In this document: in pieces, positions 1 through 64,000 of the stretch | How the letters are laid out: each line of letters opens with the position of its first letter | Numbering within the stretch: position 1 is the first letter of the stretch | From: Escherichia phage vB_ESM-pEJ01 | Sequence record: OP114734.1 | Direction: 5' to 3' (one strand) | Length of the DNA stretch: 64,000 nt | The notes under the pieces: generated by a model | Seen by the model: the letters and a program-made list of their open reading frames with translations, nothing else | Told to the model about the DNA's origin: nothing | The model's database searches: none | Position numbers and translations under genes: made by a program

Positions 1-36
1 GTAATAAATAAAACGGGTACTATACGAGGACTTCTT

Positions 37-291
37 ATGACAGAAGACATTTTGTTAAAACTCTATGATCGTCTGGATAACGAATTGGCAACATTGCGGG
101 GTGAAGTTCTCTATTTGTCTAAATGCAATACAGATCTGCTTAAGCAGATTGCAGAAAGGGATGATCAAATAAAATCCCTTTCAGGTGCATTACGTGATCG
201 CGACAAGGCATTAGAGATTTTACAGCGTGTTACCAATAAGGAAGAATTAAAAGACTTCTTACATGGTTATGCTCATGCTATCGATCTATAA
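37..291 (+). CDS. hypothetical small protein (84 aa, predicted coiled coil)
   Basis: ATG preceded by GAGGA; heptad-like charged/leucine pattern; followed by hairpin terminator; no family recognised. Confidence 0.4.
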   Translation: MTEDILLKLYDRLDNELATLRGEVLYLSKCNTDLLKQIAERDDQIKSLSGALRDRDKALEILQRVTNKEELKDFLHGYAHAIDL

Positions 292-295
292 TAAA

Positions 296-325
296 AAAGC
301 CCGTCATTGACGGGCTTAATTTTTA
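296..325. terminator. bidirectional intrinsic terminator hairpin between convergent ORFs
   Basis: stem AGCCCG/CGGGCT with 7-nt loop, A-run before and T-run after. Confidence 0.6.
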
Positions 326-1351
326 ATATGTATCAGCTAATTTAATTATGTTATCAAGTTCCGTGATTGGTAAAGTTTCTGTGTATCCATCTTTCAACAT
401 GGATTTATCAACAACGCCACAATGATAAGTTCTCTTTATTTCCTTTTCAAGTTCCCACGGAATCCAGCCATCAACACTTTGTTTGACGTAAACAAGTTTG
501 TGAACAAACTTAGATTTCTGCATATGTTGTTTCATTCTGGTTTCCGGTAATTCATTGGTTACACCAAACTTTATAAATTTATCATCTAACGTCTGGATAT
601 AAAAATATCCCATCTCAGATGGACGATAGCCAGAAGAACTACATTTCGGACACCCTTTAGCATTTCTGTTGAACGTACAATATCTTACGGAAAATTCTGC
701 ATCATGTTTTGTACATTTAAGTTTTATCCATGAATTTGCAGTACCTATCCATTCACCATCGACACCTATATATTCATACCCTAACTTTTTACATTTATCT
801 TCTATTCTAGATAGTGCATCTTCCACGGGAACGACATATTCCATCTTAAATTGTTCAGCCGCGCATTTCTGACAACCACATGTACCATGATTTTTAAAAT
901 CAAAGAACTTTGTATTCTTCCAAATATGGTCATGTTTCTTGCATCTAAGAATCATCTTAGTAATTTGTGATTTCCACCCACCAACAAATCCCAAAAATTC
1001 ATAATCAAGATCTTTACATTTTTCTTCAATGAATTTGGTTGCTTCCTCTTCTGTCATAACTCCCCTACATTGAGGGCAACCAACAATAACCTTTTTAGCA
1101 TAGAAACTATTACTGGAAACATCATAGACAGATCCATGCTTATTGCATTGGATAACAGATCTAGTCAATTTTCCTTTCCATTCTCCAGAAAATCCTAAAA
1201 ATGTATGGTCGACAAGTTTACACCTCTCAATAACTTTGTCCGCAAATTCTCTAGGAGATTTTGTTACTTTGTTTACTCTGTATTCTATTTCTTCCGGTTG
1301 ACGAAGATCATAAACGTGGGGATTGCTCCCCACGGAATTAATATTAAGCAT
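323..1351 (-). CDS. putative nuclease-like protein with three Zn-ribbon repeats and C-terminal GIY-YIG/T5orf172-like motif
   Basis: three ~55-aa repeats (Y-E-F-L-G-F..G-E-W..C.K-H..G-C-P-x-C); C-terminus GYFYI...KFGVT...R..QH; start moved to ATG at 1351 (RBS GGAAGGA), overlapping gene 2 stop. Confidence 0.5.
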   Translation of the reverse strand: MLNINSVGSNPHVYDLRQPEEIEYRVNKVTKSPREFADKVIERCKLVDHTFLGFSGEWKGKLTRSVIQCNKHGSVYDVSSNSFYAKKVIVGCPQCRGVMTEEEATKFIEEKCKDLDYEFLGFVGGWKSQITKMILRCKKHDHIWKNTKFFDFKNHGTCGCQKCAAEQFKMEYVVPVEDALSRIEDKCKKLGYEYIGVDGEWIGTANSWIKLKCTKHDAEFSVRYCTFNRNAKGCPKCSSSGYRPSEMGYFYIQTLDDKFIKFGVTNELPETRMKQHMQKSKFVHKLVYVKQSVDGWIPWELEKEIKRTYHCGVVDKSMLKDGYTETLPITELDNIIKLADTY

Positions 1352-2165
1352 CCTTCCACACCTTCCTTGCATCATAGTTTTTACCTTTAGAAACAAATTT
1401 ATATGTGTTAAGGTAGATAATATTGCTCCAGTCTTTCGGGCTAATCTCAACAAGTTTTGTTTTAATGTGTCCCGGTAGATATGCTTTGATCATGTGATCA
1501 CTTCCACGCATACCTTTTACATCGCTCCATTTGATTTTTAAGCGTGTTTTATTGCTCAAGGTAGGCGTAGATGCATATTGCTTTAAAAGTGCTTCCAGAA
1601 ACTGCTGACGGGCTTTAGGCGTTACATAGTGTAAGTTAAGACCCAACATTACAGTATTACCCGCCTTTGTCTTAGAATCACCCAGACAAATGATCAGCGG
1701 GAAAACATCCCAATATGGCAAAGTGTCTTTATACTTCGCATCATACATAAAGGTATAGATTCGCCCTACTTGCGGTTTTACAATCTGGTGTCCCTTTATT
1801 CCTGCTTTTATTGTTTTAGTAAACCACTCCTGTGATTTTTCTTTAGGACGACTCTTTGATACAGCACGCATAGACGCACGAAAATCATTAATCATCATCA
1901 TTGCGCGTTGCTGCTTATTGAGACCCTTTGCGCCTTTCCCTTTTAGTTTTTCAACTTCTATTGCTGTTTTAATTTCGCTGGCATAACGAGACATACTTTT
2001 AGTGAAAGTCGCATAGGCTACTCCCTTAGAATCTGCAAATGCTTTAGCTGTCATACCTTTGGCTTTTGCTTTCGCAAATTCTACACCCAATTCGACCCAC
2101 TGTTTAGACTTTCGCTTTTGGGGAGACGGCTTTTCGTCTTCTGTGATTATTTCAAATACGCTCAT
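1344..2165 (-). CDS. 2: DNA end-protector protein gp2
   Basis: 273 aa, lysine-rich N-terminus; position and orientation match T4 genes 2-4-53-5. Confidence 0.8.
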   Translation of the reverse strand: MSVFEIITEDEKPSPQKRKSKQWVELGVEFAKAKAKGMTAKAFADSKGVAYATFTKSMSRYASEIKTAIEVEKLKGKGAKGLNKQQRAMMMINDFRASMRAVSKSRPKEKSQEWFTKTIKAGIKGHQIVKPQVGRIYTFMYDAKYKDTLPYWDVFPLIICLGDSKTKAGNTVMLGLNLHYVTPKARQQFLEALLKQYASTPTLSNKTRLKIKWSDVKGMRGSDHMIKAYLPGHIKTKLVEISPKDWSNIIYLNTYKFVSKGKNYDARKVWKDA

Positions 2166-2176
2166 AATATTATCCT

Positions 2177-2650
2177 CTATTTGTTAAGCCCTTTAAAGCC
2201 AAATACTTTCTTTAATGCATGTTCGGTTATGATCTTAAACTCCATGTTATGCTTTTGGCATAATTTCACGGCAGCTAACCATTTTTCAGTATTTTTTGTG
2301 TACGTCCATACTTCATGCATATACCGTTGCTTTGTCTTCGCGGTCATTCTTTTTGGCTTTTCCGGTGGCCTTGTCTCTTTAGCTGGTTTAACTTCCCATA
2401 AATGCTCCTTGCCATCATCAAACTTAACGTAAAAATCCATAAAGTATCTGTGTCTTTTTCCGTCTGTTGATGACTCATAAGGAATTACTACGGTCTCAGA
2501 TCCCCATTTTGCAACTCTAGGATTGCGGTCTAGCCACTGCATGATCCATCTTTCCCAGCTTGAACGGTATGTGATTTTCCGTATATCCCCTTTATACTTT
2601 TCCTTATTCTCAGGAACATACTTGCCCTTATAAGTGTTAGATCCTCCCAT
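2177..2650 (-). CDS. 4: head completion protein gp4
   Basis: 157 aa; synteny between gene 2 and gene 53, divergent from gene 53. Confidence 0.7.
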   Translation of the reverse strand: MGGSNTYKGKYVPENKEKYKGDIRKITYRSSWERWIMQWLDRNPRVAKWGSETVVIPYESSTDGKRHRYFMDFYVKFDDGKEHLWEVKPAKETRPPEKPKRMTAKTKQRYMHEVWTYTKNTEKWLAAVKLCQKHNMEFKIITEHALKKVFGFKGLNK

Positions 2651-2665
2651 TTTAGCACCCTTTAT

Positions 2666-2673
2666 TATAAATA
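2666..2673 (+). promoter_or_regulatory. T4-type late promoter TATAAATA upstream of gene 53
   Basis: exact TATAAATA about 33 nt upstream of the gene 53 ATG. Confidence 0.5.
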
Positions 2674-2705
2674 CATAATACTATTTATCAATTGAGGGTG
2701 CTAAA

Positions 2706-3260
2706 ATGCTCTTTTCTTTCTTCCCTGCCATAGAATACAACGGCAAGATGATTACTGACATTGTGCGCAATTACCGCGCATATTTCAACGCAATAATTTC
2801 TGATTATAACATACAAACATATTACATTCAAGGTAGTCCACGACCGGAACAGGTTGCATATGAAGTATACGGAAACCAGCAACTTTATTGGATCTTGCTG
2901 ATGCTTAATGACGTATACGATCCGTTTCATGACTGGATCACCGATCAAGAGACAGCATATGAATCAGCCGAACAACGATATGCAAATGTAGGAGGAAATC
3001 AAGTATTATATCACGTTGATATTGACGGAAACAAGTATTGGAATCTTACCGAATATCCGAAAGGATCAAGCAATTGGTACGACAAAGGGGATATTCATCA
3101 CCGTCATTTGCAGTTTCATGGTGCACTGTCGGCGGTAGACACACTGGAAGATGCGATCCTCCGCAACGAGGAACGACGCAAGATCAAGATCATAGATCCT
3201 ACACAAATTAAACAATTTATTAACGCATTCATTCGAGAAATGGAAAAGGCTGATGTGTAA
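2706..3260 (+). CDS. 53: baseplate wedge protein gp53
   Basis: N-terminus MLF.FF..IEY and motifs YYIKGSPRPE, YGN.QLYW, KIKII match my recollection of T4 gp53; synteny. Confidence 0.85.
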   Translation: MLFSFFPAIEYNGKMITDIVRNYRAYFNAIISDYNIQTYYIQGSPRPEQVAYEVYGNQQLYWILLMLNDVYDPFHDWITDQETAYESAEQRYANVGGNQVLYHVDIDGNKYWNLTEYPKGSSNWYDKGDIHHRHLQFHGALSAVDTLEDAILRNEERRKIKIIDPTQIKQFINAFIREMEKADV

Positions 3261-3271
3261 GGTGATTAATT

Positions 3272-5071
3272 ATGCTAATGTTTAATAACTCCGTTAAATG
3301 GTTTACCGGAATTGTAGAAAACAGGGAAGACCCATTAATGTTAGGCCGAGTTCAGGTTAGGATTCATGGTATACATCCTTCGCTATCCGCACACGGTGAC
3401 ATTCAAGGTCTTCCAACCGAAGATCTATTATGGATTACTCCAGTACAAGATATTACAAGCGCGGCGATCTCCGGTATAGGTCAAAGCCCTACTGGTATTG
3501 TTGAAGGTTCAATGGTATTTGGTTTGGCCTTAGATGAACGTTATTTAAACTGCGTTATTCTGGGTACTATTGCCGGACAATATACAGAGAAACCACTCAC
3601 TACAGAAGGTTTTTGCGACCCTTCTGGTGCATATCCGCGTTATATTGGTAATGATGTTAATATTCTTGCTCGTGGTGGTATTAACCCAGAAACCGGACAA
3701 ACAACAAAACCTGATAGTGTCTATATTCGAGATGAAAACACTGGAGTTGCAGTAAATCCAGACGACGAGCCATTAGACCAAATTCCGGTTGACGATAACC
3801 CAGAATACACAATAGAAAAAATGCTGCGGGGCGATGAGGGATATCGCGAGAAATGGTATCTTGATTCAGAAGGATATCCGACAATAGGCATCGGGCATTT
3901 GATCATTTATAAGAAAACCAGTGATCTGGGTATTATCAATAATGAACTTTCTAAGCTGGTAGGGCGTGAAGTTACAAACGGAAGACTTACCGCCGAAGAA
4001 GTTAGCAAAGTATTTGCTGACGATATAGAAAAGACTCGCCGTGATATGCGTAAACATCCACGCATTGCACCAGTTTATAATAAATGTAATGCTTCTCGTC
4101 GTATGGCATTAGAAAACATGGCGTTTCAAATGGGCGTAGGCGGATTGGGTAAATTTAAAAATAGTCTCGCTGCAATGTTAGCAGAAGACTGGAAAAAAGC
4201 CTATGATGGATTGCGTCAATCAGTATGGGCTAATCAAACTCCAGGACGTTCTAGCCGTGTTTCTAAAATTATTCTTACTGGTAACTTAGAATCATATGGC
4301 GTAATTGCTCCAAAGAAAGAGGAATCAATTTCGGATGATCCGCGAGCACGTTTGAGAAATGCCCGTATTGCTGCCTATAAGACGCAGAGAGCAGAAGAAG
4401 ACCCAGAAGCACCGTTTACCCCACAAGACACACGAATCATGTTTAAAGAGCCTAAGAGTTCGTATTCTGCAAGGTATCCATATAACCATGTGTACGAGTC
4501 AGAGAGCGGTCATATTATCGAGATTGATGATACTCCTTCTCATGAGCGATATCATCGTAAACATCCTTCTGGTACATTTGAAGAAACCAGACCGGACGGA
4601 ACGAGGGTAGAAAAGATTGAAGGCGATGATTATCTGATCGTTAAACAAGGCCGGAAAGTAAACGTCAAGGGTAATTTGCAAGTTGTTGTTGAAGGTGACG
4701 CGCAAGTTTATTATATGGGTAATGTGATGCAAACCGTTGATGGTAACGTCACTGAATTTATTCGTGGCAATGTTAATCAGACCGTTGAAGGTACTGCTAA
4801 CATGCATGTTGTTGGTGATGTTATCGCACAGCTTGACGCTAATTTGACGGCTAACGTCAAGGGTAATGCTGAATTAATGATCGATGGTAACACTACCGAA
4901 ACAATTAAAGGTAACTATGATTTAACCGTTGAGGGTAATTTTAATATGACAGTCAATGGCACTAAATCAGATCAGGTTAATGGTGACTGGTCCCGTAATT
5001 GTGGTGCAAGCGTTAAAGATATTGCATCTGGTACAGTTAAAATTGATGGTAGCCGTATTGATCTTGGGTGA
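3272..5071 (+). CDS. 5: baseplate central spike / tail lysozyme gp5
   Basis: N-terminal OB region (WF.G.VE...LGRV.VR.HG), central T4-lysozyme-like domain (EGY..KWYLDSEGYPTIGIGHL), C-terminal beta-helix octapeptide repeats (V.G.). Confidence 0.95.
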   Translation: MLMFNNSVKWFTGIVENREDPLMLGRVQVRIHGIHPSLSAHGDIQGLPTEDLLWITPVQDITSAAISGIGQSPTGIVEGSMVFGLALDERYLNCVILGTIAGQYTEKPLTTEGFCDPSGAYPRYIGNDVNILARGGINPETGQTTKPDSVYIRDENTGVAVNPDDEPLDQIPVDDNPEYTIEKMLRGDEGYREKWYLDSEGYPTIGIGHLIIYKKTSDLGIINNELSKLVGREVTNGRLTAEEVSKVFADDIEKTRRDMRKHPRIAPVYNKCNASRRMALENMAFQMGVGGLGKFKNSLAAMLAEDWKKAYDGLRQSVWANQTPGRSSRVSKIILTGNLESYGVIAPKKEESISDDPRARLRNARIAAYKTQRAEEDPEAPFTPQDTRIMFKEPKSSYSARYPYNHVYESESGHIIEIDDTPSHERYHRKHPSGTFEETRPDGTRVEKIEGDDYLIVKQGRKVNVKGNLQVVVEGDAQVYYMGNVMQTVDGNVTEFIRGNVNQTVEGTANMHVVGDVIAQLDANLTANVKGNAELMIDGNTTETIKGNYDLTVEGNFNMTVNGTKSDQVNGDWSRNCGASVKDIASGTVKIDGSRIDLG

Positions 5072-5079
5072 GGTAACTA

Positions 5080-5646
5080 ATGGTTGAAATTCTTCCGATG
5101 AGTTCAAAATTGGAGGATATCAGCGAGCGAGAAATCTTTGAGGTGGTGTTCTCTTATAAAGCAACGCCACCGGATGCAAATACCACATACACGATTAAAG
5201 AGTTTAAGATCAGCGAGTATCGCCCTAATAAGGGCGTTACCGTTGAAGAAACTAAAATATCTGGTGAGTATCGGGATAGTTTTTCGCTTGGCGCGGATTC
5301 TCTTAAATATATAACGAAAGATAGAATTAAAAAATCTGCCGGAAGTTTTGATGATTTACCAGATCCAACTACCGCAGATCTATATTATTTTAACGCTCCT
5401 ACACGTCTACAGGAGGTTTATACTTATAAAGTAACCCTAACCTATATCCAATCTGTTTCAGAGTCTTCTGGTGGTTCCGGTGAAGGAAATAGTGGTGGTT
5501 CCAATAGCCGAGAGGGTGCTGGTGAAACTAATCCGCCTCCGGTAGTAACCGAGCACACAATAGAGAAAGTTTATACTCAAACCGTTTTTGGAAATTGGGA
5601 TGTGTGGAGTAAACAGTTAAGAGATTATGTACATAGGGGTGTTTAA
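5080..5646 (+). CDS. hypothetical protein at the gene 5.1 position
   Basis: 188 aa, RBS GAGGT, Gly/Ser-rich linker; position between gene 5 and the PAAR gene. Confidence 0.5.
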
Positions 5647-5939
5647 TGGCTGGATTATCCTACGATAAAGCTAAAACTACAGGGCACGGAAACTACCCAC
5701 CTACGGTAATTAATGCAACTCAATCTAAGGTATTTGTTGAGGGTATCCCTGTATTAGTCGAAGGAGACCCAATTACACCACATACAAAAACAACAAAGCC
5801 TTATGATACACACGGGGGAACTACGGTCGCCAGTACCCCGAAAGTATTTGTTACCGGAAAGAAAGCAATTCAAATGGCAGATCGTATTAGCTGTGGCGAT
5901 ACCGTCGCTATGGCATCACCGAAGGTATTCATAAAATGA
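5646..5939 (+). CDS. 5.4: PAAR-repeat spike tip protein gp5.4
   Basis: 97 aa, same length as T4 gp5.4; start overlaps upstream stop (TAATG); immediately downstream of gene 5. Confidence 0.8.
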
Positions 5940-7840
5940 CAAAGCAAAAGATTACACAAATTCCTGATATTTTTAATGCTGCTACATTCGATGAAATTAA
6001 AAGCGCATTAACAGACTGGATGAGAAACCAGGAAGAATTTAAAGATTTTGATTTTAATGGTGCTGGTATTAACGTATTGATGGACTTGCTCGCATATAAC
6101 ACTCTGTATATTCAGCAATTCGCTAACGCCGCGCTATATGAATCTTTTATCAGAACGGCAATTAAGCGTAGTTCAGTTGTTCAAGCCGCGCAAGATTTAG
6201 GATATTTGCCAGCAAGTAAAACTAGTGCATCGACTACAATTATGTTGCACGTAACACATCCGCGAAATCCGGCAAGTATTCGAATCCCACGAGGAACTAA
6301 ATTTATTGCAAGTGTGGATCGCCAGACTTCTTACCCGTTTGTGACTACAGAAGACGTTGTGAGCGTTTTAGGTTCAAATGGTTTATATACGCCTATGCTT
6401 AAAGTCGCACAAGGTCGTATTGTTCGTACAGAGATGTTATTTGATCCGAAGAAACAAATTCTGATCCGCGATCCTGATATTGACCGCGCTCAGGTTAAGT
6501 TGTGGGTAGATGGTGCTGAATGGAAAGACTGGACGCGAGAAAGTATTGTTAATGCAACTGGCGCTAGTAATATTTTCTATATGCGTGAAACCGTAGACGG
6601 ACATACTGAAATTTTCTTTGGTGAGGGTGAATCAACTTTATCTGCCGCTGGCGGTGCACTGGAAGCAAATTATATTGGTGGACTTAAGCCGTCAACTGGT
6701 GCTAATATTGTTATCGAATATATCAGCACTAAAGGCGCGGAAGCAAACGGTTCAGTTAATTTCACATACGCGGATACATTGGCATCAATTTCTATTGTTA
6801 AAATTATTGATAATCCGACAAATGATCGTGATTATGTCGGTGCAGATGGTGGTGGTGATCCTGAATCAATCGAACGTATCCGTGAACTTGCTCCGGTAAT
6901 GCGTGAATCTCAGCGTCGTTGTGTGACTGCTTCCGACTATGAGGCTTTTGTGTCTAGCCGTTTTGGTAGTATTGTTCAGGCGGTACAATGTTTCACCGAC
7001 CGAGAAAAACCGGGTTATGCTTTTGTTGCTGTTAAGCCTAAATCTGGCTTGCGCTTGACAACCGTTCAAAAAGAAGATATGCGGGATTATCTGGCAAAAT
7101 ATAACCTTGCCCCTATCACGCCGAGCATCATTGACCCAAACTATCTGTATATTAAACAGAATATTAAAGTTTCCTATTCAATCAATGACTTATCAGAATC
7201 AGAGCAGTGGCTGCGCGGTGCGGTTATTGATCAGATTGATGCATATTATACCGACGAAGTGGAAATTTTTAACCAGACCTTTAGTAAGTCTAAAATGCTT
7301 GCGCGTATTGACAAAGCTGATGTATCTGTGATAGGTTCTAGTGCAGAAATCGAGATGGTGCGAGAGATCGACAACTTCTATAAAGCACCGATGGCTGGAA
7401 TCAAGTTTTTAAACCAGTATAAGAGCGGAATCAAGTCTAGTTCATTCAACTTCGAAAAGGACGACAAGCAATATCCAATCCATTATGTAAGTACAGAAAT
7501 GAACAAAGAATCCGGTTTAGCTAAATTGCTGGTTGGACCTTTCCCTGTTGATTCTACAATCGCTTTACCGCACTATTCCGGCACTGATTTTGATAAAGAG
7601 GTTATTGACGGGGCGGACCTATACTTTGAGGTTGGAGAGGTTCAGCATTATGACGACCTTATTTCATGGGATCTGGGTAAACTGAATATCAATAGCGATC
7701 GCTTTACTGGTTCATATATTGAGTTGACAGCTAAACCGATTGCTGATAACATCTTTACTAAAGACGGTTCTTTGATCGTGTTTGAAAACGATCTCCGTCC
7801 TCAGTACACAACTATTAGTCTGGAGGCAATTGCTCAATGA
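5936..7840 (+). CDS. 6: baseplate wedge protein gp6
   Basis: 634 aa; synteny 5-6-7-8; ATGA overlap with neighbours. Confidence 0.9.
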
Positions 7841-10800
7841 TTAAAGCGCCTAGTGTAACTAGCTTGACAATAGAAAAATTGTCTGCTAATCAGGCGTATA
7901 TCACATGGGATGACGTAGGCGAAAACTTCTTTTATTTTGTGGAGTTAGCCGAAACCAGAACACGAGACGGGGAGATCATCCCCGTCGATGAGTTAAGCTG
8001 GGTAAACCTGGGATATACTGCCGAACAAAACTGGTTTGAGGATAAAAACCTTTTTCCAGAATATTATTACAAGTTTCGTGTAGCAGTAGCCGCAGAAGGA
8101 TTTGAACAAAGTAAATGGGTTGAGACAGAAGAGTTTCAGACATTTAAAACAAACGCATATAATTTTTCTATGATGCGAGAGTTCAACCTTGCAAACGAGT
8201 TTATAAAGGAAAAATTTACATACGATAATCGAGAGTATGTCAAGTTTAATACTGACCTGATTCAAGCATCATTGATGAAGGAAGATTTTGTCTTTAGTCC
8301 TGAATATGCAAACATGACAAATATCTCAAACTACATTGTAGTTGATGAGAACTTTCATGAAATACAGGACCACATAGAAAAAGTTTGTACTGATATAAAC
8401 CGCACTATGTTAGCGGAAATGAACGGTGTTTTGTACCTTTTCGAACGGTTCCAGCCGATCGTGAAAGTGTCAAATGATAAAGGCCAATCATGGAAAGCAT
8501 ACAAGGCTTTTAATGACCGTGTAGGCAATCCGGTTTCCCGTACATGCGTTTATCAGTCTAAAACCACTACTTACGTTTTAGGATATGACCGAATCTTTTA
8601 CGGACGACAAGCGAACGATACTCGATGGAGCGCGGACGATGTTCGATTTAGTGATGATACGATCACTTTTGCAAAGGTCGGTGACGAAAACGATTTAGGC
8701 TTTGACGTTGAGGTCTTTGGTGTATTTTCCAGATTAACAGGTGATACCACAAAATACGCCGAAGCTATGGCGTGTAGTGATGACTATTTGTGGGTTGGTG
8801 CTAAAGATGTTATTCGCCGGATTCGTCTTAAGAATACTCCTGTTGATACCGTACAGGGTTCGCCTACGTTTGGAGAAAAAATATTCGATCCTGATGTTAT
8901 CCGAGTAACAGGAAATGATAAAGCTGTCATTCAGAAAATGGATGTGATCGACGGTAAATTGCTTGTATTTGTTACGGGTGAAGTTAAACAGCGTTATCAA
9001 GATCCAACTAAACCAGAAAACGTTGTTCCGTCAGATGATGCGGGTGTATACTTAATAGGGAGTGATGGTCTGTCTTTTCAGAGAGTATTTGGCAACACTC
9101 CGCAGGAAAGGGAATATATTCAGCATGGGTTCAGTAATATGTCAACCAATGGTGATGAGGTGTTCATAAGCCATTATAATCATCACTTCGAAAGCATTTT
9201 ACCTGATCCAGAAACTGCCGAGAAATATGAATTGGGAGAAGCTGTAAAATATTCTCATGAGCCAACTTATCTAACTGATAAGAAAATACATCAAACTACT
9301 TTCAGAGCAAGTTATGATGATTTGCGTATTTGGGAGTTAGGACCGCAAGCGTATTATAATGAGGCCGATTATACATGGATGCGTCGAAACGGTGTCCGTG
9401 TGTGGATCACAAATGATAATCGCCCGTTGGTTGTTTATCCAGAGGTTATCTATACTCAAGAAGTTGATACATCTGGCATTCTTGACCAAAATAGGATCAA
9501 CCGAGAAGTTTATGATAAAGGGACCGTGACCTGTTATCTTAACAATGTTAAATTTGAAGGATTCAAACAATATGCATCCGGTGTAATGTTCCATAAAAAC
9601 ACAGGAGAGATCATAGGATTCTATCAATTTAATTATCGTGTTCGTGATCAGGTTGGTGTATATTGGAAACCTACAAATGTAGCATTTGTTGCTGAATTGC
9701 AAAATCAGGTTCGAGAGGTTCCCTGGGTTCCGGTTCACTACGATCGAGAGCAAGATCCAGATTTGCGGCCTTTACTGAATAAGATGACCCCTGATAGCTT
9801 TTTACTTGAGAACGAAAATTTCAGAAAATTCTCTGAATATTATCTGCAATTCTTAAGTGATGGTTCAGGAACATATTATAATAAACTAAAAAATCTGATT
9901 AAAAACAAATATCCACGCGAGCAAGATGCATATGAGTATCTTTGTTCAGAGATGAACAAACGAAACATCTATGCAGATAAAAACAAGCGAGATGCGGTCG
10001 TAAGATTCTTTGAATCCCGCAAATCAGATTTTTATTCCACTAAAGGCGTGGAGGCTTCTTATAAGTTCTTGTTTAAGCTACTTTATAATGAAGATGTGGA
10101 AATTGAGGTTGAATCACAAGCCGGACTAGAGTATGATATTGTTGTTAGTTCAACGAACATTGACGAGGATATCGTAGGTCGCACGATTTATACTCCAACC
10201 GGACGGGCTAACGTGACGTATCTTGAAAGGGAATATGAAGGTGGTCGCCTACGCTGGCGAGTAACCATTCATAACCTGATCGGGCGGTTCGAAGAAGGAC
10301 AAGTGATCAAATCAGAGAAAACAGCGTTTGAAGGGATGATCCTTGTTGGTGTACGTGGTAAAGAGTTGTTGAGTAGTTCAATCGACTATATCAACCGATC
10401 ACGAAGCCAATACACCATGAAGATTAAAAGTGCATTGCCAGTTTCGCGCTATGCAAATGATGTAATGCGATTCGTTCATCCTGTCGGCTTTGGGTTTATC
10501 GGTGTTACCCTGCTTACAATGTTCATTAACAGCGGGTTAAGCATGAAGCACACCGAGACTATAATTCAATCTCTGAAAAATTATAAGTTTGACAGCGGAT
10601 TGCCTAGCGTGTATCCTGATCGGGTGGCAGACCTTGACGTTGACGGAAACATTAAGAAAGACCCGCTTACCGGAAAAGCATTATATTTGACTTCACCTTT
10701 AATCGGTGATGAATTTCCGGTTCCTCCTGAATATGATCAGGAGAACAGCGAATTGTTCCACGGACTTAAAGCAAGCGAACGAAGATTTGCAATGAGTCCA

Positions 10801-10923
10801 CTGTTTGACCAGTCGGCGGTAACATTCTCTATGTTCCGTGAGCTTGTGGATAAACGGTTGAAGGATAATATAGGGAATCCACGCGATCCGAAGAATCCGA
10901 CACAGAGGAAAATTAATGGCTAA
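7837..10923 (+). CDS. 7: baseplate wedge protein gp7
   Basis: 1028 aa (T4 gp7 is about 1030 aa); synteny. Confidence 0.9.
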   Translation: MIKAPSVTSLTIEKLSANQAYITWDDVGENFFYFVELAETRTRDGEIIPVDELSWVNLGYTAEQNWFEDKNLFPEYYYKFRVAVAAEGFEQSKWVETEEFQTFKTNAYNFSMMREFNLANEFIKEKFTYDNREYVKFNTDLIQASLMKEDFVFSPEYANMTNISNYIVVDENFHEIQDHIEKVCTDINRTMLAEMNGVLYLFERFQPIVKVSNDKGQSWKAYKAFNDRVGNPVSRTCVYQSKTTTYVLGYDRIFYGRQANDTRWSADDVRFSDDTITFAKVGDENDLGFDVEVFGVFSRLTGDTTKYAEAMACSDDYLWVGAKDVIRRIRLKNTPVDTVQGSPTFGEKIFDPDVIRVTGNDKAVIQKMDVIDGKLLVFVTGEVKQRYQDPTKPENVVPSDDAGVYLIGSDGLSFQRVFGNTPQEREYIQHGFSNMSTNGDEVFISHYNHHFESILPDPETAEKYELGEAVKYSHEPTYLTDKKIHQTTFRASYDDLRIWELGPQAYYNEADYTWMRRNGVRVWITNDNRPLVVYPEVIYTQEVDTSGILDQNRINREVYDKGTVTCYLNNVKFEGFKQYASGVMFHKNTGEIIGFYQFNYRVRDQVGVYWKPTNVAFVAELQNQVREVPWVPVHYDREQDPDLRPLLNKMTPDSFLLENENFRKFSEYYLQFLSDGSGTYYNKLKNLIKNKYPREQDAYEYLCSEMNKRNIYADKNKRDAVVRFFESRKSDFYSTKGVEASYKFLFKLLYNEDVEIEVESQAGLEYDIVVSSTNIDEDIVGRTIYTPTGRANVTYLEREYEGGRLRWRVTIHNLIGRFEEGQVIKSEKTAFEGMILVGVRGKELLSSSIDYINRSRSQYTMKIKSALPVSRYANDVMRFVHPVGFGFIGVTLLTMFINSGLSMKHTETIIQSLKNYKFDSGLPSVYPDRVADLDVDGNIKKDPLTGKALYLTSPLIGDEFPVPPEYDQENSELFHGLKASERRFAMSPLFDQSAVTFSMFRELVDKRLKDNIGNPRDPKNPTQRKING

Positions 10924-11911
10924 TGAAAATAGTGTGATCTATCGCTCAATCATTACTAGTAAATTCAGAACGGAAAAACTTCTGAATTTCTATAATTCTG
11001 TAGGCGATGGGGCAAATCAAATTACAATTTATGGAACGTTTGGACGTTCGGAGCCGTGGTCAGAAAACGAAAAAGAGGTGGGCTTTGCCCCACCTTATCC
11101 GACCGATTCAACGGCTGGTGTTGTTGATATGTGGACCCATATGATGGGGGCGGTTAAGATTAACAAATCACTTCTTGATGCGGTTATCCCTCGTAAAGAT
11201 TGGGGTGATACCGGACAGGATAACCCGCGCACATTCTTTATCAATGACATTGTTGTTGTCAACTCAGCACCATATAACAGAACTGATGTTGGTAGCGGCT
11301 GGATGGTGTATCGCGTAACCGATGTTCCTGATCGCGGTTACTGCTCGATTTCAAGCATTGACGCTAAAGTAGAGTGTTTGAAGTTGGGCGGAAAGTGGAC
11401 ACCCACGCATGAATCAATTGCGCCACCTGTAGGAAAGGGCGATTCTATTGATATGGGTGATGGGTATCGTTGGGAATATCTGTACACAATTCCACCTGAT
11501 GCGGCGATCAACCGTTGCACCAATGAACATATTGTTGTACCGTTCCCCGATGAACTGCGACAAGATCCGGCGCGTTGGGGATATGATAATGTGATCACCT
11601 GGTATAATGACTATAATCTGCTTTATCGGCTGAAAGTAGTAACTTTGCGTTTTCAGGCTTATATGGACTCTGCGCAATTCCCAACTACCGCGTTAGTGGG
11701 TAATACTGGTTTCCGTCAGTTAAGCATTATCCTTAACCCATTGGAAAAGAAAGCACGCCCTAGCGATCCAGACGTTAAAGCGGTTCAAGATAAGTACCGT
11801 CCGCAAGACTTAGAGCCACACTCAGGCGAAATGATCTACATGGAAAACCGACAACCTATCGTTCGGTCATTAGATCAAACAGAACTTGTTTCTGTATTGT
11901 TTGAGTTCTAA
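10916..11911 (+). CDS. 8: baseplate wedge protein gp8
   Basis: 331 aa; synteny; overlaps gene 7 stop. Confidence 0.9.
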   Translation: MANENSVIYRSIITSKFRTEKLLNFYNSVGDGANQITIYGTFGRSEPWSENEKEVGFAPPYPTDSTAGVVDMWTHMMGAVKINKSLLDAVIPRKDWGDTGQDNPRTFFINDIVVVNSAPYNRTDVGSGWMVYRVTDVPDRGYCSISSIDAKVECLKLGGKWTPTHESIAPPVGKGDSIDMGDGYRWEYLYTIPPDAAINRCTNEHIVVPFPDELRQDPARWGYDNVITWYNDYNLLYRLKVVTLRFQAYMDSAQFPTTALVGNTGFRQLSIILNPLEKKARPSDPDVKAVQDKYRPQDLEPHSGEMIYMENRQPIVRSLDQTELVSVLFEF

Positions 11912-11925
11912 GTGTATGATTTAAA

Positions 11926-11952
11926 AGCCAATTCGAGAGAGTTGGCTTTTTC
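11926..11952 (+). terminator. intrinsic terminator after gene 8
   Basis: hairpin AGCCAA...TTGGCT followed by TTTTT. Confidence 0.6.
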
Positions 11953-11963
11953 CATTTTTGGTG

Positions 11964-11991
11964 TTGACAATCTTATTTGGTAAGGTATAAT
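11964..11991 (+). promoter_or_regulatory. sigma70-like early promoter (TTGACA-N16-TATAAT) driving the inserted cassette
   Basis: -35 TTGACA 11964-11969, -10 TATAAT 11986-11991; leader begins ACACACAT as in the PeSL units at 52-60 kb. Confidence 0.6.
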
Positions 11992-12020
11992 ACACACATC
12001 TAAACAACGGAGGATAAATT

Positions 12021-12278
12021 ATGGCACGTCGTAAATTTACAGATAATTGTGAAGCAATTCAGGTATCCCCTTGCGGTTGGGATGTGATCGCGAATGGTGA
12101 AAAGATCGGAGAGATCATCGATCATACTCATTCATCACTAGCCGATTATACCGATGAACTATGGGAGGGTATCAACTTCATGAATGACACTAAACGATTC
12201 AAGACTATTGATGAAGCTATACATTTTGTGTATAATCCAACTTTCGGTATGTGGAGTGATAGAAAATGGCACGCGTAA
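12021..12278 (+). CDS. hypothetical protein (85 aa)
   Basis: ATG with RBS GGAGGA; first gene of the inserted cassette. Confidence 0.5.
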   Translation: MARRKFTDNCEAIQVSPCGWDVIANGEKIGEIIDHTHSSLADYTDELWEGINFMNDTKRFKTIDEAIHFVYNPTFGMWSDRKWHA

Positions 12279-12598
12279 ATATTAAATTGCATTACACAAT
12301 GAATAAAGCTAAGTTCCCAATGCAAAAGCATTACTATGGTCTACGTGCACAAGATCCTAAACTCTATGGTACTCATTGGTTTTGTAAACATGATAACCAA
12401 TGGCACACATACGAAGAAATGCACGAGATGATGAAACAGGGTATTGAATTTAGTTATTCTAATTATGACCATCGTATAACTTGCATTCGAAAATTGAAAC
12501 GATGGATTCGTAAGAATCCGCAATTTAAAAACTTTGTGTTCTTTATGTCTCATACTTATCTGGGGCATAGCGTTACCGTAACAGCAAAGGTTAAATAA
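12266..12598 (+). CDS. hypothetical protein (110 aa)
   Basis: overlaps upstream ORF by 13 nt and downstream ATG by TAATG, suggesting translational coupling. Confidence 0.5.
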   Translation: MARVNIKLHYTMNKAKFPMQKHYYGLRAQDPKLYGTHWFCKHDNQWHTYEEMHEMMKQGIEFSYSNYDHRITCIRKLKRWIRKNPQFKNFVFFMSHTYLGHSVTVTAKVK

Positions 12599-13437
12599 TG
12601 GCACGACTTTCTAAACAAGAACAAAAATTACACGACCGAGCAATGGAGTTGATTAATTCAGATCGTCCATTGACATTTGAAGAAAAAGAATTTTGCTATA
12701 ATAACTATCATGGCGATGGGCTAGGTGGTTCCGGTGCATTCTTTACCCCAGAATGGCTTGCCTGGGATTTTACCATTGACGCACACTGCACAGGAAAAGT
12801 ATTAGATCTTTGTGCTGGGATCGGTCGCTTATCTTTTTGTATGTTACATCGTTGTAAGCCAGAAAAGATCGTATGCGTCGAACTCAATCCAGAATTTGCG
12901 CGGATTGGCAAGAGACTATTACCGGAGGCAGAATGGATCACCAGCGATGTATTCGAATTTGAGTCAAACGAAAAATTCGATGTGGTGATCAGCAATCCAC
13001 CTTTCGGGAAAATCAATACAACCAACACAAAGGATGTATTTGAGTACACTGGCGGCGAATTTGAATTTAAGGTTATGACATTAGGCCAGAAGTTTGCCGA
13101 TGTTGGCTATTTTATTGTTCCTGTGGGTTCCGCTGGTTTTGCTTATTCCGGCAGACCTTATTATGACGGGACCATGAAGTCTAATAAATATATAAAATGG
13201 AGCAAACAAACTGGTTTGGTGACTTATGCCGGATGTGGGATTGATACATCAATCTATCGCGATGAATGGCACAGTACCAACGTTTTAACAGAAGTGGTTG
13301 AGGTTCGGTATTACGAGAAAGAAGCCGTAGAAGCGCCTAAATCACGCCCTAACGAACAAATAGAAGAAAGTAAGGAGATTACCTTACCGAAACAGGAAAG
13401 CGAGTCTTGGACGCTCTCAGATTTGTTTGACATTTAA
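12598..13437 (+). CDS. putative N6-adenine DNA methyltransferase, gamma-class motif order
   Basis: FFTP motif, then AdoMet motif I VLDLCAGIGRL, then catalytic NPPF about 60 aa later. Confidence 0.7.
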   Translation: MARLSKQEQKLHDRAMELINSDRPLTFEEKEFCYNNYHGDGLGGSGAFFTPEWLAWDFTIDAHCTGKVLDLCAGIGRLSFCMLHRCKPEKIVCVELNPEFARIGKRLLPEAEWITSDVFEFESNEKFDVVISNPPFGKINTTNTKDVFEYTGGEFEFKVMTLGQKFADVGYFIVPVGSAGFAYSGRPYYDGTMKSNKYIKWSKQTGLVTYAGCGIDTSIYRDEWHSTNVLTEVVEVRYYEKEAVEAPKSRPNEQIEESKEITLPKQESESWTLSDLFDI

Positions 13438-13441
13438 TTAT

Positions 13442-13467
13442 AAGCCGTCCTTGTGGGCGGCTTTTTT
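13442..13467 (+). terminator. intrinsic terminator after the methyltransferase cassette
   Basis: hairpin AAGCCGTCC-TTGT-GGGCGGCTT followed by TTTTT. Confidence 0.65.
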
Positions 13468-13477
13468 GTATGTATTT

Positions 13478-13485
13478 TATAAATA
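13478..13485 (+). promoter_or_regulatory. T4-type late promoter TATAAATA upstream of gene 9
   Basis: exact TATAAATA 28 nt upstream of the gene 9 ATG. Confidence 0.55.
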
Positions 13486-13512
13486 ATACATCATAACATG
13501 AGGAATTAAACA

Positions 13513-14367
13513 ATGGCACAAGTTCCAAAGAAAAGAATAGACACAGGTACTGTCGGCAATCCATCGACTGGCGATATCTTATATGATGGCGGTAATAAAA
13601 TTAACGATAACTTTGATTCAATATATGACGCATTTGCTGATCAGCGGTTTAAAGACGTAGACCACGGCGTGGGAAGAATGGTTATTCATGCAACCGGATA
13701 CTATCAGAAGCATCCACGTCAAAGCTACGCTGGTTCCGCTGTTGAGATTGGGAGTCTACACGATATCGATACAACTCAAGGCGCACTTATTGCTATTCTA
13801 CCTAAAGCAAAGGTCGGTGAGGGTGTTGTATTCATAAATAGTAACGGTAGCCTTTCAACGACGACACCGCTCAATATTCGAACTCAAGCAGGTGATTCTA
13901 TTAGCGGTTATTCCGGTGATGCTACAATAACACAACCATTTTCAAAAGTCACTGTTTGGTGTACTGCCGTTGAAGGTAGTCGCGTAACATGGCGATTGGG
14001 TATTGAAAGTATGTTTACCGATACAACAACGCCATTAGATAAAACAGTTAACGTAACTGGAGTAGCAACAAACGTTGCTATTGCCGCAAAAACAGAATAT
14101 GTTTCCATCAAATTATTAACTACCGCTAGCAATACATCCGGTTCAAAAATGCGTTCAAGTGAAACGCTACTGATGATTGATTCTAAAGCCGGAAAAGTTT
14201 ATGCGACGGAATATGCAGTTTTGCAGAAGACAGAAGATGAACTATACACGGTTCGTTATTTCATCGGTTCCGGCGATAAAGTATATGCAGAGTATAAGGC
14301 TACTGGCGAAAATATTCGTTTAGCAGTTAAAGCCGTAGACACTATTAAAATCGGGGTTGCTACATGA
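13513..14367 (+). CDS. 9: baseplate long-tail-fibre socket protein gp9
   Basis: 284 aa; synteny 8-(insert)-9-10-11-12; N-terminal G.GD.L..GG.KINDNF motif shared with gp10. Confidence 0.85.
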   Translation: MAQVPKKRIDTGTVGNPSTGDILYDGGNKINDNFDSIYDAFADQRFKDVDHGVGRMVIHATGYYQKHPRQSYAGSAVEIGSLHDIDTTQGALIAILPKAKVGEGVVFINSNGSLSTTTPLNIRTQAGDSISGYSGDATITQPFSKVTVWCTAVEGSRVTWRLGIESMFTDTTTPLDKTVNVTGVATNVAIAAKTEYVSIKLLTTASNTSGSKMRSSETLLMIDSKAGKVYATEYAVLQKTEDELYTVRYFIGSGDKVYAEYKATGENIRLAVKAVDTIKIGVAT

Positions 14368-16166
14368 AACAATTAATTAATATCGGTGACGTTGTTGATG
14401 ACGGTACAGGTGATTATCTAAGAAAAGGTGGTCAAAAGATTAATGACAACTTTTCTGAACTTTATACTAAGCTGGGGGATGGTGATATCCCTCATGCATC
14501 CGGCGCGTGGAAAACTCACACACAACCAGTATTAAAACCAAATTTTGGTGATGCATGGGCGATTAATACAACGAACAACGCTGTTTCTGTTGAATTGCCT
14601 AAAGGAAGCGCGAGTGATTATAATAAAACAATTAAACTTCGTGATGTTTGGCGCTCATGGGCTGCACATAACGTAACGTTGAAGCCAGCACAAGGTGATA
14701 CCATTAAGGGGTCTCCAATCGACCGTGAGTTGTATAAAGATTTCATGGATGTTGAATTGGTTTATTGTGCGCCCGGACGTTGGGAATATGTCGAAAATAA
14801 ACGAGTAGATACTATCACCACTTCCGATTTAAGCACAGTCGCTAAGGAAGTTTATATTGCAACCGAAGGACAAACAGACTTCCCTAATGTGTTTGGTTCC
14901 AATACTTACAATATTCGAAATGTTGAAGTGTATTATCGCGGTAACTTGCTTTATTATGGCAAGGATTTAACCGATGATTCTAACTATGGTTCAATCGGTG
15001 AAAACGGTGATATTGTTCCTCTTGACGGTAAAAGCATTAAATTACGCTTCCCTTGTTCGGCGGGTGATACCATTCAAATCATCACTTATATGGACGGTAT
15101 CGCATCCTTCCGGTCAAGCTATATTACTCATACAATCCGCGTTTATGAAACAGGAATGACCACTTTGGAATCCATCCCAGGTGAAGTTTGGGTCGGTGAA
15201 CTTGCTAATAAGAAAGAGTTTACTAATGCTGAATTAGGCGTAAGTAAGCGAGATCTTATTAATCCAAATTCATTTGAATTGCTGATCAACGGCACACAAA
15301 TGATTAAAGCGGGTGATGCGGATTTACCTTCCTTTATTTGTGAAGGTGCTGACGGTGAAACGGAAGAAACCTGCGTACTTGCTGGCGGTCAATGGGTGGA
15401 ATCTGGTGAAGATTATTCATTAATGTTTGACGAAAACAGCGTGGTGACTGGTATTAAATTATCTAAAGCACTAGATAACAGAGACACTATCACAATTCGC
15501 TGGTTTAATAATGATATCGGAACATTAATGGAATGGGACGGTGTAGGCGGTATTAAAGAAAAAGCAGATAAAATTTATCTTAATAACGAAGATGAAGTTA
15601 CTCTGACAAATCGAATTGAATATACCGATTTCCAGAATCCAAGCCAAGCAACTAAACGCCCAATGGAAGATTATACAGGTCGTGTGATGGATATCTATTC
15701 CATCTTTGATATTTTCCATCCTATAGGCACAATTTATGAAAACGCGCATAACCCAGCTAACCCGGCGACATATATGGGAATTGGTACATGGGTACGTTAT
15801 GCGGAAGGAGAATTTCTGGCTGGTTGGTCTTCTGACGCAAGCGATCAAAACTTCGCACTAAACAACAACGATCTTGATACACATGGTCAACCTACACACA
15901 CCGCAGGTGGTAACGGTGGTGATGTTGCATACCAGATCAAGAAAAATATGATTCCTGAATTACAGAGCAACGATCGAGTTCTTGTAAAAGATGATAACGG
16001 AAATATTATTATCGGTGGTTGTCAGGTAGACCCTGATGCAGTAGGTCCAGCGTTTACCAAATATCGAGAAGATAATGTTAAAGTTAATCAGGGAAATACC
16101 GATCCATCAATGATGGGTATTCTTCCTCCATACAGAACTGTCTATCGTTGGCTAAGGGTAGGTTAA
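14364..16166 (+). CDS. 10: baseplate wedge / short-tail-fibre attachment protein gp10
   Basis: 600 aa (T4 gp10 about 602 aa); synteny; ATGA overlap with gene 9. Confidence 0.9.
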   Translation: MKQLINIGDVVDDGTGDYLRKGGQKINDNFSELYTKLGDGDIPHASGAWKTHTQPVLKPNFGDAWAINTTNNAVSVELPKGSASDYNKTIKLRDVWRSWAAHNVTLKPAQGDTIKGSPIDRELYKDFMDVELVYCAPGRWEYVENKRVDTITTSDLSTVAKEVYIATEGQTDFPNVFGSNTYNIRNVEVYYRGNLLYYGKDLTDDSNYGSIGENGDIVPLDGKSIKLRFPCSAGDTIQIITYMDGIASFRSSYITHTIRVYETGMTTLESIPGEVWVGELANKKEFTNAELGVSKRDLINPNSFELLINGTQMIKAGDADLPSFICEGADGETEETCVLAGGQWVESGEDYSLMFDENSVVTGIKLSKALDNRDTITIRWFNNDIGTLMEWDGVGGIKEKADKIYLNNEDEVTLTNRIEYTDFQNPSQATKRPMEDYTGRVMDIYSIFDIFHPIGTIYENAHNPANPATYMGIGTWVRYAEGEFLAGWSSDASDQNFALNNNDLDTHGQPTHTAGGNGGDVAYQIKKNMIPELQSNDRVLVKDDNGNIIIGGCQVDPDAVGPAFTKYREDNVKVNQGNTDPSMMGILPPYRTVYRWLRVG

Positions 16167-16167
16167 T

Positions 16168-16812
16168 ATGATTTCTAAAACACGTTCAAAAGCTAGTGTA
16201 TTTTCCAGCGATGCGGCGTTTATTTCATACGATCCAGGATCGAAAGATCCTGTTATCGGTGGTTCTCGTCCAATTGGTGGCGTTAATGTCGATCAATCAA
16301 GAAAAGGTTCCTATGTAAACAACGTTCAATCTGCAATTGATGACCTTTATTCATTGTCAATGATCCGAATTGGTGATGTGTTGGTTACAACCAACTCAAC
16401 TCCACCACAAGCCGCAGGACAGATTGAAACTCTGTCATTTTCTGGTTCTGTTAACAATCAACATAATCCAGACGCAAACAAAGTATTAATTGATGTTTTG
16501 GGTTATCCATTTATTGTTGATGTTGGGTCTTCCGGCGTTTCTCTATGTGAGAAAGTAACGGAAAAATTTACCGAACTAATGAATAAAAACATTATGTTCA
16601 AAGAAGTAAAAAGAAAAGGAAGTGGCAACGACCAATTAGAAATTCATTATATCGATTCTCTTGAACACCCACCAACCGATATTAACAAGTACGGAATTAC
16701 AATCACAGGAAATGTTGATTCTCCTGCTCGTGTTGGTTATGGTTCATGGTCTCGACTGGGTACAGAAGAGAAATTTGGAACTACCCTATATTATTTCAAA
16801 CGTATTGCATAA
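16168..16812 (+). CDS. 11: baseplate wedge protein gp11
   Basis: 214 aa; synteny. Confidence 0.85.
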   Translation: MISKTRSKASVFSSDAAFISYDPGSKDPVIGGSRPIGGVNVDQSRKGSYVNNVQSAIDDLYSLSMIRIGDVLVTTNSTPPQAAGQIETLSFSGSVNNQHNPDANKVLIDVLGYPFIVDVGSSGVSLCEKVTEKFTELMNKNIMFKEVKRKGSGNDQLEIHYIDSLEHPPTDINKYGITITGNVDSPARVGYGSWSRLGTEEKFGTTLYYFKRIA

Positions 16813-16823
16813 GGTGATGTATA

Positions 16824-18224
16824 ATGGCAAACAATACTATTAACCATGTAAAAGACGATGCTCAATACGTCAAGTTTAACCCTGTAAACGATTGGCCTCA
16901 AAGCATTACCAACGTACAAGCGGCTTTAGCCGCTATTAATGGCTTTGCCGTAAATGGATTACCGGACGCTACGGAAGATACAGCCGGGATCGCTGCAATC
17001 GCAACTCAGGAAGAAGTAAACGACGGCACTGTAGACAATAAGATCGTGACTCCAAAAACACTAGCTGTTAAAATGTCACGTCCAGATGCTACAAAAGAAG
17101 TAAAAGGAATTACCCGATTTGCCACGATGGAAGAATCGCTGCAAGAGAGCAACGAGAACATGGCAATCGGTCCAGACACACTAAACCATTACTTCACCAC
17201 TAAAAAAGCGTCAGAGAGCGTTCAGGGGACTATTAAGATATGTTCTCTTGAGGCGGCAAAGATTGGCAGCGATGACACAATGGCAGTAACACCTAAAAAG
17301 ATGCACACTGCCATTGCACAGATTGTGCCGGGATTAATTCCAGATCAAAACACAGCAACCGAAAGCGCACAGGGTTTAGTTCAGTTAGCAACTAATGCGC
17401 AGGTTTTACAAGGCCAGATTCGAGAAGGTTTTGCAATTAGCCCTTATGCATTTGCAAATGCTCGCGCCAATGAGAATCAGGCGGGTACTGTTAAGATCGC
17501 CAGCCAGTCACAGATGAATGCTGGTTCAGATGATACTGTAGTTGTTTCTGCTAAGAAGTTTGCAAGCACTAAGGCAACAACGTCTCAATACGGCATTGTT
17601 AAACTACGAGACACCGTAGGAAGTGAGGCTAACGCTGCACTATCAGCAAATGCTAAGGTTCTTCCTAGCACTGGCGGTACGGTAAGCGGAAACGTCTATA
17701 AAGGTTCAAACTCAGACGGCAACCAGTTTGTTACTAAAAATGAATTAGCGAATCACGCAATGCCAATTGGTGGTATTATCCTTTCTGGATTCAATGCCGA
17801 TCGAGGTGACTTTCTGATCTGTAATGGTCGTTCACTGAATAAAAATCAATATCCGCAATTATTTTCTGCGATTGGTTATACCTTTGGTGGTTCAGGTGAC
17901 AATTTTAATATTCCTGATATGCGCGGTTTAGTTGCTCGTGGTTGCGATCATGGAAGAAACCTTGATCCAGGTCGTCGATTTGGTTCTTATCAAGAAGACG
18001 CAATGCAGAGAATTACTGGTAAATTCCCTGTAGCTGACCGCTGGCGCGGTTGGTATGGTGGCGCATTTACTGCACAGCGCGGTCAATGGAGCACGAACTA
18101 TAAAAACGGTGGTGGTGATGATTGGGGTTCTACTGTTAACTTTGATTCAGGAAGATCCGTAAGAACGGCTAACGAGACTCGCGTCAAGAGTCTGGCATTA
18201 AACTATATCATAAGGGTGCGCTAA
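16824..18224 (+). CDS. 12: short tail fibre protein gp12
   Basis: C-terminal tail-collar-type motif (IILSGFNADRG...YPQLFSAIGYTFGG...FN.PDMRG); synteny. Confidence 0.9.
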   Translation: MANNTINHVKDDAQYVKFNPVNDWPQSITNVQAALAAINGFAVNGLPDATEDTAGIAAIATQEEVNDGTVDNKIVTPKTLAVKMSRPDATKEVKGITRFATMEESLQESNENMAIGPDTLNHYFTTKKASESVQGTIKICSLEAAKIGSDDTMAVTPKKMHTAIAQIVPGLIPDQNTATESAQGLVQLATNAQVLQGQIREGFAISPYAFANARANENQAGTVKIASQSQMNAGSDDTVVVSAKKFASTKATTSQYGIVKLRDTVGSEANAALSANAKVLPSTGGTVSGNVYKGSNSDGNQFVTKNELANHAMPIGGIILSGFNADRGDFLICNGRSLNKNQYPQLFSAIGYTFGGSGDNFNIPDMRGLVARGCDHGRNLDPGRRFGSYQEDAMQRITGKFPVADRWRGWYGGAFTAQRGQWSTNYKNGGGDDWGSTVNFDSGRSVRTANETRVKSLALNYIIRVR

Positions 18225-19993
18225 TGATTGAACAATTAAACATCCACGAGATCCCACATGTTGACGGTGTACCAAGCGAAGGACAGCACCGTATTAACTG
18301 GATCAAGAATGGCGAATGTTTAAGCGCAGCAACGACACAGACTGGCAATGACGGGACGCTTAACCGCGCCCCTGTTGCAATTCAAGAAAACGTTGCACGC
18401 GTAAACGAAAACGCAAAATCAACCGTCGCTAAAGTTAACGAGGTTGTAACGGCGGTTAACGATATTAAAACAACTTTAGGGGTAATTTCTGACGGAAGTA
18501 TCATTGATGTGGTTAACCAGACTGTCGCAAAAGTTGAATCCGTCGAAGAGAACTTAGGAGAAACAGCAAGAACTCTGCAAACAACGGTAGACGCTGTATC
18601 AGAACTTAACATCAAGATTGGTGATCGCCCCGCTGCCGATCCGAGCACAAGAACAATCTATGATGACATTTCTTTCATCAAACAAGAAATGGGTTCTTAT
18701 CCTAACTTTAATATCAATGGTTACCCTGATGCTGGTAGTTCCGGTTCTGGCATCAAATACCGAGTTATTCAGAATACCGCAGCATTAAATGACCACGGTC
18801 GCCGAATCATTCAGCTTGAAAACGACTGGCAAGATTCTGACGTAGGCGAGTTAACAAAACAAGTTAACAAAATGCGCAGTGAGATCGGCGACACGTCTCT
18901 TGCAACACAAGAAAATGTGTATGTTCGTCTCCGCACCAACGCAAGAAACATTGCTAACTTATCAAACGAAGTTCTAGAAGTCAAGAAAGCAATTTTGTTT
19001 GATTCAATCCCTGATATCGGGACTAAAGTCACTACGCTGGGAACTAATTATGAACGTCTAAACAATGATGTTAATGGTGTAGATTCCGGTATTCGTCCTC
19101 GTCTTCTGGCTGTCGAGAATAAGATCGGAACGCCTCAATCGGCTGGAAGCATTGACTATCGATTAACCAACACAGAGCGAGAATTTTTAGATCTTAAACA
19201 GGTTGTTGGTGTAAGCGGTGCTGACGGTTTGCGCGGTGAAGTTGTTCGACTTTCCAATGAGATTGGCACTGACAGCGATCGACATACTCTAGCCGGACGT
19301 CTTAAAGTTGTAGAAAACACTCAGGGTCGGTTAGAAGCAAGAGTACAGGACATGGAACAGATTGTAGGTGATCGCGAATCAGGTTTGACCGCTGGCGTTA
19401 TTAAACTATCAAGTGATATCTATGGCGATGATGGTTCAGAAGATCCATTTACTCAGAAAGGCGTGATTAAAATCGTCAAAGAGCTACAAACATCTAACGG
19501 AAACAAAGTAGATGATGTACCTGATGACGGTTTCCATTATCTGCGTAAGCGCGGAGAATGGGTGCAAGTTGCATATGCTACTGGAGCATTTAAAAATACC
19601 GCAGATATTACGGTTGAACTTGACGAACAGGATGTTTATAAACCGATTCCGCTTAACGACATGGCGGAAGAAGTTAATTCTCGTCAAATGGTGAAAAGTG
19701 AATCTGTTGTTACCGTTCAGGACAAAGGTTTATTCCGTTGTGTATTCCGTTGTGATGTACAAGCTCAACATAATGCAACATTCATTGTTGCGATTTTCAA
19801 AAATGGACAGATGGTACATGAAGCGAAAAATGGTCATTACGGAACAGACGAATTGATCAGCTATTCTACCAGTGCTTTCCTAAATATTGAAACGGGAGAT
19901 CAGATTAACATCCGTATTAAGGGTGTATCTGCCGAAGCAGTAGCACAGCCAGTACAAATTAAAGAGTTCCTCTTTGGGATTTCTCCGGTATAA
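18224..19993 (+). CDS. wac: fibritin (whisker antigen control) with C-terminal extension
   Basis: coiled-coil body; foldon-like motif DGFHYLRKRGEWV at about residue 435, followed by about 135 extra residues; synteny after gene 12. Confidence 0.85.
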   Translation: MIEQLNIHEIPHVDGVPSEGQHRINWIKNGECLSAATTQTGNDGTLNRAPVAIQENVARVNENAKSTVAKVNEVVTAVNDIKTTLGVISDGSIIDVVNQTVAKVESVEENLGETARTLQTTVDAVSELNIKIGDRPAADPSTRTIYDDISFIKQEMGSYPNFNINGYPDAGSSGSGIKYRVIQNTAALNDHGRRIIQLENDWQDSDVGELTKQVNKMRSEIGDTSLATQENVYVRLRTNARNIANLSNEVLEVKKAILFDSIPDIGTKVTTLGTNYERLNNDVNGVDSGIRPRLLAVENKIGTPQSAGSIDYRLTNTEREFLDLKQVVGVSGADGLRGEVVRLSNEIGTDSDRHTLAGRLKVVENTQGRLEARVQDMEQIVGDRESGLTAGVIKLSSDIYGDDGSEDPFTQKGVIKIVKELQTSNGNKVDDVPDDGFHYLRKRGEWVQVAYATGAFKNTADITVELDEQDVYKPIPLNDMAEEVNSRQMVKSESVVTVQDKGLFRCVFRCDVQAQHNATFIVAIFKNGQMVHEAKNGHYGTDELISYSTSAFLNIETGDQINIRIKGVSAEAVAQPVQIKEFLFGISPV

Positions 19994-20000
19994 GAAATTA

Positions 20001-20022
20001 AAGGGGCGTTAAGCCCCTTTTT
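20001..20022 (+). terminator. intrinsic terminator after wac
   Basis: hairpin AGGGGC-GTTAA-GCCCCT followed by TTTTT. Confidence 0.65.
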
Positions 20023-20039
20023 CGTTTATAGGTGATATT

Positions 20040-20972
20040 ATGTCAGGATATGTAACCAATAACCCAAGAGAATTAAAAGACGCTATTCTGCGTCGTTTAG
20101 GCGCACCAGTAATTAACGTAGAAGTAACAGAAGACCAGATTTACGATTGTATTCAGAGAGCATTAGAACTCTATGGGGAATATCATTTCGATGGGGTGAA
20201 TAAAGGATATAAAGTATTTCGTGTTAGTGCAGAGCAAGCGCAACACGGGGTATTTGATTTAAGCGATTCTGGAGTATTCGCAGTAACTAAAATAATTCGA
20301 ACAAACGTAGGTAGCGCGGCTACGATGGATGGTACTGCCGTTTATCCGTGGTTTACTGACTTTCTGTTGGGTTTAGCTGGTGTAAATGGCGGTTTAGGAT
20401 CTGGCTGTAGTAAATTTTATGGTCCAAATGCAATGGGTGGTGATCTAGGATATTTCGAACAGCTTATGAGCTATAGAGCCACTATGCAAAATATGCTCAA
20501 TCCGCTGCCAGATTATTGGTATAACAGCGCAAACGGACAACTTAAGATAACAGGAAACTTCCGAGAAGGTGATCTCATTGTTGTTGAATTATATGTTAAA
20601 AGCTATGTAGACGTTCCTGATATGATCGGCGCGGTTGCTGGTTATGCTCATGCGGGAGGATGTTCTACCGCTGGCGGGATTAGCGCCGTTTATGATAATC
20701 CAACTGCTGGTTTAAGCGGGATTGTTGCTGGCATGGGACCGATCAGTGAGAACAAGCAGGGCGCATATAATAACCGTTGGGTTAAAGACATGGCAACCGC
20801 TTTCACTAAGGAGGTGTGGGGGTCTATCATGGCTAAACATCAAGGTCTGCAATTACCCGGCGGTGTCACTGTTGATGGTATCCGAATCATTGAAGAAGCA
20901 CGCGCCGACATTGAGAAATTGCGACAAGAACTAGAATTATTAGATCCTCCGTTCGGCATCCTCATGATTTGA
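20040..20972 (+). CDS. 13: neck protein gp13
   Basis: N-terminus [24 protein letters not shown]...[20 protein letters not shown] matches T4 gp13 as I recall it; C-terminus LDPPFGIL. Confidence 0.9.
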
Positions 20973-21008
20973 TTTATTGGGGGAGTATTCCCCCATTTGG
21001 AGTAACAT

Positions 21009-21749
21009 ATGTTTAACAACACTCTTTTTGCTCGCCTTGAATCGCAAAAGGATTATGAGAATACACGACAAACAGAGATTCTTAATCCTTATGTGAACTT
21101 TCACAAATATACAAATACTCAGACGTTAGCCGACGTTATGGTCGCCGAGTCTATACAAATGCGCGGCGTCGAGATGTACTACATACCGAGAGAATTTGTT
21201 AAACCTGATATGATATTTGGGGAGGACGTACAAAGCAAATTCACTAAGGCGTGGAAGTTTGCAGCGTACATAAATTCTTTCGATGGGTATGAGGGTGCTG
21301 GCAATTTCTTTCAATCTTTCGGTTATACCGCTAATGATGAATTAACCATAACCATAAATCCAAATTTATTCAAACATCAAGTAGACAACCAAGAGCCTAA
21401 ATCCGGCGATTTGTTTTACATTCCTATGAGCAACGATTTATTCGAAATCTCATACGTCGAGCCATATCAGCCGTTTTTTCAGGCTGGCAAAAATGCCATG
21501 CGTAAAATTATTGCAGAGAAATTCGTGTATAGCGGTGAGGAATTGCGACCAGAATTACAACGCAATGAGGGAATTAATGTTGATGAGTTTGCGGATCTGG
21601 ATCTTGCACCGATCACTAATCTGGACGGGTTAACAGATATCAACTTAGATCAGTACAAAGAAGATAAGCAATTCAGAAGCGAAGGACAAGATTTTATTGA
21701 TCCGTTTGATCCTATTAATGGCAAGGGTTCACCTTTCGCCGATTTTTGA
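21009..21749 (+). CDS. 14: neck protein gp14
   Basis: 246 aa; synteny 13-14-15. Confidence 0.85.
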
Positions 21750-21775
21750 TAAATACTCATAAACAAGGGGGTCAA

Positions 21776-22609
21776 ATGTTCGGTTGGCACTATAATTCGT
21801 CAATTAGACGGTATATTGTATTGCTGGGTAATTTATTCTCCGGCGTACAAATTAAAAGGGTGCGTAGTGACGGTGAGCGGTTTATTAAAGTTCCTATCAC
21901 CTACGCAAAGAAAGAAAAATTCATGATGAGTCTGGACAAATATAACAATATCTCAAGTGAGGAAGACGTAGCAAAGGTAGAAACTATTTTACCGCGTATG
22001 TGTCTTTCTTTGATTGATATGACATACGCCCAGAACTTTAAAACCAATATTGCAAATAAGACAGTACCAAAATATACGGCTGATGGAATCAGGAGCGTAA
22101 CACAATATAATCCTGTACCATATAAGTTTACTTTCGAGTTAGGGATTTATACGCGTAACGAAGATGATATGTTTCAAATAATTGAACAGATTCTTCCTTA
22201 CTTCCAGCCTCATTTTAACTGTAAGATTAAAGAACTACACGGTAATGATGTATGGATTGATCGAGATATTCAGGTCACAATTAGTTCTATTACTCCAGAT
22301 GAACAGGTAGGCGAAGATAAGTTTTCTCGTCGTCGTCTTGAGTGGACCATTATGTTCGAATTTATCGGGTTTATATATCCTCCAGCTACCGACGTTAAGG
22401 GGGAAATTAGAACGATTTATCTTGATTTTCATGCCAATTCTCGTGAATTGAATCCTAGCGGTAATTTTGAATCAGTGGATCACGAGGTCGTTAAACGTGA
22501 CGTCGAGCAAGAAGATTGGGACGGAACTATCAAAGAATCATATTCTAGTGATATTCCAATACCAGTTGCACCGACTCCACCGGGTCCACGTAGTGTAAGA
22601 GAATTTTAA
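21776..22609 (+). CDS. 15: tail sheath stabiliser / tail completion protein gp15
   Basis: start moved to ATG at 21776 (RBS AAGGGGG) giving MFGWHYNSS.RRY...FIKVPITYA, which matches the T4 gp15 N-terminus. Confidence 0.85.
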   Translation: MFGWHYNSSIRRYIVLLGNLFSGVQIKRVRSDGERFIKVPITYAKKEKFMMSLDKYNNISSEEDVAKVETILPRMCLSLIDMTYAQNFKTNIANKTVPKYTADGIRSVTQYNPVPYKFTFELGIYTRNEDDMFQIIEQILPYFQPHFNCKIKELHGNDVWIDRDIQVTISSITPDEQVGEDKFSRRRLEWTIMFEFIGFIYPPATDVKGEIRTIYLDFHANSRELNPSGNFESVDHEVVKRDVEQEDWDGTIKESYSSDIPIPVAPTPPGPRSVREF

Positions 22610-22622
22610 GAGGTAATTTATT

Positions 22623-24943
<2,321 letters not shown>

Positions 24944-24974
24944 CGATAATGCATAAAAAGATGAGGAAATTCTA

Positions 24975-26972
24975 ATGACTCTATTATCACCGGGTTTCGA
25001 AACGAAAGAAACTACTCTCTCCACTACCATTGTGCAATCTGCGACTGGTCGCGCGGCACTGGTGGGTAAATTCCAATGGGGTCCAGCTTTCCAGATTATT
25101 CAAGTAACTAATGAGGTTGAATTAGTTAATAAATTTGGTCAGCCGGATAATAACACCGCAGACTATTTCATGAGCGGGGCTAACTTCCTCCAGTATGGTA
25201 ATGACCTGCGTGTTGTTCGTGTACTGAATAAAGAAAAAGCAAAAAACGCAACTGCACTGGCTGGTAACGTCGAGTTTGAAATCACAAACGAAGGTTCAAA
25301 CTATAAGGTTGGCGATAAGATTAAAGTAAAATATCAAAATACGGAAATTGAAACTGGCGGTAAAGTTACTAAAATCAGCGCAGAAGGTAAAATTAAGGGT
25401 ATTTTTATTCCAACTGGCAAGCTGATTGCACACGCAAAAGCAATCGGGGTATATCCAAAACTGGAAGGGTACACCGTAGAAATCACTTCTGAAACAGGTA
25501 ACTCAGGCGCATCGATCACTGTATCTGGGATTGTAGTAGACTCCGGTCTTCTCTTAACGGATCTGGAAACTTCCCGTGCCAATATCACAAGTCAAACTTT
25601 CTTGACTAAACTCAAGAAATATGACATGCCAGCGGTAAGCGCGATCTATGCTGGTGAGATTGGTAACTCTCTGGAAGTTGAAATTCTGGCACGTAGTGCG
25701 TTTAAGAATACTGCACCGGATCTGACCATGTATCCTTATGGTGGCGAGCGCACCGCAGCACGCAACCTGATTCCATACGCACCGCAGAATGATAATCAAT
25801 ATGCGTTTATTGTTCGTCGCGATGGTGTTGTGGTAGAATCCTATGTACTGTCTACTCTGAAAGGGGATAAAGACGTATACGGCAATTCTATCTATATGGA
25901 CGACTTCTTTGCTCGTGGTTCTAGCCAGTACATCTATGCAACCGCTCAGGGCTGGGTAGATGGTTTCAGTGGCATTATCTCTCTTGCTGGCGGTGTTTCT
26001 GCGAACGAATCCAGCACGAGTGACCACAAAAATGATCCGTTCATCGGTGCGATGATGCAAGGTTGGGATCTGTTCGCTGAACGTGAATCTATTCACGTAA
26101 ACCTGCTGATCGCTGGCGCGTGTGCTGGTGAGAGTGACGCATTTTCTACTGTACAGAAACATGCTGTTTCTATCGGTGACGAGCGTCAGGATTGCTTAGT
26201 AATGGTTTCCCCTCCGCGTAGCACTGTTGTTAATATTCCGGTGACTACCGCAGTAGACAACCTGATCCACTGGCGAGAAGGTAGTAATAGCTACACAGAC
26301 AACAACATGAACATTAATACCACTTACGCGGTTATTGATGGTAACTACAAATATCAATATGACAAATACAACGATGTAAACCGTTGGGTTCCGTTGGCTG
26401 CTGATATTGCTGGTTTGTGTGCTCGTACTGATGCTGTATCTCAGCCGTGGATGAGTCCGGCAGGTTATAACCGTGGTCAGATTATGAATGTTGTTAAGCT
26501 GGCTATTGAGCCTCGCAAGGCGCACCGTGATCGTCTGTATCAGGCCGCAATTAACCCGGTAATCGGTGCTGGCGGTGAAGGGTTTATCCTGATGGGTGAT
26601 AAAACTGCTACGACTGTTCCTAGCCCGTTTGACCGCATTAACGTTCGTCGTTTGTTTAACATGCTGAAAAAGAATATCGGCGATTCAAGCAAATACAAAC
26701 TGTTTGAAAACAACGATAACTTTACTCGCGCTTCCTTCCGTATGGAGGTTTCGCAATATCTAAGCACGATTCGCTCTCTGGGCGGCATTTATGACTTCCG
26801 AGTACAATGCGACACCACGAACAACACGCCGGATGTAATTGATCGTAACGAATTTGTTGCTAGTATGTTCATCAAACCAGCAAAATCGATCAACTATATC
26901 ATGCTCAATTTCACTGCTGTTGCAACTGGTGCTGATTTTGACGAAATTATCGGTCCAGCTAACCAGGCATAA
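24975..26972 (+). CDS. 18: tail sheath protein gp18
   Basis: 665 aa; N-terminus MTLLSPG...; synteny 17-18-19. Confidence 0.95.
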   Translation: MTLLSPGFETKETTLSTTIVQSATGRAALVGKFQWGPAFQIIQVTNEVELVNKFGQPDNNTADYFMSGANFLQYGNDLRVVRVLNKEKAKNATALAGNVEFEITNEGSNYKVGDKIKVKYQNTEIETGGKVTKISAEGKIKGIFIPTGKLIAHAKAIGVYPKLEGYTVEITSETGNSGASITVSGIVVDSGLLLTDLETSRANITSQTFLTKLKKYDMPAVSAIYAGEIGNSLEVEILARSAFKNTAPDLTMYPYGGERTAARNLIPYAPQNDNQYAFIVRRDGVVVESYVLSTLKGDKDVYGNSIYMDDFFARGSSQYIYATAQGWVDGFSGIISLAGGVSANESSTSDHKNDPFIGAMMQGWDLFAERESIHVNLLIAGACAGESDAFSTVQKHAVSIGDERQDCLVMVSPPRSTVVNIPVTTAVDNLIHWREGSNSYTDNNMNINTTYAVIDGNYKYQYDKYNDVNRWVPLAADIAGLCARTDAVSQPWMSPAGYNRGQIMNVVKLAIEPRKAHRDRLYQAAINPVIGAGGEGFILMGDKTATTVPSPFDRINVRRLFNMLKKNIGDSSKYKLFENNDNFTRASFRMEVSQYLSTIRSLGGIYDFRVQCDTTNNTPDVIDRNEFVASMFIKPAKSINYIMLNFTAVATGADFDEIIGPANQA

Positions 26973-27006
26973 TCAGTAAATTAGCATAGTTTAAAAGTTA
27001 AATCAA

Positions 27007-27025
27007 GCGGGGAGAAGTTCCCCGC
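27007..27025 (+). repeat. 19-nt hairpin GCGGGGAGAAGTTCCCCGC upstream of gene 19 (copy 1)
   Basis: 7-bp stem and 5-nt loop; identical copy at 27553-27571. Confidence 0.5.
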
Positions 27026-27045
27026 TCTATTAAGGAATATCAATT

Positions 27046-27540
27046 ATGGCACTCGATTTGAATGATATTACACGCGGTTTCGAGTCTGGCGATTTTGCTC
27101 GTCCTAACCTGTTTGAAGTTGAGATCCCTTATTTGGGGCAAAACTTTAAGCTGATGTGTAAAGCCGCAACTGTTCCTGCTGCAACCGTAGAAAAAATTGC
27201 TGTAGGCTATCAAAACCGTAAAATTAACATCGCTGGCGACCGTGTATACGACGACTGGACCATCACTGTATTCAACGACGACGCACACAAGATCCGTGAT
27301 GCTATCGTCGCATGGAGCGATCAGACACACGGTACTGGTTCGGCGATCACTGGTGCAACTCCTGCACAATATAAGAAACAAGCTATTGTTCGTCAACTTA
27401 ACCGTAACACCGAAGCATCAAGCGAAAAAACATTGTACGGTATTTTCCCGACTAACGTTGGTGAAGTAACCCTCGATTGGGATCAAAACAACGAAGTTGA
27501 AACGTTTGAAGTTACTTTTGCTATCGATTGGGTAGAATAA
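27046..27540 (+). CDS. 19: tail tube protein gp19
   Basis: 164 aa (T4 gp19 163 aa); synteny. Confidence 0.9.
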   Translation: MALDLNDITRGFESGDFARPNLFEVEIPYLGQNFKLMCKAATVPAATVEKIAVGYQNRKINIAGDRVYDDWTITVFNDDAHKIRDAIVAWSDQTHGTGSAITGATPAQYKKQAIVRQLNRNTEASSEKTLYGIFPTNVGEVTLDWDQNNEVETFEVTFAIDWVE

Positions 27541-27552
27541 ATATATTATCAC

Positions 27553-27571
27553 GCGGGGAGAAGTTCCCCGC
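27553..27571 (+). repeat. 19-nt hairpin GCGGGGAGAAGTTCCCCGC downstream of gene 19 (copy 2)
   Basis: identical to 27007-27025. Confidence 0.5.
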
Positions 27572-27598
27572 CTAATTTCTCCCAATTCGAGGTGAATA

Positions 27599-29164
27599 AT
27601 GTTTAGTAGATTAAAAATGCTTGCGCGTTGGGCTGATTTTGACAACGACAAATACGAAGAACAAATTAAAGATAAAGCAGAGTCTATCGCCGCACCTAAA
27701 AATAATGATGGTGCTACGGAAGTAGAAATTAATGATAATTCTCCGGCTAGCGCATGGAACTCTCTTACCCAGCAATTTTACAGCACCGACCAGAAAATCA
27801 GCACAACTAAGCAATTAGTTAACACATATCGCGGTTTGATGAATAACCATGAAGTCGAAAACGCTGTACAAAATATCGTTAACGATGCGATTGTATTTGA
27901 AGACGGTCACGATGTGGTTTCATTAAATCTTGAGGCGACTGGTTTTAGTGAATCTGTAAAAGAGCGCATTCATGAAGAATTTAAAGATCTTTTAAACACT
28001 ATCCAGTTTGAGAAACGCGGTCAGGATATGTTCCGTCGCTGGTATGTCGATTCGCGTATTTTCTTCCATAAAATCATCGGTAAAAATCCAAAAGATGGTA
28101 TCGTAGAATTACGCCAACTTGATCCGCGAAATCTTGAATATGTTCGCGAGATCATTACAGAAGACACACCGGAAGGTAAAATTTATAAAGCAACGAAAGA
28201 ATATTTCATTTACACTGTAGGCAATAGCTCTTATTGCGCAGGTGGTCAAGTATTCTCTCCTAATAGTCGCGTTAAAATCCCGCGTAGTGCCATTACATAC
28301 GCTCATAGCGGCTTGATGGATTGCGATGATAAATATATCATTGGTTATTTGCATCGGGCTGTTAAGCCAGCAAACCAGCTTAAATTGTTGGAAGACGCAA
28401 TGGTCGTTTATCGTATCACGCGTGCACCGGAACGCCGAGTGTTCTTTATTGATACCGGAAACATGAACAACCGCAAGGCTGCACAGCACATGAACTCAGT
28501 GGCACAGTCTTTTAAAAACCGCGTTGTTTATGATGCATCGACTGGTAAACTTAAAAACCAGCAAGCAAACCTATCAATGACAGAGGACTACTGGTTACAG
28601 CGTCGAGATGGTAAAGCAATCACCGATGTTACTACTTTACCCGGTGCATCTGGTATGAGTGATATCGATGATATTCGCTACTTTAACCGTAAATTGTATG
28701 AAGCGTTGCGTGTACCATTGTCCCGTAGTAATCTCTCTGATGCTAATATGGTTATTGGTGGTGATGGTTCAGAAATTACGCGCGATGAGTTGGAATTTTC
28801 GAAATTCATTAGAACTCTGCAAACACAGTTTTCGGAAGTATTGCGCGATCCACTTAAATATAATCTGATTCTTAAAAATGTAATTACGGAAGACGATTGG
28901 GATCGTGAAATAAATAATATCAAGGTGGTTTTCCATCGGGACTCTTATTATACAGAAGTTAAAGACGCGGAAATTTTAGAACGTCGAATCGGTCTAATCG
29001 AACGTATCGCCCCTTACATTGGTAAGTATTTCTCTAACCAGACAGTGATGCGTGACATTCTGAAATATACCGATGACCAGATGGACACCGAGAAGAAACA
29101 GATCGAAGAAGAAGCGAACGATCCGCGCTTTAAACAAACTCCCGATGAAATAGAGGATTTTTAA
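27599..29164 (+). CDS. 20: portal vertex protein gp20
   Basis: 521 aa (T4 gp20 about 524 aa); synteny 19-20-67-68-21-22-23. Confidence 0.95.
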   Translation: MFSRLKMLARWADFDNDKYEEQIKDKAESIAAPKNNDGATEVEINDNSPASAWNSLTQQFYSTDQKISTTKQLVNTYRGLMNNHEVENAVQNIVNDAIVFEDGHDVVSLNLEATGFSESVKERIHEEFKDLLNTIQFEKRGQDMFRRWYVDSRIFFHKIIGKNPKDGIVELRQLDPRNLEYVREIITEDTPEGKIYKATKEYFIYTVGNSSYCAGGQVFSPNSRVKIPRSAITYAHSGLMDCDDKYIIGYLHRAVKPANQLKLLEDAMVVYRITRAPERRVFFIDTGNMNNRKAAQHMNSVAQSFKNRVVYDASTGKLKNQQANLSMTEDYWLQRRDGKAITDVTTLPGASGMSDIDDIRYFNRKLYEALRVPLSRSNLSDANMVIGGDGSEITRDELEFSKFIRTLQTQFSEVLRDPLKYNLILKNVITEDDWDREINNIKVVFHRDSYYTEVKDAEILERRIGLIERIAPYIGKYFSNQTVMRDILKYTDDQMDTEKKQIEEEANDPRFKQTPDEIEDF

Positions 29165-29383
29165 ATGAAACAATTTATCGAAGCAATTAAAACTCGCGAT
29201 CTAACGCTGATCGAAAAAGAATTTGATAAGATCATGGAGGCTAAAAAAGCCCAGATCATCGAATCCCAGCGTGTCGAAATCGCATCCAGTGTCATGATCG
29301 AAGGTGAAGAAGAACAAGACCGCGATGATGAGGACAACGAAGATCGCAAAGACGATAAAAAAGACAAAGAAGACGACGAATAA
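29165..29383 (+). CDS. 67: prohead core protein gp67
   Basis: 72 aa with highly acidic C-terminus; synteny after gene 20. Confidence 0.7.
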   Translation: MKQFIEAIKTRDLTLIEKEFDKIMEAKKAQIIESQRVEIASSVMIEGEEEQDRDDEDNEDRKDDKKDKEDDE

Positions 29384-29395
29384 TAGGAAGCCAAC

Positions 29396-29803
29396 ATGAT
29401 TAAAGATTTTACTCCTAAAGCTGACTTGGAAACTTTTCTGCCGGAAGCACAGGAAAAATTGGACATGTTGGCTATGTTTGAGTCAGAAGAACTATTGAAA
29501 ATCGTTGAAGGTATCGCCGAAGATGAGCCGGAATTGGCTGTAGCAATGCTGTCTATCATCGACGGAATCACTGTAAACGAGGCAATGGTTAAACATGTAA
29601 ACGCACGCGGGGAAGTTGCACGTAAGAAAGATCGCAAAACCCGTGAGCGTAATGCTTACATGACTACTGGCCTAAGCAAAGCTAAACGCCGTCAAATTGC
29701 CCGTCGTGCTGCAAAAACCAAACGTGCAAATCCATCTATCGAACGTCATGCGGAACGTAAGCGCAAAAAAGCAATGCGTAAACGTAAGGCGTTAGGATTA
29801 TAA
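29396..29803 (+). CDS. 68: prohead core protein gp68
   Basis: 135 aa, basic C-terminus; synteny. Confidence 0.7.
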   Translation: MIKDFTPKADLETFLPEAQEKLDMLAMFESEELLKIVEGIAEDEPELAVAMLSIIDGITVNEAMVKHVNARGEVARKKDRKTRERNAYMTTGLSKAKRRQIARRAAKTKRANPSIERHAERKRKKAMRKRKALGL

Positions 29804-29814
29804 CAGGAAACAAC

Positions 29815-30510
29815 ATGGAAAAGAACGAATTACTGATCGAACAATGGGGCGTTCCTTGTGCTCGCGGTAGTTCGTCATTGCTTGAATCATTTGATGATAA
29901 GGCTACAGGAAATCTCTATATTCAAGGGATTTTCCTGCAAGCCGAAACAGTAAACCGTAATAAACGCTGGTATCCTCGCAGCGTTCTAGAAAATGCGGTT
30001 ACTAAATACATACATGAACAAGTTGAGACACATCAAGCTCTAGGCGAACTTAATCACCCAGCAAGAGCAATGCCAGATCCATCGAATGCTTGCATCATAA
30101 TTGAAAAATTGTGGTGGGAAGGTAATAACGTGATGGGTAAAGCCCGTGTTATTGAAGGGGATAAAGGCGCAGGTGATAAACTTGCCGCACTGATTCGCGC
30201 TGGCTGGATTCCTGGCGTTTCATCCCGTGGATTGGGTCGGTTGAAAGACTCTGGACGCGGATACAATATTGTACAGGAAGGGTTTGTGTTGACGGTTGGT
30301 GTTGATGTTGTATGGGGTCCGAGCGCACCAGATGCGTGGGTAACTCCGGTGGTTGAGTCAACGGATAGCGATTCTAGCGCGTCAGACGCACCAGAAAGCG
30401 TTAAAACCGAAAAAGTGACTAACCCTACAGCCCCACAACAAAACATCGTAGAATCGAATAATAGCGCGTTTATGGCGCTCGCAGAAGCGTTATCTAAACG
30501 CTATAAATAA
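29815..30510 (+). CDS. 21: prohead core protease gp21
   Basis: 231 aa; synteny before scaffold gene 22. Confidence 0.85.
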   Translation: MEKNELLIEQWGVPCARGSSSLLESFDDKATGNLYIQGIFLQAETVNRNKRWYPRSVLENAVTKYIHEQVETHQALGELNHPARAMPDPSNACIIIEKLWWEGNNVMGKARVIEGDKGAGDKLAALIRAGWIPGVSSRGLGRLKDSGRGYNIVQEGFVLTVGVDVVWGPSAPDAWVTPVVESTDSDSSASDAPESVKTEKVTNPTAPQQNIVESNNSAFMALAEALSKRYK

Positions 30511-30541
30511 TAACGTCGTTATCAACAAGAAGGTTATAACC

Positions 30542-31336
30542 ATGCTTAAAGAAATGCTGCTCGAAGAAGCAAAACAGATCACCGTAGACGTTGCTCTCGA
30601 TGACCTGTTTGAATCCGTCGAACTGTCGCCGGAAGTAAAAGAAAATTTTGGTACTATCTACGCTCAAGCGGTAAAAGCTAATGCTGTTGCACTGGCAGAA
30701 AGCCACATTGAAAAAATCGCCGCTAAAGCCGATGAACTGGTAGAATCAAAGGTCGAAGAAGCACGCACCGAGATTGAAACCAAACTGTACGAAGATGCAG
30801 ATAAATTCCTGAATCACTTAGGCGCTAAATGGCTGGCAGAAAATAAAGAAGCCGTCACCCGTAATATTAAAGCGGATCTGTGCGAATCCCTGATTGGTTC
30901 TCTGAAAGATGTTTTCGTTACTCACAATGTTGTAGTACCGGAAGAATCTGTAGACGTTGTTGCTGAACTGGACGAAGCACTCAAAGAAGAAAAAGAAAAA
31001 ACTTCTGAACTCTTTGATGCCAAACTGCAACTTGAAAGCGAAATTCGTGGCATGAAGCGCGAACAAGCGATCAATGAAAGCACGCGTGATCTTTCCGATA
31101 CTCAGAAAGAAAAAGTAACCGCGCTGATTGAAGGTCTGGAATATAGCGAAACTTTCGATAAGAAATTAACTGCAATTGTCGAAATGGTTGCTAAGAAAGA
31201 AGACAAACCAGCGAAGATTGAAGAATCACTAAATACTGATGCCGACAAGCTGAATGTTATTGCAGAAGCTGTCGAAGAATCAGAGAAAAAAGCAACTGTA
31301 GATTCCGGCGTATCTCGCTACCTGAATTTCATCTAA
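30542..31336 (+). CDS. 22: prohead core scaffold protein gp22
   Basis: 264 aa, acidic alpha-helical composition; synteny. Confidence 0.85.
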   Translation: MLKEMLLEEAKQITVDVALDDLFESVELSPEVKENFGTIYAQAVKANAVALAESHIEKIAAKADELVESKVEEARTEIETKLYEDADKFLNHLGAKWLAENKEAVTRNIKADLCESLIGSLKDVFVTHNVVVPEESVDVVAELDEALKEEKEKTSELFDAKLQLESEIRGMKREQAINESTRDLSDTQKEKVTALIEGLEYSETFDKKLTAIVEMVAKKEDKPAKIEESLNTDADKLNVIAEAVEESEKKATVDSGVSRYLNFI

Positions 31337-31354
31337 TGTAATTCAAATCTACTT

Positions 31355-31362
31355 TATAAATA
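31355..31362 (+). promoter_or_regulatory. T4-type late promoter TATAAATA upstream of gene 23
   Basis: exact TATAAATA about 34 nt upstream of the gene 23 ATG. Confidence 0.6.
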
Positions 31363-31395
31363 CTTTAGGTTAACAACAAACAAGGTTTAAAGAAC

Positions 31396-32982
31396 ATGAA
31401 AACTACCAAAGAACTGATGGAAAAATGGTCCCCACTGCTGGAAAACGAAAAACTGCCGGAAATCGCAACTGCGTCTAAGCAGAAACTGGTTGCTAAAATT
31501 CTGGAATCTCAGGAAGCGGATTTTGCTGTAGACCCGATCTATAAAGATGAAAAAGTTGTTGAAGCATTTGGTGGCTTTATCGCAGAAGCAGAAGTTGCTG
31601 GCGACCACGGTTACGATGCAAATAAAATCGCCGCAGGTCAAACTACTGGTGCAATCACCAACGTAGGTCCGGCTGTTATCGGTATGGTTCGCCGTGCTAT
31701 TCCTAACCTGATCGCATTTGATATCTGTGGCGTTCAGCCGATGAGCACCCCGACTAGCCAGATTTTTGCAATCCGTTCTGTATACGGTGCTGATCCGCTG
31801 AAATCCGGTGCTCGCGAAGCATTCCATCCGATGTTTGCACCTGATGTATTCCATAGCTCTCTTGCTGCTAAAGATGCTACCGCACAGTCTCCGCTGGGTA
31901 CTGCGTTCCAGAAACTAACTATGTCCAATGCTATCAATGTTGGTGATATTGTTTATCACGTATTCGCAGAAACTGGTATTGCTTATCTGCAAAACGTTTC
32001 CAGTGCACAGGTTACTCCGGCGAAAGTAGGTCAGGAATCCGAAGATGAAGTTGTAACCAAACTGATCGAAGAAGGCAAACTGGCAGAAATCGCGCATGGC
32101 ATGGCTACTTCCATTGCAGAAATTCAGGAAGGCTTTAACGGTTCCAGCAATAACCCGTGGTCTGAAATGTCAATGCGTATCGACAAACAGGTTGTTGAAG
32201 CGAAATCTCGCCAACTGAAAGCTCGTTACTCTATCGAAGTTGCGCAGGATCTGCGTGCTGTACACGGTATGGACGCTGACGCTGAACTGAATGCTATTTT
32301 GGCTAACGAAGTTCTGTTGGAAATCAACCGTGAAATCGTTGATGTAATCAACTTTACCGCTCAGGTTGGTAAAACTGGTATGACTCAGACCGTTGGTTCT
32401 AAAGCTGGTGTATTTGACCTGCAAGACCCGATCGATACTCGCGGTGCTCGTTGGGCTGGTGAATCCTTCAAATCTCTGATCTACCAGATCGACAAAGAAG
32501 CTGCTGAAATCGCTCGTCAGACTGGTCGCGGTGCTGGTAACTTTGTTATCGCTTCCCGTAACGTTGTAAACATTCTGGCTTCTGCTGATCAGGGTATCAG
32601 TCTTGCTATGCAGGGTGCTGCAAAAGGTCTGAATACCGACACCACTAAAGCTGTTTTCGCTGGTGTTCTGGCTGGTAAGTACAAAGTGTTCATCGACCAG
32701 TATGCTCGTCAAGACTACTTCACCGTAGGTTACAAAGGCGACAACGAAATGGATGCTGGTATCTACTATGCTCCGTATGTTGCTCTGACTCCGCTGCGTG
32801 CAACTGACCCGCAGTCTTTCCACCCGGTTCTGGGCTTCAAGACTCGCTATGGCATCGGTATTAACCCGTTTGCAGACAGCAAATCCCAGGCACCGTCCGC
32901 TCGCATCACCTCCGGTATGTTGAGCAAAGACAGCGTAGGTAAAAACGCATACTTCCGTCGTGTATGGGTTAAAGGTTGCTAA
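31396..32982 (+). CDS. 23: major capsid protein gp23
   Basis: 528 aa; strong codon bias typical of a highly expressed gene; paralogous to downstream gp24 (shared ELMQDLEA and SANPY motifs). Confidence 0.97.
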   Translation: MKTTKELMEKWSPLLENEKLPEIATASKQKLVAKILESQEADFAVDPIYKDEKVVEAFGGFIAEAEVAGDHGYDANKIAAGQTTGAITNVGPAVIGMVRRAIPNLIAFDICGVQPMSTPTSQIFAIRSVYGADPLKSGAREAFHPMFAPDVFHSSLAAKDATAQSPLGTAFQKLTMSNAINVGDIVYHVFAETGIAYLQNVSSAQVTPAKVGQESEDEVVTKLIEEGKLAEIAHGMATSIAEIQEGFNGSSNNPWSEMSMRIDKQVVEAKSRQLKARYSIEVAQDLRAVHGMDADAELNAILANEVLLEINREIVDVINFTAQVGKTGMTQTVGSKAGVFDLQDPIDTRGARWAGESFKSLIYQIDKEAAEIARQTGRGAGNFVIASRNVVNILASADQGISLAMQGAAKGLNTDTTKAVFAGVLAGKYKVFIDQYARQDYFTVGYKGDNEMDAGIYYAPYVALTPLRATDPQSFHPVLGFKTRYGIGINPFADSKSQAPSARITSGMLSKDSVGKNAYFRRVWVKGC

Positions 32983-33067
32983 TATAAGCCATTCCTGAAA
33001 AACTCCGGTCGGGTGCAATACCCGACCTATCATAAACCTTATGACAGTGTAAAGTGTTAATTCCAAA

Positions 33068-33096
33068 GGGAAGACTCGAAAGGGTCTTCCCTTTTT
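33068..33096 (+). terminator. intrinsic terminator after gene 23
   Basis: hairpin GGGAAGAC...GTCTTCCC followed by TTTTT. Confidence 0.7.
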
Positions 33097-33112
33097 GCGT
33101 ATTATATCCCGT

Positions 33113-33120
33113 TATAAATA
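33113..33120 (+). promoter_or_regulatory. late-promoter-like TATAAATA in the 23-24 intergenic region
   Basis: exact TATAAATA just after the gene 23 terminator; target unclear. Confidence 0.45.
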
Positions 33121-33481
33121 AGGTTGCAAGCCTATATTCTATTGGGAGCGAAAATAGATACACACAACAAAGACAGGAAGATGCAGAACATCGGTGGGTT
33201 GCTAGCCTAAATCCGGTGGCTATGATATGTGATTTCTTTTGATGCTGGATTTATTAAAACACAACAAACAATTCCACCAATTTTCGTAGTAACTGCATGG
33301 CAAAGGGACCAATGAATGAAATGAGCGTTCATGTTGATATTGGGTCGGATAGATTTGGTAGATATACAGATCTGGTGTATGCCGACCTTGTTATGACATT
33401 CCAGTGTGACGCTAGCGGTAATTTTTGGTTTTGGTACGCTGTTCCCCGAATTAACCCAAAATTCTCCATAAGGAGGAATGC

Positions 33482-33634
33482 ATGAGTAAGAAAGAAAACA
33501 GCTATGTTATGACTCGTAAGGAATACAACGAATTGATGTTAGCATTAGCTTATGCAATTATTCGTTCTGATCATGCAATTAATCTGGTAAACAAAGTTAA
33601 CCGTAGCGTTGATAATGTTTCTAGGAAGAAGTAA
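33482..33634 (+). CDS. possible small protein (50 aa)
   Basis: ATG preceded by strong RBS AAGGAGG; lies in the 23-24 intergenic region. Confidence 0.35.
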   Translation: MSKKENSYVMTRKEYNELMLALAYAIIRSDHAINLVNKVNRSVDNVSRKK

Positions 33635-33673
33635 GTTTATTTTTGGAATCCTTTGGATTCCTTTTTCTTTTTG

Positions 33674-33681
33674 TATAAATA
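33674..33681 (+). promoter_or_regulatory. T4-type late promoter TATAAATA upstream of gene 24
   Basis: exact TATAAATA about 38 nt upstream of the proposed gene 24 ATG. Confidence 0.55.
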
Positions 33682-33718
33682 TGATATATCCATTAAGGCA
33701 AATACAGGATTCATAAAC

Positions 33719-34960
33719 ATGACTCATATTTTTACTGAACTGTTGCGGGAATCTACTTCCTCAGTAGCTAACCAGACAGCGCGACCGCAACTATTATCAT
33801 TAACTCGCGCGGTAAACAACCTGATTTTCTCTGATCTGGTAGCAATCCAGCCAACGGATCAACCAGTATCTGCATTGTACGGCCTACGTTATCTTAATCA
33901 TGATGGTCAGATGACTTTCCGAACTGCTGCGACCTACGGTGGCGCGGCTGGTGATCGCACAGAGATTGAAGAGTTTTCAAAAGAAAAATCTTATGAAGAA
34001 GGCGCACTATTCAAATCAGGCGATGTTGTATACGAAGTTGTGACCGCTGGTACAGTCGGTGAAGATGCCGCAACTCCAGAAGCTGCGATCTTTAAAGGCG
34101 TAATGACAAACAAAATTCGTTTCTATAGCGATTGTGCATCGGTAGAATACTTTGAAGATAAAAACACCGAAATTTCGTCTACCTCTATGCAGTTTGATAA
34201 ATGGCAGGTTAATGTAGGTTCTCGTAAACTGAAAACCTCATTCACGACCGAATTGATGCAGGATCTTGAGGCAAGCCAAATCAACTCTGAAAACTCTGTA
34301 ATTGATCTTCTGGCTACTGTTGCTTCCGAAGAGATCAACAAAGATATTATTCAGAAGTTGATCACTGTATCATCTCGCTATAAAATTAAAGGGATCACCC
34401 CTGATGGCGTACTTTCTCTCGTTAGCGTTCAGGATGCACCAACACAAGCGCGTGAACTTTACCGCTACGCGTGCGAAATGAGCAATCAAATGTTGCGTAC
34501 TTCCTCCTTTGCTGGTACATACGTTTTGGCTTCTTCTCGCGTGGTTGGCCTCCTGCAATCTACCGGGTGGATGGAAGAAACCGACAATGCTCTAAGCGAA
34601 GGTCGTCTACGTTGCGGTCTGGAAGTGTACGCAGACACGACAACACCTTTCGATTATATGCTCGTTGGTTGTAAGCACATGATCGGTGATATGGAGAGTG
34701 TAGGTTCTCTGTTCTACTCCCCATATACAGAAGCCGACGGCGCTGGCGCGTATAAGAGCGTAATTGACCCTAATAGCTTCCAGCATCATGTAGCTATTAT
34801 GAATCGTTATTCACTCTCTGTCAACCCATACACATCAAAAGTTGATCAGGAAGAACACCAGGTCATCAAGGGTGACGATTGGGGTAAAATGGCTGGACGT
34901 TCAGAAATGTCCTACATTTTAGGAATCGAACTGCCACCGCTTGAGATTGACAACGCTTAA
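33719..34960 (+). CDS. 24: capsid vertex protein gp24
   Basis: start moved to ATG at 33719 giving MTHIFTELLREST..., matching the T4 gp24 N-terminus region (ELLRESTT); gp23 paralog. Confidence 0.9.
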   Translation: MTHIFTELLRESTSSVANQTARPQLLSLTRAVNNLIFSDLVAIQPTDQPVSALYGLRYLNHDGQMTFRTAATYGGAAGDRTEIEEFSKEKSYEEGALFKSGDVVYEVVTAGTVGEDAATPEAAIFKGVMTNKIRFYSDCASVEYFEDKNTEISSTSMQFDKWQVNVGSRKLKTSFTTELMQDLEASQINSENSVIDLLATVASEEINKDIIQKLITVSSRYKIKGITPDGVLSLVSVQDAPTQARELYRYACEMSNQMLRTSSFAGTYVLASSRVVGLLQSTGWMEETDNALSEGRLRCGLEVYADTTTPFDYMLVGCKHMIGDMESVGSLFYSPYTEADGAGAYKSVIDPNSFQHHVAIMNRYSLSVNPYTSKVDQEEHQVIKGDDWGKMAGRSEMSYILGIELPPLEIDNA

Positions 34961-35548
34961 CTAAATATCTAACCAAGACAAGTCAGATCCGCCCAAGATT
35001 TTTTCGACGGCGGATCTATTTTCTTGATGATATAAGTTAAAACATGGTATCCCATGTCTACGGGCAACATAAACAGCAATTCGAGTTCCTCCCGAAACGA
35101 TTCCATTAACTTCTTTCGCCCAGAATATCACACAATCTACAGGATCATCAAGTGTCTCACCTAAGACTTGAGCAACATTTCTAGAAAACAGATTTTGCAT
35201 GTATAACGGTATAGAACGAGGATTATCATAAACGTGTTCTAATTCATCCATCGCCAGATTCTTTTGTTCTAAGGTTTGCCATGCAATAACATCATGACCG
35301 TTATGCTTATGGTCATAAAACTTCCAAATTGGAATGAAAATTTTTCTATAATCTGGATCGTAATACTTCATGAAAGCATTGTCCATACCGTAAGCCCCTC
35401 CAGAATGCGCTACAACGCGATTTTCTGACAATACCCTCCCAATGGTACTAGCCATTATCAAAATGTCGTTAGGCGCTTTTCTAGAGCCTATCAAAGCACA
35501 TCTACGAAGTGGTTTTACTCCAAATAGATCTTGTAACTGGTCAAACAT
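34961..35548 (-). CDS. DprA/Smf-like (SLOG-type Rossmann) domain protein
   Basis: ALIGSRKAP...RVVAHSGGAYGMD resembles the DprA motif (GSR...SG.A.GID); second glycine-rich segment VSGGTRIAVYVARRHGIPCF; RBS GGAGGA. Confidence 0.55.
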   Translation of the reverse strand: MFDQLQDLFGVKPLRRCALIGSRKAPNDILIMASTIGRVLSENRVVAHSGGAYGMDNAFMKYYDPDYRKIFIPIWKFYDHKHNGHDVIAWQTLEQKNLAMDELEHVYDNPRSIPLYMQNLFSRNVAQVLGETLDDPVDCVIFWAKEVNGIVSGGTRIAVYVARRHGIPCFNLYHQENRSAVEKILGGSDLSWLDI

Positions 35549-35691
35549 AATATTTCCTCCATAGAAAGCAATATCATACTACAAGTTAATAACAAATGCA
35601 AGTATCCGCGTAGCGGAAGCGAGCACAGCGAGCAATAAAAACACTTCCAGTAATTGATTAATAAATGTTCGAAACAAATTTTTATTATTCT

Positions 35692-35727
35692 ATAAGATAA
35701 GTCTTCGTTTTGATCATAATTTAATCA
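35692..35727. repeat. imperfect direct repeat copy 1 in AT-rich intergenic region
   Basis: 26-nt core TCTTCGTTTTGATCATAATTTAATCA identical to 35851-35876. Confidence 0.5.
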
Positions 35728-35840
35728 TACATGTAAAAACTACACAAAAGGATATCGCTTCGCGAACCCCTACGGAGTATAACATTTGTGTTACAATATG
35801 TAGTGATTAATAATTAACCAAAGATACATTTTCTATGTTC

Positions 35841-35876
35841 TAAAGATCTTTCTTCGTTTTGATCATAATTTAATCA
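35841..35876. repeat. imperfect direct repeat copy 2
   Basis: same 26-nt core, 149 bp downstream of copy 1. Confidence 0.5.
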
Positions 35877-35927
35877 AACAGTATTAATATTGTGCACATG
35901 TAAACTAAAATTATGTTAATAACAGAT

Positions 35928-35958
35928 ACAAAAAAGCCGCCCAGAAGGACGGCTAATG
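35928..35958 (-). terminator. intrinsic terminator after the 145-aa gene
   Basis: on the - strand: hairpin AGCCGTCC/GGGCGGCT followed by UUUUUU. Confidence 0.55.
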
Positions 35959-35962
35959 TTAA

Positions 35963-36400
35963 TTATTTGTTGATAACGATCTGATTTCGGCGAATGGTAA
36001 CATTACTCTTAGAGATGATCAGATCATCCGGCACTACGTTAGTTTTGTATGGTTGGAATCGAACAAGCATCTGATTGCGTTTAGACCATTCCTTAATCTT
36101 GATTTCCATCTGGATATTGTTGCCTACGTGAGCAACCGCAATTTCACCTTTATTCTCATAGACCCACTTGCTGGTAACGTCTCCAGCAAAAGCCTTAATA
36201 ACTTGCAATGCTTCGTCGTATGCGGTAGAGCTGTGAACTTTCAGAAGGCCAGCCGTAGCAAGACGGGAGCAGGTGATCGCCGGAGATTGCCAAACATCAA
36301 CATTAATTTGCTCAATCAGAGTAACACCGCCCTGATCAACTGCTTTGAATGCTTCGAACATTGCCTTTTTCATTGCTACGTGGTTTTTACGGAATTTCAT
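35963..36400 (-). CDS. hypothetical protein (145 aa)
   Basis: ATG with RBS GAGGTG; no family recognised. Confidence 0.5.
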   Translation of the reverse strand: MKFRKNHVAMKKAMFEAFKAVDQGGVTLIEQINVDVWQSPAITCSRLATAGLLKVHSSTAYDEALQVIKAFAGDVTSKWVYENKGEIAVAHVGNNIQMEIKIKEWSKRNQMLVRFQPYKTNVVPDDLIISKSNVTIRRNQIVINK

Positions 36401-36446
36401 AATTAGTCACCTCTATTGATTAGTTATTCAGAATATTAATTACAAA

Positions 36447-36722
36447 TCAGGACATTGCCCGTTTGAATGCGTCCATTATAACAGTGTTATTTGGCTTGTC
36501 AACACGTTTTTGAACTTTATTTTTAAATTTTTTGTTGATGTGGTGTTTACGATAAACAACCTTTTCACGATTGGCGTAAGACTCTCGTGCATCTTTTACC
36601 ATCAACCATGCCTTAGCCGCATCTTGTCCGCTGATCCCGCCAATCTTCTTAGCAATATCAACAAAATTAAGACCGTGGTCTTCGCGTAGCATGTAAACCA
36701 TTAACGCTGTTTTCTTGTCCAT
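36447..36722 (-). CDS. hypothetical basic protein (91 aa)
   Basis: lysine-rich C-terminus; abuts the upstream ORF. Confidence 0.45.
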   Translation of the reverse strand: MDKKTALMVYMLREDHGLNFVDIAKKIGGISGQDAAKAWLMVKDARESYANREKVVYRKHHINKKFKNKVQKRVDKPNNTVIMDAFKRAMS

Positions 36723-36919
36723 TACTTCGCCTCATTGACGATTAACAGGATAGTGATCAGTACCGGAAACTGGATCATGACAGTACCAAAAAACCGGATA
36801 AACGCATTTTCTGACTTCCACACATGACATGCGACTAGCTGATAGACCATTGTTGCAACCAAAGCCAGAAAATACATCTCGATTGGTGCTTCTTTGATCA
36901 ATCGTACAATCTCATTCAT
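36722..36919 (-). CDS. small predicted membrane protein (65 aa)
   Basis: two hydrophobic segments; downstream of an early-type promoter. Confidence 0.45.
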   Translation of the reverse strand: MNEIVRLIKEAPIEMYFLALVATMVYQLVACHVWKSENAFIRFFGTVMIQFPVLITILLIVNEAK

Positions 36920-37046
36920 ACTTCACCTCATACATTCATAAACACAACAACGAATAATACAGTAACAGTTATCAACGCCATTTTCAACCCCATATTCATA
37001 ATATTTTCTTCTCCTCACTATGGACAGTAGCATGTCGATGCGTGCC

Positions 37047-37074
37047 ATTATAGGCATCTAAATCGCTCTGTCAA
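37047..37074 (-). promoter_or_regulatory. sigma70-like promoter (TTGACA-N16-TATAAT) downstream of hoc
   Basis: - strand -35 at 37069-37074 and -10 at 37047-37052; directed at the small ORFs at 36.4-36.9 kb. Confidence 0.55.
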
Positions 37075-37086
37075 GCACAAAAACAA

Positions 37087-37114
37087 AAAAGCCACCCCGA
37101 AGGATGGCTGATAG
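37087..37114 (-). terminator. intrinsic terminator after hoc
   Basis: - strand hairpin with UUCG loop (AGCCAUCC-UUCG-GGGUGGCU) followed by UUUUUU. Confidence 0.65.
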
Positions 37115-37120
37115 ATTTCA

Positions 37121-38335
37121 TTAAGCAGGATGCGTTTCACGAATGCGTAGAACTCGCTCTAACGTATCTCGGTCCAGTTTATGTAACTCTTTGGAATGAT
37201 ACATGAAACCATTGCGAGATTCCATGCAAGTGCAGTCACTATATTTTTCTTCCGCTGCCGCGATTGTCTCCAGATCTTTGGCGTACTTGCTGGTTGAATA
37301 AACTTCTCTGTTACGCCACTCTAACCCAGCCTCATTGAATTTAACAATCTCGTCAAATACCCACCATCCAATGTAGATAAATGAAGTTTTGCGCCACGGG
37401 ATCGGGTGTACGTAACGAAACATTTTAACAACTTCCATTGAACATTTTCTACTTGTACTTGTTGCAACTTCTACTGTTTCATCTTCGATCTGTTGATATA
37501 GTTTAGCAACACACCAGAATTTGGCTGTGTCATCGTAAGTAGCACTCTCTTTGAACAGATGACCGTCTGGAGTGATAGAAAATCCTTCCAGTGCTTCGCC
37601 AACCTCACTACCGATCAGAGTCGGTGGTATTTGCCCTTCGCGCTGCAAATACCAGTTATATTTGATCGTCAAATTAGGCATACCGCTAGAATCGCCTACA
37701 ATGTTCTCTGACACAACATAATTAAGTAAGATCTCATTACCTAGTGCCACGGTCTTTGATTCCACCACATCCTGATCTACGTTCATTGTTGCCAGCATGA
37801 TTTTAGTCGATGCGCTAGCGGCTGAATCTTCCGACTCACCCCACACTTTTACAGTATACACGCCGTTTTTATCTGCTGTAAATTCTTGGATCGTAATATC
37901 CTTTTTTGTGTCTATAACGCCATCGCCCTTACTCCAACTATAATGTAGTTCATAGTTGTCTGATGGAGTCTTCCCACCCGAAAATTTTACTGTTGCATGT
38001 AATTCTACGTTTGTTTGTGATGATACGTAGAAATGCTGCGGTTCGGTGATATTTACGATTAATTCAGCTTCTTCAATGAGGAAAACTTCAGATTCTACTG
38101 ATGTCATCGTATCGGTATCCTGTACCGTTACTTTATAGCTACCCGCATTTTCACTTGTTGCGTCTGCTACAGTTAGCGTAGCTGTGCTATTTTCATGCGG
38201 TTGGTCGTCTTTTGTCCATGTATATGTCAAATTGCTGGGTAATGGTTCGTCACCCGCTACAGTCGCCGTTAAGGTGAAACCATCTCCAGCAAGAAAACAT
38301 CTTTTGTCAGATTTAATTGATACTGTGAAAGTCAT
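37121..38335 (-). CDS. hoc: highly immunogenic outer capsid protein Hoc
   Basis: N-terminus MTFTV; Ig-like repeats; C-terminal capsid-binding region YVHPIPWRKTSFIYIGWWVFDEIVK...ESRNGF matches T4 Hoc (YVHPLPHR...GWWVMDEIQK...ESRNGY). Confidence 0.85.
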   Translation of the reverse strand: MTFTVSIKSDKRCFLAGDGFTLTATVAGDEPLPSNLTYTWTKDDQPHENSTATLTVADATSENAGSYKVTVQDTDTMTSVESEVFLIEEAELIVNITEPQHFYVSSQTNVELHATVKFSGGKTPSDNYELHYSWSKGDGVIDTKKDITIQEFTADKNGVYTVKVWGESEDSAASASTKIMLATMNVDQDVVESKTVALGNEILLNYVVSENIVGDSSGMPNLTIKYNWYLQREGQIPPTLIGSEVGEALEGFSITPDGHLFKESATYDDTAKFWCVAKLYQQIEDETVEVATSTSRKCSMEVVKMFRYVHPIPWRKTSFIYIGWWVFDEIVKFNEAGLEWRNREVYSTSKYAKDLETIAAAEEKYSDCTCMESRNGFMYHSKELHKLDRDTLERVLRIRETHPA

Positions 38336-38504
38336 ATAAAGCCACTCCCATAGAAAATCCGAATTTAATTAATTGAAATAGTTGATTGCCATCAACCAGA
38401 TAACCATTGCGAGATTCCAATACATGAGTATTAGAATAGTGATGCCACGAGGCCGAAATAGTATCGATCTCGTCTGGGTATTTGTTCTGTTTGATGTAAT
38501 ACAT
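38313..38504 (-). CDS. small ORF resembling the Hoc C-terminal tail (possible remnant)
   Basis: contains ESRNGYLVDGNQLFQ, like the Hoc C-terminus; in frame with the upstream inh-like ORF but separated by two stop codons. Confidence 0.3.
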   Translation of the reverse strand: MYYIKQNKYPDEIDTISASWHHYSNTHVLESRNGYLVDGNQLFQLIKFGFSMGVALYDFHSIN

Positions 38505-38600
38505 TGATTTTGTTAGACATGTAGTATCCTCTTTTTAATTGCATAACGGAACTACAATTAAAATTATAACAAATATTTCACAACTTTTATCACCCAAAAA

Positions 38601-39326
38601 TTACTTGAGTGTGTGGAATTGGCTGTGTTTAGTCTCTCGCACCTTGACAGACCCATCGCGTTTGATATAATAGATCAGCGACTTGAGGGTGTCGTGTACA
38701 TACGCGTGCGGGAAACGTTCTGGATACTTCTTCCAATCTGGAGTATTAACGATCCAGTCGAAAATCCACCACGGGCAGGAGTAGTAACCACGACCGCCAC
38801 CGATCAAGCAAATGGTCGGACGGAAGCCAGTAAGATCGCAAAATGAATCAGTGTCATGTGCTGGGGAACGATGCTCTGCTTCGTTAGAGAAAATGTTGGC
38901 TACCGGAGATTCCACTTTAACTTCCGGTGCTTCTTCAACATATGACTTAACTTCTTCGACCACTGGTTCAACTGCCGGAGATTCTTCTTTTGTTTCTTCA
39001 ATGACGATCTCAGGTTCTTTCATTGCTTCAACCAGAGACGGATCAACTTCGTCGAATACCACTTTATCATCTGCGGTGTCTGCTGCCAGAATAAGATCGT
39101 TAATACTGGTTCCTTCCGCCGGAGTTTCTTCTTCCATTTCGGAAGCCAGTTTAGTTAATTCTGTTTCTACGAACTCGATCATGTTCTCTAGCGAGAGCGT
39201 CTTTTTGACCTTTATATCAAATTGTTTTGCGTAGTCCGCTAATTCTGTTTTAGCGACTTTCTGTGATTCTTTGTCGTCGGACGCCGCAATAGCGCGGAGT
39301 TCTTCGAAATATTCTTTATCAAACAT
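38601..39326 (-). CDS. Inh-like head protein (by position) with acidic low-complexity centre and Hoc-like C-terminal motif
   Basis: position between hoc and uvsW as for T4 inh; E/P/V-rich acidic linker; C-terminal CPWWIFDWIV resembles Hoc GWWVFDEIV. Confidence 0.45.
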   Translation of the reverse strand: MFDKEYFEELRAIAASDDKESQKVAKTELADYAKQFDIKVKKTLSLENMIEFVETELTKLASEMEEETPAEGTSINDLILAADTADDKVVFDEVDPSLVEAMKEPEIVIEETKEESPAVEPVVEEVKSYVEEAPEVKVESPVANIFSNEAEHRSPAHDTDSFCDLTGFRPTICLIGGGRGYYSCPWWIFDWIVNTPDWKKYPERFPHAYVHDTLKSLIYYIKRDGSVKVRETKHSQFHTLK

Positions 39327-39352
39327 GTTATTCTCCTGATTGGGGGTGTTTG

Positions 39353-39360
39353 TATAAATA
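39353..39360 (+). promoter_or_regulatory. T4-type late promoter TATAAATA upstream of uvsW
   Basis: exact TATAAATA 37 nt upstream of the proposed uvsW ATG. Confidence 0.55.
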
Positions 39361-39396
39361 TTTGTATACTGTATTTATTGAGTGAGGCTATTCGCT

Positions 39397-40899
39397 ATGC
39401 AAGATATTAAAATTCACTTTCTGAACTACTCCCATGTTCAAATTGAATGTAGCGATTCAATTTTATTAGAAATGCGAGATTATTTTAGTTTTGAAGTCGA
39501 GGGAGCGCGGTTTCAAAAAAGATTTAAGTATGGTGGATGGGATGGGCGTATTCGTCTTTTAGATTACAACGGAAAGCTGCCAATCGGCCTAACTAAAACC
39601 GTGGGAATCTTCGCTAAAAATATGGGCTATAGCGTATGGGTAGATCCTCGCTTATTCGAAAAAGAACAAGTTACAGAAGAAGAAATTACAAAATGGTGTA
39701 ATGACTTAGAATTATATTCCGGTGCTAACAGGATCACCCCGCATTGGTATCAATCAAAGGCCGTCTTTGAAGGTATTCATCATAAACGCCGTATGTTAGT
39801 TTTGCCTACGTCCGCTGGTAAATCTGCGATTGCTTGTATGTTGTCTCGTTGGTACTTAGAGAACTACGAAGGGAAAGTGTTGATCATCGTTCCTACCACG
39901 TCGCTAGTGCTGCAAATGCGTGATGACTTTGTTGATTATCGCCAGTTTCCTTATGAAGCAATTCATACTATCATGAGCGGTACTAGTAAACACGTAGGTG
40001 ATCGCCTGATCGTTGTTAGTACGTGGCAATCTGCATGTAAACAACCTCGTGAGTGGTTCCAACAATTCGGGATGGTTATTGTTGACGAATGTCATAAAGC
40101 CACTGCTAAAAACCTGCTAAACATCGTTACTGATATGGATCATTGCCAGTTCAAAATCGGTATGACTGGTTCCCCGAAAGAATCAAAGTGCCATTTAATG
40201 CAGTATGTCGGGCTTTTCGGTGATATTTCTAAGATCGTGAGTATTGACCGCCTGATGGAAGAAGGCCAGGTGACAAAACTGAAAATTAACTGTCTTTTCC
40301 TTCGTTATACCGATGAGGAATGTAGCGCGGTTAAGGGGCGAGAATATGCGGAAGAGATCAAGTATATTACGTCTAACCCACGACGAAATAAGTTTGCTTG
40401 TAATTTGGCGCTAAAACTCGCTAAGAAGGGCGAAAACGTATTCCTGATGTTCCGCAATACTAAGCACGGAAAACTTATGTATGACGCGTTACAGAAGGTA
40501 CACGACAAGGTTTATTATATTGACGGTGGAGTTAAGACAGAAGAACGTGATGAATTTAAGAAAATGGCGGAGGGTGACACCGGGATCATTTGTGTTGCGT
40601 CTTATGGTGTGTTCTCTACTGGTGTTTCAATTAAGAATTTGCACCATGTTATTTTCGGTCATCCAGTGAAGGAATCAACTATCGTTCGTCAGAGTATCGG
40701 TCGTGCATTGCGCAAACATGGTTCTAAGGATATTGCAACGGTCTGGGATCTTATAGATCATCTGGCGGTGAAGACAAAGAGCAAGAATGCTAAGAAACAG
40801 TTTAGTCACCTTAATTATGCTCTTAAACATGCCCTTGAAAGAATAAAAATTTACAACACCGACCGATTTGAATATGTCACGAAAACCATCGAGATTTAA
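39397..40899 (+). CDS. uvsW: UvsW DNA/RNA helicase
   Basis: start moved to ATG at 39397 (MQDIKIHF..., T4 UvsW begins MDIKVHF); FSFE..G.RF..RF.YG.WDGRIRLLDYN and Walker A LPTSAGKS match T4 UvsW. Confidence 0.9.
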   Translation: MQDIKIHFLNYSHVQIECSDSILLEMRDYFSFEVEGARFQKRFKYGGWDGRIRLLDYNGKLPIGLTKTVGIFAKNMGYSVWVDPRLFEKEQVTEEEITKWCNDLELYSGANRITPHWYQSKAVFEGIHHKRRMLVLPTSAGKSAIACMLSRWYLENYEGKVLIIVPTTSLVLQMRDDFVDYRQFPYEAIHTIMSGTSKHVGDRLIVVSTWQSACKQPREWFQQFGMVIVDECHKATAKNLLNIVTDMDHCQFKIGMTGSPKESKCHLMQYVGLFGDISKIVSIDRLMEEGQVTKLKINCLFLRYTDEECSAVKGREYAEEIKYITSNPRRNKFACNLALKLAKKGENVFLMFRNTKHGKLMYDALQKVHDKVYYIDGGVKTEERDEFKKMAEGDTGIICVASYGVFSTGVSIKNLHHVIFGHPVKESTIVRQSIGRALRKHGSKDIATVWDLIDHLAVKTKSKNAKKQFSHLNYALKHALERIKIYNTDRFEYVTKTIEI

Positions 40900-40942
40900 T
40901 AAATAGGGGCTTTAATGCCCCTTTATTCTACGGAGATTAAAA

Positions 40943-41179
40943 ATGATTAGCTTTAAACGTTTTTTGGTTGAGGCCGCTATTGACGGTTTCATGCGTAAGA
41001 TTTATTCTTGTAATACTATCGAGGGATTAAATGAACTTGAGGCATATTATGAGAAGCGCAAGAAAGAAACAGAATTGAAACCTGCTGATGATATTTCGAT
41101 CCGTGATGCCATCGCTGGACGCCGTAAGCAACTGGAAGCGGACAACGAGCCGGAAGAGGAGCCGGAAGAGGATTTTTAA
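40943..41179 (+). CDS. uvsW.1: UvsW.1-like small protein
   Basis: 78 aa immediately downstream of uvsW, as in T4. Confidence 0.6.
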   Translation: MISFKRFLVEAAIDGFMRKIYSCNTIEGLNELEAYYEKRKKETELKPADDISIRDAIAGRRKQLEADNEPEEEPEEDF

Positions 41180-41183
41180 GATA

Positions 41184-41209
41184 TAAAAAAGCCCCATCAA
41201 TGATGGGGC
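41184..41209 (-). terminator. hairpin terminator (- strand) between uvsW.1 and the uvsY upstream ORF
   Basis: palindrome GCCCCATCA/TGATGGGGC with A-run on + strand (U-run on - strand). Confidence 0.5.
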
Positions 41210-41247
41210 AAAATAAACCAATTAAAATCGGTTATCAACAAATTACA

Positions 41248-41418
41248 TTAACAGCATTGTTTGCTCTACGAGTTGTTCTTGTTCTTCGCCGTTCGCATCT
41301 TCACTAATCGAACGTTCTGTTACTAGCTGTAAGCAGTAGCCAGTGTGAACAACGCCGTTTTCTGTCTGGACGGATAACGCATCCTCGACAGGTTGTTTAC
41401 AACAAATACAGATTTTCA
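41248..41418 (-). CDS. small Cys-rich protein (56 aa) at the uvsY.-2 position
   Basis: manually found ORF MKICICCKQP..., below the track length cutoff; position only. Confidence 0.4.
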
Positions 41419-41440
41419 TAAAAATTCCTCCTGCATGTAT

Positions 41441-41848
41441 TTAGCGACCAGATTCCAGCATACGCAATTCTATAGCATTCTTGATCGCAAAGCCACGAGA
41501 TTTAACGATATCAAGTGCGCGACCAGCAAAATCCATTACCATCTGGTAATATGCAATTTTCGTATCAAGCGGTAAGATCTCGTCGTCTGCTGCCATGACA
41601 ACTTTCAATTCTGATTTCTCATATTCAGCACGACACCAGTCATCACTACGGTTAGTGTAAAAATCAAGACGATTTTTCATAGCCTTTTTCTTTTTAGCCT
41701 CAAGAGCAATCGTCTCTCTTTTCGCCTCGCTGTAAATCCTTAACCACTTTGAGTATACTACCGGATTATTCAGCGCCTCCCATTGCAACTTAGTCGCATC
41801 GATCTTCATGTCAGCTTCTAATTGTTCTTTCAAATCGTTTAGGTCCAT
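41441..41848 (-). CDS. uvsY: recombination mediator UvsY
   Basis: 135 aa; KLQWEA.NN...YSKWL and C-terminal KSRGFAIKN match T4 UvsY (KSRGFAIKH). Confidence 0.9.
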   Translation of the reverse strand: MDLNDLKEQLEADMKIDATKLQWEALNNPVVYSKWLRIYSEAKRETIALEAKKKKAMKNRLDFYTNRSDDWCRAEYEKSELKVVMAADDEILPLDTKIAYYQMVMDFAGRALDIVKSRGFAIKNAIELRMLESGR

Positions 41849-41895
41849 AATATCCCCTTATTCACACTAAGACCTATATCATATCACACACAAAA

Positions 41896-42294
41896 TCACT
41901 TTGCAAGTCTTATGCGTAGTTGTTCAAGATCATCTGGGTTATCTATTACTGAAAAGTAGATTGATACTATGATCGAGTTGTCATCATACTGCGGAGTTAC
42001 TTCTACTGTCAGGTTTCGGACCCGTGGTTCATAGTTTCGGATCGCCTCATTGATGTTTTTTGATAAGGTATCCACTGTCAGTGGGTTCATGTTCTCAAAC
42101 AGTGATTTATTGAGATCGCATCCAAACAGTGGATCAAATGGACGAGATCCTTTGCGAGTAGTTACGATCAGTAGAATAGAATCCTTAACCGCTTTAATCC
42201 CTATGTTCTTTTTAACGTCGTTATTCCACGATCTGGATATATTGAGATCCAAATCAGTATACATCTGATTAATAGTTGCCATGTTATACCTCAA
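41896..42294 (-). CDS. 25: baseplate wedge protein gp25
   Basis: 132 aa; TTRKGSRPFDP.FGCDL and FSVIDNPDD..Q match T4 gp25. Confidence 0.9.
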   Translation of the reverse strand: MRYNMATINQMYTDLDLNISRSWNNDVKKNIGIKAVKDSILLIVTTRKGSRPFDPLFGCDLNKSLFENMNPLTVDTLSKNINEAIRNYEPRVRNLTVEVTPQYDDNSIIVSIYFSVIDNPDDLEQLRIRLAK

Positions 42295-42920
42295 AGAATT
42301 TTAAGGAAACTGGATAGACCTGATAATGAATATACACCAGATTCCCCGCATTCGCACTTGATCGGTACTGCCAGCGTGATTTGATTTCTTGTTAGCTCGT
42401 CGATCACTTCTTCCACTTTATCCGTGGTAAGCATATCCAGCACGCGGTCAAAGTCCTGTGCGTTCAGGTCGTCTATATTGAATTGCTGATCGCCGATCAC
42501 GATATATTCGATACATGCAATTACCATCTGCATAATATCAACATCTTCTGTAAACTTAGGTTGACGAAACTTGATTTTTACTTGTCCTAAGTCTAGAATA
42601 TATGGTTCAACTTCTGGTATCTGTGTGCGTGAAACATCAAGAGAGTATACTTTCTCTTTATTGCATACACCACACACCCAAGTAGCATCAATTTTCATCT
42701 TATTGAGGCTGTGACACCATAAGAGAAGAAAAATATATTCTGCTTCGCATTTCTCTAGCTCTAATGCATTGATCCCCGTACATTCATGTATGATCTCTAT
42801 AACAACCTCTGACAGCTTGCCAGTCTCTTTTGCTGCTACCAGTTTTTGAAATTCGCCGAAGGTGAAAGCACGGGCGTGTATCAACTTTTCGCCTAATTGG
42901 ATCTTGAAAAAGTATTGCAT
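42291..42920 (-). CDS. 26: baseplate hub subunit gp26
   Basis: 209 aa; synteny 25-26, divergent from 51; ATGA overlap with gene 25. Confidence 0.75.
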   Translation of the reverse strand: MQYFFKIQLGEKLIHARAFTFGEFQKLVAAKETGKLSEVVIEIIHECTGINALELEKCEAEYIFLLLWCHSLNKMKIDATWVCGVCNKEKVYSLDVSRTQIPEVEPYILDLGQVKIKFRQPKFTEDVDIMQMVIACIEYIVIGDQQFNIDDLNAQDFDRVLDMLTTDKVEEVIDELTRNQITLAVPIKCECGESGVYSLSGLSSFLKIL

Positions 42921-42990
42921 AATAAAACACCCTTTATAAACACATAGAATTATTTAGTATTTTATAAATACCCGAAAGGGGGATTATACC

Positions 42991-43761
42991 ATGAATATTA
43001 TCCGAATAAAACTACCGGAAGGTGTGCAGAGATTTAAACCATTCACGGTAAAAGATTATAGAGATTTCCTTCTGGTGTCAACTGAAATTAAGATGAATCC
43101 AGAAGAAGAACAAACGATTCTTGATGAGCTATTAGAAGAAATATATCCAGACGTAGATCCGGCATTTCGTGAATATATTTTCCTGAATGTCTTTACTAGT
43201 TCAATTGGTAAAACTAAGATACCGCTTTGTTTTACTTGCCCGACTTGCAACAAAGAAAGAAGAATGTTGCTTAACTTACAGGTTGAAGCACTAAAACCAA
43301 TCGTTCTAGAGGCCGCAGGGCTTAAAATAACTTTCCGGTATGTTAAACCATCAACCGACTATGCAAAAACGTTTCTGGATGCGATAGAGCGTGTATCTGA
43401 TGGTATTAATGACTATCTATGGACTGAATTGCCGGAAGAAGTTAGAGAACAGGTTATCGATTCAATCTCATTTTCTGAATTTGAAGAAGTTGTTAAGCAG
43501 ATGCACACAATCAAGATCGAACAAAAGATATCTTGTTGTGAGAGTCATGACCTGAAATACATAGGTCTTCTTCCATTATTCAAATTGTTGTTGAATCCAG
43601 ATGAGTTATTCATCTTTTATCGAATAAACCATCTATTGGCAAAATCAAATTATTCTATCAGTGATCTTATGGACATGTTACCCGTCGAGAGAAACATTGC
43701 ACTGACACTGGTCGAGAAAGACGTAAAAGAGGCAAACAATGCAAAGAACGGGGTTTCCTAA
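42991..43761 (+). CDS. 51: baseplate hub assembly protein gp51
   Basis: 256 aa; synteny 26-51-27; Cys pairs CFTCPTC. Confidence 0.75.
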   Translation: MNIIRIKLPEGVQRFKPFTVKDYRDFLLVSTEIKMNPEEEQTILDELLEEIYPDVDPAFREYIFLNVFTSSIGKTKIPLCFTCPTCNKERRMLLNLQVEALKPIVLEAAGLKITFRYVKPSTDYAKTFLDAIERVSDGINDYLWTELPEEVREQVIDSISFSEFEEVVKQMHTIKIEQKISCCESHDLKYIGLLPLFKLLLNPDELFIFYRINHLLAKSNYSISDLMDMLPVERNIALTLVEKDVKEANNAKNGVS

Positions 43762-44848
43762 TGTCTCAATAAAACTTTATCAGGATTATGAGGCATTTCT
43801 AAATCATCGCTTTATAGAATTGGGTGCTACCTTTGTTACAATGACTCTGCGTGATTCGATTCGTGGGGTGAACGAAGGATTGTTGCAATTCTATGATAAT
43901 AAGGCGATGCATACAAAATTAAATGGACGAGAGATCATTCAGATTTCGCTATCCACTGCTAATACAGATGAAGTGTTTAACCGAATCTATGGGATCTCTC
44001 ATAGTAATGTAACGATTGACCAAAAATCTGACAACATTTTAACATTCCAGTTAAAGAGCTATCACGAAACACTAAACCTTAAATTTTCTCGCTCATTAAC
44101 AAATAACGCTGTTAATAACGTAACTAGCATGATCGATGCCATCTATAAGGAAGTTCCTTTATGGAAACCTACTATAAAGGGTGATAACGTTGTTATTCCT
44201 CGTTGTCCGTGGGTTAGTACCATAAATGACTATATGGATTTTGTTAGGGTATACGGGCAAAGCGTAGAAACCGAGTCTTTCGTGTATTGCTGGGAAGATT
44301 TTGATGGTATAACGATCGCTGGACACGATACAATATTAAAAAATGAGCCAATACCAGCTATAATCTGTGAGCCTAGACTCATGGGGCAATTTATTGATAT
44401 GTCGCCTAATCTGATGGTTTTTAATTTCGAGTGGCAGACTAAGAGCAATGCTAAAGTTAAAAATTCATTTAGCAATGTGACATACACAACTATTGATTTT
44501 GTTACTAAGCAGTATAATAAAATTGTTGTTGGTAATGGGGATAATATTGCACACTTTGCTCATGGTGGCGCTTATGGTAATTTAACTTATAAGAATGCGT
44601 TTTTGGAAGGTTCTAAACTTGCCACAATAGAACAATATGATTCATATGCTACCGCCGTGTGTCACGGTAATTTTTCGTTGCGCCCTGGTATGGTTATTCG
44701 ATTCTTTGATGAGAAGCAACAAGCACGCAATGATTTTATTGTTGACGAAGTGGTGCATGAAATTAGCCGAGAGCAATCATTAACTCACCTGTATATGATC
44801 GGTAACAGCGAAGAATTACAGGAAGTCAAATTTGAAGGTAAGATATAA
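43739..44848 (+). CDS. 27: baseplate hub protein gp27
   Basis: 369 aa; synteny 51-27-28-29. Confidence 0.8.
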   Translation: MQRTGFPNVSIKLYQDYEAFLNHRFIELGATFVTMTLRDSIRGVNEGLLQFYDNKAMHTKLNGREIIQISLSTANTDEVFNRIYGISHSNVTIDQKSDNILTFQLKSYHETLNLKFSRSLTNNAVNNVTSMIDAIYKEVPLWKPTIKGDNVVIPRCPWVSTINDYMDFVRVYGQSVETESFVYCWEDFDGITIAGHDTILKNEPIPAIICEPRLMGQFIDMSPNLMVFNFEWQTKSNAKVKNSFSNVTYTTIDFVTKQYNKIVVGNGDNIAHFAHGGAYGNLTYKNAFLEGSKLATIEQYDSYATAVCHGNFSLRPGMVIRFFDEKQQARNDFIVDEVVHEISREQSLTHLYMIGNSEELQEVKFEGKI

Positions 44849-45366
44849 TGACAGAAACTAAACCTATGTTAAAATTTGTTGTTCCTGTAAAAAAATTAGA
44901 GATAAACGGGAAACATATCAAGATCCCAAAAATGGGGATTAAGCAACATCGATTATTAAAAGATGTTCGTAGCTGTGATGAAACATTAAAGATTCTTCTT
45001 GATTCAATCTGTCCTGGGTTAAACGCTGCCGAGTCTGAATTGGTTATGCTTAACCTTTGTGCGTTTAATGGTAAGTGTCTGGAAGAAAAAGATGGTCTTA
45101 AGCTGTCTGATGTGTATATTTGTACAGAGACTGAATTTACTTTAAATGGTAAAGTCTTTAAATTTAAAAATCCAATGTATACTTCTGACCCCATTATCGA
45201 TGACGCTGATTTCTTGAGTCATCATTATCACGATCCTAGCGTAGACTTCCATGATTTCCCAGCTTTTATTATGGATTGGGCTACAGGATTAAGAAAAACT
45301 ATTGCACTGGATACACCGGAAGGTACTATCTATGGTGGAATTAACATATTGGATCGCCTATCATGA
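44848..45366 (+). CDS. 28: baseplate hub distal subunit gp28
   Basis: 172 aa; synteny. Confidence 0.75.
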   Translation: MTETKPMLKFVVPVKKLEINGKHIKIPKMGIKQHRLLKDVRSCDETLKILLDSICPGLNAAESELVMLNLCAFNGKCLEEKDGLKLSDVYICTETEFTLNGKVFKFKNPMYTSDPIIDDADFLSHHYHDPSVDFHDFPAFIMDWATGLRKTIALDTPEGTIYGGINILDRLS

Positions 45367-47096
45367 ATGACGCATTAACATCATTTCGCGGGATGCGCAA
45401 GGAAGCGGAAGAAAACCCGATTGATAAACTTAACAAATTAGATAAACTTGATTCTATTGATAATTTGCAAGCCGCTACCGAATTGGTGGCGGAGACAGTA
45501 GAACAAAAATCTAATGAAGTTGTTGGTGCGGTAGAGGATAACACCGCAGCCAATGAATTGACGGCAGAGAATACCCAATCTACCGCTGGTAATACCCAAA
45601 AAACTTATGAAGAATTGCAAAAACTCAATAATTTCTCTTCTCAGATGAATGAGAAATTACGTGGTTTTGGTGTTATGATGGAACGTAGATTTGGTGTTGT
45701 CAGTAAAATGGCTAGCGGTATTGGTGCGATTGAAGAAGCACTGAAAAAACCGGAACAGCCGCAAACAATGCCATCACCTCAGCCAGTTTTGCCTACTGTA
45801 CCGGAACAGCCTAATAATGACAACTATCAAGGTCTTCCAAAGAAAAAACCAGATGTTGAGGAACGGAAGAAAAAGAACGCCACAGATAAGCGTAATGCCG
45901 ATTCTATGGAAAATCTTCTTAAAGTTGTTCGTGGAGGATTTAAAGAAACCATAGGTATCTCTAATAAGGTCTTAGGGATGTTATTTAAGATCACCTTGAC
46001 CGCTATGGCAGAAGCCGCAAAATGGGGCGCTATTTTGATGGGTATTGTTTTTGCCATCGACACCCTTATGATTCATTTCAGATATTGGAGTGATTTATTC
46101 GAAACAAAATTTGATGAATTTATGGATAAGGCCGGAGAATGGGCTGGACCAATTAGCGATATCTTAACCACGATTCGTCAAGTTCGAGATTATTGGTCTA
46201 AAGGCGAATATGGAGAATTAATTAAATCTCTTGTTATGGGTATTGGTGATGCATTCTATAAAACCTTTATCCAACTTGATCGAATTATCACTACTGGTAT
46301 TGCTAAAATTCTTCGCATGATCCCCGGTATGGGTGATTATGCCGATAAGTTAGAATACGGTGCTTTAAAGTCTGCTGTTGCTAAAGGCTATAAGCCAAAT
46401 GAAAGAGAACTTGAATTAATGGATAAGGTCGAGTCTGAACACGAAGAAGACAAATATGGAGAGCGCACAGGATGGACAGGAAAAGCCCGTGATATTGGCG
46501 AAGCTATTGGGGATTCTATTAAGGATAAAGTTAACGAAGGTCTTGTTAGTCTGGGCTGGAGAGATCAAAAGGATGTTGACGCAGAGAAACGACAAGAAGA
46601 ATTAAAACGCGGGGAATACAAGTCTGTTTCTGCTGAACAACGATCTGCTAGTCGTAAACTTAAAATTAAAAGTGAGGGAGCGATCAATAATATTAATGAA
46701 GTTATGGAGAATTTGAGCGGTGACTATGACAAAGAAAGAATGGGAGAGTTGAAAAAGGATATTGATGTTTACCGTGAGCAAGTTCAAGATCCTACATTAG
46801 TTGAAAGTGATCGTTCTCAGTTAGAGCGTCTTATTGAAAAATTTGATGAGATGTATGCTGATAAAACTAAGGGTGTGGTTCCAACTAATCCTGTTCCTGC
46901 AACTGAAACGGAAACAGCAAAACAAGCGGAACGTACTGAACAAATGCAGAAACAAGCTGCAATCCAGCAACAAACGACAAATCAGACCTCAAACGTAAAT
47001 AATACACAAATTGTAACAAACAATAGAACTATTAAACAGGGTGCACCAACAACTAGAATTGATGCTCCCGGTACAATTAATATGGGGAACTTTTAA
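45363..47096 (+). CDS. 29: tail tape-measure / baseplate hub protein gp29
   Basis: 577 aa (T4 gp29 about 590 aa), coiled-coil rich; synteny. Confidence 0.8.
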   Translation: MNDALTSFRGMRKEAEENPIDKLNKLDKLDSIDNLQAATELVAETVEQKSNEVVGAVEDNTAANELTAENTQSTAGNTQKTYEELQKLNNFSSQMNEKLRGFGVMMERRFGVVSKMASGIGAIEEALKKPEQPQTMPSPQPVLPTVPEQPNNDNYQGLPKKKPDVEERKKKNATDKRNADSMENLLKVVRGGFKETIGISNKVLGMLFKITLTAMAEAAKWGAILMGIVFAIDTLMIHFRYWSDLFETKFDEFMDKAGEWAGPISDILTTIRQVRDYWSKGEYGELIKSLVMGIGDAFYKTFIQLDRIITTGIAKILRMIPGMGDYADKLEYGALKSAVAKGYKPNERELELMDKVESEHEEDKYGERTGWTGKARDIGEAIGDSIKDKVNEGLVSLGWRDQKDVDAEKRQEELKRGEYKSVSAEQRSASRKLKIKSEGAINNINEVMENLSGDYDKERMGELKKDIDVYREQVQDPTLVESDRSQLERLIEKFDEMYADKTKGVVPTNPVPATETETAKQAERTEQMQKQAAIQQQTTNQTSNVNNTQIVTNNRTIKQGAPTTRIDAPGTINMGNF

Positions 47097-48154
47097 TGAA
47101 AATTAGTGTTATCAATGATGCCGTTGATAGCTTTAAAGCGGGGGTTAAAACCTCCGCTGGTTTTACCTCAAAAAATAAAGGGAAAACATTAACCGCTCAA
47201 TTCCCCGCTGAACGTGCTAGCGGTAATGATGCTAGCGGTTATTATATCAACGACTTATATAATAATGGTCTGTTATTCACTGCATACGATTATACATCTC
47301 GTACTACTGGTTCGTTGCGTGATTTCAGGAAAAAGAAAAATGTTGCTAGCGGTTTTGGTGGTAGCGTTAATATCGCTGGTTTTGATTTAAATTTGGGTGG
47401 GAGAAATGCTGCATTTGACCGAGAGGCAATTGCTAATATTCTTCTTCCTCGTAGTCAATCTGACGTTGACGCTGCTAGCCATAAGTTTAATGATGTTGGT
47501 GAATCTGTTATTTCTCGCGGTGGTGGTACTTTAGGCGGTGCTCTTTCTAATATGGCATCTACTGCCGTTTTTGGTGGTATCGAAAGTATTACTGGTGGAT
47601 ACCTTGCCGATCACGGTGAACAGATTTATAATACTGCGCGAAGCATGTATGCTGGTGCTGACGCACGAACTAAAAACTACGTATGGCATCTAACCCCACG
47701 TAGTATTGAAGACCTTCGCAATATTCTGATCATATACGAAACGTTTTTAGAGTTGTCTTATGGGTCTAGTGGTATTTCCAGCACCGCAAAAGAATTAAAA
47801 GCGGAAGTTGATGCGTGGTATAAAAATACACTATTGAGAAAATCCACCCCAGAGGAAGCGAAGAGAAATGATACTCTGTTTGAAGGGATCACCGATTTTC
47901 TATCAAACGCAATTACTGTATCTAACCCGACAATATGGATGATCTCTAACTTCGGCAAGCGTACATCGTTTGAAGGGCGTAGCGATGCATTTGGTCCCGC
48001 TCAGATCTCAAGTGTACGTCTGGACAAGTCGCCTGATGGTAAGTTTAATGGCCTTGCTATTTCTCCTAACTTGCCCAGTACATTTGTTCTGGAAGTATCA
48101 TTTAGAGAGATCTTGACACTTTCCCGTGGTACTATATTTGGGAGTGTGGTATAA
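47096..48154 (+). CDS. 48: baseplate-tail tube junction protein gp48
   Basis: 352 aa; synteny 29-48-54. Confidence 0.8.
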   Translation: MKISVINDAVDSFKAGVKTSAGFTSKNKGKTLTAQFPAERASGNDASGYYINDLYNNGLLFTAYDYTSRTTGSLRDFRKKKNVASGFGGSVNIAGFDLNLGGRNAAFDREAIANILLPRSQSDVDAASHKFNDVGESVISRGGGTLGGALSNMASTAVFGGIESITGGYLADHGEQIYNTARSMYAGADARTKNYVWHLTPRSIEDLRNILIIYETFLELSYGSSGISSTAKELKAEVDAWYKNTLLRKSTPEEAKRNDTLFEGITDFLSNAITVSNPTIWMISNFGKRTSFEGRSDAFGPAQISSVRLDKSPDGKFNGLAISPNLPSTFVLEVSFREILTLSRGTIFGSVV

Positions 48155-49086
48155 TGTTTGATTTAAATGATTTTAACGAACAAGCCGCTAACCTTGACTT
48201 TCAGCGATCTAACTTATTCAGCGTGGCATTTGCCACCACTCCAAGTAATAAGACACAAGCGATCCTAGAAAGTATGGGCGGTGCGGTATATGATATTATA
48301 CCAAATGCATTAAATGACTATTTCGGGATTACTCGTGGTGATTATACTGACGCATTAACAAATCTTGCTGTACAGGGTGTTAGGCGTGCTGTTGATTCAT
48401 CCGGTGTCAAAAAGTATCTTTTAGGTGCAATGTCATCCCGCGTAGTTCAATCTCTTCTGGGGCAATTTGATGTTGGTACATATGCGCTTGACTGGTTCAA
48501 TATGGCATATAAGACAAGCGGTCTTCTGGTGTATGCTGTTAAGGTTCCAGAAAACAGATTGAATTATGAAATGGACCGTAACCACAATGCGCCAAACATT
48601 CGAATTACCGGACGTGATTTTGATCCGCTTGTATTGAGCTTTAGAATGGACTCCAGCGCATCAAACTATAGAGCAATGCAGGATTGGGTTAACTCAGTAG
48701 AAGACCCCGTTACAGGGCTTCGTGCGCTTCCTGTTGACGTTGAAGCAGATATTCAGGTTAACTTACATAACCGAATGGGAGTTCCTCACACGATCATGAT
48801 GTTTAATGGTTGTGTTCCTGTTGGTGTGAGTGCACCGGAATTAACCTATGAAAATAACAACGAAATTACAACATTCGATGTTACTTTTGCGTATAGGACT
48901 ATGCAAACTGGTGCTGTAGGAGAGCAAGCCGCTCGAGAATGGATTGAGGATAAGGCAATAAACGCAATAACAAACACTTTCGGCAATAATTTACTTGATA
49001 GTGGGTTATCTGCTGCTGGTAATGCTTTATCGCGTCTAAATGGCGTTGGTGGACGTGTGGTGAATACTGTCACTAACTGGTTCTGA
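48154..49086 (+). CDS. 54: tail tube initiator protein gp54
   Basis: 310 aa; synteny; shares the FEVTFA motif family with gp19 and gp48. Confidence 0.8.
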   Translation: MFDLNDFNEQAANLDFQRSNLFSVAFATTPSNKTQAILESMGGAVYDIIPNALNDYFGITRGDYTDALTNLAVQGVRRAVDSSGVKKYLLGAMSSRVVQSLLGQFDVGTYALDWFNMAYKTSGLLVYAVKVPENRLNYEMDRNHNAPNIRITGRDFDPLVLSFRMDSSASNYRAMQDWVNSVEDPVTGLRALPVDVEADIQVNLHNRMGVPHTIMMFNGCVPVGVSAPELTYENNNEITTFDVTFAYRTMQTGAVGEQAAREWIEDKAINAITNTFGNNLLDSGLSAAGNALSRLNGVGGRVVNTVTNWF

Positions 49087-49092
49087 TAAACG

Positions 49093-49120
49093 AAAGGCGG
49101 GGATAATCCCCGCCTTTTTA
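49093..49120. terminator. bidirectional terminator between gene 54 and the convergent lipoprotein gene
   Basis: hairpin AGGCGGGG-ATAAT-CCCCGCCT flanked by A-run and T-run. Confidence 0.65.
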
Positions 49121-49603
49121 TTTTGCTAAATCATTGCAATATTTTAGTGCCTTAGTTTGAAATTCTGAGCTGTTAAGTTCTTCATAACGGTCATAATCAC
49201 CGTTTAATGCTGCCTTTCTTGCTTCTTGCTCTATCTGCATGTCAGACATGATAATACAGCGATCCCGCGCTTTCATCTTCTCAAGTTGTATAGACTCTTC
49301 TTTCTGCTTGCGCAATTCTTCTTGACGCTTCTTTTCTTCTTGTGCTTTCTCTTCCCGCGCTTCTTTGATTGCCTCCTTGAACATCTGCGTTTGTGGTGCT
49401 AAACCAACTTTAACTCGATCTACGTCTCGACGTTCCATTTTAGAAATAAAGCATGATTCGATCTGATCATCACTTGCATATGCTGCTTTACATTCACGAA
49501 GCAAGAAAACCGGATCTGATTTAGCATTCATCATAGCTTCCATGTTGGCACAACCAGTAAGCATGAATGCAGCCGCAAGACCAATCAGTTTAATCATTTT
49601 CAT
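49118..49603 (-). CDS. putative lipoprotein
   Basis: N-terminal signal peptide with lipobox LTGC (MKMIKLIGLAAAFMLTGC); charged coiled-coil middle region. Confidence 0.6.
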   Translation of the reverse strand: MKMIKLIGLAAAFMLTGCANMEAMMNAKSDPVFLLRECKAAYASDDQIESCFISKMERRDVDRVKVGLAPQTQMFKEAIKEAREEKAQEEKKRQEELRKQKEESIQLEKMKARDRCIIMSDMQIEQEARKAALNGDYDRYEELNSSEFQTKALKYCNDLAK

Positions 49604-50424
49604 TTAGTCACCTCACCGAAAATTGTAAATTGTCTACGATTCTCATCGCCGAAAGATTCTACTACGTCGTTTACCTTGACGCAAGTCCCTCGCGGTAAAA
49701 TTACTTCACATTCGCAAGGGTTCCATGCAATTGACCCAACAACAAAACCTTTATGATCTTTTACGTCAATTACCCATGATACATTACAAGAATGTTGCAT
49801 CTTTCCGGTCATTGATTCATATCGATTCTCACAATAAAGGCTAGTGCTGTTTGATAGCCATCCTCCAAAGATGATCGGTGTCATGCTGGTAGATACAAAG
49901 TTTTTAAAGGTAAACTCCTTATCTTCAATGATACGCTCTATTGTCTGAATGTCAAGATGTTGACCTCGATAAAGAGTACCGTTTAACTTTTCGGTTTTAT
50001 CCATGACACAATCCATCAAATCAACAATCTCTGATATCTCATCGGTCATGTCTTCTTCCCCTAAGAGAGCACCATTTACCCATTCGTATTGTTCAGACAC
50101 ATAATCACAGATTGCATTATATTCTGCTGGGGTTATGTTGTTATGTTTGTAATGTTTGAATACATTATCTCCAAAGTCTTCGGAGTGTACTTCATACATC
50201 ACATTAATGATTTTCTTGACAAATCCATAATCTTGTGTCTCGCGCTCAAGGAAGCGGATAACCTTCACATAATCATCAAAGTTAATCTGATCGCTGATCA
50301 TCTCAGTGATCATGTAACCATTAATCCCCTCAATGTCATATGTTTCGATGTAATTATCCATACGTTCCATCATTGATTCGCGTGATTCTTCTGAAAGACG
50401 AAAATCCTGTAATTTCTTGAACAT
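49600..50424 (-). CDS. Alt-like ADP-ribosyltransferase paralog (short form)
   Basis: R-S-E triad: LYRGQ, FVSTS, CECEVILPRG; aligns with the C-terminal domain of the adjacent 683-aa Alt (YRG, KNYVSTS, IFGGW, ECEILLPRG). Confidence 0.7.
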   Translation of the reverse strand: MFKKLQDFRLSEESRESMMERMDNYIETYDIEGINGYMITEMISDQINFDDYVKVIRFLERETQDYGFVKKIINVMYEVHSEDFGDNVFKHYKHNNITPAEYNAICDYVSEQYEWVNGALLGEEDMTDEISEIVDLMDCVMDKTEKLNGTLYRGQHLDIQTIERIIEDKEFTFKNFVSTSMTPIIFGGWLSNSTSLYCENRYESMTGKMQHSCNVSWVIDVKDHKGFVVGSIAWNPCECEVILPRGTCVKVNDVVESFGDENRRQFTIFGEVTK

Positions 50425-50440
50425 TTTAAACCTCCCATAT

Positions 50441-50476
50441 AACAGAAAACGGGGCTAGTATAAAACTAGTCCCCGT
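50441..50476 (-). terminator. hairpin terminator after alt
   Basis: - strand hairpin ACGGGGACTAGT/ACTAGCCCCGT followed by UUUUCUGUU. Confidence 0.55.
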
Positions 50477-50485
50477 TTGAGTCAA
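50457..50485 (-). promoter_or_regulatory. putative promoter TTGACT-N17-TATACT overlapping the hairpin, upstream of the Alt-like gene
   Basis: same architecture as the PeSL-like units at 52-60 kb. Confidence 0.45.
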
Positions 50486-50502
50486 CCATTATTTCTTAAA
50501 AA

Positions 50503-52554
50503 TTACATTTTAAATTTATCTGGCATTGCGTCTACAGATACCAGATCAGCGATAAGCTGACGTAGAGTTGCCTTATCTGCTTTCTTACGTTCGGTTTTAG
50601 CTTCGCTAATGAAGCTGGAGAAAGACAGGTCAGAAGCAGGTTTAATAACACCTTCACGGATGAATGCATCACCGTCCGCGATCATCTCGCCAGATTCTTG
50701 TAATGCTGCCAGTTCATTTTTGTTCATAATATGTGCCTCAATGTAATAAGTTTCTTGTGAATCAGTCGATGCCGTGGCACTAGTTACCGTATCAAAGGAT
50801 AACACAACACCGCGAGGAAGTAAAATCTCGCATTCTTTGTAAGCAAATGCTTTGTTACCTACTGGCAATACAGGGATGTTTTCCGCGCCAGCAATGGAGA
50901 AAGCAACATTAGCGCCACCTTCACCGCGAGAGCCAGCCATAGAATCAACACCAGCAACGGCACTAGCCACGTTTGCATTCCAGCCGCCAAAAATGTTAGG
51001 TGCAAGGGAAGTGCTCACATAGTTTTTAAAGTAAAACGCTTTTTGCTTACGTGCAGTTTCCCACATTTGCGACCGGAAGTCCATACCACGATACAGAATA
51101 GTACCCGGATCAAGTTTAACGCCATAGTTGGAGAAGGCATTATCCAGTGCATCGCACATCTTGACCAATTCTTCTGGATCTGCGATGCCTTCAAACTCTT
51201 CCAGCTTACGGTCGGTTAGGAAGTTGTTCATATTGATGTATGCTGCATCGGCATATTCGCTCAACACAAAACCTTCCGCGCCTGGCAGATCAAGATCAAT
51301 ATCTGCCATCATTTCACCCATGTTGCTAGCAATTGCTTCAAACATACCGGACGCAACATTACGTAGGGCATCGGTTTTAATCTGGGTGATATGACTACGC
51401 AGCATTTCAGCTTTTACATCTGCTGGCATAGACTGGTCTACTCGATCCATTGCCAGGGCGGTGATCTTGTTTTCGAATACTTCCTCGCTCATGATTTCTT
51501 TTAAGCGTTTGACCGAGGCTGCGATAACTTCCGCAGACAACGGATCATATTGATCCTGAACTTTTACCAGTTCGCTTACTGCGTATTTTGCATCGGCTTC
51601 GCTTTCAAAAATAGTACGCATGAAACCATAGCGAGTGATAATATCACTTGTCCAGTCATTCAGAGAACGGGCGGTTGAACGTTCTAAGGCTTGACGGTCA
51701 ATCAGAGTATTAAACTGTTTCTTAGGTTCGGCTTCGGTGATATCTTCTTCCGGTTTAAGATTAATTTTTTCTGGATGATTCACATAGTCGCTGTTATAGG
51801 TCGCTTGAGTTTTCAGCATTTCTTCTTTAGTCAAACGAGATTTAGCCGCTACGCGTTGTTCCGCTTCCGCGTTTCGTTCTTCTTCTGACACAAGACTAGC
51901 CGCATACGCTTCATCTTTAGTCAGAGATTCACCGGTAGCCTTAGATACCCAGCGATCACCTAAATCACTTTCTACTTTAGTGAACAGGGAATCATCAAGT
52001 TTAATCCCTTTAATCTTATCAATCGCCATACCGCGACGCTTGACAACAACTAAAGCGATCTTTTTGCTGGTCATTACTTCCTGCTGGAATACTTCAAACT
52101 TCGGTGTACGACGCACCAAACGCTCTATAACGCGCTTAACCAGTTCGGTCTTACCTTTCATGCGGGATACGTTAAAACGGAACATAACAGCGTCTAATTG
52201 CGCTTTACGGGCTGTTTCCATAACCACATCAAAAGCACTTGCCATAACTGCAATCGGGTTATCACCTAGACCATTTTTAAGCTGTACAATACGACCGCTT
52301 TTGTTCATTTCGCACAGTACAACATGTGCGGTCTTGTCACCCATACGAATGATTTTAGGTGTTTTGTTGGTGAAGTTACAAAGACGGACAATCACATCTT
52401 TATCGCGTGTCTGTACTGCAAAAAGCTGTTTAGGATTCTGCTTAGGCTTTAAGCACTGTACCGGGGCAATACTACCAAAGTTTTCTTCCTCTTCCGTCAA
52501 CAGCCATTTCTCGAAAGATTCAATCATTAGATCGTCGATTTCTAAGTTAAACAT
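50503..52554 (-). CDS. alt: ADP-ribosyltransferase Alt
   Basis: 683 aa (T4 Alt 682 aa); C-terminal ART domain with ILYRG, YVSTS, ECEILLPRG; position between gene 54 and gene 30. Confidence 0.8.
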   Translation of the reverse strand: MFNLEIDDLMIESFEKWLLTEEEENFGSIAPVQCLKPKQNPKQLFAVQTRDKDVIVRLCNFTNKTPKIIRMGDKTAHVVLCEMNKSGRIVQLKNGLGDNPIAVMASAFDVVMETARKAQLDAVMFRFNVSRMKGKTELVKRVIERLVRRTPKFEVFQQEVMTSKKIALVVVKRRGMAIDKIKGIKLDDSLFTKVESDLGDRWVSKATGESLTKDEAYAASLVSEEERNAEAEQRVAAKSRLTKEEMLKTQATYNSDYVNHPEKINLKPEEDITEAEPKKQFNTLIDRQALERSTARSLNDWTSDIITRYGFMRTIFESEADAKYAVSELVKVQDQYDPLSAEVIAASVKRLKEIMSEEVFENKITALAMDRVDQSMPADVKAEMLRSHITQIKTDALRNVASGMFEAIASNMGEMMADIDLDLPGAEGFVLSEYADAAYINMNNFLTDRKLEEFEGIADPEELVKMCDALDNAFSNYGVKLDPGTILYRGMDFRSQMWETARKQKAFYFKNYVSTSLAPNIFGGWNANVASAVAGVDSMAGSRGEGGANVAFSIAGAENIPVLPVGNKAFAYKECEILLPRGVVLSFDTVTSATASTDSQETYYIEAHIMNKNELAALQESGEMIADGDAFIREGVIKPASDLSFSSFISEAKTERKKADKATLRQLIADLVSVDAMPDKFKM

Positions 52555-52597
52555 TTTATATCCTCTAGTTGATAACCTATAAACCTATATTTATGAA

Positions 52598-52620
52598 AAG
52601 GGGGCTTAACGCCCCCCTTT
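52598..52620 (-). terminator. hairpin terminator upstream of alt
   Basis: - strand hairpin GGGGGGCGUUAAGCCCCC followed by UUUU. Confidence 0.6.
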
Positions 52621-52621
52621 A

Positions 52622-52834
52622 TTATAATGCACCATCGAGCAATTGCTCTAATGTGTATCCTGAATAGTCTTTTTCAATCAGGATATATTTTCCTACTCGT
52701 TTAATACAACCGCGCATTTCAACGTATTCTGCGTAGTTGATGGTGCGAGTTGTTCCATCTTCTAGCAAAGCAGTACCGATTTCGTTAATGCGGTCATAAG
52801 TTACGTCGGTAATGATGATTTCGATGTTAGCCAT
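52622..52834 (-). CDS. hypothetical protein (70 aa)
   Basis: start moved to ATG at 52834 (RBS AAGGAG); N-terminus MANIE identical to the ORF at 54721. Confidence 0.55.
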   Translation of the reverse strand: MANIEIIITDVTYDRINEIGTALLEDGTTRTINYAEYVEMRGCIKRVGKYILIEKDYSGYTLEQLLDGAL

Positions 52835-52870
52835 TTGATACTCCTTAGTAGTTCGTTTCGGTATGTGTGC

Positions 52871-52900
52871 ATTATAGGGGATCACCGATCCCCCTGTCAA
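52871..52900 (-). promoter_or_regulatory. PeSL-like early promoter unit 1 (TTGACA-N18-TATAAT, palindromic spacer)
   Basis: - strand -35 at 52895-52900, -10 at 52871-52876; spacer GGGGATC...GATCCCC. Confidence 0.6.
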
Positions 52901-52907
52901 CAACTTT

Positions 52908-53426
52908 TTAGTTATTTTTTAATTGTTCATCTTGCAATAATGCAATCACATGCTGGCGATGCTCTTCTGATTGAGGCACACCAAAAAAGTTTGTTTTGTA
53001 GAAATACTCTAATCGGTCTTCTCGTGTGCTCTCTTCCATCATGATCGCGGGTAGTCCGAGATTTCGGAAACGTCGCTTTTCTGCTGGCGTAAAATCACTG
53101 TAATACAACATAGAATCATCATTACCAGCAATGCTAAACTCATCCTTCATGAAAGAGAATATTGCGTTTAAACGCTGTTTACCGTCCACGATTTCGATCT
53201 CATAGCGAGAGCCATCATCAATCTTAGCCATTGCGATAGAGCCTACCGGAAAATCATTAATCATGTTTTCGATAAACATACGTTTGTTTTCGGTGTCCCA
53301 TACCAAAGGACGCTGATAATCTGGGTTCATGTTGATATAGCCATCTTCTAACCATGCCTCATAAACAGAGATGACAAAGTTTTTAGTATTGGTATAGTAA
53401 CGGCGTTTAGGCGTTAAACGGTTCAT
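52908..53426 (-). CDS. DUF262 / ParB-like nuclease-domain protein
   Basis: motifs NPDYQRPLVWD and VDGKQRLNA (DGQQR-type); start moved to ATG at 53426 (RBS AGGAG), 1 nt after the upstream stop. Confidence 0.65.
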   Translation of the reverse strand: MNRLTPKRRYYTNTKNFVISVYEAWLEDGYINMNPDYQRPLVWDTENKRMFIENMINDFPVGSIAMAKIDDGSRYEIEIVDGKQRLNAIFSFMKDEFSIAGNDDSMLYYSDFTPAEKRRFRNLGLPAIMMEESTREDRLEYFYKTNFFGVPQSEEHRQHVIALLQDEQLKNN

Positions 53427-53427
53427 G

Positions 53428-53760
53428 TTATAGTCTCCTGAATGGATCATCACGTAAATCAATATCTTTTAAGAACTCATCCCATGAATGGCGGATATTA
53501 TTCTTAATTCTCCAGATAAGCGAAGGGATTGAACGCTCTCCCATCTGGAAGTATGGATCATATGATCCGTATGCCCAATATGCTACTACAATTCCGCAAT
53601 CAGTGCAATAGTATTCTATCTCGCTTGCTGGCGACCAAAGTCCATCAATATGATCACGGATCTTGCTTTCAATGTTATGACTATGGCAATCAGGGCAACG
53701 GATGCAATGACCTTGTTTGTCATAATTTGACGTTAGCGAATACTTAAACAATCTCATCAT
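53428..53760 (-). CDS. Zn-ribbon protein (110 aa)
   Basis: CIRCPDC...H and CTDCG cysteine pairs; start overlaps upstream stop by 4 nt. Confidence 0.6.
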   Translation of the reverse strand: MMRLFKYSLTSNYDKQGHCIRCPDCHSHNIESKIRDHIDGLWSPASEIEYYCTDCGIVVAYWAYGSYDPYFQMGERSIPSLIWRIKNNIRHSWDEFLKDIDLRDDPFRRL

Positions 53761-54473
53761 AGATCCTTATTGGCTTCAAATACTGCCTTTGCGAATCCTC
53801 GCGGGGTAAGTGACCTGATAGTCTTTGTTCTGGTTCCTTTCCCGCCTAGCTTAGAATGCTGTTTACTGTACCCTTTATTAATCGGCAACGGTTTCTTTTC
53901 TGGCATTATAAAGCCTTGTCCGGTCCATAAGCAAGTCTTTTTCGGGTACATATCACGGGCGGCAATATACTCAGGAAACGTAGGATGTATATCATCTTCC
54001 GGCAAATAACCGCCATATTCCCACGGGTGGAACATGTAATCAGGCTTACGCCACATGCTAGAGATAACGCTTACAGGATTCTCTATCATGTAGGGAACTC
54101 CTAGCCATTCACCCAAATAAGCGGTTATTTTAGCTGCCCGTACATCATGAACTTGAATCAACGGTCCTTGTTCTAGTTTCTTTCGTTCAAAGTGCGCAGC
54201 GCCACTAACAGCTAAATTGGTGCACGGTGGGAATGCAAAGATAATATCCGGTTTCCCCCATTCAAGGTCCATTGCTCTTTCCAGCCAGTTCAAATCAATC
54301 CAGGTGTTTACATAGGTAATGTTTTGATGTTCAAATCGGGTATTATATTTTTTGTATGTACCGTGGTCGCCATCGTCAGCATTAAAGCAGATCACCTTAT
54401 GACCTGCTTTAGCCCATTCTAACCCCATTATCCCCGATCCGTCAAAGTTGCAGAATATTAATTTTTGTTTCAC
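53757..54473 (-). CDS. compact DNA C5-cytosine methyltransferase-like protein (no large target-recognition domain)
   Basis: motif I FCNFDGSGIMG, motif IV FAFPPCTNLAVSGA (Pro-Cys), motif VI MIENPVS, motif IX-like IRSLTPRGFAKA in canonical order; GTG start overlapping upstream TGA. Confidence 0.65.
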   Translation of the reverse strand: MKQKLIFCNFDGSGIMGLEWAKAGHKVICFNADDGDHGTYKKYNTRFEHQNITYVNTWIDLNWLERAMDLEWGKPDIIFAFPPCTNLAVSGAAHFERKKLEQGPLIQVHDVRAAKITAYLGEWLGVPYMIENPVSVISSMWRKPDYMFHPWEYGGYLPEDDIHPTFPEYIAARDMYPKKTCLWTGQGFIMPEKKPLPINKGYSKQHSKLGGKGTRTKTIRSLTPRGFAKAVFEANKDL

Positions 54474-54721
54474 GCTGCCCCCATTGGTTTGATAGTAACA
54501 GAATCTAAAAGACCTTTGTTAGCCAGTTCGCGGCAAGTTTTCAGATCCGCAACTTCCCAGCCAGCCGCAATCAGGTTATCGATTAGGCTGTTAGCAACTT
54601 CTTCGCTCATGAAAGAGCACTGTTTGCCGATGGTGTAGCGTACACGCTGTAATTTCAGTTTACGGAAGCCTTTAACGTTCAGGTCTTTAGCGATTTTCTT
54701 TGCGGTTTCGATGTTAGCCAT
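54470..54721 (-). CDS. hypothetical protein (83 aa), first gene of the four-gene operon
   Basis: ATG with RBS GGAGAA directly downstream of PeSL unit 2; N-terminus MANIE. Confidence 0.55.
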   Translation of the reverse strand: MANIETAKKIAKDLNVKGFRKLKLQRVRYTIGKQCSFMSEEVANSLIDNLIAAGWEVADLKTCRELANKGLLDSVTIKPMGAA

Positions 54722-54761
54722 TGTTTGATTCTCCTAAGTGGTATCTCGTCTTGATGGTTGT

Positions 54762-54790
54762 ATTGTAGGGGAGTTATCCTCCCCTGTCAA
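54762..54790 (-). promoter_or_regulatory. PeSL-like early promoter unit 2 (TTGACA-N17-TACAAT)
   Basis: palindromic spacer GGGGAGGATAACTCCCC. Confidence 0.6.
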
Positions 54791-54804
54791 CACTTTTTAT
54801 AAAA

Positions 54805-54972
54805 TTATTTGTTAATTTCTGGTGCGTTGCTAGGATAGTAACCTTCTTTAACTCCGAGATATTTCGCAACCATCCCTACAATCTTCTGTGCTACTACAAT
54901 GTCAAATTTCAGATAATCTTCGCCGTGGGTTTCAATGATATATGCTTCACATGCTGCTTTAGTCTCGAACAT
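54805..54972 (-). CDS. small protein (55 aa), paralog of 58083-58250
   Basis: manually found ORF MFETKAACEAYIIETHGEDYLKFDIVVAQKIVGMVAKYLGVKEGYYPSNAPEINK; RBS GGAGAA. Confidence 0.55.
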   Translation of the reverse strand: MFETKAACEAYIIETHGEDYLKFDIVVAQKIVGMVAKYLGVKEGYYPSNAPEINK

Positions 54973-55005
54973 TTTGATTCTCCTATTTCGTTTCGTTATG
55001 TGTGT

Positions 55006-55034
55006 ATTATAGGGGATCTCCAGATCCCCGTCAA
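55006..55034 (-). promoter_or_regulatory. PeSL-like early promoter unit 3 (TTGACG-N17-TATAAT)
   Basis: palindromic spacer GGGGATCTGGAGATCCC with two GATC. Confidence 0.6.
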
Positions 55035-55048
55035 CAACTTTTTTAAAA

Positions 55049-55330
55049 TTATTCGTGATTAGTTTCGATGTTGTGCATTTTGCACCAGTTCAGCCAATCA
55101 CCCAGATCCTGATAGTTAATGCTTTTATCTGCTGCCATCGTTTTTGTCTTGATACCCATATGTGCGTTATGAGTAAGCATTTTTACAGTGAACTCAATTT
55201 TATCACCTTTAGCTTTAACATCAACCAGTTTGGTCCACTGGCTACCAGCGCCGCGAATGTTCATACCAACGATGTTTCCGATGTATGCTTCTTTGTTTTT
55301 CAGGATTTCGGTTGCTTTGATGAATTTCAT
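55049..55330 (-). CDS. hypothetical protein (93 aa)
   Basis: ATG with RBS GGAGAA downstream of PeSL unit 4. Confidence 0.55.
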   Translation of the reverse strand: MKFIKATEILKNKEAYIGNIVGMNIRGAGSQWTKLVDVKAKGDKIEFTVKMLTHNAHMGIKTKTMAADKSINYQDLGDWLNWCKMHNIETNHE

Positions 55331-55363
55331 TTTTGATTCTCCAGTTCGTTTCGGTATGTGTGT

Positions 55364-55392
55364 ATTATGCTATGTTCTTACTTTGGTGTCAA
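55364..55392 (-). promoter_or_regulatory. PeSL-like early promoter unit 4 (TTGACA-N17-CATAAT)
   Basis: no spacer palindrome. Confidence 0.5.
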
Positions 55393-55400
55393 CAACTTTT

Positions 55401-55670
55401 TTAGATATTTTCAGAAATAAATTTTAAAACTTGACGTAAATGTTTCTCATCTTTGATAGTCGCCGGAAGTTCTTCTTTTACTTCCTGTGCAAGATAGATA
55501 TTTCCGTTCCAAGTGAAAGATCCGTCTTCGTTTACGCGATAGCTGAACATCCACTCGCAATCATTTTCGATTTCATATACACACAGAAGGGTGTAATCGT
55601 TAAAGCTATTGATTTCAAGGTCGAAGCCGTGACGTTTTGCAAAGTTGGTAGTGGTTTTAGTCAGCGCCAT
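55401..55670 (-). CDS. hypothetical protein (89 aa)
   Basis: ATG with RBS GGAGAA downstream of PeSL unit 5. Confidence 0.55.
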   Translation of the reverse strand: MALTKTTTNFAKRHGFDLEINSFNDYTLLCVYEIENDCEWMFSYRVNEDGSFTWNGNIYLAQEVKEELPATIKDEKHLRQVLKFISENI

Positions 55671-55710
55671 TGTTTGATTCTCCTAAGTGGTATCTCGTTT
55701 CGATGGGTGT

Positions 55711-55739
55711 ATTATGCTATAGGCGTGATCTGGTGTCAA
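55711..55739 (-). promoter_or_regulatory. PeSL-like early promoter unit 5 (TTGACA-N17-CATAAT)
   Basis: leader nearly identical to unit 6. Confidence 0.5.
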
Positions 55740-55763
55740 CAACTTTTTTAAAATTTTATGCAA

Positions 55764-55788
55764 TAAAAAGCCGACACTAAGGTCGGCT
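55764..55788 (-). terminator. intrinsic terminator after family member A
   Basis: perfect 7-bp stem AGCCGAC/GTCGGCT, U-run on - strand. Confidence 0.65.
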
Positions 55789-55795
55789 AATAAAA

Positions 55796-56104
55796 TCATT
55801 TAGACAAATAATCATTCAGTGCAATCCGGTCGGCATGTTCCGGCGTTACGTCAATCGCAATCAGTTTAACGCGTGCTTTCTTGCGACCTGGGTTTTCTCG
55901 TAACCAGTGCTCATGACCGTGAACATTTTTATACTGCGATGCTTCTTCGAAGGTACGGATCGGACCTGGGTAATCAGCGTAAAGGATCTCTAGGTCATCG
56001 GTGATGTAAAAATATACGTTGTAATTGCTGTTCTCTAGTTTAAGCAGAGACATTCGGAACATTGGGAGATTTTCGCGGGTAAATTCAAAGATATTATCTT
56101 TCAT
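55796..56104 (-). CDS. H-x-H-W family small protein A (102 aa)
   Basis: start moved to ATG at 56104 (RBS GAGGA); C-terminal HGHEHWLRENPGRKKARVKLIAIDVTPEHADRI. Confidence 0.55.
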   Translation of the reverse strand: MKDNIFEFTRENLPMFRMSLLKLENSNYNVYFYITDDLEILYADYPGPIRTFEEASQYKNVHGHEHWLRENPGRKKARVKLIAIDVTPEHADRIALNDYLSK

Positions 56105-56130
56105 AGTATTATCCTCAATAGTTGGATGAA

Positions 56131-56150
56131 ACGGGGGCTTAACGCCCCGT
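56131..56150 (-). other. hairpin of the GGGGC-TTAAC-GCCCC family
   Basis: same stem-loop as at 52601-52620 and, in the gene-sense orientation, 20002-20018. Confidence 0.4.
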
Positions 56151-56153
56151 ATA

Positions 56154-56441
56154 TTAAAACAGCCCTTCCTGTACACCGTAGTAGAGTTCATCGCTGATAA
56201 TTTCATTAATGCGACGGTGTGCATATTCCTGATTTGCGAAGTTGTCAGCAAGTTCTACTTTAGTTTCGCCGTCATGAGTCCATTTAGTGATAACTTTACC
56301 ATCTGCAAATTTGAAGTTGAACTCTTTAGCTACCGCATCGCGTACCAGACGTGCAAACTTGTTGTTGCGGATTGCATTGTCGGTTTCGTGTGCAGCGTGA
56401 GCGAATTTGTTAACTTTCAGAGTGATAGTAATGTATGCCAT
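56154..56441 (-). CDS. hypothetical protein (95 aa), paralog of 59727-60038
   Basis: RLVRDAVAKEFNFK versus REVRKALAKEFNTK in 59727-60038; RBS GGAGAA. Confidence 0.55.
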   Translation of the reverse strand: MAYITITLKVNKFAHAAHETDNAIRNNKFARLVRDAVAKEFNFKFADGKVITKWTHDGETKVELADNFANQEYAHRRINEIISDELYYGVQEGLF

Positions 56442-56487
56442 AATTTGATTCTCCTAGTTAGAAAGTGTATCTCGTTTCGATGGGTGT

Positions 56488-56516
56488 ATTATGCTATACA
56501 CCCGATCTTATGTCAA
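56488..56516 (-). promoter_or_regulatory. PeSL-like early promoter unit 6 (TTGACA-N17-CATAAT)
   Basis: leader nearly identical to unit 5. Confidence 0.5.
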
Positions 56517-56522
56517 CACTTT

Positions 56523-56801
56523 TTATAAAATAATTTTTTGATATTTTTCTATGATGTTCGTGTAAGTCACATCAACCGCTATCACCGTTGCTTCGAATCC
56601 ACCGTTTAGCCAATGGCTATGGTCATGATCGTGAAAGAAACCAAGACCAGTACGAAGACCTTCTTTATATTCGGCGCGTACATTTAGATCATCATCGATA
56701 AACAGATAAAACCATGAATTTTTACTAGGATTGATGATACAACCTTTCAGATTAGGGAGAATATCACGACTAAGAATAAACTTATCACCTACTTTGAACA
56801 T
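56523..56801 (-). CDS. H-x-H-W family small protein B (92 aa)
   Basis: start moved to ATG at 56801 (RBS GAGGAA); C-terminal HDHDHSHWLNGGFEATVIAVDV. Confidence 0.55.
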   Translation of the reverse strand: MFKVGDKFILSRDILPNLKGCIINPSKNSWFYLFIDDDLNVRAEYKEGLRTGLGFFHDHDHSHWLNGGFEATVIAVDVTYTNIIEKYQKIIL

Positions 56802-56815
56802 AATATTTTCCTCAC

Positions 56816-57124
56816 TTATAAAGTTTGACCGTTGTTTTTCGCGTAATGCTGAATGCGTGCTTGATCTGCTTCCGCTGGTGATAGATTCCATGCAACCACT
56901 ACAACTTCTGACGCATCGTCATCCGTTTCTGATACCCAATGATTGTGATTCATACAGTTATTTGCTATCGAGTGAGCAAATGATTTCATCACTGGAGACG
57001 TATAATCATAGTAACGGATTTTCAGATTTTCATCAACATACAAGTAGATCGTATAAGGTTTATATTCAGTAACCAGTAACAGACAGTTACGCAATTCTGG
57101 GAAAATCTTTTTAGTTAATTTCAT
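56816..57124 (-). CDS. H-x-H-W family small protein C (102 aa)
   Basis: start moved to ATG at 57124 (RBS GAGGA); C-terminal HNHWVSETDDDASEVVVVAWNLSPAEADQ. Confidence 0.55.
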   Translation of the reverse strand: MKLTKKIFPELRNCLLLVTEYKPYTIYLYVDENLKIRYYDYTSPVMKSFAHSIANNCMNHNHWVSETDDDASEVVVVAWNLSPAEADQARIQHYAKNNGQTL

Positions 57125-57125
57125 T

Positions 57126-57344
57126 TTATAATCCTCGGTCTCGGCTATAGTACACGGTACGCCATACAATTTCATGTTTCGTGTCGCTCCAGCACACGAT
57201 CTCATTTACTCTTAAATCTTTGTTATCAACAAAAGATGAACATTGTGACGCTTCTTTCATCATTTTATCTGCTGTTTTCTCATCAAATACAGCACAGATT
57301 TCTTTATACACTCGATAATCTTTGAATTGACTCTGAATACCCAT
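57126..57344 (-). CDS. hypothetical protein (72 aa), tandem paralog of 57304-57561
   Basis: SQFKDYRVYKEI...KMMKEASQC versus SKFKEYKAYQQI...KMMEDASKC. Confidence 0.5.
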   Translation of the reverse strand: MGIQSQFKDYRVYKEICAVFDEKTADKMMKEASQCSSFVDNKDLRVNEIVCWSDTKHEIVWRTVYYSRDRGL

Positions 57345-57561
57345 AATTAACACCATTCCAACCAATTGTTTTTGAGAAAACGTCTATCCACTGTTGAGTG
57401 TAGCATGTTTCTTTCCATGATACAATACGAGTGGAATAATGGTTTTTGTTTCCAGAAAAGGACGGGCATTTTGATGCATCTTCCATCATCTTTTCGGCGA
57501 ACTCTGGTGCGTATACTCGCAGGATCTGTTGATATGCTTTGTATTCTTTAAATTTGCTCAT
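57304..57561 (-). CDS. hypothetical protein (about 85 aa), tandem paralog of 57126-57344
   Basis: overlaps the downstream paralog by about 40 nt; start ambiguous (57561 or 57567). Confidence 0.5.
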   Translation of the reverse strand: MSKFKEYKAYQQILRVYAPEFAEKMMEDASKCPSFSGNKNHYSTRIVSWKETCYTQQWIDVFSKTIGWNGVNYGYSESIQRLSSV

Positions 57562-57826
57562 AATCATTCACTACCTTATCAGCTTCTTTTGTTGTTTTTA
57601 CATCAACTGCGATAACTCGTAAAGGTTCGTCATGGTTCCACCAGTGGTCATGAATATCAGCTTGTGATTTATCACCAAAGGAATCACGAATATCATTTTT
57701 ACATTTATAGCTAATGTGACCTTCATAGTCAACATAAAGGTAATTATCGAAAATCGGCGTTTTTAAGATCATACCGAAAAATCTTTCTTTGTGTGTCTTA
57801 TCCAGCGTTACAGTAATTCGCATCAT
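57548..57826 (-). CDS. H-x-H-W family small protein D (92 aa)
   Basis: RBS AAGAGGAA; C-terminal IHDHWWNHDEPLRVIAVDVKTTKEADKV. Confidence 0.55.
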   Translation of the reverse strand: MMRITVTLDKTHKERFFGMILKTPIFDNYLYVDYEGHISYKCKNDIRDSFGDKSQADIHDHWWNHDEPLRVIAVDVKTTKEADKVVNDYEQI

Positions 57827-57838
57827 AATATATTCCTC

Positions 57839-58018
57839 TTAGAAAGGGATGGTCATTTCTTGAGCTTGTACATTCTCGTTAGGATTAAACTTCATCCAAC
57901 CGATATTGTCTACCAGCATATGTACATTTTTATCATATCCTACGTGAGTAGTCAACACTAAATGTGCTTTACCTTCAACGATGATTTCCATGTACTTCTG
58001 AACTTCGATAGCTTTCAT
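57839..58018 (-). CDS. hypothetical small protein (59 aa)
   Basis: manually found ORF MKAIEVQKYMEII...; RBS GGAGAA downstream of PeSL unit 7. Confidence 0.45.
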   Translation of the reverse strand: MKAIEVQKYMEIIVEGKAHLVLTTHVGYDKNVHMLVDNIGWMKFNPNENVQAQEMTIPF

Positions 58019-58050
58019 TTTGATTCTCCGTTTGTTGTCTTGATGGGAGT

Positions 58051-58079
58051 ATCTTACTACTCCCTTTAATCATTGTCAA
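58051..58079 (-). promoter_or_regulatory. PeSL-like early promoter unit 7 (TTGACA-N17-TAAGAT)
   Basis: palindrome GGGAGTA...TACTCCC overlaps the -10. Confidence 0.5.
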
Positions 58080-58082
58080 CTA

Positions 58083-58250
58083 TTATTTGTTAATTTCCGG
58101 TGCGTTGCTCGGATAGTAACCTTCTTTAACACCTAGATATTTTGCAACCATTCCGGTGATCTTCTGTGCTACTACGATATCGAATTTCAGGTAGTCTTCA
58201 CCGTGGTTTGCTACAATGTATGCTTCGCATTCTGCTTTAGTCTGGAACAT
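58083..58250 (-). CDS. small protein (55 aa), paralog of 54805-54972
   Basis: start moved to ATG at 58250; MFQTKAECEAYIVANHGEDYLKFDIVVAQKITGMVAKYLGVKEGYYPSNAPEINK. Confidence 0.55.
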   Translation of the reverse strand: MFQTKAECEAYIVANHGEDYLKFDIVVAQKITGMVAKYLGVKEGYYPSNAPEINK

Positions 58251-58284
58251 TTTTGATTCTCCTATATCTCGTTGGTATGTGTGC

Positions 58285-58313
58285 ATTATAGGGGATCGGT
58301 GATCCCCTGTCAA
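58285..58313 (-). promoter_or_regulatory. PeSL-like early promoter unit 8 (TTGACA-N17-TATAAT)
   Basis: spacer GGGGATCACCGATCCCC on the - strand, same palindrome arms as unit 1 with inverted centre. Confidence 0.6.
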
Positions 58314-58320
58314 CAACTTT

Positions 58321-58623
58321 TTATTCTTCATCTTTATCTTGATATGCGTACTTCATAAATTTGTCTGCTACTTTGTCCGCGTTTTCAGGTTCTACGTCTG
58401 ACGCTAGGACAACAGCTAGTTCGGTTTTGTCGTTTCCATCATACCAATGATTATGAGTGTCGTTTTCTTCGATATAAAACGAATCGTTTGGAGTTGTGCG
58501 ACAATATACGTCTAAATTCCCATCGATATAAAAGATCCAATCCGAATACAAAATGATTGTTTTAGCAAGATTTTTATTGTCTCTTACAAAAGGTTCCGCG
58601 ACAAATAGCTTAGTTTGTTCCAT
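58321..58623 (-). CDS. H-x-H-W family small protein E (100 aa)
   Basis: start moved to ATG at 58623 (RBS GAGGAA); C-terminal HNHWYDGNDKTELAVVLASDVEPENADKV. Confidence 0.55.
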   Translation of the reverse strand: MEQTKLFVAEPFVRDNKNLAKTIILYSDWIFYIDGNLDVYCRTTPNDSFYIEENDTHNHWYDGNDKTELAVVLASDVEPENADKVADKFMKYAYQDKDEE

Positions 58624-58639
58624 AATATTTTCCTCAAAA

Positions 58640-58828
58640 TTATACAGCTTCGTAAACTTCCCAATGTTCAGCACCAACACGCTTAACGAAAAGGTTTTCT
58701 TTGATGTTATTCATAAACGTCTGGATGGATTTAATGCGGTTGGAAGGTTTCCAGTCTTCGTTGGCATTGCGGTGATACATAATATTACCAGTTCGCTTAT
58801 ATTCAGCAACCATTTTAAGACCACACAT
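58640..58828 (-). CDS. hypothetical protein (62 aa)
   Basis: ATG with RBS GAGGA; preceded by hairpin 58848-58866. Confidence 0.5.
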   Translation of the reverse strand: MCGLKMVAEYKRTGNIMYHRNANEDWKPSNRIKSIQTFMNNIKENLFVKRVGAEHWEVYEAV

Positions 58829-58847
58829 AATATTATCCTCAATTTGT

Positions 58848-58866
58848 GGGAGAGTATTACCCTCCC
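58848..58866 (-). other. hairpin GGGAGAGTATTACCCTCCC (degenerate PeSL-like element)
   Basis: palindrome containing a TAATAC -10-like hexamer; no clear -35. Confidence 0.35.
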
Positions 58867-58884
58867 GATTATTGTTATACTACA

Positions 58885-59187
58885 TTACGCAAAATGGCGT
58901 GTCAATGCTTCTTTTGCTGTTCCGCTAAGATTCTCGATCTCTCCTGGCATAACATCAACCGCCAGAACTTCTACAACATCCTCTGATCCTAACCAGTGAG
59001 TATGACCTTTGTAGAACTTGATATCCCATTTATCGCTATCGCTAGCCCACCACACATCACCGTCTATAAAGTTGATGTAAAGCACACTACGACACATTGA
59101 ATTAGTTACTTTCAATACTGCGCCTTTCATCTCTTCCACGGTATGGTCTTCCATTTTGAAGACCTCGCCTACCTTAACTTTTGCCAT
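58885..59187 (-). CDS. H-x-H-W family small protein F (100 aa)
   Basis: start moved to ATG at 59187 (RBS GGAG); C-terminal GHTHWLGSEDVVEVLAVDVMPGEIEN. Confidence 0.55.
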   Translation of the reverse strand: MAKVKVGEVFKMEDHTVEEMKGAVLKVTNSMCRSVLYINFIDGDVWWASDSDKWDIKFYKGHTHWLGSEDVVEVLAVDVMPGEIENLSGTAKEALTRHFA

Positions 59188-59188
59188 G

Positions 59189-59455
59189 TTACATGCTCCG
59201 AATATGTTTAGATGCATCTTCCAGTTCGTCGATAGTGACACTGTGAGCCAGTAAGTGTACTGGTTGTGGTTCTTCACCTTCCATAGTATTGATCAGATGA
59301 CCGTTTCCTGGGTGGAATGTATCGTTGCCGTTCCAAATAGCATACACATCATCTTCTGTTACGTAGATAATAAGTCCAATCGGTGATTCTGGTAATTGAA
59401 AAATTTTACCCACTGCATCTTTGCGATTGTTTACGATATCTTTTACTGTCTTCAT
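59189..59455 (-). CDS. hypothetical protein G (88 aa), possibly a divergent family member
   Basis: RBS GAGAGG; YVTEDDVYAIW...H.....LLAHSV..DELEDA loosely resembles the family layout. Confidence 0.5.
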   Translation of the reverse strand: MKTVKDIVNNRKDAVGKIFQLPESPIGLIIYVTEDDVYAIWNGNDTFHPGNGHLINTMEGEEPQPVHLLAHSVTIDELEDASKHIRSM

Positions 59456-59474
59456 TTAGTTACCTCTCGTTAAA

Positions 59475-59654
59475 TTACATCACAATCACGCCAGCCGTTG
59501 AAAGTTGATGTTTCAACTGAGCATTTTCTGCTACTGTCAAATCAATGATTTCTTGTGACGCTGCAATCATATAGCCATTGGTGATATTGTTTTGCATCAG
59601 TTCAATGGTCTCTTCGTTGTAGCGGATTTTAGCGATGATTTCGTTGAAGTTCAT
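59475..59654 (-). CDS. hypothetical small protein (59 aa)
   Basis: manually found ORF MNFNEIIAKIRYNEE...; RBS GGAGAA downstream of PeSL unit 10. Confidence 0.45.
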   Translation of the reverse strand: MNFNEIIAKIRYNEETIELMQNNITNGYMIAASQEIIDLTVAENAQLKHQLSTAGVIVM

Positions 59655-59688
59655 AATTGATTCTCCTAGTTCTTTTCGGTATGTGTGT

Positions 59689-59718
59689 AGTATAGGGGAG
59701 TTTAACCTCCCCTGTCAA
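59689..59718 (-). promoter_or_regulatory. PeSL-like early promoter unit 10 (TTGACA-N18-TATACT)
   Basis: palindromic spacer GGGGAGGTTAAACTCCCC. Confidence 0.55.
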
Positions 59719-59726
59719 CAACTTTT

Positions 59727-60038
59727 TTAAAGTTTTTCCATGATAACGGTCATAATTACATCTTCTGCGCGAGCGGTCAGATTATCGGCGTCAGCATGTG
59801 GGCGGTTGGTTGTTACAGAGATAACACCGTTGCGCACTGGTTTAATATTGATATCAAGATGGTCCGCGAAACGTTCGCCAGTTACAGAATGAATTTTGGT
59901 GTTAAATTCTTTTGCCAGTGCCTTGCGAACTTCACGAATCAGGGTAGCGTTTTTCAGTTGGTTCTCCGCGCTCATGGTCTTCTGGGTGTTCATGGTTCCG
60001 TCGAAGTCAATCATTGGCAGCGTTACGATGTATTTCAT
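59727..60038 (-). CDS. hypothetical protein (103 aa), paralog of 56154-56441
   Basis: RBS GGAGAA downstream of PeSL unit 11; shared REVRKALAKEFNTK region. Confidence 0.55.
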   Translation of the reverse strand: MKYIVTLPMIDFDGTMNTQKTMSAENQLKNATLIREVRKALAKEFNTKIHSVTGERFADHLDINIKPVRNGVISVTTNRPHADADNLTARAEDVIMTVIMEKL

Positions 60039-60083
60039 TTTTGATTCTCCGTTTAAGAAAGTATGTTTCGTTTTGATGTGTGT

Positions 60084-60112
60084 AGTATAGGGGATATGTG
60101 ATCCCCTGTCAA
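60084..60112 (-). promoter_or_regulatory. PeSL-like early promoter unit 11 (TTGACA-N17-TATACT)
   Basis: palindromic spacer GGGGATCACATATCCCC. Confidence 0.55.
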
Positions 60113-60125
60113 CAACTTTTTTGAA

Positions 60126-60602
60126 TTATTTTTCTTGATGCTCGCGCTCGTACTTTTCGAAATAAAATTCTACTGGCTGGTCATGAATTGACAGCAAGCC
60201 AAAGCGTTTAGCCGCTCGCAATCCCATATTGCGCTGAATGTACTTCTGGAAGTTCTCGCGTATACACTTACGCCAGTATTCTAAGCCCATACAGCTTTTA
60301 TAAAGATTGCATTGCACACACGCCGGATTCATGTTATCAAGTATATCATGTTCCGGTTTATGCATTCCTACAACCTTATACTTCCACGATCCATCATCAT
60401 TACGGGCAATTCGTCCATTTTCATCATAGACTACCTTTGAGCGTCGCAATACTGGTTTGATGTGGTCTGCGTGCCAGCGATCCCCTAGTTCCTCGCCACA
60501 ATAGGCACAACGTCCACCGTATTTCATTTTCAGGATCTGGCGTTGCTCTTTCTTTGACAATTTTTTAGGTTTAGGGGCTTTCGCCCCTTCATTATCACAC
60601 AT
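60126..60602 (-). CDS. HNH endonuclease-family protein
   Basis: C-x2-C...H-A-D-H...C-x2-C (CAYCGEE, WHADHIKP, CVQCN); ATG overlaps the ligase stop by 8 nt. Confidence 0.7.
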   Translation of the reverse strand: MCDNEGAKAPKPKKLSKKEQRQILKMKYGGRCAYCGEELGDRWHADHIKPVLRRSKVVYDENGRIARNDDGSWKYKVVGMHKPEHDILDNMNPACVQCNLYKSCMGLEYWRKCIRENFQKYIQRNMGLRAAKRFGLLSIHDQPVEFYFEKYEREHQEK

Positions 60603-62091
60603 CGAATACCTCTTTTACTGTATTTGCAGTGGTCTTGTCGTAGCGAATACGTTTGATGATTGGGAGAAATAAAGAGAACTCCGGTTCATCTTCTTTACGT
60701 GATTTGCTGCGGATATACCCGTTGCATGTCATCTCAATGACTTTTCCGATCAGGTTATGCCGATCAGCCCATAACATTTCTCGGTCAAGTTCATTTCGAC
60801 GATCGAACGGAATTACACGTTCAATACCATCATCACATTTTTCGGTTGTAGTGTCGGTTAATCCCGATCCGGTGTTAGTCATCATTCGTCCGCACGCACT
60901 ACGGACAGTAAAACCGCCTACCTTATTAGGATCTTTACTATGCGGATATACATCAACAATTTCAGCGTCGAAGTCAATCACTTCTTTAAATTTAACCTGG
61001 TCTTTACTACGGCGATCTTCAAATACACCATGTAAATTTTTAAGGATAATACCTTCTAAGCCCATGTTTACATAGCGATGATATACTTCGCGAGCTTCAT
61101 CGATATTGTTAACTACAGTGTTTTCGATTATCTGAACACGAGGATCGTTAAGTTCTTCAACAATCTGTTTTAGTTCTTCGAATCGATCTTTATATTGCTT
61201 AGTTGCTTTCTCGTTTCCGTAATACACATCACGGTCGATAACATCCCAGACAGTATAAACAATACATTGGGCTTCTTCTTTTGGAATAGTTCCTTTAAGT
61301 GATTTGTTGAGGATACCATTTCCGGTCTGACGATCTGCAACAACGGATTCTTTCACTGCTTCCGCTACTGGCGTTAATGGCATTTCCTCTTCTTCAAATA
61401 TCCATGACAGAGTACCATCATAAACGCTTTCAACGAAGTTCTGCGCTGGTGTTTGCGAAAGGGTAGGCATATATACCAATTCGCCATCTAGAACAATTCC
61501 ACGGCCTCGTAGACGCTCTAAAACCGCAAACAAATCATCAAGTCCCTGATAGGTATTACCTGAACGGGTATAGATTGCTAATGTTTCCCCGTCAATATCA
61601 GCCATACCACGAGCGCCATCGCTTTTAAGTTGTGCATACGCCGGATACTTGATATTAGCAATAGTCTTATCAGAACATGACGATGCAAGGTGGCACGGCT
61701 GCTGGGGGATCAGTTTCTTCCATACCTTGTTTGCAGTGGTAGCGGAACAACCGCATTCCAGATCACGATTCAGGACCATCATTGCAACTTTAGCATCATC
61801 TTCTGACAAGCAAGTCAGAGTATCGGTAACTAGCTGTAATGCTGCGTTACCAGTTACTTGACGCGTGGCAAGTTTATTTTTAAAGACCTGTAATGCACCG
61901 GATAAAGACAATACAGACGAATAACGCGATGGTTTATCGTATTTCTTTACGCCAAACGTAACCTGTTTGCAATATGCCAGATAAAAGCATTCTTTCAGAG
62001 TTTCATTGCTTGCGGATTCTTTCAGGATCTTTTCTTTCAGCGATGTTTTGTCGGTCGCTGCAAGCTGGTTAATGATATTAAGAATTGACAT
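60595..62091 (-). CDS. 30: ATP-dependent DNA ligase gp30
   Basis: start moved to ATG at 62091 (RBS GAGGTG; track used GTG); adenylation motif KSDGAR, RDLECG and LASS motifs match T4 DNA ligase. Confidence 0.9.
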   Translation of the reverse strand: MSILNIINQLAATDKTSLKEKILKESASNETLKECFYLAYCKQVTFGVKKYDKPSRYSSVLSLSGALQVFKNKLATRQVTGNAALQLVTDTLTCLSEDDAKVAMMVLNRDLECGCSATTANKVWKKLIPQQPCHLASSCSDKTIANIKYPAYAQLKSDGARGMADIDGETLAIYTRSGNTYQGLDDLFAVLERLRGRGIVLDGELVYMPTLSQTPAQNFVESVYDGTLSWIFEEEEMPLTPVAEAVKESVVADRQTGNGILNKSLKGTIPKEEAQCIVYTVWDVIDRDVYYGNEKATKQYKDRFEELKQIVEELNDPRVQIIENTVVNNIDEAREVYHRYVNMGLEGIILKNLHGVFEDRRSKDQVKFKEVIDFDAEIVDVYPHSKDPNKVGGFTVRSACGRMMTNTGSGLTDTTTEKCDDGIERVIPFDRRNELDREMLWADRHNLIGKVIEMTCNGYIRSKSRKEDEPEFSLFLPIIKRIRYDKTTANTVKEVFDV

Positions 62092-62557
62092 TTTCACCTC
62101 GTTTTGTTAAACGTTCACGAATATCATTGAGGATACTACAAAATTCCGATTCAGTCAATATAGTCTTTAACGGATCAGTTCCACCTATGCTATGACGTAA
62201 TTTCTTATTTCCGGTAGCGAGTAATGCTTTACAAAATTCTGGGTTATTCCGTGCCATCGTAACAAATGCCAGATGTACCAGTCTGTAATAATGCTCACTC
62301 ATTCGATGAATCTGGCGACCCTGAAAATATAACAGGTGATTCTCAATCTTTTCAGTTCTTCCGGTTCTTTTTGCTTTGCCACCGTGCATCAAAAAGATTT
62401 CTCTTTGTCTCTGGGGGTTCTTAAATCTTAGCCCCTGTAAAAATCCTTCTGTGCTGTTAATATCGCAACCAAATAAACGGAATGGTCTTTTATTGAAATT
62501 ACTCAATTCACCCGATGGATAAGGTCCACCCGCATAGATATCAATTTCAGAAGTCAT
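62078..62557 (-). CDS. NADAR (YbiA-like, DUF1768) domain protein
   Basis: IYAGGPYPSGELSNF, STEGFLQGLRF and ALLATG parallel the E. coli YbiA motifs (FSNF, TSEHYFQAQKF, ALLLAT); stop overlaps the ligase start. Confidence 0.75.
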   Translation of the reverse strand: MTSEIDIYAGGPYPSGELSNFNKRPFRLFGCDINSTEGFLQGLRFKNPQRQREIFLMHGGKAKRTGRTEKIENHLLYFQGRQIHRMSEHYYRLVHLAFVTMARNNPEFCKALLATGNKKLRHSIGGTDPLKTILTESEFCSILNDIRERLTKRGENVNS

Positions 62558-62710
62558 TGAAACTAATCTCGCTAATTAGAGAGAACGGATCATAATCGTC
62601 ATTAGGAATATCGATAGTAATCGAATGAGGATTTACCCATACACCAAACTGGCCTTCTTCGGTGAATACTTCGGTATGGATTTCGTGGATGTTTACATTC
62701 ATAGTTTTCA
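62551..62710 (-). CDS. possible small protein (53 aa)
   Basis: manually found ORF MKTMNVNIHEIH...; overlaps the NADAR start by 7 nt; weak support. Confidence 0.3.
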
Positions 62711-62794
62711 TAATAAAATTTCCTTAATAATCAATAACTTACAAAATCATATAGCCAAAATATAGGCGGGATTATTTCCCGCCGTTTAAAATCA

Positions 62795-63118
62795 TTAACC
62801 GTAAACTACCACAATATTCTGTTTGTGTGTTACAGTCCATTTCAGGTCGATCTCTTCTTCCTTCTTAACGCCGTTAATAACGTCTGGATGAGGAACTTTA
62901 TTAAGTTTCCCATGAGGAAGCAATACAGTCTTGCCCAGCAATTCTTTATCAACGTTATCACCGATATCAATAATTTTACCGACTAAAGGAATCTCTCCCA
63001 TAGTTCTTTTTTGCTCGATGATAATACCAAAATCGCTCTTTACTTCTGTCCCTGCGCTTTCCGCTTTAGCTTCAATGATCACATAGTCACCAAGTGCTTT
63101 AGGAGTTTTAACGGTCAT
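62795..63118 (-). CDS. 31: GroES-like co-chaperonin gp31
   Basis: 107 aa; GDYVII...GE.P...NVPHP pattern matches T4 gp31 (GEYVIL...NVPHP). Confidence 0.75.
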   Translation of the reverse strand: MTVKTPKALGDYVIIEAKAESAGTEVKSDFGIIIEQKRTMGEIPLVGKIIDIGDNVDKELLGKTVLLPHGKLNKVPHPDVINGVKKEEEIDLKWTVTHKQNIVVVYG

Positions 63119-63154
63119 AATTTTCTTACCTCTTCAATTCATCTCAATAGTAAA

Positions 63155-63766
63155 TTATTTATATTTCGCGACCTTTGGATTTCGCCGCAGACCGGAATGT
63201 ATTTGCGCTATACAACAATAAGAAACATTAAACATATCAGCTATAATTTGCTTCTTAACTTTTCCTTTAAGCCGCATTATTTCTTCGACTTGCGCATTTG
63301 TCAGTTTTGCCCGTGAGTGGTTTTCACCGACATTGTTATTGAGTCCAGTTCTAAATGAATGTCTCATATTTTCTAGTAAGGTTACTATTTCTAGATTCCA
63401 CACATAATTGCAGGTTTTTACACCATTGATGTGATTAACCTCAAGTCCGGTAACGTCTCCTAGAAATGCATTTGCTACAAGTCGATGTATCTTTTCGGCT
63501 TTAACTGAGATTTTACCATTGTCGTTTTGTTTTGACAATGTTGAATAATAATATCCATATCGGTCTAAAATTGGTTTTATTATTTTACCAGCACGTTTTT
63601 GTTTTACGAGCTTAATATTACCGGGAGAAACTTCTCTATAAAATTCGATACTTCGGTCAATAGATCTCAACCTACCATAATTAGAGATTTCATACCACGG
63701 ATAACCTACAGCTTGTCTCCATTCTTCCGGTGCTGGTAATATGATATTATCATCTTTTGTTTCCAT
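63155..63766 (-). CDS. HNH homing endonuclease (NUMOD4 / HNH / C-terminal HTH)
   Basis: WYEISNYGRLRS (NUMOD4-like), HRLVANAFLG...EVNHINGVKT (HNH), C-terminal helix-turn-helix-like NVSYCCIAQIHSG; start moved to ATG at 63766 (track used TTG). Confidence 0.75.
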   Translation of the reverse strand: METKDDNIILPAPEEWRQAVGYPWYEISNYGRLRSIDRSIEFYREVSPGNIKLVKQKRAGKIIKPILDRYGYYYSTLSKQNDNGKISVKAEKIHRLVANAFLGDVTGLEVNHINGVKTCNYVWNLEIVTLLENMRHSFRTGLNNNVGENHSRAKLTNAQVEEIMRLKGKVKKQIIADMFNVSYCCIAQIHSGLRRNPKVAKYK

Positions 63767-63768
63767 TG

Positions 63769-64000
63769 TCAACTGCCACCGTGAATTTCGACGATCTGCG
63801 CTGGAGTCAGCCCGTCCACATTAATCAGACTATCAAGCCCAAAACTACGGAAACCTTCAACTGCAATTTCATATACTGGCAAAGATGTTTCTGATTCTTT
63901 ACGCGGTTTTTCAACATTCGGAACTAACCACTTTTCGTATGTTTCGAAAGGCATCAGTGCCGGATCTCGCGTGGCGATCATATCTCGGACAGTACCATCT
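63769..64000 (-). CDS. partial CDS (C-terminal part; 5' end lies beyond the window)
   Basis: reading frame stays open to the window edge; identity not recognised. Confidence 0.4.
   Translation of the reverse strand, partial: DGTVRDMIATRDPALMPFETYEKWLVPNVEKPRKESETSLPVYEIAVEGFRSFGLDSLINVDGLTPAQIVEIHGGS

Follow-up and report, generated by a model that had tools for sequence, protein, structure and literature searches.

Why does a coliphage carry, between gene 2 and the terminator that follows it, a reading frame for a protein of repeated zinc fingers and a nuclease-like C-terminus that most of its close relatives lack? The frame could be a mobile element, a gene that serves the phage, or a passenger. 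The window analyzed here, the whole 64,000-nt stretch of Escherichia phage vB_ESM-pEJ01 DNA (OP114734.1), belongs to Krischvirus, the RB49-like, T4-type coliphages; over bases 1-3300 it is 99.0% identical to FL37/FL38, 98.5% to Skers, 98.3% to ECD7, and 93.4% to Phi1. The Skers GenBank record (MW748999) begins at window position 1, but by identity FL37 and FL38 are nearer. What is observed at this locus is the domain composition of the encoded protein, an insertion polymorphism, a linked flank, purifying selection, and a mosaic structure. The frame (Table 1), which some members of Krischvirus carry and others lack, is in our view likely a free-standing homing endonuclease gene from the GIY-YIG superfamily, in its T5orf172 branch.

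Table 1. Features of the locus, in window coordinates
Feature	Position	Strand	Remarks
Conserved 84-aa ORF	37..291	+	
Bidirectional intrinsic-terminator-like hairpin	297..317		
Insertion relative to the RB49-type empty site	321..1342		1022 bp
Likely homing endonuclease gene	323..1351	-	342 aa; stop codon 323-325; PHROG 681 'endonuclease', 1e-78
Predicted T5orf172/GIY-YIG-type nuclease domain	326..622	-	aa 244-342
CapR-type zinc-finger repeat 3 (predicted)	623..841	-	aa 171-243; C187, C213, H216, C234, C237
CapR-type zinc-finger repeat 2 (predicted)	842..1057	-	aa 99-170; C112, C137, H140, C160, C163
CapR-type zinc-finger repeat 1 (predicted)	1058..1261	-	aa 31-98; C44, C69, H72, C92, C95
N-terminal leader	1262..1351	-	aa 1-30; variable among homologs; aa 1-9 of low model confidence
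GC-rich hairpin + TTTAT	1315..1334	-	10 nt past the gene 2 stop, within endonuclease codons 6-12
Gene 2	1344..2165	-	gp2; PHROG 429, 1.5e-71
Divergent patch, gene 2 3' end	1347..1413	-	19 differences from RB49, including 5 amino-acid changes
Gene 4	2177..2650	-	gp4; PHROG 218, 6e-61

Gene neighbors, start codon and expression

As the original prediction held, the frame lies at the edge of the 2-4-53-5 block, with gp2, gp4, gp53, and gp5 encoded alongside (gene 53 and then gene 5 are also on the plus strand of the window), and its start overlaps the gene 2 stop: the ATG (1351-1349) shares 8 nt, ATGCTTAA, with the last codons and stop (1346-1344) of gene 2. The PHROG 681 match spans the frame almost end to end. 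Its orthologs, 81-99% identical in amino acids, include ORF130.1 of Phi1 (YP_001469475), gp128 of ECD7, and SKERS_2 of Skers, and relatives are labeled 'endonuclease' or 'putative GIY-YIG nuclease family protein' in GenBank. The gene has a GC content of 34.6%, against 40.6% for the window, and a search of the rest of the window found no paralogs.

Alternative starts are possible at in-frame ATGs at 1375 and 1372, and the FL37 annotation uses an upstream in-frame ATG of this type. At 1370-1375 (minus strand), synonymous gene 2 codons, TAT GAT where RB49 has TAC GAC, create the in-frame ATG(s); they occur in MIZ4 and in every carrier allele of both types. With AAGG 8 nt upstream, this may be the true start, giving 350 aa. 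The ECD7 gene is longer by two residues (MLNININ...), because 6 nt, ATTAAT, are tandemly duplicated at its 5' end (1849-1856 region). The neighboring genes have peculiarities of their own. Roughly the first 75 residues of gp2 match a separate family, PHROG 32288 'HTH DNA binding protein' (7e-27), and the part beyond residue ~75 matches the DNA end protector family; as annotated in JSE, gp2 begins at the position equivalent to residue 26. For gp4, the head completion protein, Pfam gives a match to the TnsA-like endonuclease N-terminal domain (PF08722, E 4e-21).

The frame probably comes last in a transcription unit with gene 4 and gene 2 and would be expressed by read-through, with the overlap of its start and the gene 2 stop suggesting translational coupling. 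The bidirectional hairpin, which forms the left border of the insertion, ends both ORF130 on the plus strand and the gene 4-2-endonuclease unit on the minus strand. The second hairpin, just past the gene 2 stop, may stand in as a terminator, or serve as an attenuator, for transcripts of gene 2 and probably keeps endonuclease expression low. Its stem is retained in Phi1 and in the metagenomic contig L015, with changes in the loop, and the 115-nt region around it folds just marginally better than shuffled sequence (z -1.9). The unrelated cassette of JSE likewise places a hairpin between the gene 2 stop and the start of the inserted gene, which suggests that such an element gives gene 2 a substitute terminator and limits its own expression. 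We found no convincing promoter belonging to the gene itself. A T4-late-promoter-like TATAAATT lies inside the linked patch at 1396-1403 (minus strand), and we do not put it forward as a late promoter: the window has 3 copies of this motif where 7.4 would be expected.

Predicted zinc-finger repeats and nuclease domain

The N-terminal two-thirds of the protein is repetitive. Pairwise local alignments of the repeats score 89-117, against ~25 +/- 5 for shuffles (z = 12.7-17.4; 0 of 500 shuffles as good). The Pfam CapR homology domain (PF21817) matches three stretches at 55.7 bits, well over its cut-off of 24.2 (E 5.5e-15), and it exceeds the gathering score in 38 of the 39 sequences scanned, namely 38 homologs and the window protein. 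Each repeat has the core C-x24-C-x2-H-x19/20-C-x2-C, with a glycine before the first Cys of the second pair (G-C92/160/234), so that two ligand pairs, C-x2-H and C-x2-C, are separated by 19-20 residues, next to the ~20-26 residues of the CapR pattern. That each repeat is a zinc-finger module with predicted ligands C-x2-H...C-x2-C is thereby largely established. The original prediction of three tandem repeats with a Cys/His signature is borne out; its ~55-aa period is not, because the repeats recur every 68-75 aa, and ~52 aa is the length of their conserved core alone (first Cys through C-x-x-C).

The C-terminal domain carries GYFYIQ (248-253), KFGVT (261-265), and R272, the signature that had been read from the translation, and in addition E302. 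In an alignment of homologs, Y251, K261-F262-G263, R272, E302, and D321-G-Y-T-E-T326 are invariant or nearly so, and R272 and E302 are at family-invariant positions that would correspond to the catalytic Arg and Glu. A Foldseek search of the PDB with the whole protein returned noise, with no match at E<=1e-3, because the model is a multi-domain string of beads (pTM 0.39); the C-terminal domain was therefore remodeled alone. The resulting model (pLDDT 94.7) is a confident GIY-YIG fold with the beta-beta-alpha-beta-alpha core, in which YFY249-251, KFG261-263, R272, and E302 fall in the expected order and on the expected secondary-structure elements; its top matches among solved structures are SLX1/HIGLE. 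Foldseek matches the domain to 84 BFVD viral models at E<=1e-3, the highest TM being 0.94; the matches at TM ~0.8-0.94 are labeled CapR-homology, GIY-YIG, homing endonuclease, and T5 Orf172, and one is named 'Bacteriophage T5 Orf172 DNA-binding domain-containing protein' (E 7e-6, TM 0.79).

Profile searches gave a divided answer. The zinc-ribbon side of the prediction was upheld by the CapR match, while neither nuclease family was found for the window protein itself: Pfam T5orf172 (PF10544) gave no match at E<=1 to the whole protein, and Pfam GIY-YIG (PF01541) reached E 0.047 and 14.4 bits against a cut-off of 22.6 for the isolated domain, over profile positions 3-40 only. A profile search of PDB sequences gave no meaningful match, and one of NCBIfam gave none. 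Among the same 39 sequences, Pfam T5orf172 matches 16 (E<0.01, best 7.7e-7) and MUG113 matches 15, the window protein being in neither set. As the window protein falls below the T5orf172 gathering score, its membership rests on transitive homology and fold. Both support placing the domain in the T5orf172 branch of the GIY-YIG superfamily, in keeping with the C-terminus originally proposed. Taken together, sequence and model largely establish three 'beads-on-a-string' CapR-type modules followed by a predicted GIY-YIG-fold domain of ~100 aa.

This architecture is already known, and the Krischvirus element adds a member to it. T5orf172 genes with repeated CapR/DUF723/DUF4379 zinc fingers have been described as putative homing endonuclease genes, the examples of Barth, Dunham & Seed 2023 being Gp53, Gp121, Gp130, Gp165, and Gp174 of the vibriophage ICP1 ('tcg' genes) (PMC10448857). 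These resemble the window gene in their N-terminal repeated CapR-type zinc fingers and C-terminal T5orf172 nuclease domain, in their variable presence beside essential genes, and in the modular swapping of their DNA-binding repeats (PMC10448857), and the ICP1 copies match the window protein directly in tblastn (26% identity over aa 108-342). They differ in host lineage, and the window member has diverged beyond the reach of the Pfam T5orf172 model; moreover, CapR has been described with CxxC as the first zinc pair (CxxC...CxC), whereas the window repeats have C-x2-H. T4 itself is without T5orf172 genes, and RB49, Phi1, JSE, and Krischvirus are not mentioned in that paper (PMC10448857). By its own statement, homing of the ICP1 genes is without experimental demonstration (PMC10448857); we found no such demonstration elsewhere in the literature, and no experimental characterization of the Phi1, ECD7, Skers, or JSE relatives in the literature searched. 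The available text of the Phi1/RB49 comparison paper, in treating Phi1-unique genes, does not call the gene a homing endonuclease.

The two halves of the protein also have separate relatives of known activity. The T5orf172 domain of the ICP1 origin-directed nuclease Odn (Gp88), which shares the conserved Arg and Glu, cuts DNA in vitro and is inactivated by mutation of the conserved Glu (E180A); unlike the window protein, Odn has a RepA_N-derived DNA-binding domain and serves anti-satellite defense rather than homing (PMC8263062). The CapR zinc finger binds DNA, and PLE CapR, the namesake of the Pfam domain, shares this module; it is a 15.5-kDa repressor that resembles the N-terminal domains only, whereas the window protein keeps a C-terminal nuclease domain (PMC8096241). 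The free-standing GIY-YIG enzymes T4 Seg (SegA-G) and I-TevI would be functional analogues. Their nuclease is N-terminal and that of the window protein C-terminal; they bind DNA through NUMOD/helix-turn-helix elements and one zinc finger instead of three CapR modules; and their second motif is YIG, in contrast to KFG here.

Insertion, linked gene 2 patch and mosaic alleles

Compared with the RB49-type empty site, the gene is cleanly inserted after the stop codon of gene 2 and ahead of the bidirectional terminator, with gene 2 and the terminator left intact; because TTAAT stands at both ends (316-320 and 1338-1342), the boundary of the insertion is ambiguous by 5 bp. Among 58 Krischvirus records, 10 (8 phages: FL37, FL38, Skers, ECD7, G2248, Cognac, ELT3, and Phi1) contain the gene and 41 an intact empty site; another 6 (5 phages) match the junction query over its left 85 nt alone, and the remaining record, Sf20, begins within gene 2 and is unscorable at this site. 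All eight copies compared are intact, without frameshifts or stops, and dN/dS is about 0.09-0.4 for every pair with enough differences to estimate, which indicates purifying selection on the gene. It had been anticipated that the frame would prove to be no core component and that its junction would be a typical site for a nuclease-type selfish element. Both expectations hold: a nuclease fold is detected in the model, most close relatives lack the gene, and the insertion is clean and sporadic, with unclustered carriers and a linked patch of gene 2.

This patch comprises the last ~70-100 nt of gene 2, in which the differences are concentrated; elsewhere the gene differs at ~1 site per 60 nt. A divergent 3' end is found in 9 of 9 carriers examined (the window and 8 phages), in the 19-difference form in the window-type carriers and as another allele in Phi1 and L015, and is absent from RB49, MIZ6, GEC-3S, Brandy, and E26. 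In the other 702 nt of gene 2, the carrier Cognac differs from the gene-less RB49 at 6 sites, and the window differs from FL37, a fellow carrier, at 11. The carriers are thus not grouped by the rest of gene 2, and gene and patch must lie together on different backgrounds. The patch is a candidate for a co-conversion tract or for a target allele that resists cleavage; its association with the gene could also be explained by simple linkage through descent. MIZ4, MIZ5, and kvi have the patch and lack the gene, which counts against homing. We considered whether the MIZ4-type site arose by deletion between the TTAAT copies and rejected this, since its junction bases are those of the GEC-3S-type empty site and not the predicted product; the site is better explained by an ancestral patch or by a crossover somewhere from 1347 to 1359.

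Comparison with Phi1 divides the gene into segments of contrasting history. The first ~240 nt (the leader and most of repeat 1) are near-identical, window positions 651-1110 (the end of repeat 1, repeat 2, and most of repeat 3) differ at ~35% of nucleotides, and the 2 differences within the nuclease domain are both synonymous, leaving the protein identical there; over aa 1-243, dS is 0.81 and dN 0.19. The 3' end of Phi1 gene 2 is a third allele, which within the phage collection is limited to Phi1. The metagenomic Krischvirus-like contig L015 (protein P0002) has Phi1-type repeats together with a Phi1-type gene 2 end, both set in a more divergent background. In these alignments, Phi1 and L015 carry a mosaic allele, in which repeats 2-3 are swapped and the gene 2 patch is different, a pattern that matches the module swapping described for vibriophage T5orf172 genes (PMC10448857).

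Each repeat type is separated from its own gene 2 3' allele by the conserved 240-bp stretch. Two genomes, Phi1 and L015, make up type B, and because a JGI metagenome scan found no relatives, the co-variation of repeats and flank rests on these two; a scan of IMG/VR yielded one locus, probably ECD7 itself. Co-variation of this kind could equally reflect co-evolution with the target or shared descent. It is possible, though we judge it unlikely, that a swap of zinc-finger modules has produced two natural specificity variants of the endonuclease, each linked to its own gene 2 allele.

A distant relative occupies the same place in another phage. In JSE, the gene EpJSE_00134 (3583-4725, minus strand) is inserted at precisely this junction of terminator and gene 2; its 380-aa product is a paralog with 27% identity, four stretches matching CapR, and a T5orf172 hit of E 0.007 and 17.3 bits against a cut-off of 20. 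G37-3, AV108, PTE-Eco09, and JK32 appear to share this arrangement, JSE being the one examined. Other genes have entered nearby. Cognac has a second insertion of ~1.1 kb at the gene 2/gene 4 junction (2791-3813, plus strand), with a 340-aa ORF that has no significant Pfam match. In MIZ6 (3128-3823) and Brandy (2128-2823), a gene for an HNH + NUMOD3 endonuclease (231 aa) lies at the gene 4/gene 53 junction. With these insertions, the gene 2-4-53 block is a Krischvirus hot spot that has received three or four different insertions of endonuclease type. Further afield, the metagenome contig L016 encodes at 3590-5050 a 486-aa relative with 34% identity and more zinc-finger repeats; it lies just downstream of gene 32 on a T4-like contig, and the family is therefore present at other T4-type junctions beside essential genes.

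Proposed homing, its alternatives and wider meaning

We posit that in a mixed infection with a gene-less relative, the zinc-finger modules would recognize an extended site at or close to the 3' end of RB49-type gene 2 and the nuclease domain would cut nearby. The break would be repaired by the phage recombination machinery with the gene-carrying genome as template, and repair would copy not only the 1022-bp gene but also some 70-100 bp of gene 2 beside it, a stretch that would itself be the non-cleavable allele. Nuclease activity and homing are predicted here from the sequence and the structural model, and it is the linked patch that suggests a target at the gene 2 3' end.

The strongest competitor, which we nevertheless hold to be quite improbable, is that the protein is a nuclease or DNA-binding protein co-opted for the benefit of the phage and does not spread by homing. 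It might (i) exclude or degrade co-infecting relatives or satellites, as ICP1 Odn does, or (ii) act as a site-specific repressor, in the manner of PLE CapR or of I-TevI autorepression. CapR and Odn are documented co-options of these same domains (PMC8096241, PMC8263062), relatives are also encoded on sizeable contigs (0.1-1.4 Mb) of Salmonella and E. coli, and the intactness of all copies under purifying selection is something that a purely selfish element at a saturated site would not need. Against this, ~70% of phages that are otherwise near-identical lack the gene, which is therefore dispensable, and it shows the classic insertion geometry beside an essential gene, with a linked flanking patch. 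Co-option overlaps with homing in part, because exclusion by DNA cutting would use the same mechanism.

Ordinary homologous or illegitimate recombination could also have moved a passenger accessory gene into this position with no nuclease-driven step. According to Arbiol et al. (PMC2839356), most Phi1/RB49 indels stem from recombination at promoter-stem-loop cassettes, and modular shuffling is already proposed for the differences between these phages. The insertion does abut a conserved stem-loop terminator and has TTAAT at both ends, and the mosaic structure shows general recombination at work at the locus. Against a passenger stand the DNA-binding-plus-nuclease architecture typical of homing endonucleases, the presence of two distant family members at exactly the same junction, and the clustering of other endonuclease genes at adjacent junctions; we regard it as very improbable. 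Homing endonuclease genes commonly degenerate after fixation, and the protein scores below the Pfam T5orf172 and GIY-YIG thresholds, yet a catalytically dead, drifting relic is hardly credible when 8 of 8 copies lack frameshifts and stops, dN/dS is ~0.1-0.3, the nuclease domain is protein-identical between the window and Phi1 despite strongly different repeats 2-3, and all family-invariant residues are retained.

A homing endonuclease gene thus remains the likely identity of the frame. It would otherwise be an ordinary selfish element that leaves the understanding of the phage itself unchanged, and its interest lies in the family. The CapR-repeat/T5orf172 class, known mainly from vibriophage ICP1, T5-like phages, and Aeromonas phages, also colonizes T4-type coliphages. 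Sequenced isolates include carriers, empty sites of the presumed sensitive type, and empty sites with the linked flank, together with a possible second specificity allele and a distant paralog at the same junction, making the Krischvirus locus a tractable E. coli-phage system in which homing and the modular recognition of targets can be studied. Should the gene 2 3' end be what the repeats read, the two allele types would be a natural snapshot of an endonuclease co-diversifying with its target or immunity allele, and they would also yield, if this is true, a modular recognition code open to dissection in an E. coli phage system.

Follow-up and report, generated by a model that had tools for sequence, protein, structure and literature searches.

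The closest described relative of the fibritin considered here is that of phage RB49. A C-terminal moiety unlike that of T4 was reportedly noticed in the RB49-type protein by Letarov in 2005. Letarov and Krisch (2013; PMC3797505) take the RB49 protein (AAP04366.2) as type example of the RB49 class. According to the same summary, the expanded C-terminal domain is required for RB49 fibritin to fold and form trimers, the small foldon-like motif alone does not drive trimerisation of this protein, and the small foldon suffices for it only in the fibritins of T4 and JS98 (PMC3797505). A later account calls the RB49-type C-terminal moiety "unrelated to T4 Wac" (Golomidova, 2022; PMC9569957). In T4 fibritin, the N-terminus is bound by domain III of gp13 (PMC12929629), and the C-terminal moiety makes contact with the long tail fibre close to the knee (PMC3797505).

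The window analysed here is a stretch of 64,000 nucleotides from Escherichia phage vB_ESM-pEJ01 (OP114734.1), and it belongs to a Krischvirus, that is, an RB49-like T4-type coliphage. A preliminary description had read 18224-19993 as a fibritin gene, and this holds. The 589-residue product matches PHROG 1056 (fibritin neck whisker, E 2e-186) and T4 fibritin (2bsg, E 1e-49). On sequence grounds it is wac of an RB49-like phage and belongs to the RB49 class, because it shares 98.6% nucleotide identity with RB49 wac (AAP04366.2) and 99.5% with wac of phages MIZ6/kvi, and because the order gene 12-wac-gene 13 is retained (Table 1). This is the usual position of a T4-type fibritin gene within the late structural cluster. 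The wac start codon overlaps the stop codon of gene 12 (TAATG), and in related phages a terminator is annotated at the same place as the hairpin found downstream of wac. A late promoter within wac, which could express the C-terminal head separately, was sought and none was found. The RB49 protein has the same gene position and length, and its C-terminal 140 residues are 97.1% identical to those encoded here. With only strain-level substitutions between them, the two are practically the same protein.

Table 1. Features of the wac region, in window coordinates
Feature	Position	Strand	Details and basis
Gene 12 (short tail fibre), upstream neighbour of wac	16824..18224	+	466-aa ORF; syntenic gene in RB49 annotation
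wac (fibritin, neck whisker/collar fibre) CDS	18224..19993	+	589 aa plus stop, ATG start; ORF listing and translation
N-terminal neck-attachment domain, aa 1-50	18224..18373	+	Alignment with T4 fibritin N-terminus and crystal fragments 1ox3/2ibl, E ~2e-15
Shaft, aa 51-430	18374..19513	+	Homologous to T4 fibritin segmented coiled coil
Foldon-like beta-hairpin motif DGFHYLRKRGEWVQV, aa 435-449	19526..19570	+	Pfam Fibritin_C, BLASTP against T4 foldon, AF2 strands
C-terminal head domain, aa 453-589, 137 aa, predicted C1q/TNF-like beta jelly-roll	19580..19990	+	
Terminator-like hairpin and T-run directly 3' of wac	20000..20030	+	Consensus scan: 8-bp stem, 5 GC pairs, then T-run
Gene 13 (neck protein), downstream neighbour of wac	20040..20972	+	310-aa ORF; RB49 annotation

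Most of the protein is built like its T4 counterpart. The N-terminal domain and shaft are homologous to those of T4 fibritin (2bsg, 1aa0, 1avy, 1ox3), which has the same gene neighbours, and aa 6-426 align continuously with T4 aa 5-431 (HMMER, E 1e-49). The domain of about 50 residues that attaches T4-type fibritins to the neck (gp13) is recognisable by alignment, and aa 1-50 contain many invariant columns among the 14 fibritins aligned. Homology likewise indicates a long segmented alpha-helical coiled-coil shaft, the last segment of which (aa 408-426) is modelled as a helix by AF2. The dN/dS ratio is 0.05 for the N-terminal domain and 0.09-0.18 for the shaft, although all such values given here are rough because dS is partly saturated (0.6-1.2).

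The departure from T4 comes after the shaft. In T4- and JS98-type fibritins the foldon is the extreme C-terminus. Here, as had been noticed from the sequence, the foldon-like motif DGFHYLRKRGEWVQV is internal, at aa 435-449 of 589, and is followed by 140 residues. The proposal that T4 lacks this extension was also borne out. T4-type fibritins (485-487 aa) end at ...GEWVLLSTFLSPA, and the T4 protein itself (487 aa) stops 7 residues past the motif, whereas the additional residues here make up a separate head. The resemblance to the T4 foldon exceeds a chance match at the sequence level. Pfam Fibritin_C matches aa 368-451 with E 1.5e-30 in an alignment that extends to the profile end, pairwise BLASTP aligns VDDVPDDGFHYLRKRGEWV with IPEAPRDGQAYVRKDGEWV of the T4 C-terminus (10/19 identical, E 4e-6), and HMMER places the motif opposite T4 residues 456-480. 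Despite the label "unrelated", then, a foldon-like hairpin persists in the RB49-type sequence, N-terminal to the new domain.

What is kept is the core sequence of the T4 foldon, P-x-DG-x-x-Y-[VL]-RK-x-GEWV. AF2 models it as a beta hairpin, with strands at 438-442 and 445-449, although only in a monomer and at pLDDT 58-72. Within the genus no other part of fibritin is as conserved, with 91-95% identity and a dN/dS of 0.03. In the foldon structure, hydrophobic residues of the flanking N-terminal extended segment and of the C-terminal 3-10 turn also play a role. Direct comparison shows that the T4 flanks GYIPEA and LLSTFL are not kept, being replaced by NKVDDV and QVAYAT, and conservation does not extend to the flanking hydrophobics Y2, I3, F26, and L27 (27-mer numbering). 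An internal motif is not peculiar to this class. In JS98-type fibritins, with two foldon motifs, and in multi-foldon fibritins (P0021/P0022) it is likewise internal, a recurring module. However, the motif leads into a coiled-coil spacer and then a second foldon in JS98, whereas in the RB49 type it leads into a globular jelly-roll head.

The existence of an additional beta-strand domain, coded by 19580-19990, had been predicted from the letters of the sequence, and modelling agrees. In the monomer model its roughly 137 residues are nearly all beta strand, at a pLDDT of about 90 or higher, and they form a predicted ten-strand jelly-roll. The head models as a C1q/TNF-type knob. Pfam places it in no family above threshold; the BclA_C family (PF18573) reaches 17.9 bits (E 0.0028), below its cut-off of 38, and one homologue (P0018) carries a precomputed PF18573 match. 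Sequence identity to structures of the C1q/TNF superfamily is only 9-18%, and a literature search for a fibritin with a C1q or TNF-like fold returned nothing relevant.

Similar heads sit on other trimeric stalks. Those compared were the C-terminal domain of BclA (1wck, 3twi), C1q/Caprin-2/collagen VIII NC1, and the TNF ligands. The stalk of fibritin differs in being an alpha-helical coiled coil and not collagen. Since the fibre that carries it is trimeric, the head, modelled as a monomer, is expected to form a homotrimer around a three-fold axis. The same fold is found at the fibre tips of other phages: the tail fibres of cyanophages A4 and A-1(L) (9k09, 8ke9), PRD1 P5 (1yq5), the receptor-binding domain of TM4 gp23 (9n6a), and the receptor-binding protein of phage 1358 (4l92). 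These are host-binding tail or vertex fibres, whereas the fibritin head is on neck whiskers and has no sign of diversifying selection. In general, the C1q/TNF-like fold is put to use in trimerisation knobs as well as in receptor-binding heads. Its use by genuine receptor-binding proteins counts against reading the fibritin head as a knob for trimerisation and fibre docking.

What might such a head do on a whisker? We give a probability of roughly 70% to the reading that the hairpin and head of RB49-type fibritin are a trimerisation nucleus and also a distal docking knob for the long tail fibre. Three heads would associate into a compact knob. This knob, with the hairpin as a collar beneath it, would set the register of the chains and nucleate the zipping of the trimeric shaft from C- to N-terminus. 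Together they would take over the job done in T4 by the 27-residue foldon alone. In the virion, the whisker and collar fibres would then end distally in this knob. Its surface could, as the tip does in T4, capture the long tail fibre in the region of the knee, at fibre attachment and also when the fibres are held retracted. We infer both the trimeric packing of the heads and the docking of the long tail fibre by them.

If the head docks the fibre, the protein at the knee, gp36, is of interest. RB49 gp36 has 496 residues, of which only aa 1-171 match T4 gp36, and its C-terminal two-thirds is specific to the genus. Full-length matches to it are essentially confined to Krischvirus, and in Pfam it has only a sub-threshold match to the N-terminal gp36 family. 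This speaks for docking, but as a weak correlation. Covariation of gp36 and head was sought across genera and not seen, and phages with similar fibritin heads have unrelated gp36 C-termini. Two extensions, each specific to the lineage, coincide here at the level of the genus.

The preliminary description had suggested that the extension could be an extra binding module. In one version of this idea the head serves as an accessory adhesin or lectin, with which the twelve fibritin trimers would bind reversibly to glycans or proteins of the host surface and so concentrate the virion there before the long tail fibres engage. Letarov and Krisch speculate that non-T4 fibritin C-termini could be of this kind (PMC3797505). 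A 2026 preprint finds k-mers predictive of LPS sugars in gp12 and the adjacent fibritin gene, although linkage to gp12 could explain the latter. The pattern of selection speaks against an adhesin. A receptor-binding head would be expected to diversify rapidly or to be exchanged as a module in step with host range, and neither was found for the fibritin head. It is under purifying selection (dN/dS 0.17) and has diverged to the same level as the shaft. Its substitutions are evenly spread, with 65% of strand and 69% of non-strand positions varying, and there are no hypervariable loops. Host-range differences and host-range mutants of RB49-like phages map to gp38 instead (PMC9569957).

The distribution of the head also bears on its use as an adhesin. 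All 57 phage records with the head are Krischvirus wac genes, and the 589-residue ORF is intact in each. An exhaustive HMMER search with the head against 1.84 billion representatives returned only fibritins and two spurious repeat proteins. The latter (P0024 and P0025) were rejected as homologues; they are internally repetitive and matched in five short stretches. A word-index search with the 140-aa head alone gave two 110-aa fragments and missed full-length fibritins, for which a full-length query was needed. Judged by sequence, the head is restricted to fibritins. Its vertical inheritance along with the genus and, by sequence, the lack of a copy in any non-fibritin protein are further points against an adhesin. 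Overall, the results obtained here lend no support to an accessory adhesin, which we consider unlikely. An adhesin would be compatible with a role in folding, and a more specific variant combines the two: besides nucleating trimerisation, the knob could be a lectin-like adhesin for an E. coli surface glycan that helps RB49-like phages to find or penetrate O-antigen-coated cells. We regard this as a long shot. What is left of the suggested binding module is one possibility among others. The predicted fold is indeed used by receptor-binding heads, but it is used by trimerisation knobs as well, and the RB49 domain is needed for folding (PMC3797505).

The opposite extreme is a head that does nothing but fold the fibre. 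It would be a bulkier substitute for a foldon no longer autonomous and would have no partner in the virion, and fibre retention would fall to the shaft or be absent in RB49-like phages. C1q-type heads do nucleate the folding of the stalk in collagens. The literature requirement for the expanded domain in trimerisation fits as well (PMC3797505). However, a domain of 137 residues is costly next to a foldon of 27, which suggests an added function, and the equivalent tip of T4 fibritin contacts the fibre. In addition, the head dN/dS of 0.17 covers the whole surface and not just the buried core, surface and core residues being pooled in that value. It is improbable that folding is the only role.

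Another way to account for the extension is that it is not part of the mature whisker at all. It might be a self-cleaving intramolecular chaperone that is removed, as with the C-terminus of gp37 in RB49-like phages. That gp37 domain is a precedent in the same virion (PMC9569957). However, Pfam gives no match of the extension to Peptidase_S74 or to another chaperone domain, the predicted fold is C1q/TNF-like and not S74, and a stable jelly-roll, as predicted for this domain, is typical of permanent fibre tips. We therefore hold a cleaved chaperone to be very improbable, and it was rejected alongside a gene fusion and an assembly artefact, given the intact ORF in all the Krischvirus records.

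Trimerisation with docking of the long tail fibre is the reading we prefer for the RB49-type head. It draws on the homology with T4, the pattern of selection, the restriction of the head to fibritins, and the published accounts of RB49 folding and T4 fibre contact. Among other T4-like phages, those of Aeromonas, Klebsiella, and Proteus also seem to have fibritins with a foldon remnant followed by a head. When IMG/VR was scanned with single proteins for further fibritins of the 44RR and Pm5461 types, almost nothing but the queries came back. Are the C-terminal types (RB49, 44RR, Marfa-like, and Pm5461-like) independent alien replacements? We see about an even chance that they are instead diverged versions of one ancestral foldon followed by a C1q-like head.

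The extension beyond the foldon-like motif is real, as first proposed, but it is not new. The same extension had already been reported in RB49, and most of the finding is therefore ordinary. The RB49-type fibritin with its non-T4 C-terminus has been in the literature since 2005 and the RB49 type is an established class, which leaves little as discovery. What is added is an account of the parts. Constraint is strongest on the hairpin, purifying selection also acts on the head, and by sequence the head occurs only in fibritins. Structurally, the extension models as a C1q/TNF-type knob on a retained, highly constrained foldon-like hairpin, and this layout probably recurs in T4-like phages of the three other hosts. 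Those who engineer the foldon as a trimerisation tag have here a natural case of the hairpin serving as collar to a larger, presumably trimeric head. For the phage, the outcome is a concrete, testable model of how the whiskers fold and of what surface they turn to the long tail fibre or the host. For the family, the history of "modular replacement" of fibritin C-termini may be, in part, the divergence of one ancestral head.

The wac gene, which lies between genes 12 and 13, encodes a fibritin of 589 aa. Its product matches PHROG 1056 "fibritin neck whisker" from end to end (E 2e-186), and residues 6-426 align without a break to T4 fibritin 5-431 (E 1e-49). At the DNA level wac shares 99.5% identity with its counterparts in Escherichia phages MIZ6, MIZ2, MIZ3 and kvi, and 98.6% with that of RB49. 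The 57 phage records that match it all belong to Escherichia or Shigella phages of the RB49 group, and every one whose taxonomy was checked is classified as Krischvirus. Gene order is that of RB49, with 9-10-11-12 upstream and 13-14-15-16-17 downstream. The wac start overlaps the stop of gene 12 (a 466-aa ORF) as TAATG, and a strong terminator-like hairpin with an 8-bp stem and a T-run separates wac from gene 13; the same hairpin is annotated as a terminator in related phages. No T4-type late promoter (TATAAATA) was found inside wac. Gene 14 directly follows gene 13 here. Some Krischvirus genomes lack it at this position: MIZ5 has a homing endonuclease gene (L028:2956-3420) and phage Brandy a hypothetical ORF (L029:3138-3420). 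The mechanical gene 15 ORF (TTG start, 287 aa) overlaps gene 14; RB49 gp15 as annotated is shorter, starting about 27 nt further downstream.

Features of wac, its product and its surroundings; dN/dS is by Nei-Gojobori over 13 genes, with dS partly saturated and the values therefore rough
Feature	Nucleotides	Residues	dN/dS
Closest upstream late promoter	13478		
Gene 12/wac overlap	18222-18226		
wac ORF (+ strand, ATG start)	18224-19993	1-589	
N-terminal domain			0.05
Shaft		51-430	0.09
Last coiled-coil segments			0.18
Modelled helix		408-426	
Foldon-like motif (hairpin)	19526-19570	435-449	0.03
Modelled hairpin strands		438-442/445-449	
Head		453-589	0.17
Modelled all-beta sandwich		453-588	
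Terminator-like hairpin	20000-20030		
Gene 14	21009		
Gene 15, mechanical ORF	21746-22609		

The preliminary description placed a foldon-like motif inside this protein rather than at its end, and its ORF coordinates and residue counts are correct. The motif, DGFHYLRKRGEWVQV, is followed by 140 residues. Judged by sequence comparison, it is more than a chance resemblance. Pfam Fibritin_C covers residues 368-451 and reaches the end of the profile (E 1.5e-30), the T4 fibritin C-terminus matches the motif at 10 of 19 positions (BLASTP, E 4e-6), and HMMER against PDB sequences aligns T4 residues 456-480 opposite it. T4-type fibritins from IMG/VR stop at 485-487 aa with ...GEWVLLSTFLSPA; therefore T4 does not have the extension, as had been proposed. 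The motif is modelled as a beta hairpin with a pLDDT of 58-72, a low value that is expected when an element of a trimer is modelled as a monomer. Some fibritin homologues are very long (proteins P0021 and P0022, 1006-1007 aa; locus L012, 1009 aa) and repeat a foldon-like motif four or five times (among these repeats are APSDTKYYARRDGMWEKI, KADGQIYGRKDNKWVVF and APKDSMKYVRQNGAWTTA), with non-coiled-coil segments in between. It appears that the hairpin can be reused as a module at several points of a fibre.

What is the extension? A monomer model of residues 395-589, built with an input alignment of 19 fibritins, has a mean pLDDT of 84.9, and blocks within residues 455-589 reach 89-95 (one block, 80). 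The beta-strand character suspected earlier is borne out by the modelled sandwich. A Foldseek search of predicted viral structures yields 509 matches at E <= 1e-3, many of them collagen-repeat or C1q-annotated phage fibre proteins, and a sub-threshold Pfam match to BclA_C on residues 457-575 (E 0.0028) agrees with these. Because of the modelled sandwich and both sets of matches, the extension is predicted to be a C1q/TNF-type jelly-roll head, the kind of trimeric knob that classically caps fibrous proteins at the C-terminus. It is unlikely to be a self-cleaving chaperone, since the head fold differs from the chaperone fold and the Pfam search found no S74-like signal. Foldseek also pairs the hairpin-plus-head model with a small stand-alone protein (159 aa) of the T4-like Klebsiella phage KPV15, BFVD A0A1J0MHA5 (E 6e-11, 24% identity, TM 0.77 on the target); a free-standing form of this module may exist.

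By sequence, the head is very restricted. Exhaustive HMMER over 1.84 billion representatives retrieves only fibritins and two spurious repeat proteins, and tblastn over 50,697 phage records finds only the 57 Krischvirus wac genes. Among Krischvirus proteins the hairpin segment is 91-95% identical to that of the window protein, the head 77-84% and the shaft 75-91%. Variable head positions are evenly spread (65% of strand and 69% of non-strand positions), and neither this nor the dN/dS over 13 genes gives the signature of a fast-evolving receptor-binding surface. This bears on the suggestion that the extra domain is a binding module. The beta domain itself stands, and an adhesin is possible given that C1q/TNF-like folds are common among receptor-binding heads. 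However, the selection pattern does not favour it, nor do the genetics of host range, which in RB49-like phages is set by gp38 (Golomidova et al., PMC9569957).

A similar layout occurs in fibritins of 578-591 aa from Aeromonas phage 44RR2.8t, Klebsiella phage Marfa and relatives, Proteus phage Pm5461 and metagenomic contigs. In each, a decayed foldon-like motif (e.g., GRWYFENGAW or DGKAYICRYKTW) precedes a domain of about 135 aa, rich in beta structure and collinear with the Krischvirus head. Two IMG/VR contigs (L010, L023) also encode fibritins of this layout, about 586 aa long, and their heads share about 50% identity with the 44RR2.8t head. An iterative HMM search seeded with the window head picks up the Pm5461 type; matches of the other types are collinear but weak (E 0.4-3 for a nominal database of size 1e6), and profile-profile comparison gives P-values of 5e-5 to 5e-3. 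Together, these results suggest that several fibritin "types" descend from one ancestral head.

C1q-type heads on collagen stalks act as trimerisation and registration nuclei. In the best-supported reading of the window fibritin, the head and the strongly constrained hairpin below it would together nucleate trimerisation and set the register of the fibre, and the head would also form the distal knob of whiskers and collar fibres. The nucleation role follows the published account (PMC3797505), by which only T4 and JS98 fibritins fold as trimers with small foldon motifs alone and others, among them RB49, require further sequence within an expanded C-terminal domain; it also fits the part that C1q-type heads play on collagen stalks. 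In T4, six of the 12 fibritin trimers lie in the collar and the other six form whiskers (PMC12929629). The C-terminal part of T4 fibritin touches the long tail fibre close to its knee (PMC3797505), and by analogy the knob would be the likely surface on which that fibre docks. RB49 gp36, the knee protein (locus L033:15157-16647, 496 aa), resembles T4 gp36 over residues 1-171 only, and matches along its full length come almost exclusively from Krischvirus. This pattern is compatible with a lineage-specific partner, although it is not proof. Residues 129-265 of RB49 gp36 resemble the L-shaped tail fibre of phage T5 (33% identity) as well as Citrobacter and Enterobacter phage proteins named "L-shaped tail fiber".

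The extension is a rediscovery, because Letarov and Krisch (2013, PMC3797505) already use RB49 fibritin (AAP04366.2) as the type of their "RB49" class of C-termini. The same authors describe alien sequences replacing the T4 C-terminal domain in more distant fibritins, and Golomidova et al. (PMC9569957) call the RB49-type C-terminal moiety unrelated to T4 Wac. The present analysis newly assigns the extension a fold, shows that the internal hairpin is conserved and indicates that the head is likely to occur more widely.

Follow-up and report, generated by a model that had tools for sequence, protein, structure and literature searches.

Paired stem-loops flanking the tail tube gene of a Krischvirus phage: candidate mRNA-level punctuation in the late operon

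The hairpin pair and its gene setting

The tail tube gene, gene 19, of a Krischvirus (RB49-like, Straboviridae, T4-type) phage is flanked by two exact copies of the 19-nt sequence GCGGGGAGAAGTTCCCCGC, one in the junction between genes 18 and 19 and the other in the junction between genes 19 and 20. Both copies are on the + strand, at 27007–27025 and 27553–27571, and these are the only two sites in the window—the whole 64-kb stretch of DNA that was analysed. No third site with up to three mismatches is present in the 64-kb window, and none of 100 shuffles contained a match. The region is ~97% identical to RB49-like coliphages (Krischvirus). Its features are as follows.

24936–24943, + strand: canonical late promoter TATAAATA before gene 18 (P18), identified by motif
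24975–26972: gp18, tail sheath, identified by ORF and Pfam
27006–27026, + strand: hairpin 1 (core 19-mer 27007–27025), a stand-alone 8-bp stem with a 5-nt loop
27032–27036, + strand: gene-19 Shine-Dalgarno sequence AAGGA, annotated as a ribosome-binding site in phage Ec_Makalu_001
27046–27540, + strand: gene 19, tail tube protein gp19, identified by ORF, Pfam PF06841 and ~97% DNA identity to Krischvirus tail tube genes
27517–27537, + strand: 5' strand of a predicted basal helix, made up of the seven codons (F A I D W V E) that precede the gene-19 stop
27536–27543, + strand: AATAAATA, a possible weak late promoter over the gp19 stop, identified by motif, with a predicted start at ~27549
27553–27571, + strand: hairpin 2, a 7-bp stem with a 5-nt loop, at the apex of the predicted structure of the 19–20 junction
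27577–27596, + strand: 3' strand of the predicted basal helix, including the gene-20 Shine-Dalgarno sequence GAGGUG (27589–27594)
27599–29164: gp20, portal, identified by ORF and Pfam

Hairpin 1 lies in the 73-nt spacer between genes 18 and 19, 33 nt past the gp18 stop codon and 5 nt before the gene-19 Shine-Dalgarno sequence; in Krischvirus it is closer to gene 19, whose ATG is 20 nt past the end of the first copy, than to the gp18 stop. Hairpin 2 begins 12 nt past the gp19 stop, and the gene-20 ATG follows 27 nt further on. An earlier note on this DNA had described the 19-mer as a hairpin occurring on both sides of gene 19, some 20–30 nt before the start codons of genes 19 and 20, and both parts of this description agree with the distances just given and with the folding of the two copies. 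The fold of each copy, with 7 bp in the stem and 5 nt in the loop, has an energy of -12.9 kcal/mol (z = -3.9), a stability equalled by 0 of 200 shuffles, and copy 1 gains an extra eighth pair, A-U, between 27006 and 27026. The stems of 7–8 bp, with six G-C pairs and energies of -12.9 to -14.5 kcal/mol, have the GC-rich stem and short loop that are expected of an intrinsic terminator.

GC-rich perfect hairpins are common in this DNA: the window contains 20, compared to 1.4 in dinucleotide shuffles, an enrichment of ~14-fold. A scan of 24000–31000 against Rfam, with E values up to 1, gave no relevant match. An exact-match scan of IMG/VR returned only the window's own contig and phage ECD7. Separately, a second match was noted in phage UPWr_E1.

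Conservation within Krischvirus and across T4-type lineages

The GCGGGG/CCCCGC stem is invariant at both sites in 11 of 11 sequenced Krischvirus relatives, while the loops vary. The upstream loop is AGAAAAT in most of the 11 genomes compared, AGAAGTT in the window, MIZ6 and JK32, AGAAAT in G2248, and ATTTTCT in JSE, which is AGAAAAT exactly inverted. Downstream, every genome has the loop AGAAGTT except JK32, where it is ATTATT. Among 58 Krischvirus records, the window's upstream 53-nt segment has an exact match in only five; ~46 depart from it by the two loop bases, and JSE and Skers have five differences, which fits the inverted loop. The downstream segment holding hairpin 2 is within 2 nt of the window's in 57 of the 58. 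The exact identity of the two copies is thus a minority state among relatives, confined to the window's sub-lineage. The word ‘identical’ in the earlier note is true of the window but does not describe a conserved property, and, because the loops differ in most relatives, nothing is likely to recognise a shared loop sequence.

MIZ6, JSE and phiS have three different upstream loops, yet only 3–4 of ~760 other positions differ between them. As these genomes are otherwise near-identical, the loop has been swapped by multi-nucleotide events on very short branches. The inverted loop may have arisen by template switching within the palindrome, and the change of AA to GT by ectopic conversion from the downstream copy. 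Copy identity would then have no function and would reflect repeated short-patch conversion, or template switching, between two palindromes that lie 546 bp from each other and are nearly the same in sequence. It appears to be the stem and its structure, and not a shared loop sequence, on which selection acts, since the stems are invariant while the loops change in sequence, in length and, once, in orientation.

To extend the comparison beyond the genus, the 18–19 and 19–20 junctions were extracted from T4, a T4-group relative, Slopekvirus (PMBT1), Pseudotevenvirus (Margaery), Enterobacter phage MY742, Gelderlandvirus (STML-198), Gaprivervirus (VR7), Jiaodavirus (AShe-2020a), Biquartavirus (44RR), Vibrio phages nt-1 and KVP40-like, Acinetobacter phages Acj61 and Acj9, and one uncultured relative. 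A stable GC-rich hairpin is found in both junctions in 12 of 12 closer T4-like lineages sampled (T4 and 11 others), usually 5–16 nt past the upstream stop codon, and the stem sequences are unrelated between the 12. The earlier note had named a lack of conservation in related genomes, together with a lack of transcript ends or coverage steps, as what would refute its reading; conservation is seen for the stem within Krischvirus and for the hairpin in all of the closer lineages, and the reading is thus not refuted on that count. Two very distant relatives, with 32–37% gp19 identity, lack the pair; one has neither hairpin and the other has only that after gene 19. The 19–20 hairpin of T4, AUGGGGAGAAAUCCCCAU, has the core GGGGAGAAAUCCCC in common with the Krischvirus elements, contains a core, GGGGAGAAATCCCC, that is nearly the same as theirs, and has no U-tract. 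UUCG or GAAA tetraloops occur at the same junctions in relatives.

A late promoter (TATAAATA or AATAAATA) accompanies the hairpin in most lineages. At the 18–19 junction the order in most lineages is the hairpin and then, directly, the late promoter. At the 19–20 junction the late promoter lies 1–10 nt before the hairpin in six of the nine first-sampled lineages, after it in T4 and STML-198, and inside the hairpin loop in the Acinetobacter phages. The late start predicted for PMBT1, Margaery, 44RR and the Acinetobacter phages falls within the hairpin, so that transcripts initiated at the promoter cannot form it. With the promoter after the hairpin or inside it, or with the start in its 5' arm, the only role that all lineages could share is therefore one on transcripts arriving from upstream. 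The conservation of position across the family, together with the coupling of hairpin to late promoter, is of modest novelty.

Late transcription, termination and a predicted fold over the gene-20 ribosome-binding site

The sequences that follow the two stems, CUAUUAAGG and CUAAUUUCUC, have a T-score of ~1.0, in contrast to 2.8–4.4 for the terminators at the ends of transcription units in the window. A d'Aubenton-Carafa-type discriminant gives -32 and -33 for the hairpins against +13 to +41 for the unit-end terminators, the difference being due mainly to the U-tail score. A U-rich tract just 3' of the stem is thus absent at both hairpins, and the earlier note had likewise seen no strong U-tract at either copy. 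Programs and annotators have nonetheless called them terminators. A looser, simple scan flags hairpin 2 on the + strand (5 T in 8) and hairpin 1 on the - strand only. In RB49, hairpin 2 was called by TransTerm as ‘19-->20’ at 89423–89441 with a confidence of 100 (Nolan et al. 2006, supplementary file 6); hairpin 1 is absent from the same list. In GenBank, both hairpins are annotated as terminators in G2248, and hairpin 1 is annotated as a terminator on the minus strand in Makalu_001 and _003.

The placing of promoters bears on this question. No canonical late promoter is present on the + strand between 24936 and 30502, so that neither gene 19 nor gene 20 has one, and the RB49 promoter list likewise gives P18 at 86777 and the next promoter at 92358 (Nolan 2006). 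Since the next canonical TATAAATA on the + strand is at 30502, genes 18 to 21 would form one late unit that includes both hairpins, and polymerases must read through hairpin 1 for gene 19 to be expressed. In T4 gp18 and gp19 are needed at ~1:1; hairpin 1 therefore cannot terminate efficiently. Taken together, the hairpins are probably weak attenuators at most, and not efficient intrinsic terminators. A search of the literature gave no usable transcript-end maps across genes 18–20 for T4 or Krischvirus.

A weaker promoter may nevertheless lie at the end of gene 19, where AATAAATA overlaps the gp19 stop. The late-promoter motif spans -13 to -6 (Nolan et al. 2006), and in RB49-type late promoters position -13 is A or T (Nolan 2006). 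The start predicted from this motif, ~27549, would fall past the 5' strand of the basal helix and 4 nt short of hairpin 2. Either TATAAATA or AATAAATA is found at the homologous place in PMBT1, Margaery, MY742, VR7 and 44RR, which is consistent with a promoter. Against this, the site is absent from the RB49 promoter predictions (Nolan 2006), and AATAAATA also lies over the stop codon at 40898, a place that has no need of a promoter.

Hairpin 2 caps a larger predicted fold of 91 nt (-28.2 kcal/mol, z = -3.53, equalled by 0 of 200 shuffles), built on pairing between 27517–27537, the final seven codons before the gene-19 stop, and 27577–27596, the region of the gene-20 Shine-Dalgarno sequence. 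The basal helix has a duplex energy of -17.7 kcal/mol, which is reached by 0.6% of shuffled leaders and by 0.5% of 9118 natural windows (p about 0.005), and it is an outlier among the 16 late-gene junctions of the window, the runner-up being -11.7. In long transcripts the gene-20 Shine-Dalgarno sequence is thus base-paired in silico, as expected for a sequestered ribosome-binding site, although the 19-nt hairpin alone has no pairing with the gene-20 ribosome-binding site. The accessibility of this sequence is low, and it is mostly paired, in all transcript models, which do not discriminate between read-through and promoter-proximal RNA. An outer helix suggested by a shorter fold, AUUAUCAC/GUGAAUAAU, was superseded by the stronger pairing with the coding end of gene 19 once more upstream sequence was included. 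No long-range helix was found around hairpin 1 (p about 0.7–0.9).

The sequence of the basal helix is invariant in ten Krischvirus genomes, and essentially no covariation is available in a region that is nearly invariant across the genus. JK32, the most divergent Krischvirus, has three differences in or beside the helix and an overall duplex energy of -23.4; the two changes examined by hand, a U-G wobble that becomes C-G and the loss of a bulged U, both strengthen pairing. A comparable helix, UGGGAAU::AUUCCCA plus CUC::GGAG (-14.9, p about 0.01, z = -3.53), is predicted for T4 and the T4-group relative, and in T4 the canonical gene-20 promoter TATAAATA lies inside the loop that it closes. In one set of 14 loci the helix fell short of significance in 9, and it lacks statistical support in the Slopekvirus, Pseudotevenvirus, Biquartavirus, Acinetobacter and Vibrio phages; its support comes from Krischvirus, the T4 group and, weakly, one uncultured relative. 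So far as the searchable literature shows, pairing between gene 19 and the gene-20 Shine-Dalgarno region is undescribed, and as a prediction it is of modest novelty.

Proposed action, alternatives and known systems

In T4-type phages very unequal amounts of virion proteins are produced from long overlapping late transcripts, in a manner that is only partly understood. In the T4 virion the sheath and tube proteins are present at ~138 copies and the portal protein at 12. The reading that we tentatively prefer, and to which we would give somewhat less than an even chance, is that both hairpins act as punctuation at the level of mRNA, as exonuclease barriers or weak attenuators, and that hairpin 2 also restrains the translation of gene 20. 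Both stem-loops would lie within the late polycistronic mRNA made from the gene-18 late promoter. On these upstream-derived transcripts they would stall 3'-to-5' exonucleases and perhaps cause slight termination, with the result that the mRNA segments for sheath and tube last longer, or are more numerous, than that for the portal. Hairpin 2 would, in addition, cap or nucleate the 91-nt fold. On read-through mRNA, gene 20 would be translated only when the ribosome finishing gene 19 opens the helix, whereas transcripts from the possible promoter AATAAATA would lack the masking strand. Translational coupling of this kind is predicted because the strand that does the masking belongs to the translated end of gene 19.

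The earlier note had proposed that the hairpins are more likely to be processing or stability elements, or translation regulators, than terminators. The poor U-tails and the fold over the gene-20 Shine-Dalgarno sequence speak for this proposal, and the TransTerm call for hairpin 2 speaks against it. Its further suggestion, that such regulation sets the ratio of 18:19:20, can be kept in part; the step from 19 to 20 fits the inclusion of hairpin 2 in a fold that pairs with the gene-20 Shine-Dalgarno sequence, but a step from 18 to 19 is not supported. Hairpin 1 probably does not set the 18:19 ratio, because it has no structural link to a ribosome-binding site and because gp18 and gp19 are needed at about 1:1. 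It may equally have a role as a 3' barrier or as a 5' stabiliser or insulator.

A stronger version of the preferred reading is rather doubtful. The 19–20 junction would, according to this model, be a conserved composite riboregulator of Krischvirus and the T4 group, made up of a cap hairpin, a helix between gene 19 and the gene-20 Shine-Dalgarno sequence, and a late promoter in the loop; it would set a tube:portal ratio of ~10:1 through coupling and promoter-dependent unmasking, and the cap hairpins would be kept alike by ectopic gene conversion, in concerted evolution.

Two alternatives also place the hairpins on the transcript. They could be leaky intrinsic terminators or attenuators, each stopping a part of the RNA polymerases and so producing a step-down from 18 to 19 to 20. 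The RB49 TransTerm call, the GenBank annotations of G2248, Makalu_001 and _003 and the flagging of hairpin 2 on the + strand by the simple scan all favour this view, as do the lower need for gp20 than for gp19, which fits a step-down after gene 19, and the pairing in other genera of each hairpin with a late promoter, as if transcription were being re-supplied. We nonetheless regard it as unlikely: with a T-score of ~1.0, the hairpins have discriminants about 45–75 units under those of the window's real terminators, the homologous T4 19–20 hairpin also lacks a U-tract, and hairpin 1 has no promoter downstream of it even though the need for gp19 equals that for gp18. A slightly less probable view is that the hairpins are stabilisers of 5' ends, or insulators of ribosome-binding sites. 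Following cleavage by an endonuclease in an AU-rich spacer, or a start at AATAAATA, each would form the 5' end of an mRNA, where it would block RNase E and keep the next ribosome-binding site unstructured. Stem-loops at 5' termini stabilise E. coli mRNAs, both hairpins are 20–27 nt before start codons, and an mRNA from the predicted start at 27549 would have no more than 4 unpaired nt ahead of hairpin 2. Promoter, ~10 nt and hairpin follow one another in the same way in MY742 and VR7; in phiS an inserted gene parts hairpin 1 from gene 18 and not from gene 19; and the unrelated Citrobacter phage Tr1 has a sigma-70 promoter, a near-identical hairpin, CTAATAAGGA and an ATG, in that order. However, late starts fall inside the hairpin in PMBT1, Margaery, 44RR and the Acinetobacter phages, and the promoters of T4 and most of those at 18–19 junctions come after it, so that promoter-initiated mRNAs in those phages would lack it. 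Hairpin 1, moreover, has no preceding promoter or known cleavage site, and the occurrence of AATAAATA over the stop codon at 40898 indicates that the motif need not be a promoter.

The palindromes might instead act mainly at the level of DNA, as boundaries of recombination or insertion like the PeSL stem-loops, with little or no role in expression. Gn-loop-Cn stems are typical of the PeSLs of RB49 and phi1, in which recombination has been mapped within the loop, and the loop of hairpin 1 has changed by multi-nucleotide events (an inversion, and a switch to the hairpin-2 loop) in genomes that hardly differ elsewhere. A mobile HNH-like gene (gp19.1 family) has been inserted at the 18–19 junction in three genera; the inserted ORF of phiS has its stop 4 nt short of the hairpin-1 stem, and homology to the window is regained ~8 nt ahead of that stem. 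We consider this reading very unlikely, given that hairpin positions are conserved with unrelated stems, which points to selection on transcript structure, that hairpin 2 is integrated in a larger RNA fold with a Shine-Dalgarno sequence, and that these are core late genes and not the hyperplastic regions in which PeSLs are found. Least probable are endonuclease sites. RNase III was rejected because its substrates are far longer than a stem of 7–8 bp. For RegB, which T4-type phages encode, there is a GGAG in the 5' arm and loop (GCGGGGAGAA). The RegB target, however, is the 11-nt single-stranded GGAGAAUAAAA, A-rich with GGAG, in an early transcript, and in T4 GGAG in structured intergenic stem-loops and in late transcripts is resistant to the enzyme (PMC1702504, PMC3014915). 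Here GGAG lies in a structure and in a late transcript, and the JSE variant of hairpin 1 and the JK32 variant of hairpin 2 have lost it while keeping the stem; a RegB site was therefore also rejected.

If the hairpins and the 19–20 fold do set segment stability and portal translation, they would provide a simple rule for late-gene stoichiometry. Caution in annotation would also follow, as pipelines now label such hairpins as terminators on either strand. The feature is nevertheless of an expected, family-wide kind and does not represent a new system.

In kind the elements are ordinary, being members of a class of intercistronic hairpins and predicted terminators that has long been known in T4-type phages. 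UUCG and GNRA hairpins were reportedly first noticed in T4 mRNA, by Tuerk and colleagues in 1988 (via PMC4371310). Like other members of the class, those described here have short GC-rich stems and loops of 4–5 nt and lie between late genes; unlike predicted terminators, they lack the U-tract that defines a terminator and are inside an operon and not at its end.

The PeSL cassettes of RB49 and phi1 (Arbiol et al. 2010; Comeau et al. 2014), which come from the same phage group, resemble the present elements in the Gn-loop-Cn form (here GCGGGG...CCCCGC), in having a promoter paired with the stem-loop and in being prone to recombination. They contain a strong sigma-70 early promoter, occur in hyperplastic early regions near ORFans and terminated efficiently in a reporter (Arbiol et al. 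2010; Comeau et al. 2014). The hairpins here, by contrast, are in a core late operon, with at most the late-type AATAAATA beside hairpin 2. The only sigma-70 early promoter candidate is a chance-level match of 9 of 12 positions near hairpin 2, at 27518–27547, in a region with 37 such sites against 35.9 in shuffles. PeSL membership was rejected on these grounds, there being no early promoter and the gene between the hairpins being core gene 19, set between the sheath and portal genes and not in a hyperplastic or ORFan region. True PeSL-like sites were observed elsewhere in the window, on the - strand at 52877–59713.

In T4 soc, e, 49 and I-TevI, a hairpin masks the ribosome-binding site on long transcripts and a late promoter bypasses it (Edgell review, PMC2988022). 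The 19–20 layout of T4 and Krischvirus resembles these cases in silico, with a paired ribosome-binding site and a promoter, in Krischvirus a possible one, inside the structure, but differs in that masking is by the coding 3' end of gene 19, predicted to be opened by translation, and in that the 19-nt hairpin itself does not include the ribosome-binding site. The intercistronic stabilisers of bacteria, such as the REP sequences of malE-malF and the puf and pap hairpins, are hairpins without a U-tract that are proposed to block 3' exonucleases and so give differential stability to mRNA segments. REPs are host-wide repeat families, whereas the present hairpins are two phage-specific copies. What they have in common with the bacterial stabilisers is a hairpin without a U-tract placed between a highly expressed cistron and a less expressed one.

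The loop of hairpin 1 and the gene 18/19 junction

In the gene 18/19 spacer, comparisons with phages JSE (L017), MIZ6 (L018) and phiS (L015) mark out the loop of hairpin 1 (window 27013–27019) as a hotspot where several nucleotides change at once. In JSE the loop is exactly inverted, and from the mismatch count we infer the same inversion in phage Skers; replacement of the hairpin-1 loop by that of hairpin 2 is also among the changes seen. These changes separate genomes that are nearly identical elsewhere in the locality, which suggests that template switching, together with ectopic conversion between the two palindromes, lies behind them.

The same junction carries an inserted gene in three distant genera. 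This gene encodes an HNH/endonuclease-VII-like protein of ~200 aa (phrog_5104, the ‘gp19.1’ family), and the VR7 and Acj61 copies share 52% and 38% amino-acid identity, respectively, with that of phiS.

Copies of the phrog_5104 gene between genes 18 and 19
L020 2554–3153: phage phiS
L027 1232–1837: phage VR7 (gp19.1)
L007 606–1232: phage Acj61
Window 26973–27005: counterpart of the insertion site

A strong hairpin of its own lies 5′ of each copy, directly after the gp18 stop codon; in phiS hairpin 1 begins 4 nt past the stop codon of the inserted ORF. The gene looks like a free-standing homing endonuclease aiming at the 18/19 junction.

The gene 19 stop codon and the gene 20 leader

The possible weak late promoter AATAAATA at the gp19 stop codon could be fortuitous, because the same local arrangement recurs at a convergent gene end (window 40898–40922). 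There too a stop codon is overlapped by such a motif, TAATAAATA, with the hairpin AGGGGCTTTAATGCCCCT coming immediately after it.

Two starts have been considered for gene 20: the RB49 record notes an alternative 18 nt downstream (window 27617 as opposed to 27599), and the JSE annotation begins the gene at this later ATG. We prefer 27599, since by eye the Shine–Dalgarno sequence GAGGTG precedes this first ATG and the resulting N-terminus looks like that of T4 gp20. Directly 5′ of the gene 20 Shine–Dalgarno sequence, a TTCCCA-like motif is found in Krischvirus, T4, MY742, VR7 and one uncultured relative (window 27577–27585; L021 5189–5195; also the compared sequences L025, L027 and L006). It is the reverse complement of TGGGAA, the conserved Trp–Glu codons at the 3′ end of gene 19.

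Hairpins elsewhere in the window and in other phages

Two further late-region hairpins, neither with a usable U-tract, look like members of the class that includes hairpins 1 and 2.

20978–20995: TGGGGGAGTATTCCCCCA, between genes 13 and 14
33007–33027: GGTCGGGTGCAATACCCGACC, 3′ of gene 23; a canonical terminator (33068–33096) lies 40 nt beyond

A repeated motif, TATA-GGGGA...TCCCC-TGTCAACAA as read on the plus strand, occurs at five sites; on the minus strand TTGACA and TATAAT enclose the stem-loop, which is the arrangement published for RB49-type phages as the PeSL cassette of early promoter and stem-loop.

PeSL-type sites (minus strand)
52877–52893
54767–54785
55012–55029
58290–58308
59694–59713

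In Acinetobacter T4-like phages, a long intergenic hairpin (11–15 bp) holds the late promoter TATAAATA in its loop or 5′ arm, and is formable by read-through transcripts only.

L007 555–605 and 1693–1755: Acj61
L008 1693–1745: Acj9

In the unrelated Citrobacter phage Tr1 (Stephanstirmvirinae; L031 1470–1545), TTGACA-17-TAATAT is followed by AGCGGGGAAATGGTTCCCCGCT and then by CTAATAAGGA and an ATG. Over 34 nt this leader matches the module of hairpin 1 plus ribosome-binding site (RBS) with 88.6% identity. The two may represent one ‘5′ hairpin plus RBS’ design of leader, either shared or reached by convergence.

Follow-up and report, generated by a model that had tools for sequence, protein, structure and literature searches.

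Why does a T4-type phage keep 736 nt between genes 23 and 24, with an additional late promoter and only small ORFs? The window, the whole 64,000-nt stretch of DNA that we analyzed, belongs to a Krischvirus (RB49-like, Straboviridae, T4-type phage), and its gap (32983-33718) is matched along its entire length in 52 Krischvirus genomes at 95-99.5% identity. ORF and annotation checks placed gene 23 at 31396-32982 on the + strand and the start codon ATG of gene 24 at 33719 on the same strand. A preliminary description had reported this gap, the late promoter motif TATAAATA at 33113, ORFs of 62 and 50 aa, the Shine-Dalgarno (SD) sequence AAGGAGG, and a gene 24 promoter, and every one of these features was confirmed in its place. 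ORFs of 50-64 aa are frequent on both strands of the gap, so that ORF length is no sign of a gene here, and conservation alone distinguishes the true gene (50 aa) from a remnant (62 aa). The comparison with related phages, which the description had proposed as a check, provided the explanation of the gap, because these relatives hold an intact operon in its place. The gap is very probably the scar of an ancestral late operon, left by two deletions in the RB49-type clade. It is a case of ordinary gene loss without any new element, and apparently an undescribed one; neither an account of the locus nor krischvirus transcript or proteome data were found in the searchable literature.

The intact form of the locus is present in six of the 58 GenBank krischviruses (Brandy, G2248, UPWr_E1, SSG23, SFHK24, and JK32), in which genes 23 and 24 are separated by 3.4-5.3 kb. 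The same cassette was found on one IMG/VR contig and on several metagenome contigs, and it is common in metagenomes. On the late strand, it encodes proteins of 102, ~570, and ~309 aa, followed by the 50-aa gene; the operon of JK32 (MK962753) has an additional 614-aa coiled-coil protein (8422-10266 of locus L010), annotated as 'tropomyosin-like'. In all six cassette genomes checked, one TATAAATA, homologous to that at window position 33113, heads the block and none occurs inside it. The lone motif at the head, together with an end at the homologue of the intrinsic terminator T2 (described below), therefore indicates that the cassette is one late operon. Where present, the cassette genes are under purifying selection (omega 0.08-0.17). 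Brandy (MZ504876) is the nearest cassette-bearing relative of the clade that carries the scar. At ~5828-5830 in its locus coordinates, a 1-nt deletion (TTTAAAT to TTTAAT) splits the 570-aa gene into ORFs of 250 and 327 aa, which represents either decay preceding the deletion or a sequencing error.

Homology to Brandy tiles gap bases 33000-33718 collinearly, in three separated blocks with 88-96% identity. The first block (window 33000-33166; Brandy locus 4626-4793; 96%, E = 1e-74) comprises the terminator of gene 23 and the promoter with its leader, reaching to the 102-aa start codon, and the second (33167-33329; Brandy 6278-6438; 88%, E = 1.5e-54) corresponds to a mid-portion of the 570-aa gene. 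The third (33311-33718; Brandy 7618-8026; 94%, E = 1.7e-180) runs from the 3' end of the 309-aa gene through the 50-aa gene and T2 to the promoter of gene 24. This three-block pattern was repeated with ten cassette-bearing loci. Relative to Brandy, ~1.5 kb and ~1.2 kb are missing between the blocks, and a third deletion is seen in part of the clade, with short repeats at all three deletion junctions. At junction 1, one copy of GATGCACAC lies where the 102-aa gene starts and a second lies 25 nt short of the right breakpoint, whereas junction 2 lies in AGCGTT, part of an imperfect AATGA..AAAT.AGCGTT repeat; these positions are approximate, as the exact junction bases are not fixable and small later indels blur junction 1. 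The third deletion is exact, with JSE, phiS, 011D4, and others having lost the 97 nt between two copies of the direct repeat ACACAACAAA (33162-33171 and 33259-33268). The sole portion of the gap with no counterpart in the operon-bearing relatives is the 17 nt at 32983-32999. Here, directly 3' of the gene 23 stop, ~16 nt (TAAGCCATTCCTGAAA, 32985-33000) were observed in all scar-type genomes and in no cassette-bearing genome.

The surviving pieces of the three lost genes are all damaged. In the dead start of the 102-aa gene (33140-33160, + strand), the SD sequence AAGGGGAG has become ATTGGGAG, and the start codon ATG has become ATA at 33158-33160. Remnant 1, 163 nt from the interior of the ~570-aa gene (about residues 395-450; 33167-33329, + strand) with 88% identity to Brandy, carries indels of +2, -1, and +1 relative to the intact frame. 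Remnant 2, the last ~45 codons (~140-160 nt) of the ~309-aa gene (about 33330-33471, + strand), still ends at the original stop codon TAA (33469-33471) but has two indels of -1 near the junction and one of +1, an extra T in the run at 33422-33426. Across these fragments, constraint was quantified in 12 scar-type genomes, in which the remnant zone (33160-33475, 316 nt) was 11.1% variable and had accumulated 12 indel events (1 to ~97 nt, 10 of them not multiples of 3), as against 0.7% for the 50-aa ORF (153 nt), 5.8% for the last 260 nt of gene 23, and 3.7% for the first 300 nt of gene 24, all three free of indels. Fisher tests separated the remnant zone from coding DNA for both substitutions (11.1% vs 0.7%, p = 1e-5) and indels (12/316 nt vs 0/713 nt coding, p = 6e-7). 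With their partial homology, broken frames, relaxed constraint, and derived loss (see below), the fragments in the gap appear to be gene remnants in the full sense of the term.

The 62-aa ORF (33297-33485, + strand) reads, in these alignments, as a chimeric frameshifted remnant. Its first codons come from the out-of-frame 570-aa fragment, its middle (VDIGSDRF...DASGNF) is still in the authentic frame of the 309-aa C-terminus, and its end is frameshifted. Only genomes that carry an additional A at ~33302-33304 have the ATG at 33297 in frame, and most relatives stop at TGA 33447-33449, where the window and TB34 have CGA. Owing to these lineage-specific limits, databases hold the remnant as a 45-aa 'family', phrog_20809, which the C-terminus of the full-length 309-aa protein matches with an E value of 2e-20. 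The best-surviving alternative, although a very unlikely one, is that the deletion created a new, functional small late protein, either this ORF or its 45-aa core (33312-33449). The ORF follows a late promoter, a weak SD-like AAGGGA precedes ATG 33312, and the core, which may be weakly translated, is open in 8 of the 12 genomes, has a CDS annotation in many records, and is grouped as phrog_20809. The value of that grouping is lessened, since phrog_20809 is just a match to the C-terminal end of the intact 309-aa protein, and the openness of the frame is not shared even between genomes with 97-99% identity, among which both start and stop vary. The ORF is broken in RB49 (+4 nt) and 011D4 (-11 nt), and JSE and phiS shift to another frame at its end, with phiS lacking 12 nt. 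Its density of variable sites is that of non-coding DNA. The suggestion in the preliminary description that the gap is a locus for small late proteins was thus borne out for the 50-aa ORF but not for the 62-aa ORF, the start and stop of which differ among near-identical genomes.

The 50-aa gene (RB49p162 / phrog_16600; 33482-33634, + strand) shows the opposite pattern, being intact throughout the genus, with a full-length copy in each of the 58 krischvirus records. Its SD sequence AAGGAGG (33470-33476, + strand) lies 5 nt before the ATG and is invariant in all aligned krischvirus genomes but the most divergent, JK32. The ORF is a full-length member of phrog_16600 (E = 1.5e-38), a family with neither an assigned function nor relatives outside Krischvirus-like phages, and it is annotated in RB49. 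Among 50,697 phage records, no others gave a match (E <= 1). When 1.84 billion representative proteins were searched with a profile, four relatives emerged, all of 48-50 aa with a conserved core, one of them encoded on a divergent contig, directly 5' of a homologue of gene 24, and an IMG/VR search with the 50-aa protein yielded two loci only. Compared with JK32, synonymous sites of the gene are saturated (26.8 differences over 27.8 sites) with a dN of 0.285, and compared with G2248 the dS is 0.24. At these larger distances its synonymous variation is like that of its neighbors, which argues that the constraint acts on the protein. Taken together, these comparisons identify the 50-aa ORF as a real orphan late gene under purifying selection and the last member of the operon. 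The protein has no Pfam, NCBIfam, or PDB match. Because the gene always lies directly before gene 24, a role in virion morphogenesis might be guessed at.

The signals that framed the operon are still recognizable. The late promoter motif TATAAATA at 33113-33120 (+ strand) is an exact match to the T4-type motif and is conserved in JK32, which keeps it although its flanks have diverged to ~75% identity. The gene 24 late promoter TATAAATA (33674-33681, + strand) starts 45 nt before ATG 33719. The window contains 10 TATAAATA matches, as against 6.07 expected, and at least 10 occurred in 8 of 100 shuffles; their number, alone, is not significant. Nine of the 10 matches lie on the + (late-gene) strand, and TATAAATA is found 40-45 nt upstream of the start codons of genes 22, 23, and 24 and, where relatives retain the lost operon, of its first gene. 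In all cassette holders, the site corresponding to 33113 is 45 nt 5' of that first operon gene. This arrangement makes it very probable that the 33113 promoter once drove the lost 102/570/309/50-aa operon, which would account for its presence as an additional late promoter. No other recognizable promoter is left 5' of the 50-aa gene. A sigma-70 promoter scan detected weak sites only, at chance level, one of which (33199-33226) lies inside segments that relatives have deleted.

In T4-type late promoters, the TATAAATA motif spans -13 to -6 (PMC1524935), which predicts a transcript start at about 33126, and a gp55 is listed for RB49 (PMC2988020). In JSE and phiS (L004 and L017), which belong to the same sub-lineage with the third, 97-nt deletion, CATAAATA replaces TATAAATA at 33113. 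Position -13 is the least conserved of the late promoter motif, RB49 included (PMC1524935, PMC2988020), and the effect of this change is therefore uncertain. It may represent further decay of a dispensable promoter or a tolerated -13 variant.

Upstream of the promoter, gene 23 ends in the intrinsic terminator T1 (33065-33097, + strand), with a 13-bp stem, a GAAA loop, and a U tail. Its hairpin (33065-33094) has a dG of -20.9 (z -5.45), it carries a terminator annotation in GEC-3S, TB34, and G2248, and JK32 retains the stem with changes on both sides (alignment read by eye). At the operon end, T2 (33645-33672, + strand) consists of GGAATCC-TTT-GGATTCC followed by a U-run (dG -9.2, z -3.91), with a conserved stem and a loop that varies in Brandy and JK32. 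A further GC-rich hairpin (33007-33028; dG -15.6, z -4.27) lies 25 nt past the end of gene 23, and its conservation extends to JK32. No U-run follows it on the + strand, but on the - strand GGAGTTTTTC does, which makes it terminator-like in that direction; for this reason it may stop antisense transcripts, or it may instead stabilize the 3' end of the gene 23 mRNA.

A late promoter followed by ~360 nt with no conserved ORF, in a segment kept in most genomes, could also suggest that these promoter-proximal 360 nt form a small or regulatory RNA with a defined structure, or a leader that regulates the 50-aa ORF. This alternative is slightly less likely still than a functional remnant ORF. An Rfam scan of 32500-34200 returned only fstAT, located elsewhere, with E = 1 and 21 bits against a gathering score of 72 bits, and the minimum free energy of the leader (33121-33481) is weaker than that of its shuffles (z +1.40). 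The 12 indel events of 1-97 nt among close relatives fall in this same leader, the sequence of which is coding-gene debris. The RNA locus mentioned in the preliminary description consequently found no support, with no Rfam match and a leader that folds worse than shuffled sequence and is riddled with indels.

The position of the gap invites comparison with T4, which carries segD, a GIY-YIG homing endonuclease gene, directly 5' of gene 24, making this junction a known landing site in the family. The preliminary description was right that T4 has a homing endonuclease gene near here, segD lying between genes 23 and 24, but the decayed DNA of the gap is not that of an endonuclease. No GIY-YIG or HNH signal was found in its ORFs. 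That the gap held a decayed or replaced homing endonuclease gene at the position of segD is hardly credible, given that 88-96% identity to the Brandy fiber-like operon over 33000-33718 leaves no room for another relic, that an ORF-based scan of the gap found no Pfam endonuclease match, and that the homologous full-length genes are fiber-like rather than nucleases. The two loci are alike in their position between capsid genes, one that is tolerant of optional DNA in T4-type phages. They differ in that T4 has a GIY-YIG homing endonuclease on the opposite strand, whereas the window has the remnants of a same-strand late operon and the 50-aa gene and no nuclease. The variable regions of T4-type phages are known to contain pseudogenes left by deletion, such as truncated homing endonuclease genes (PMC2993671). 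The scar resembles these in its frame-broken fragments, short-repeat junctions, and fast accumulation of indels, but here a structural-type late operon in the head cluster was lost instead of a mobile element, and one operon gene was spared together with the promoter and terminator.

The direction of change was read from the gene 24 tree, in which the scar genomes group closely at the tips (1.3-1.7% divergence), as one clade nested among cassette-bearing genomes. Gene 24 divergence is 3.8% for Brandy, 6-8% for SSG23, UPWr_E1, and G2248, ~12% for the metagenome contigs, and 20% for JK32. The cassette-bearing genomes are paraphyletic, and JK32, the deepest branch, is among them. The nested position of the scar clade and the isolated internal gene fragment together indicate that the loss is derived and was a single event. 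The reverse reading, a recent insertion of the cassette in a minority with the RB49-type gap as the ancestral empty site, has next to no likelihood: its one argument, the presence of the cassette in just 6 of 58 GenBank records, is outweighed by the paraphyly of the cassette holders with JK32 deepest and by cassette contigs that are common in metagenomes, and it is already refuted by the 'empty' site itself, which holds frameshifted internal and 3' fragments of cassette genes, an isolated internal fragment being something that insertion cannot produce. The earlier phrase 'decayed or replaced insertion' can accordingly be kept for the decay but not for the insertion, since 33000-33718 is tiled by homology to the ancestral operon.

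Loss of the ancestral operon would have proceeded as follows. The genes for 102, ~570, ~309, and 50 aa, up to T2, would have been driven in the genus ancestor by a single late promoter, the TATAAATA that now lies at 33113. Two deletions totaling ~2.7 kb would then have occurred in the common ancestor of the RB49-type phages, the first of ~1.5 kb between the GATGCACAC copies and the second of ~1.2 kb within the imperfect AATGA..AAAT.AGCGTT repeat. The survivors would be the promoter, the dead first start, the 163-nt piece of the second gene, ~140 nt of the end of the third gene, and the 50-aa gene with its ribosome-binding site and terminator. The fragments probably drifted neutrally thereafter, and one sub-lineage dropped the 97 nt between the ACACAACAAA repeats. 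During late infection, a gp55-type polymerase would presumably start at ~33126 and produce a transcript of ~545 nt, with a leader of ~356 nt of debris followed by the 50-aa gene and a stop at T2. Only the 50-aa ORF would be translated to purpose, and we infer that its protein is needed independently of the lost fibers. Promoter use, transcript ends, translation, and the role of the protein are in each case predictions drawn from the sequence; observed directly were the homology tiling, the broken frames, the difference in indels and substitutions, the spread across genomes, and the direction in which the locus changed.

As for what was lost, the 570-aa protein contains a collagen-like GEQGxxGEKGExGRG run. 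Its AlphaFold model (pLDDT 61) matched phi812 baseplate receptor-binding proteins (E = 9e-10) and the R1 pyocin fiber (E = 1.3e-8), with further matches to the receptor-binding protein of lactococcal phage 1358 (E = 2e-5) and to many TNF/C1q jelly rolls, and a faint XkdV_N Pfam match is on record for its homologues. Over its first ~116 residues, the JK32 614-aa protein aligns to the N-terminal part of the 309-aa protein (37% identity, E = 9e-14), suggestive of a common module for attachment onto which different shafts and heads can be exchanged. The lost 570- and 309-aa proteins are candidates for trimeric receptor-binding fibers. When the gap ORFs and cassette proteins were scanned against Pfam, PHROG, and NCBIfam, only two function-less PHROGs, coiled-coil noise, and weak tail-fiber PHROGs emerged, and PDB sequence searches gave no match for the 102-, 570-, and 309-aa proteins. 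The receptor-binding fibers used for comparison were those of R1/R2 pyocin, phi812, lactococcal 1358 and bIL170, and AP22 gp53, as well as proteins with collagen repeats and C1q/TNF-type knobs. In contrast to these, the cassette proteins have no Pfam or NCBIfam match above the curated cut-off, their models are moderate (pLDDT 61 and 75), and their genes lie between capsid genes and outside the tail-fiber cluster.

A more tentative proposal, on balance doubtful, is that the operon is an undescribed accessory receptor-binding fiber set whose presence or absence acts as an adsorption or host-range switch, with the 50-aa orphan being an essential genus-specific late protein that possibly acts with the gp24 vertex protein. 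If so, one protein would combine a collagen repeat with C1q/TNF-like knobs and another a coiled coil with a lectin-like head, in a set that is intact in Brandy, G2248, SSG23, JK32, and many metagenome contigs and lost in RB49 and most isolates. Irrespective of the function, RB49, the type phage, and most cultured krischviruses have lost a fiber-like operon that their wild relatives kept, and Brandy, G2248, or SSG23 set against RB49 would offer a natural comparison for a fiber role. The 50-aa orphan protein appears to have been retained by selection through the loss of the operon. For annotation, the 45-62-aa 'hypothetical proteins' and phrog_20809 should be corrected to pseudogene debris, and RB49p162 should be treated as a real conserved gene.

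Two features of the flanking regions were also observed. Residues ~133-256 of gp23 (window ~31792-32163) are hypervariable, with dozens of amino acid changes among otherwise near-identical genomes; relative to G2248, the whole-gene omega is 0.24 for gene 23 and 0.06 for gp24. The idea that gp23 differences track cassette presence was rejected, as block 133-256 also varies among scar-type genomes. We take this block to match the exposed part of gp23, in which case it would point to diversifying selection. In the metagenome krischvirus-like contigs L023-L026, two genes for Ig-domain proteins (411 and 847 aa, Hoc-like) were found on the opposite strand downstream of gene 24, at ~11619-15457.
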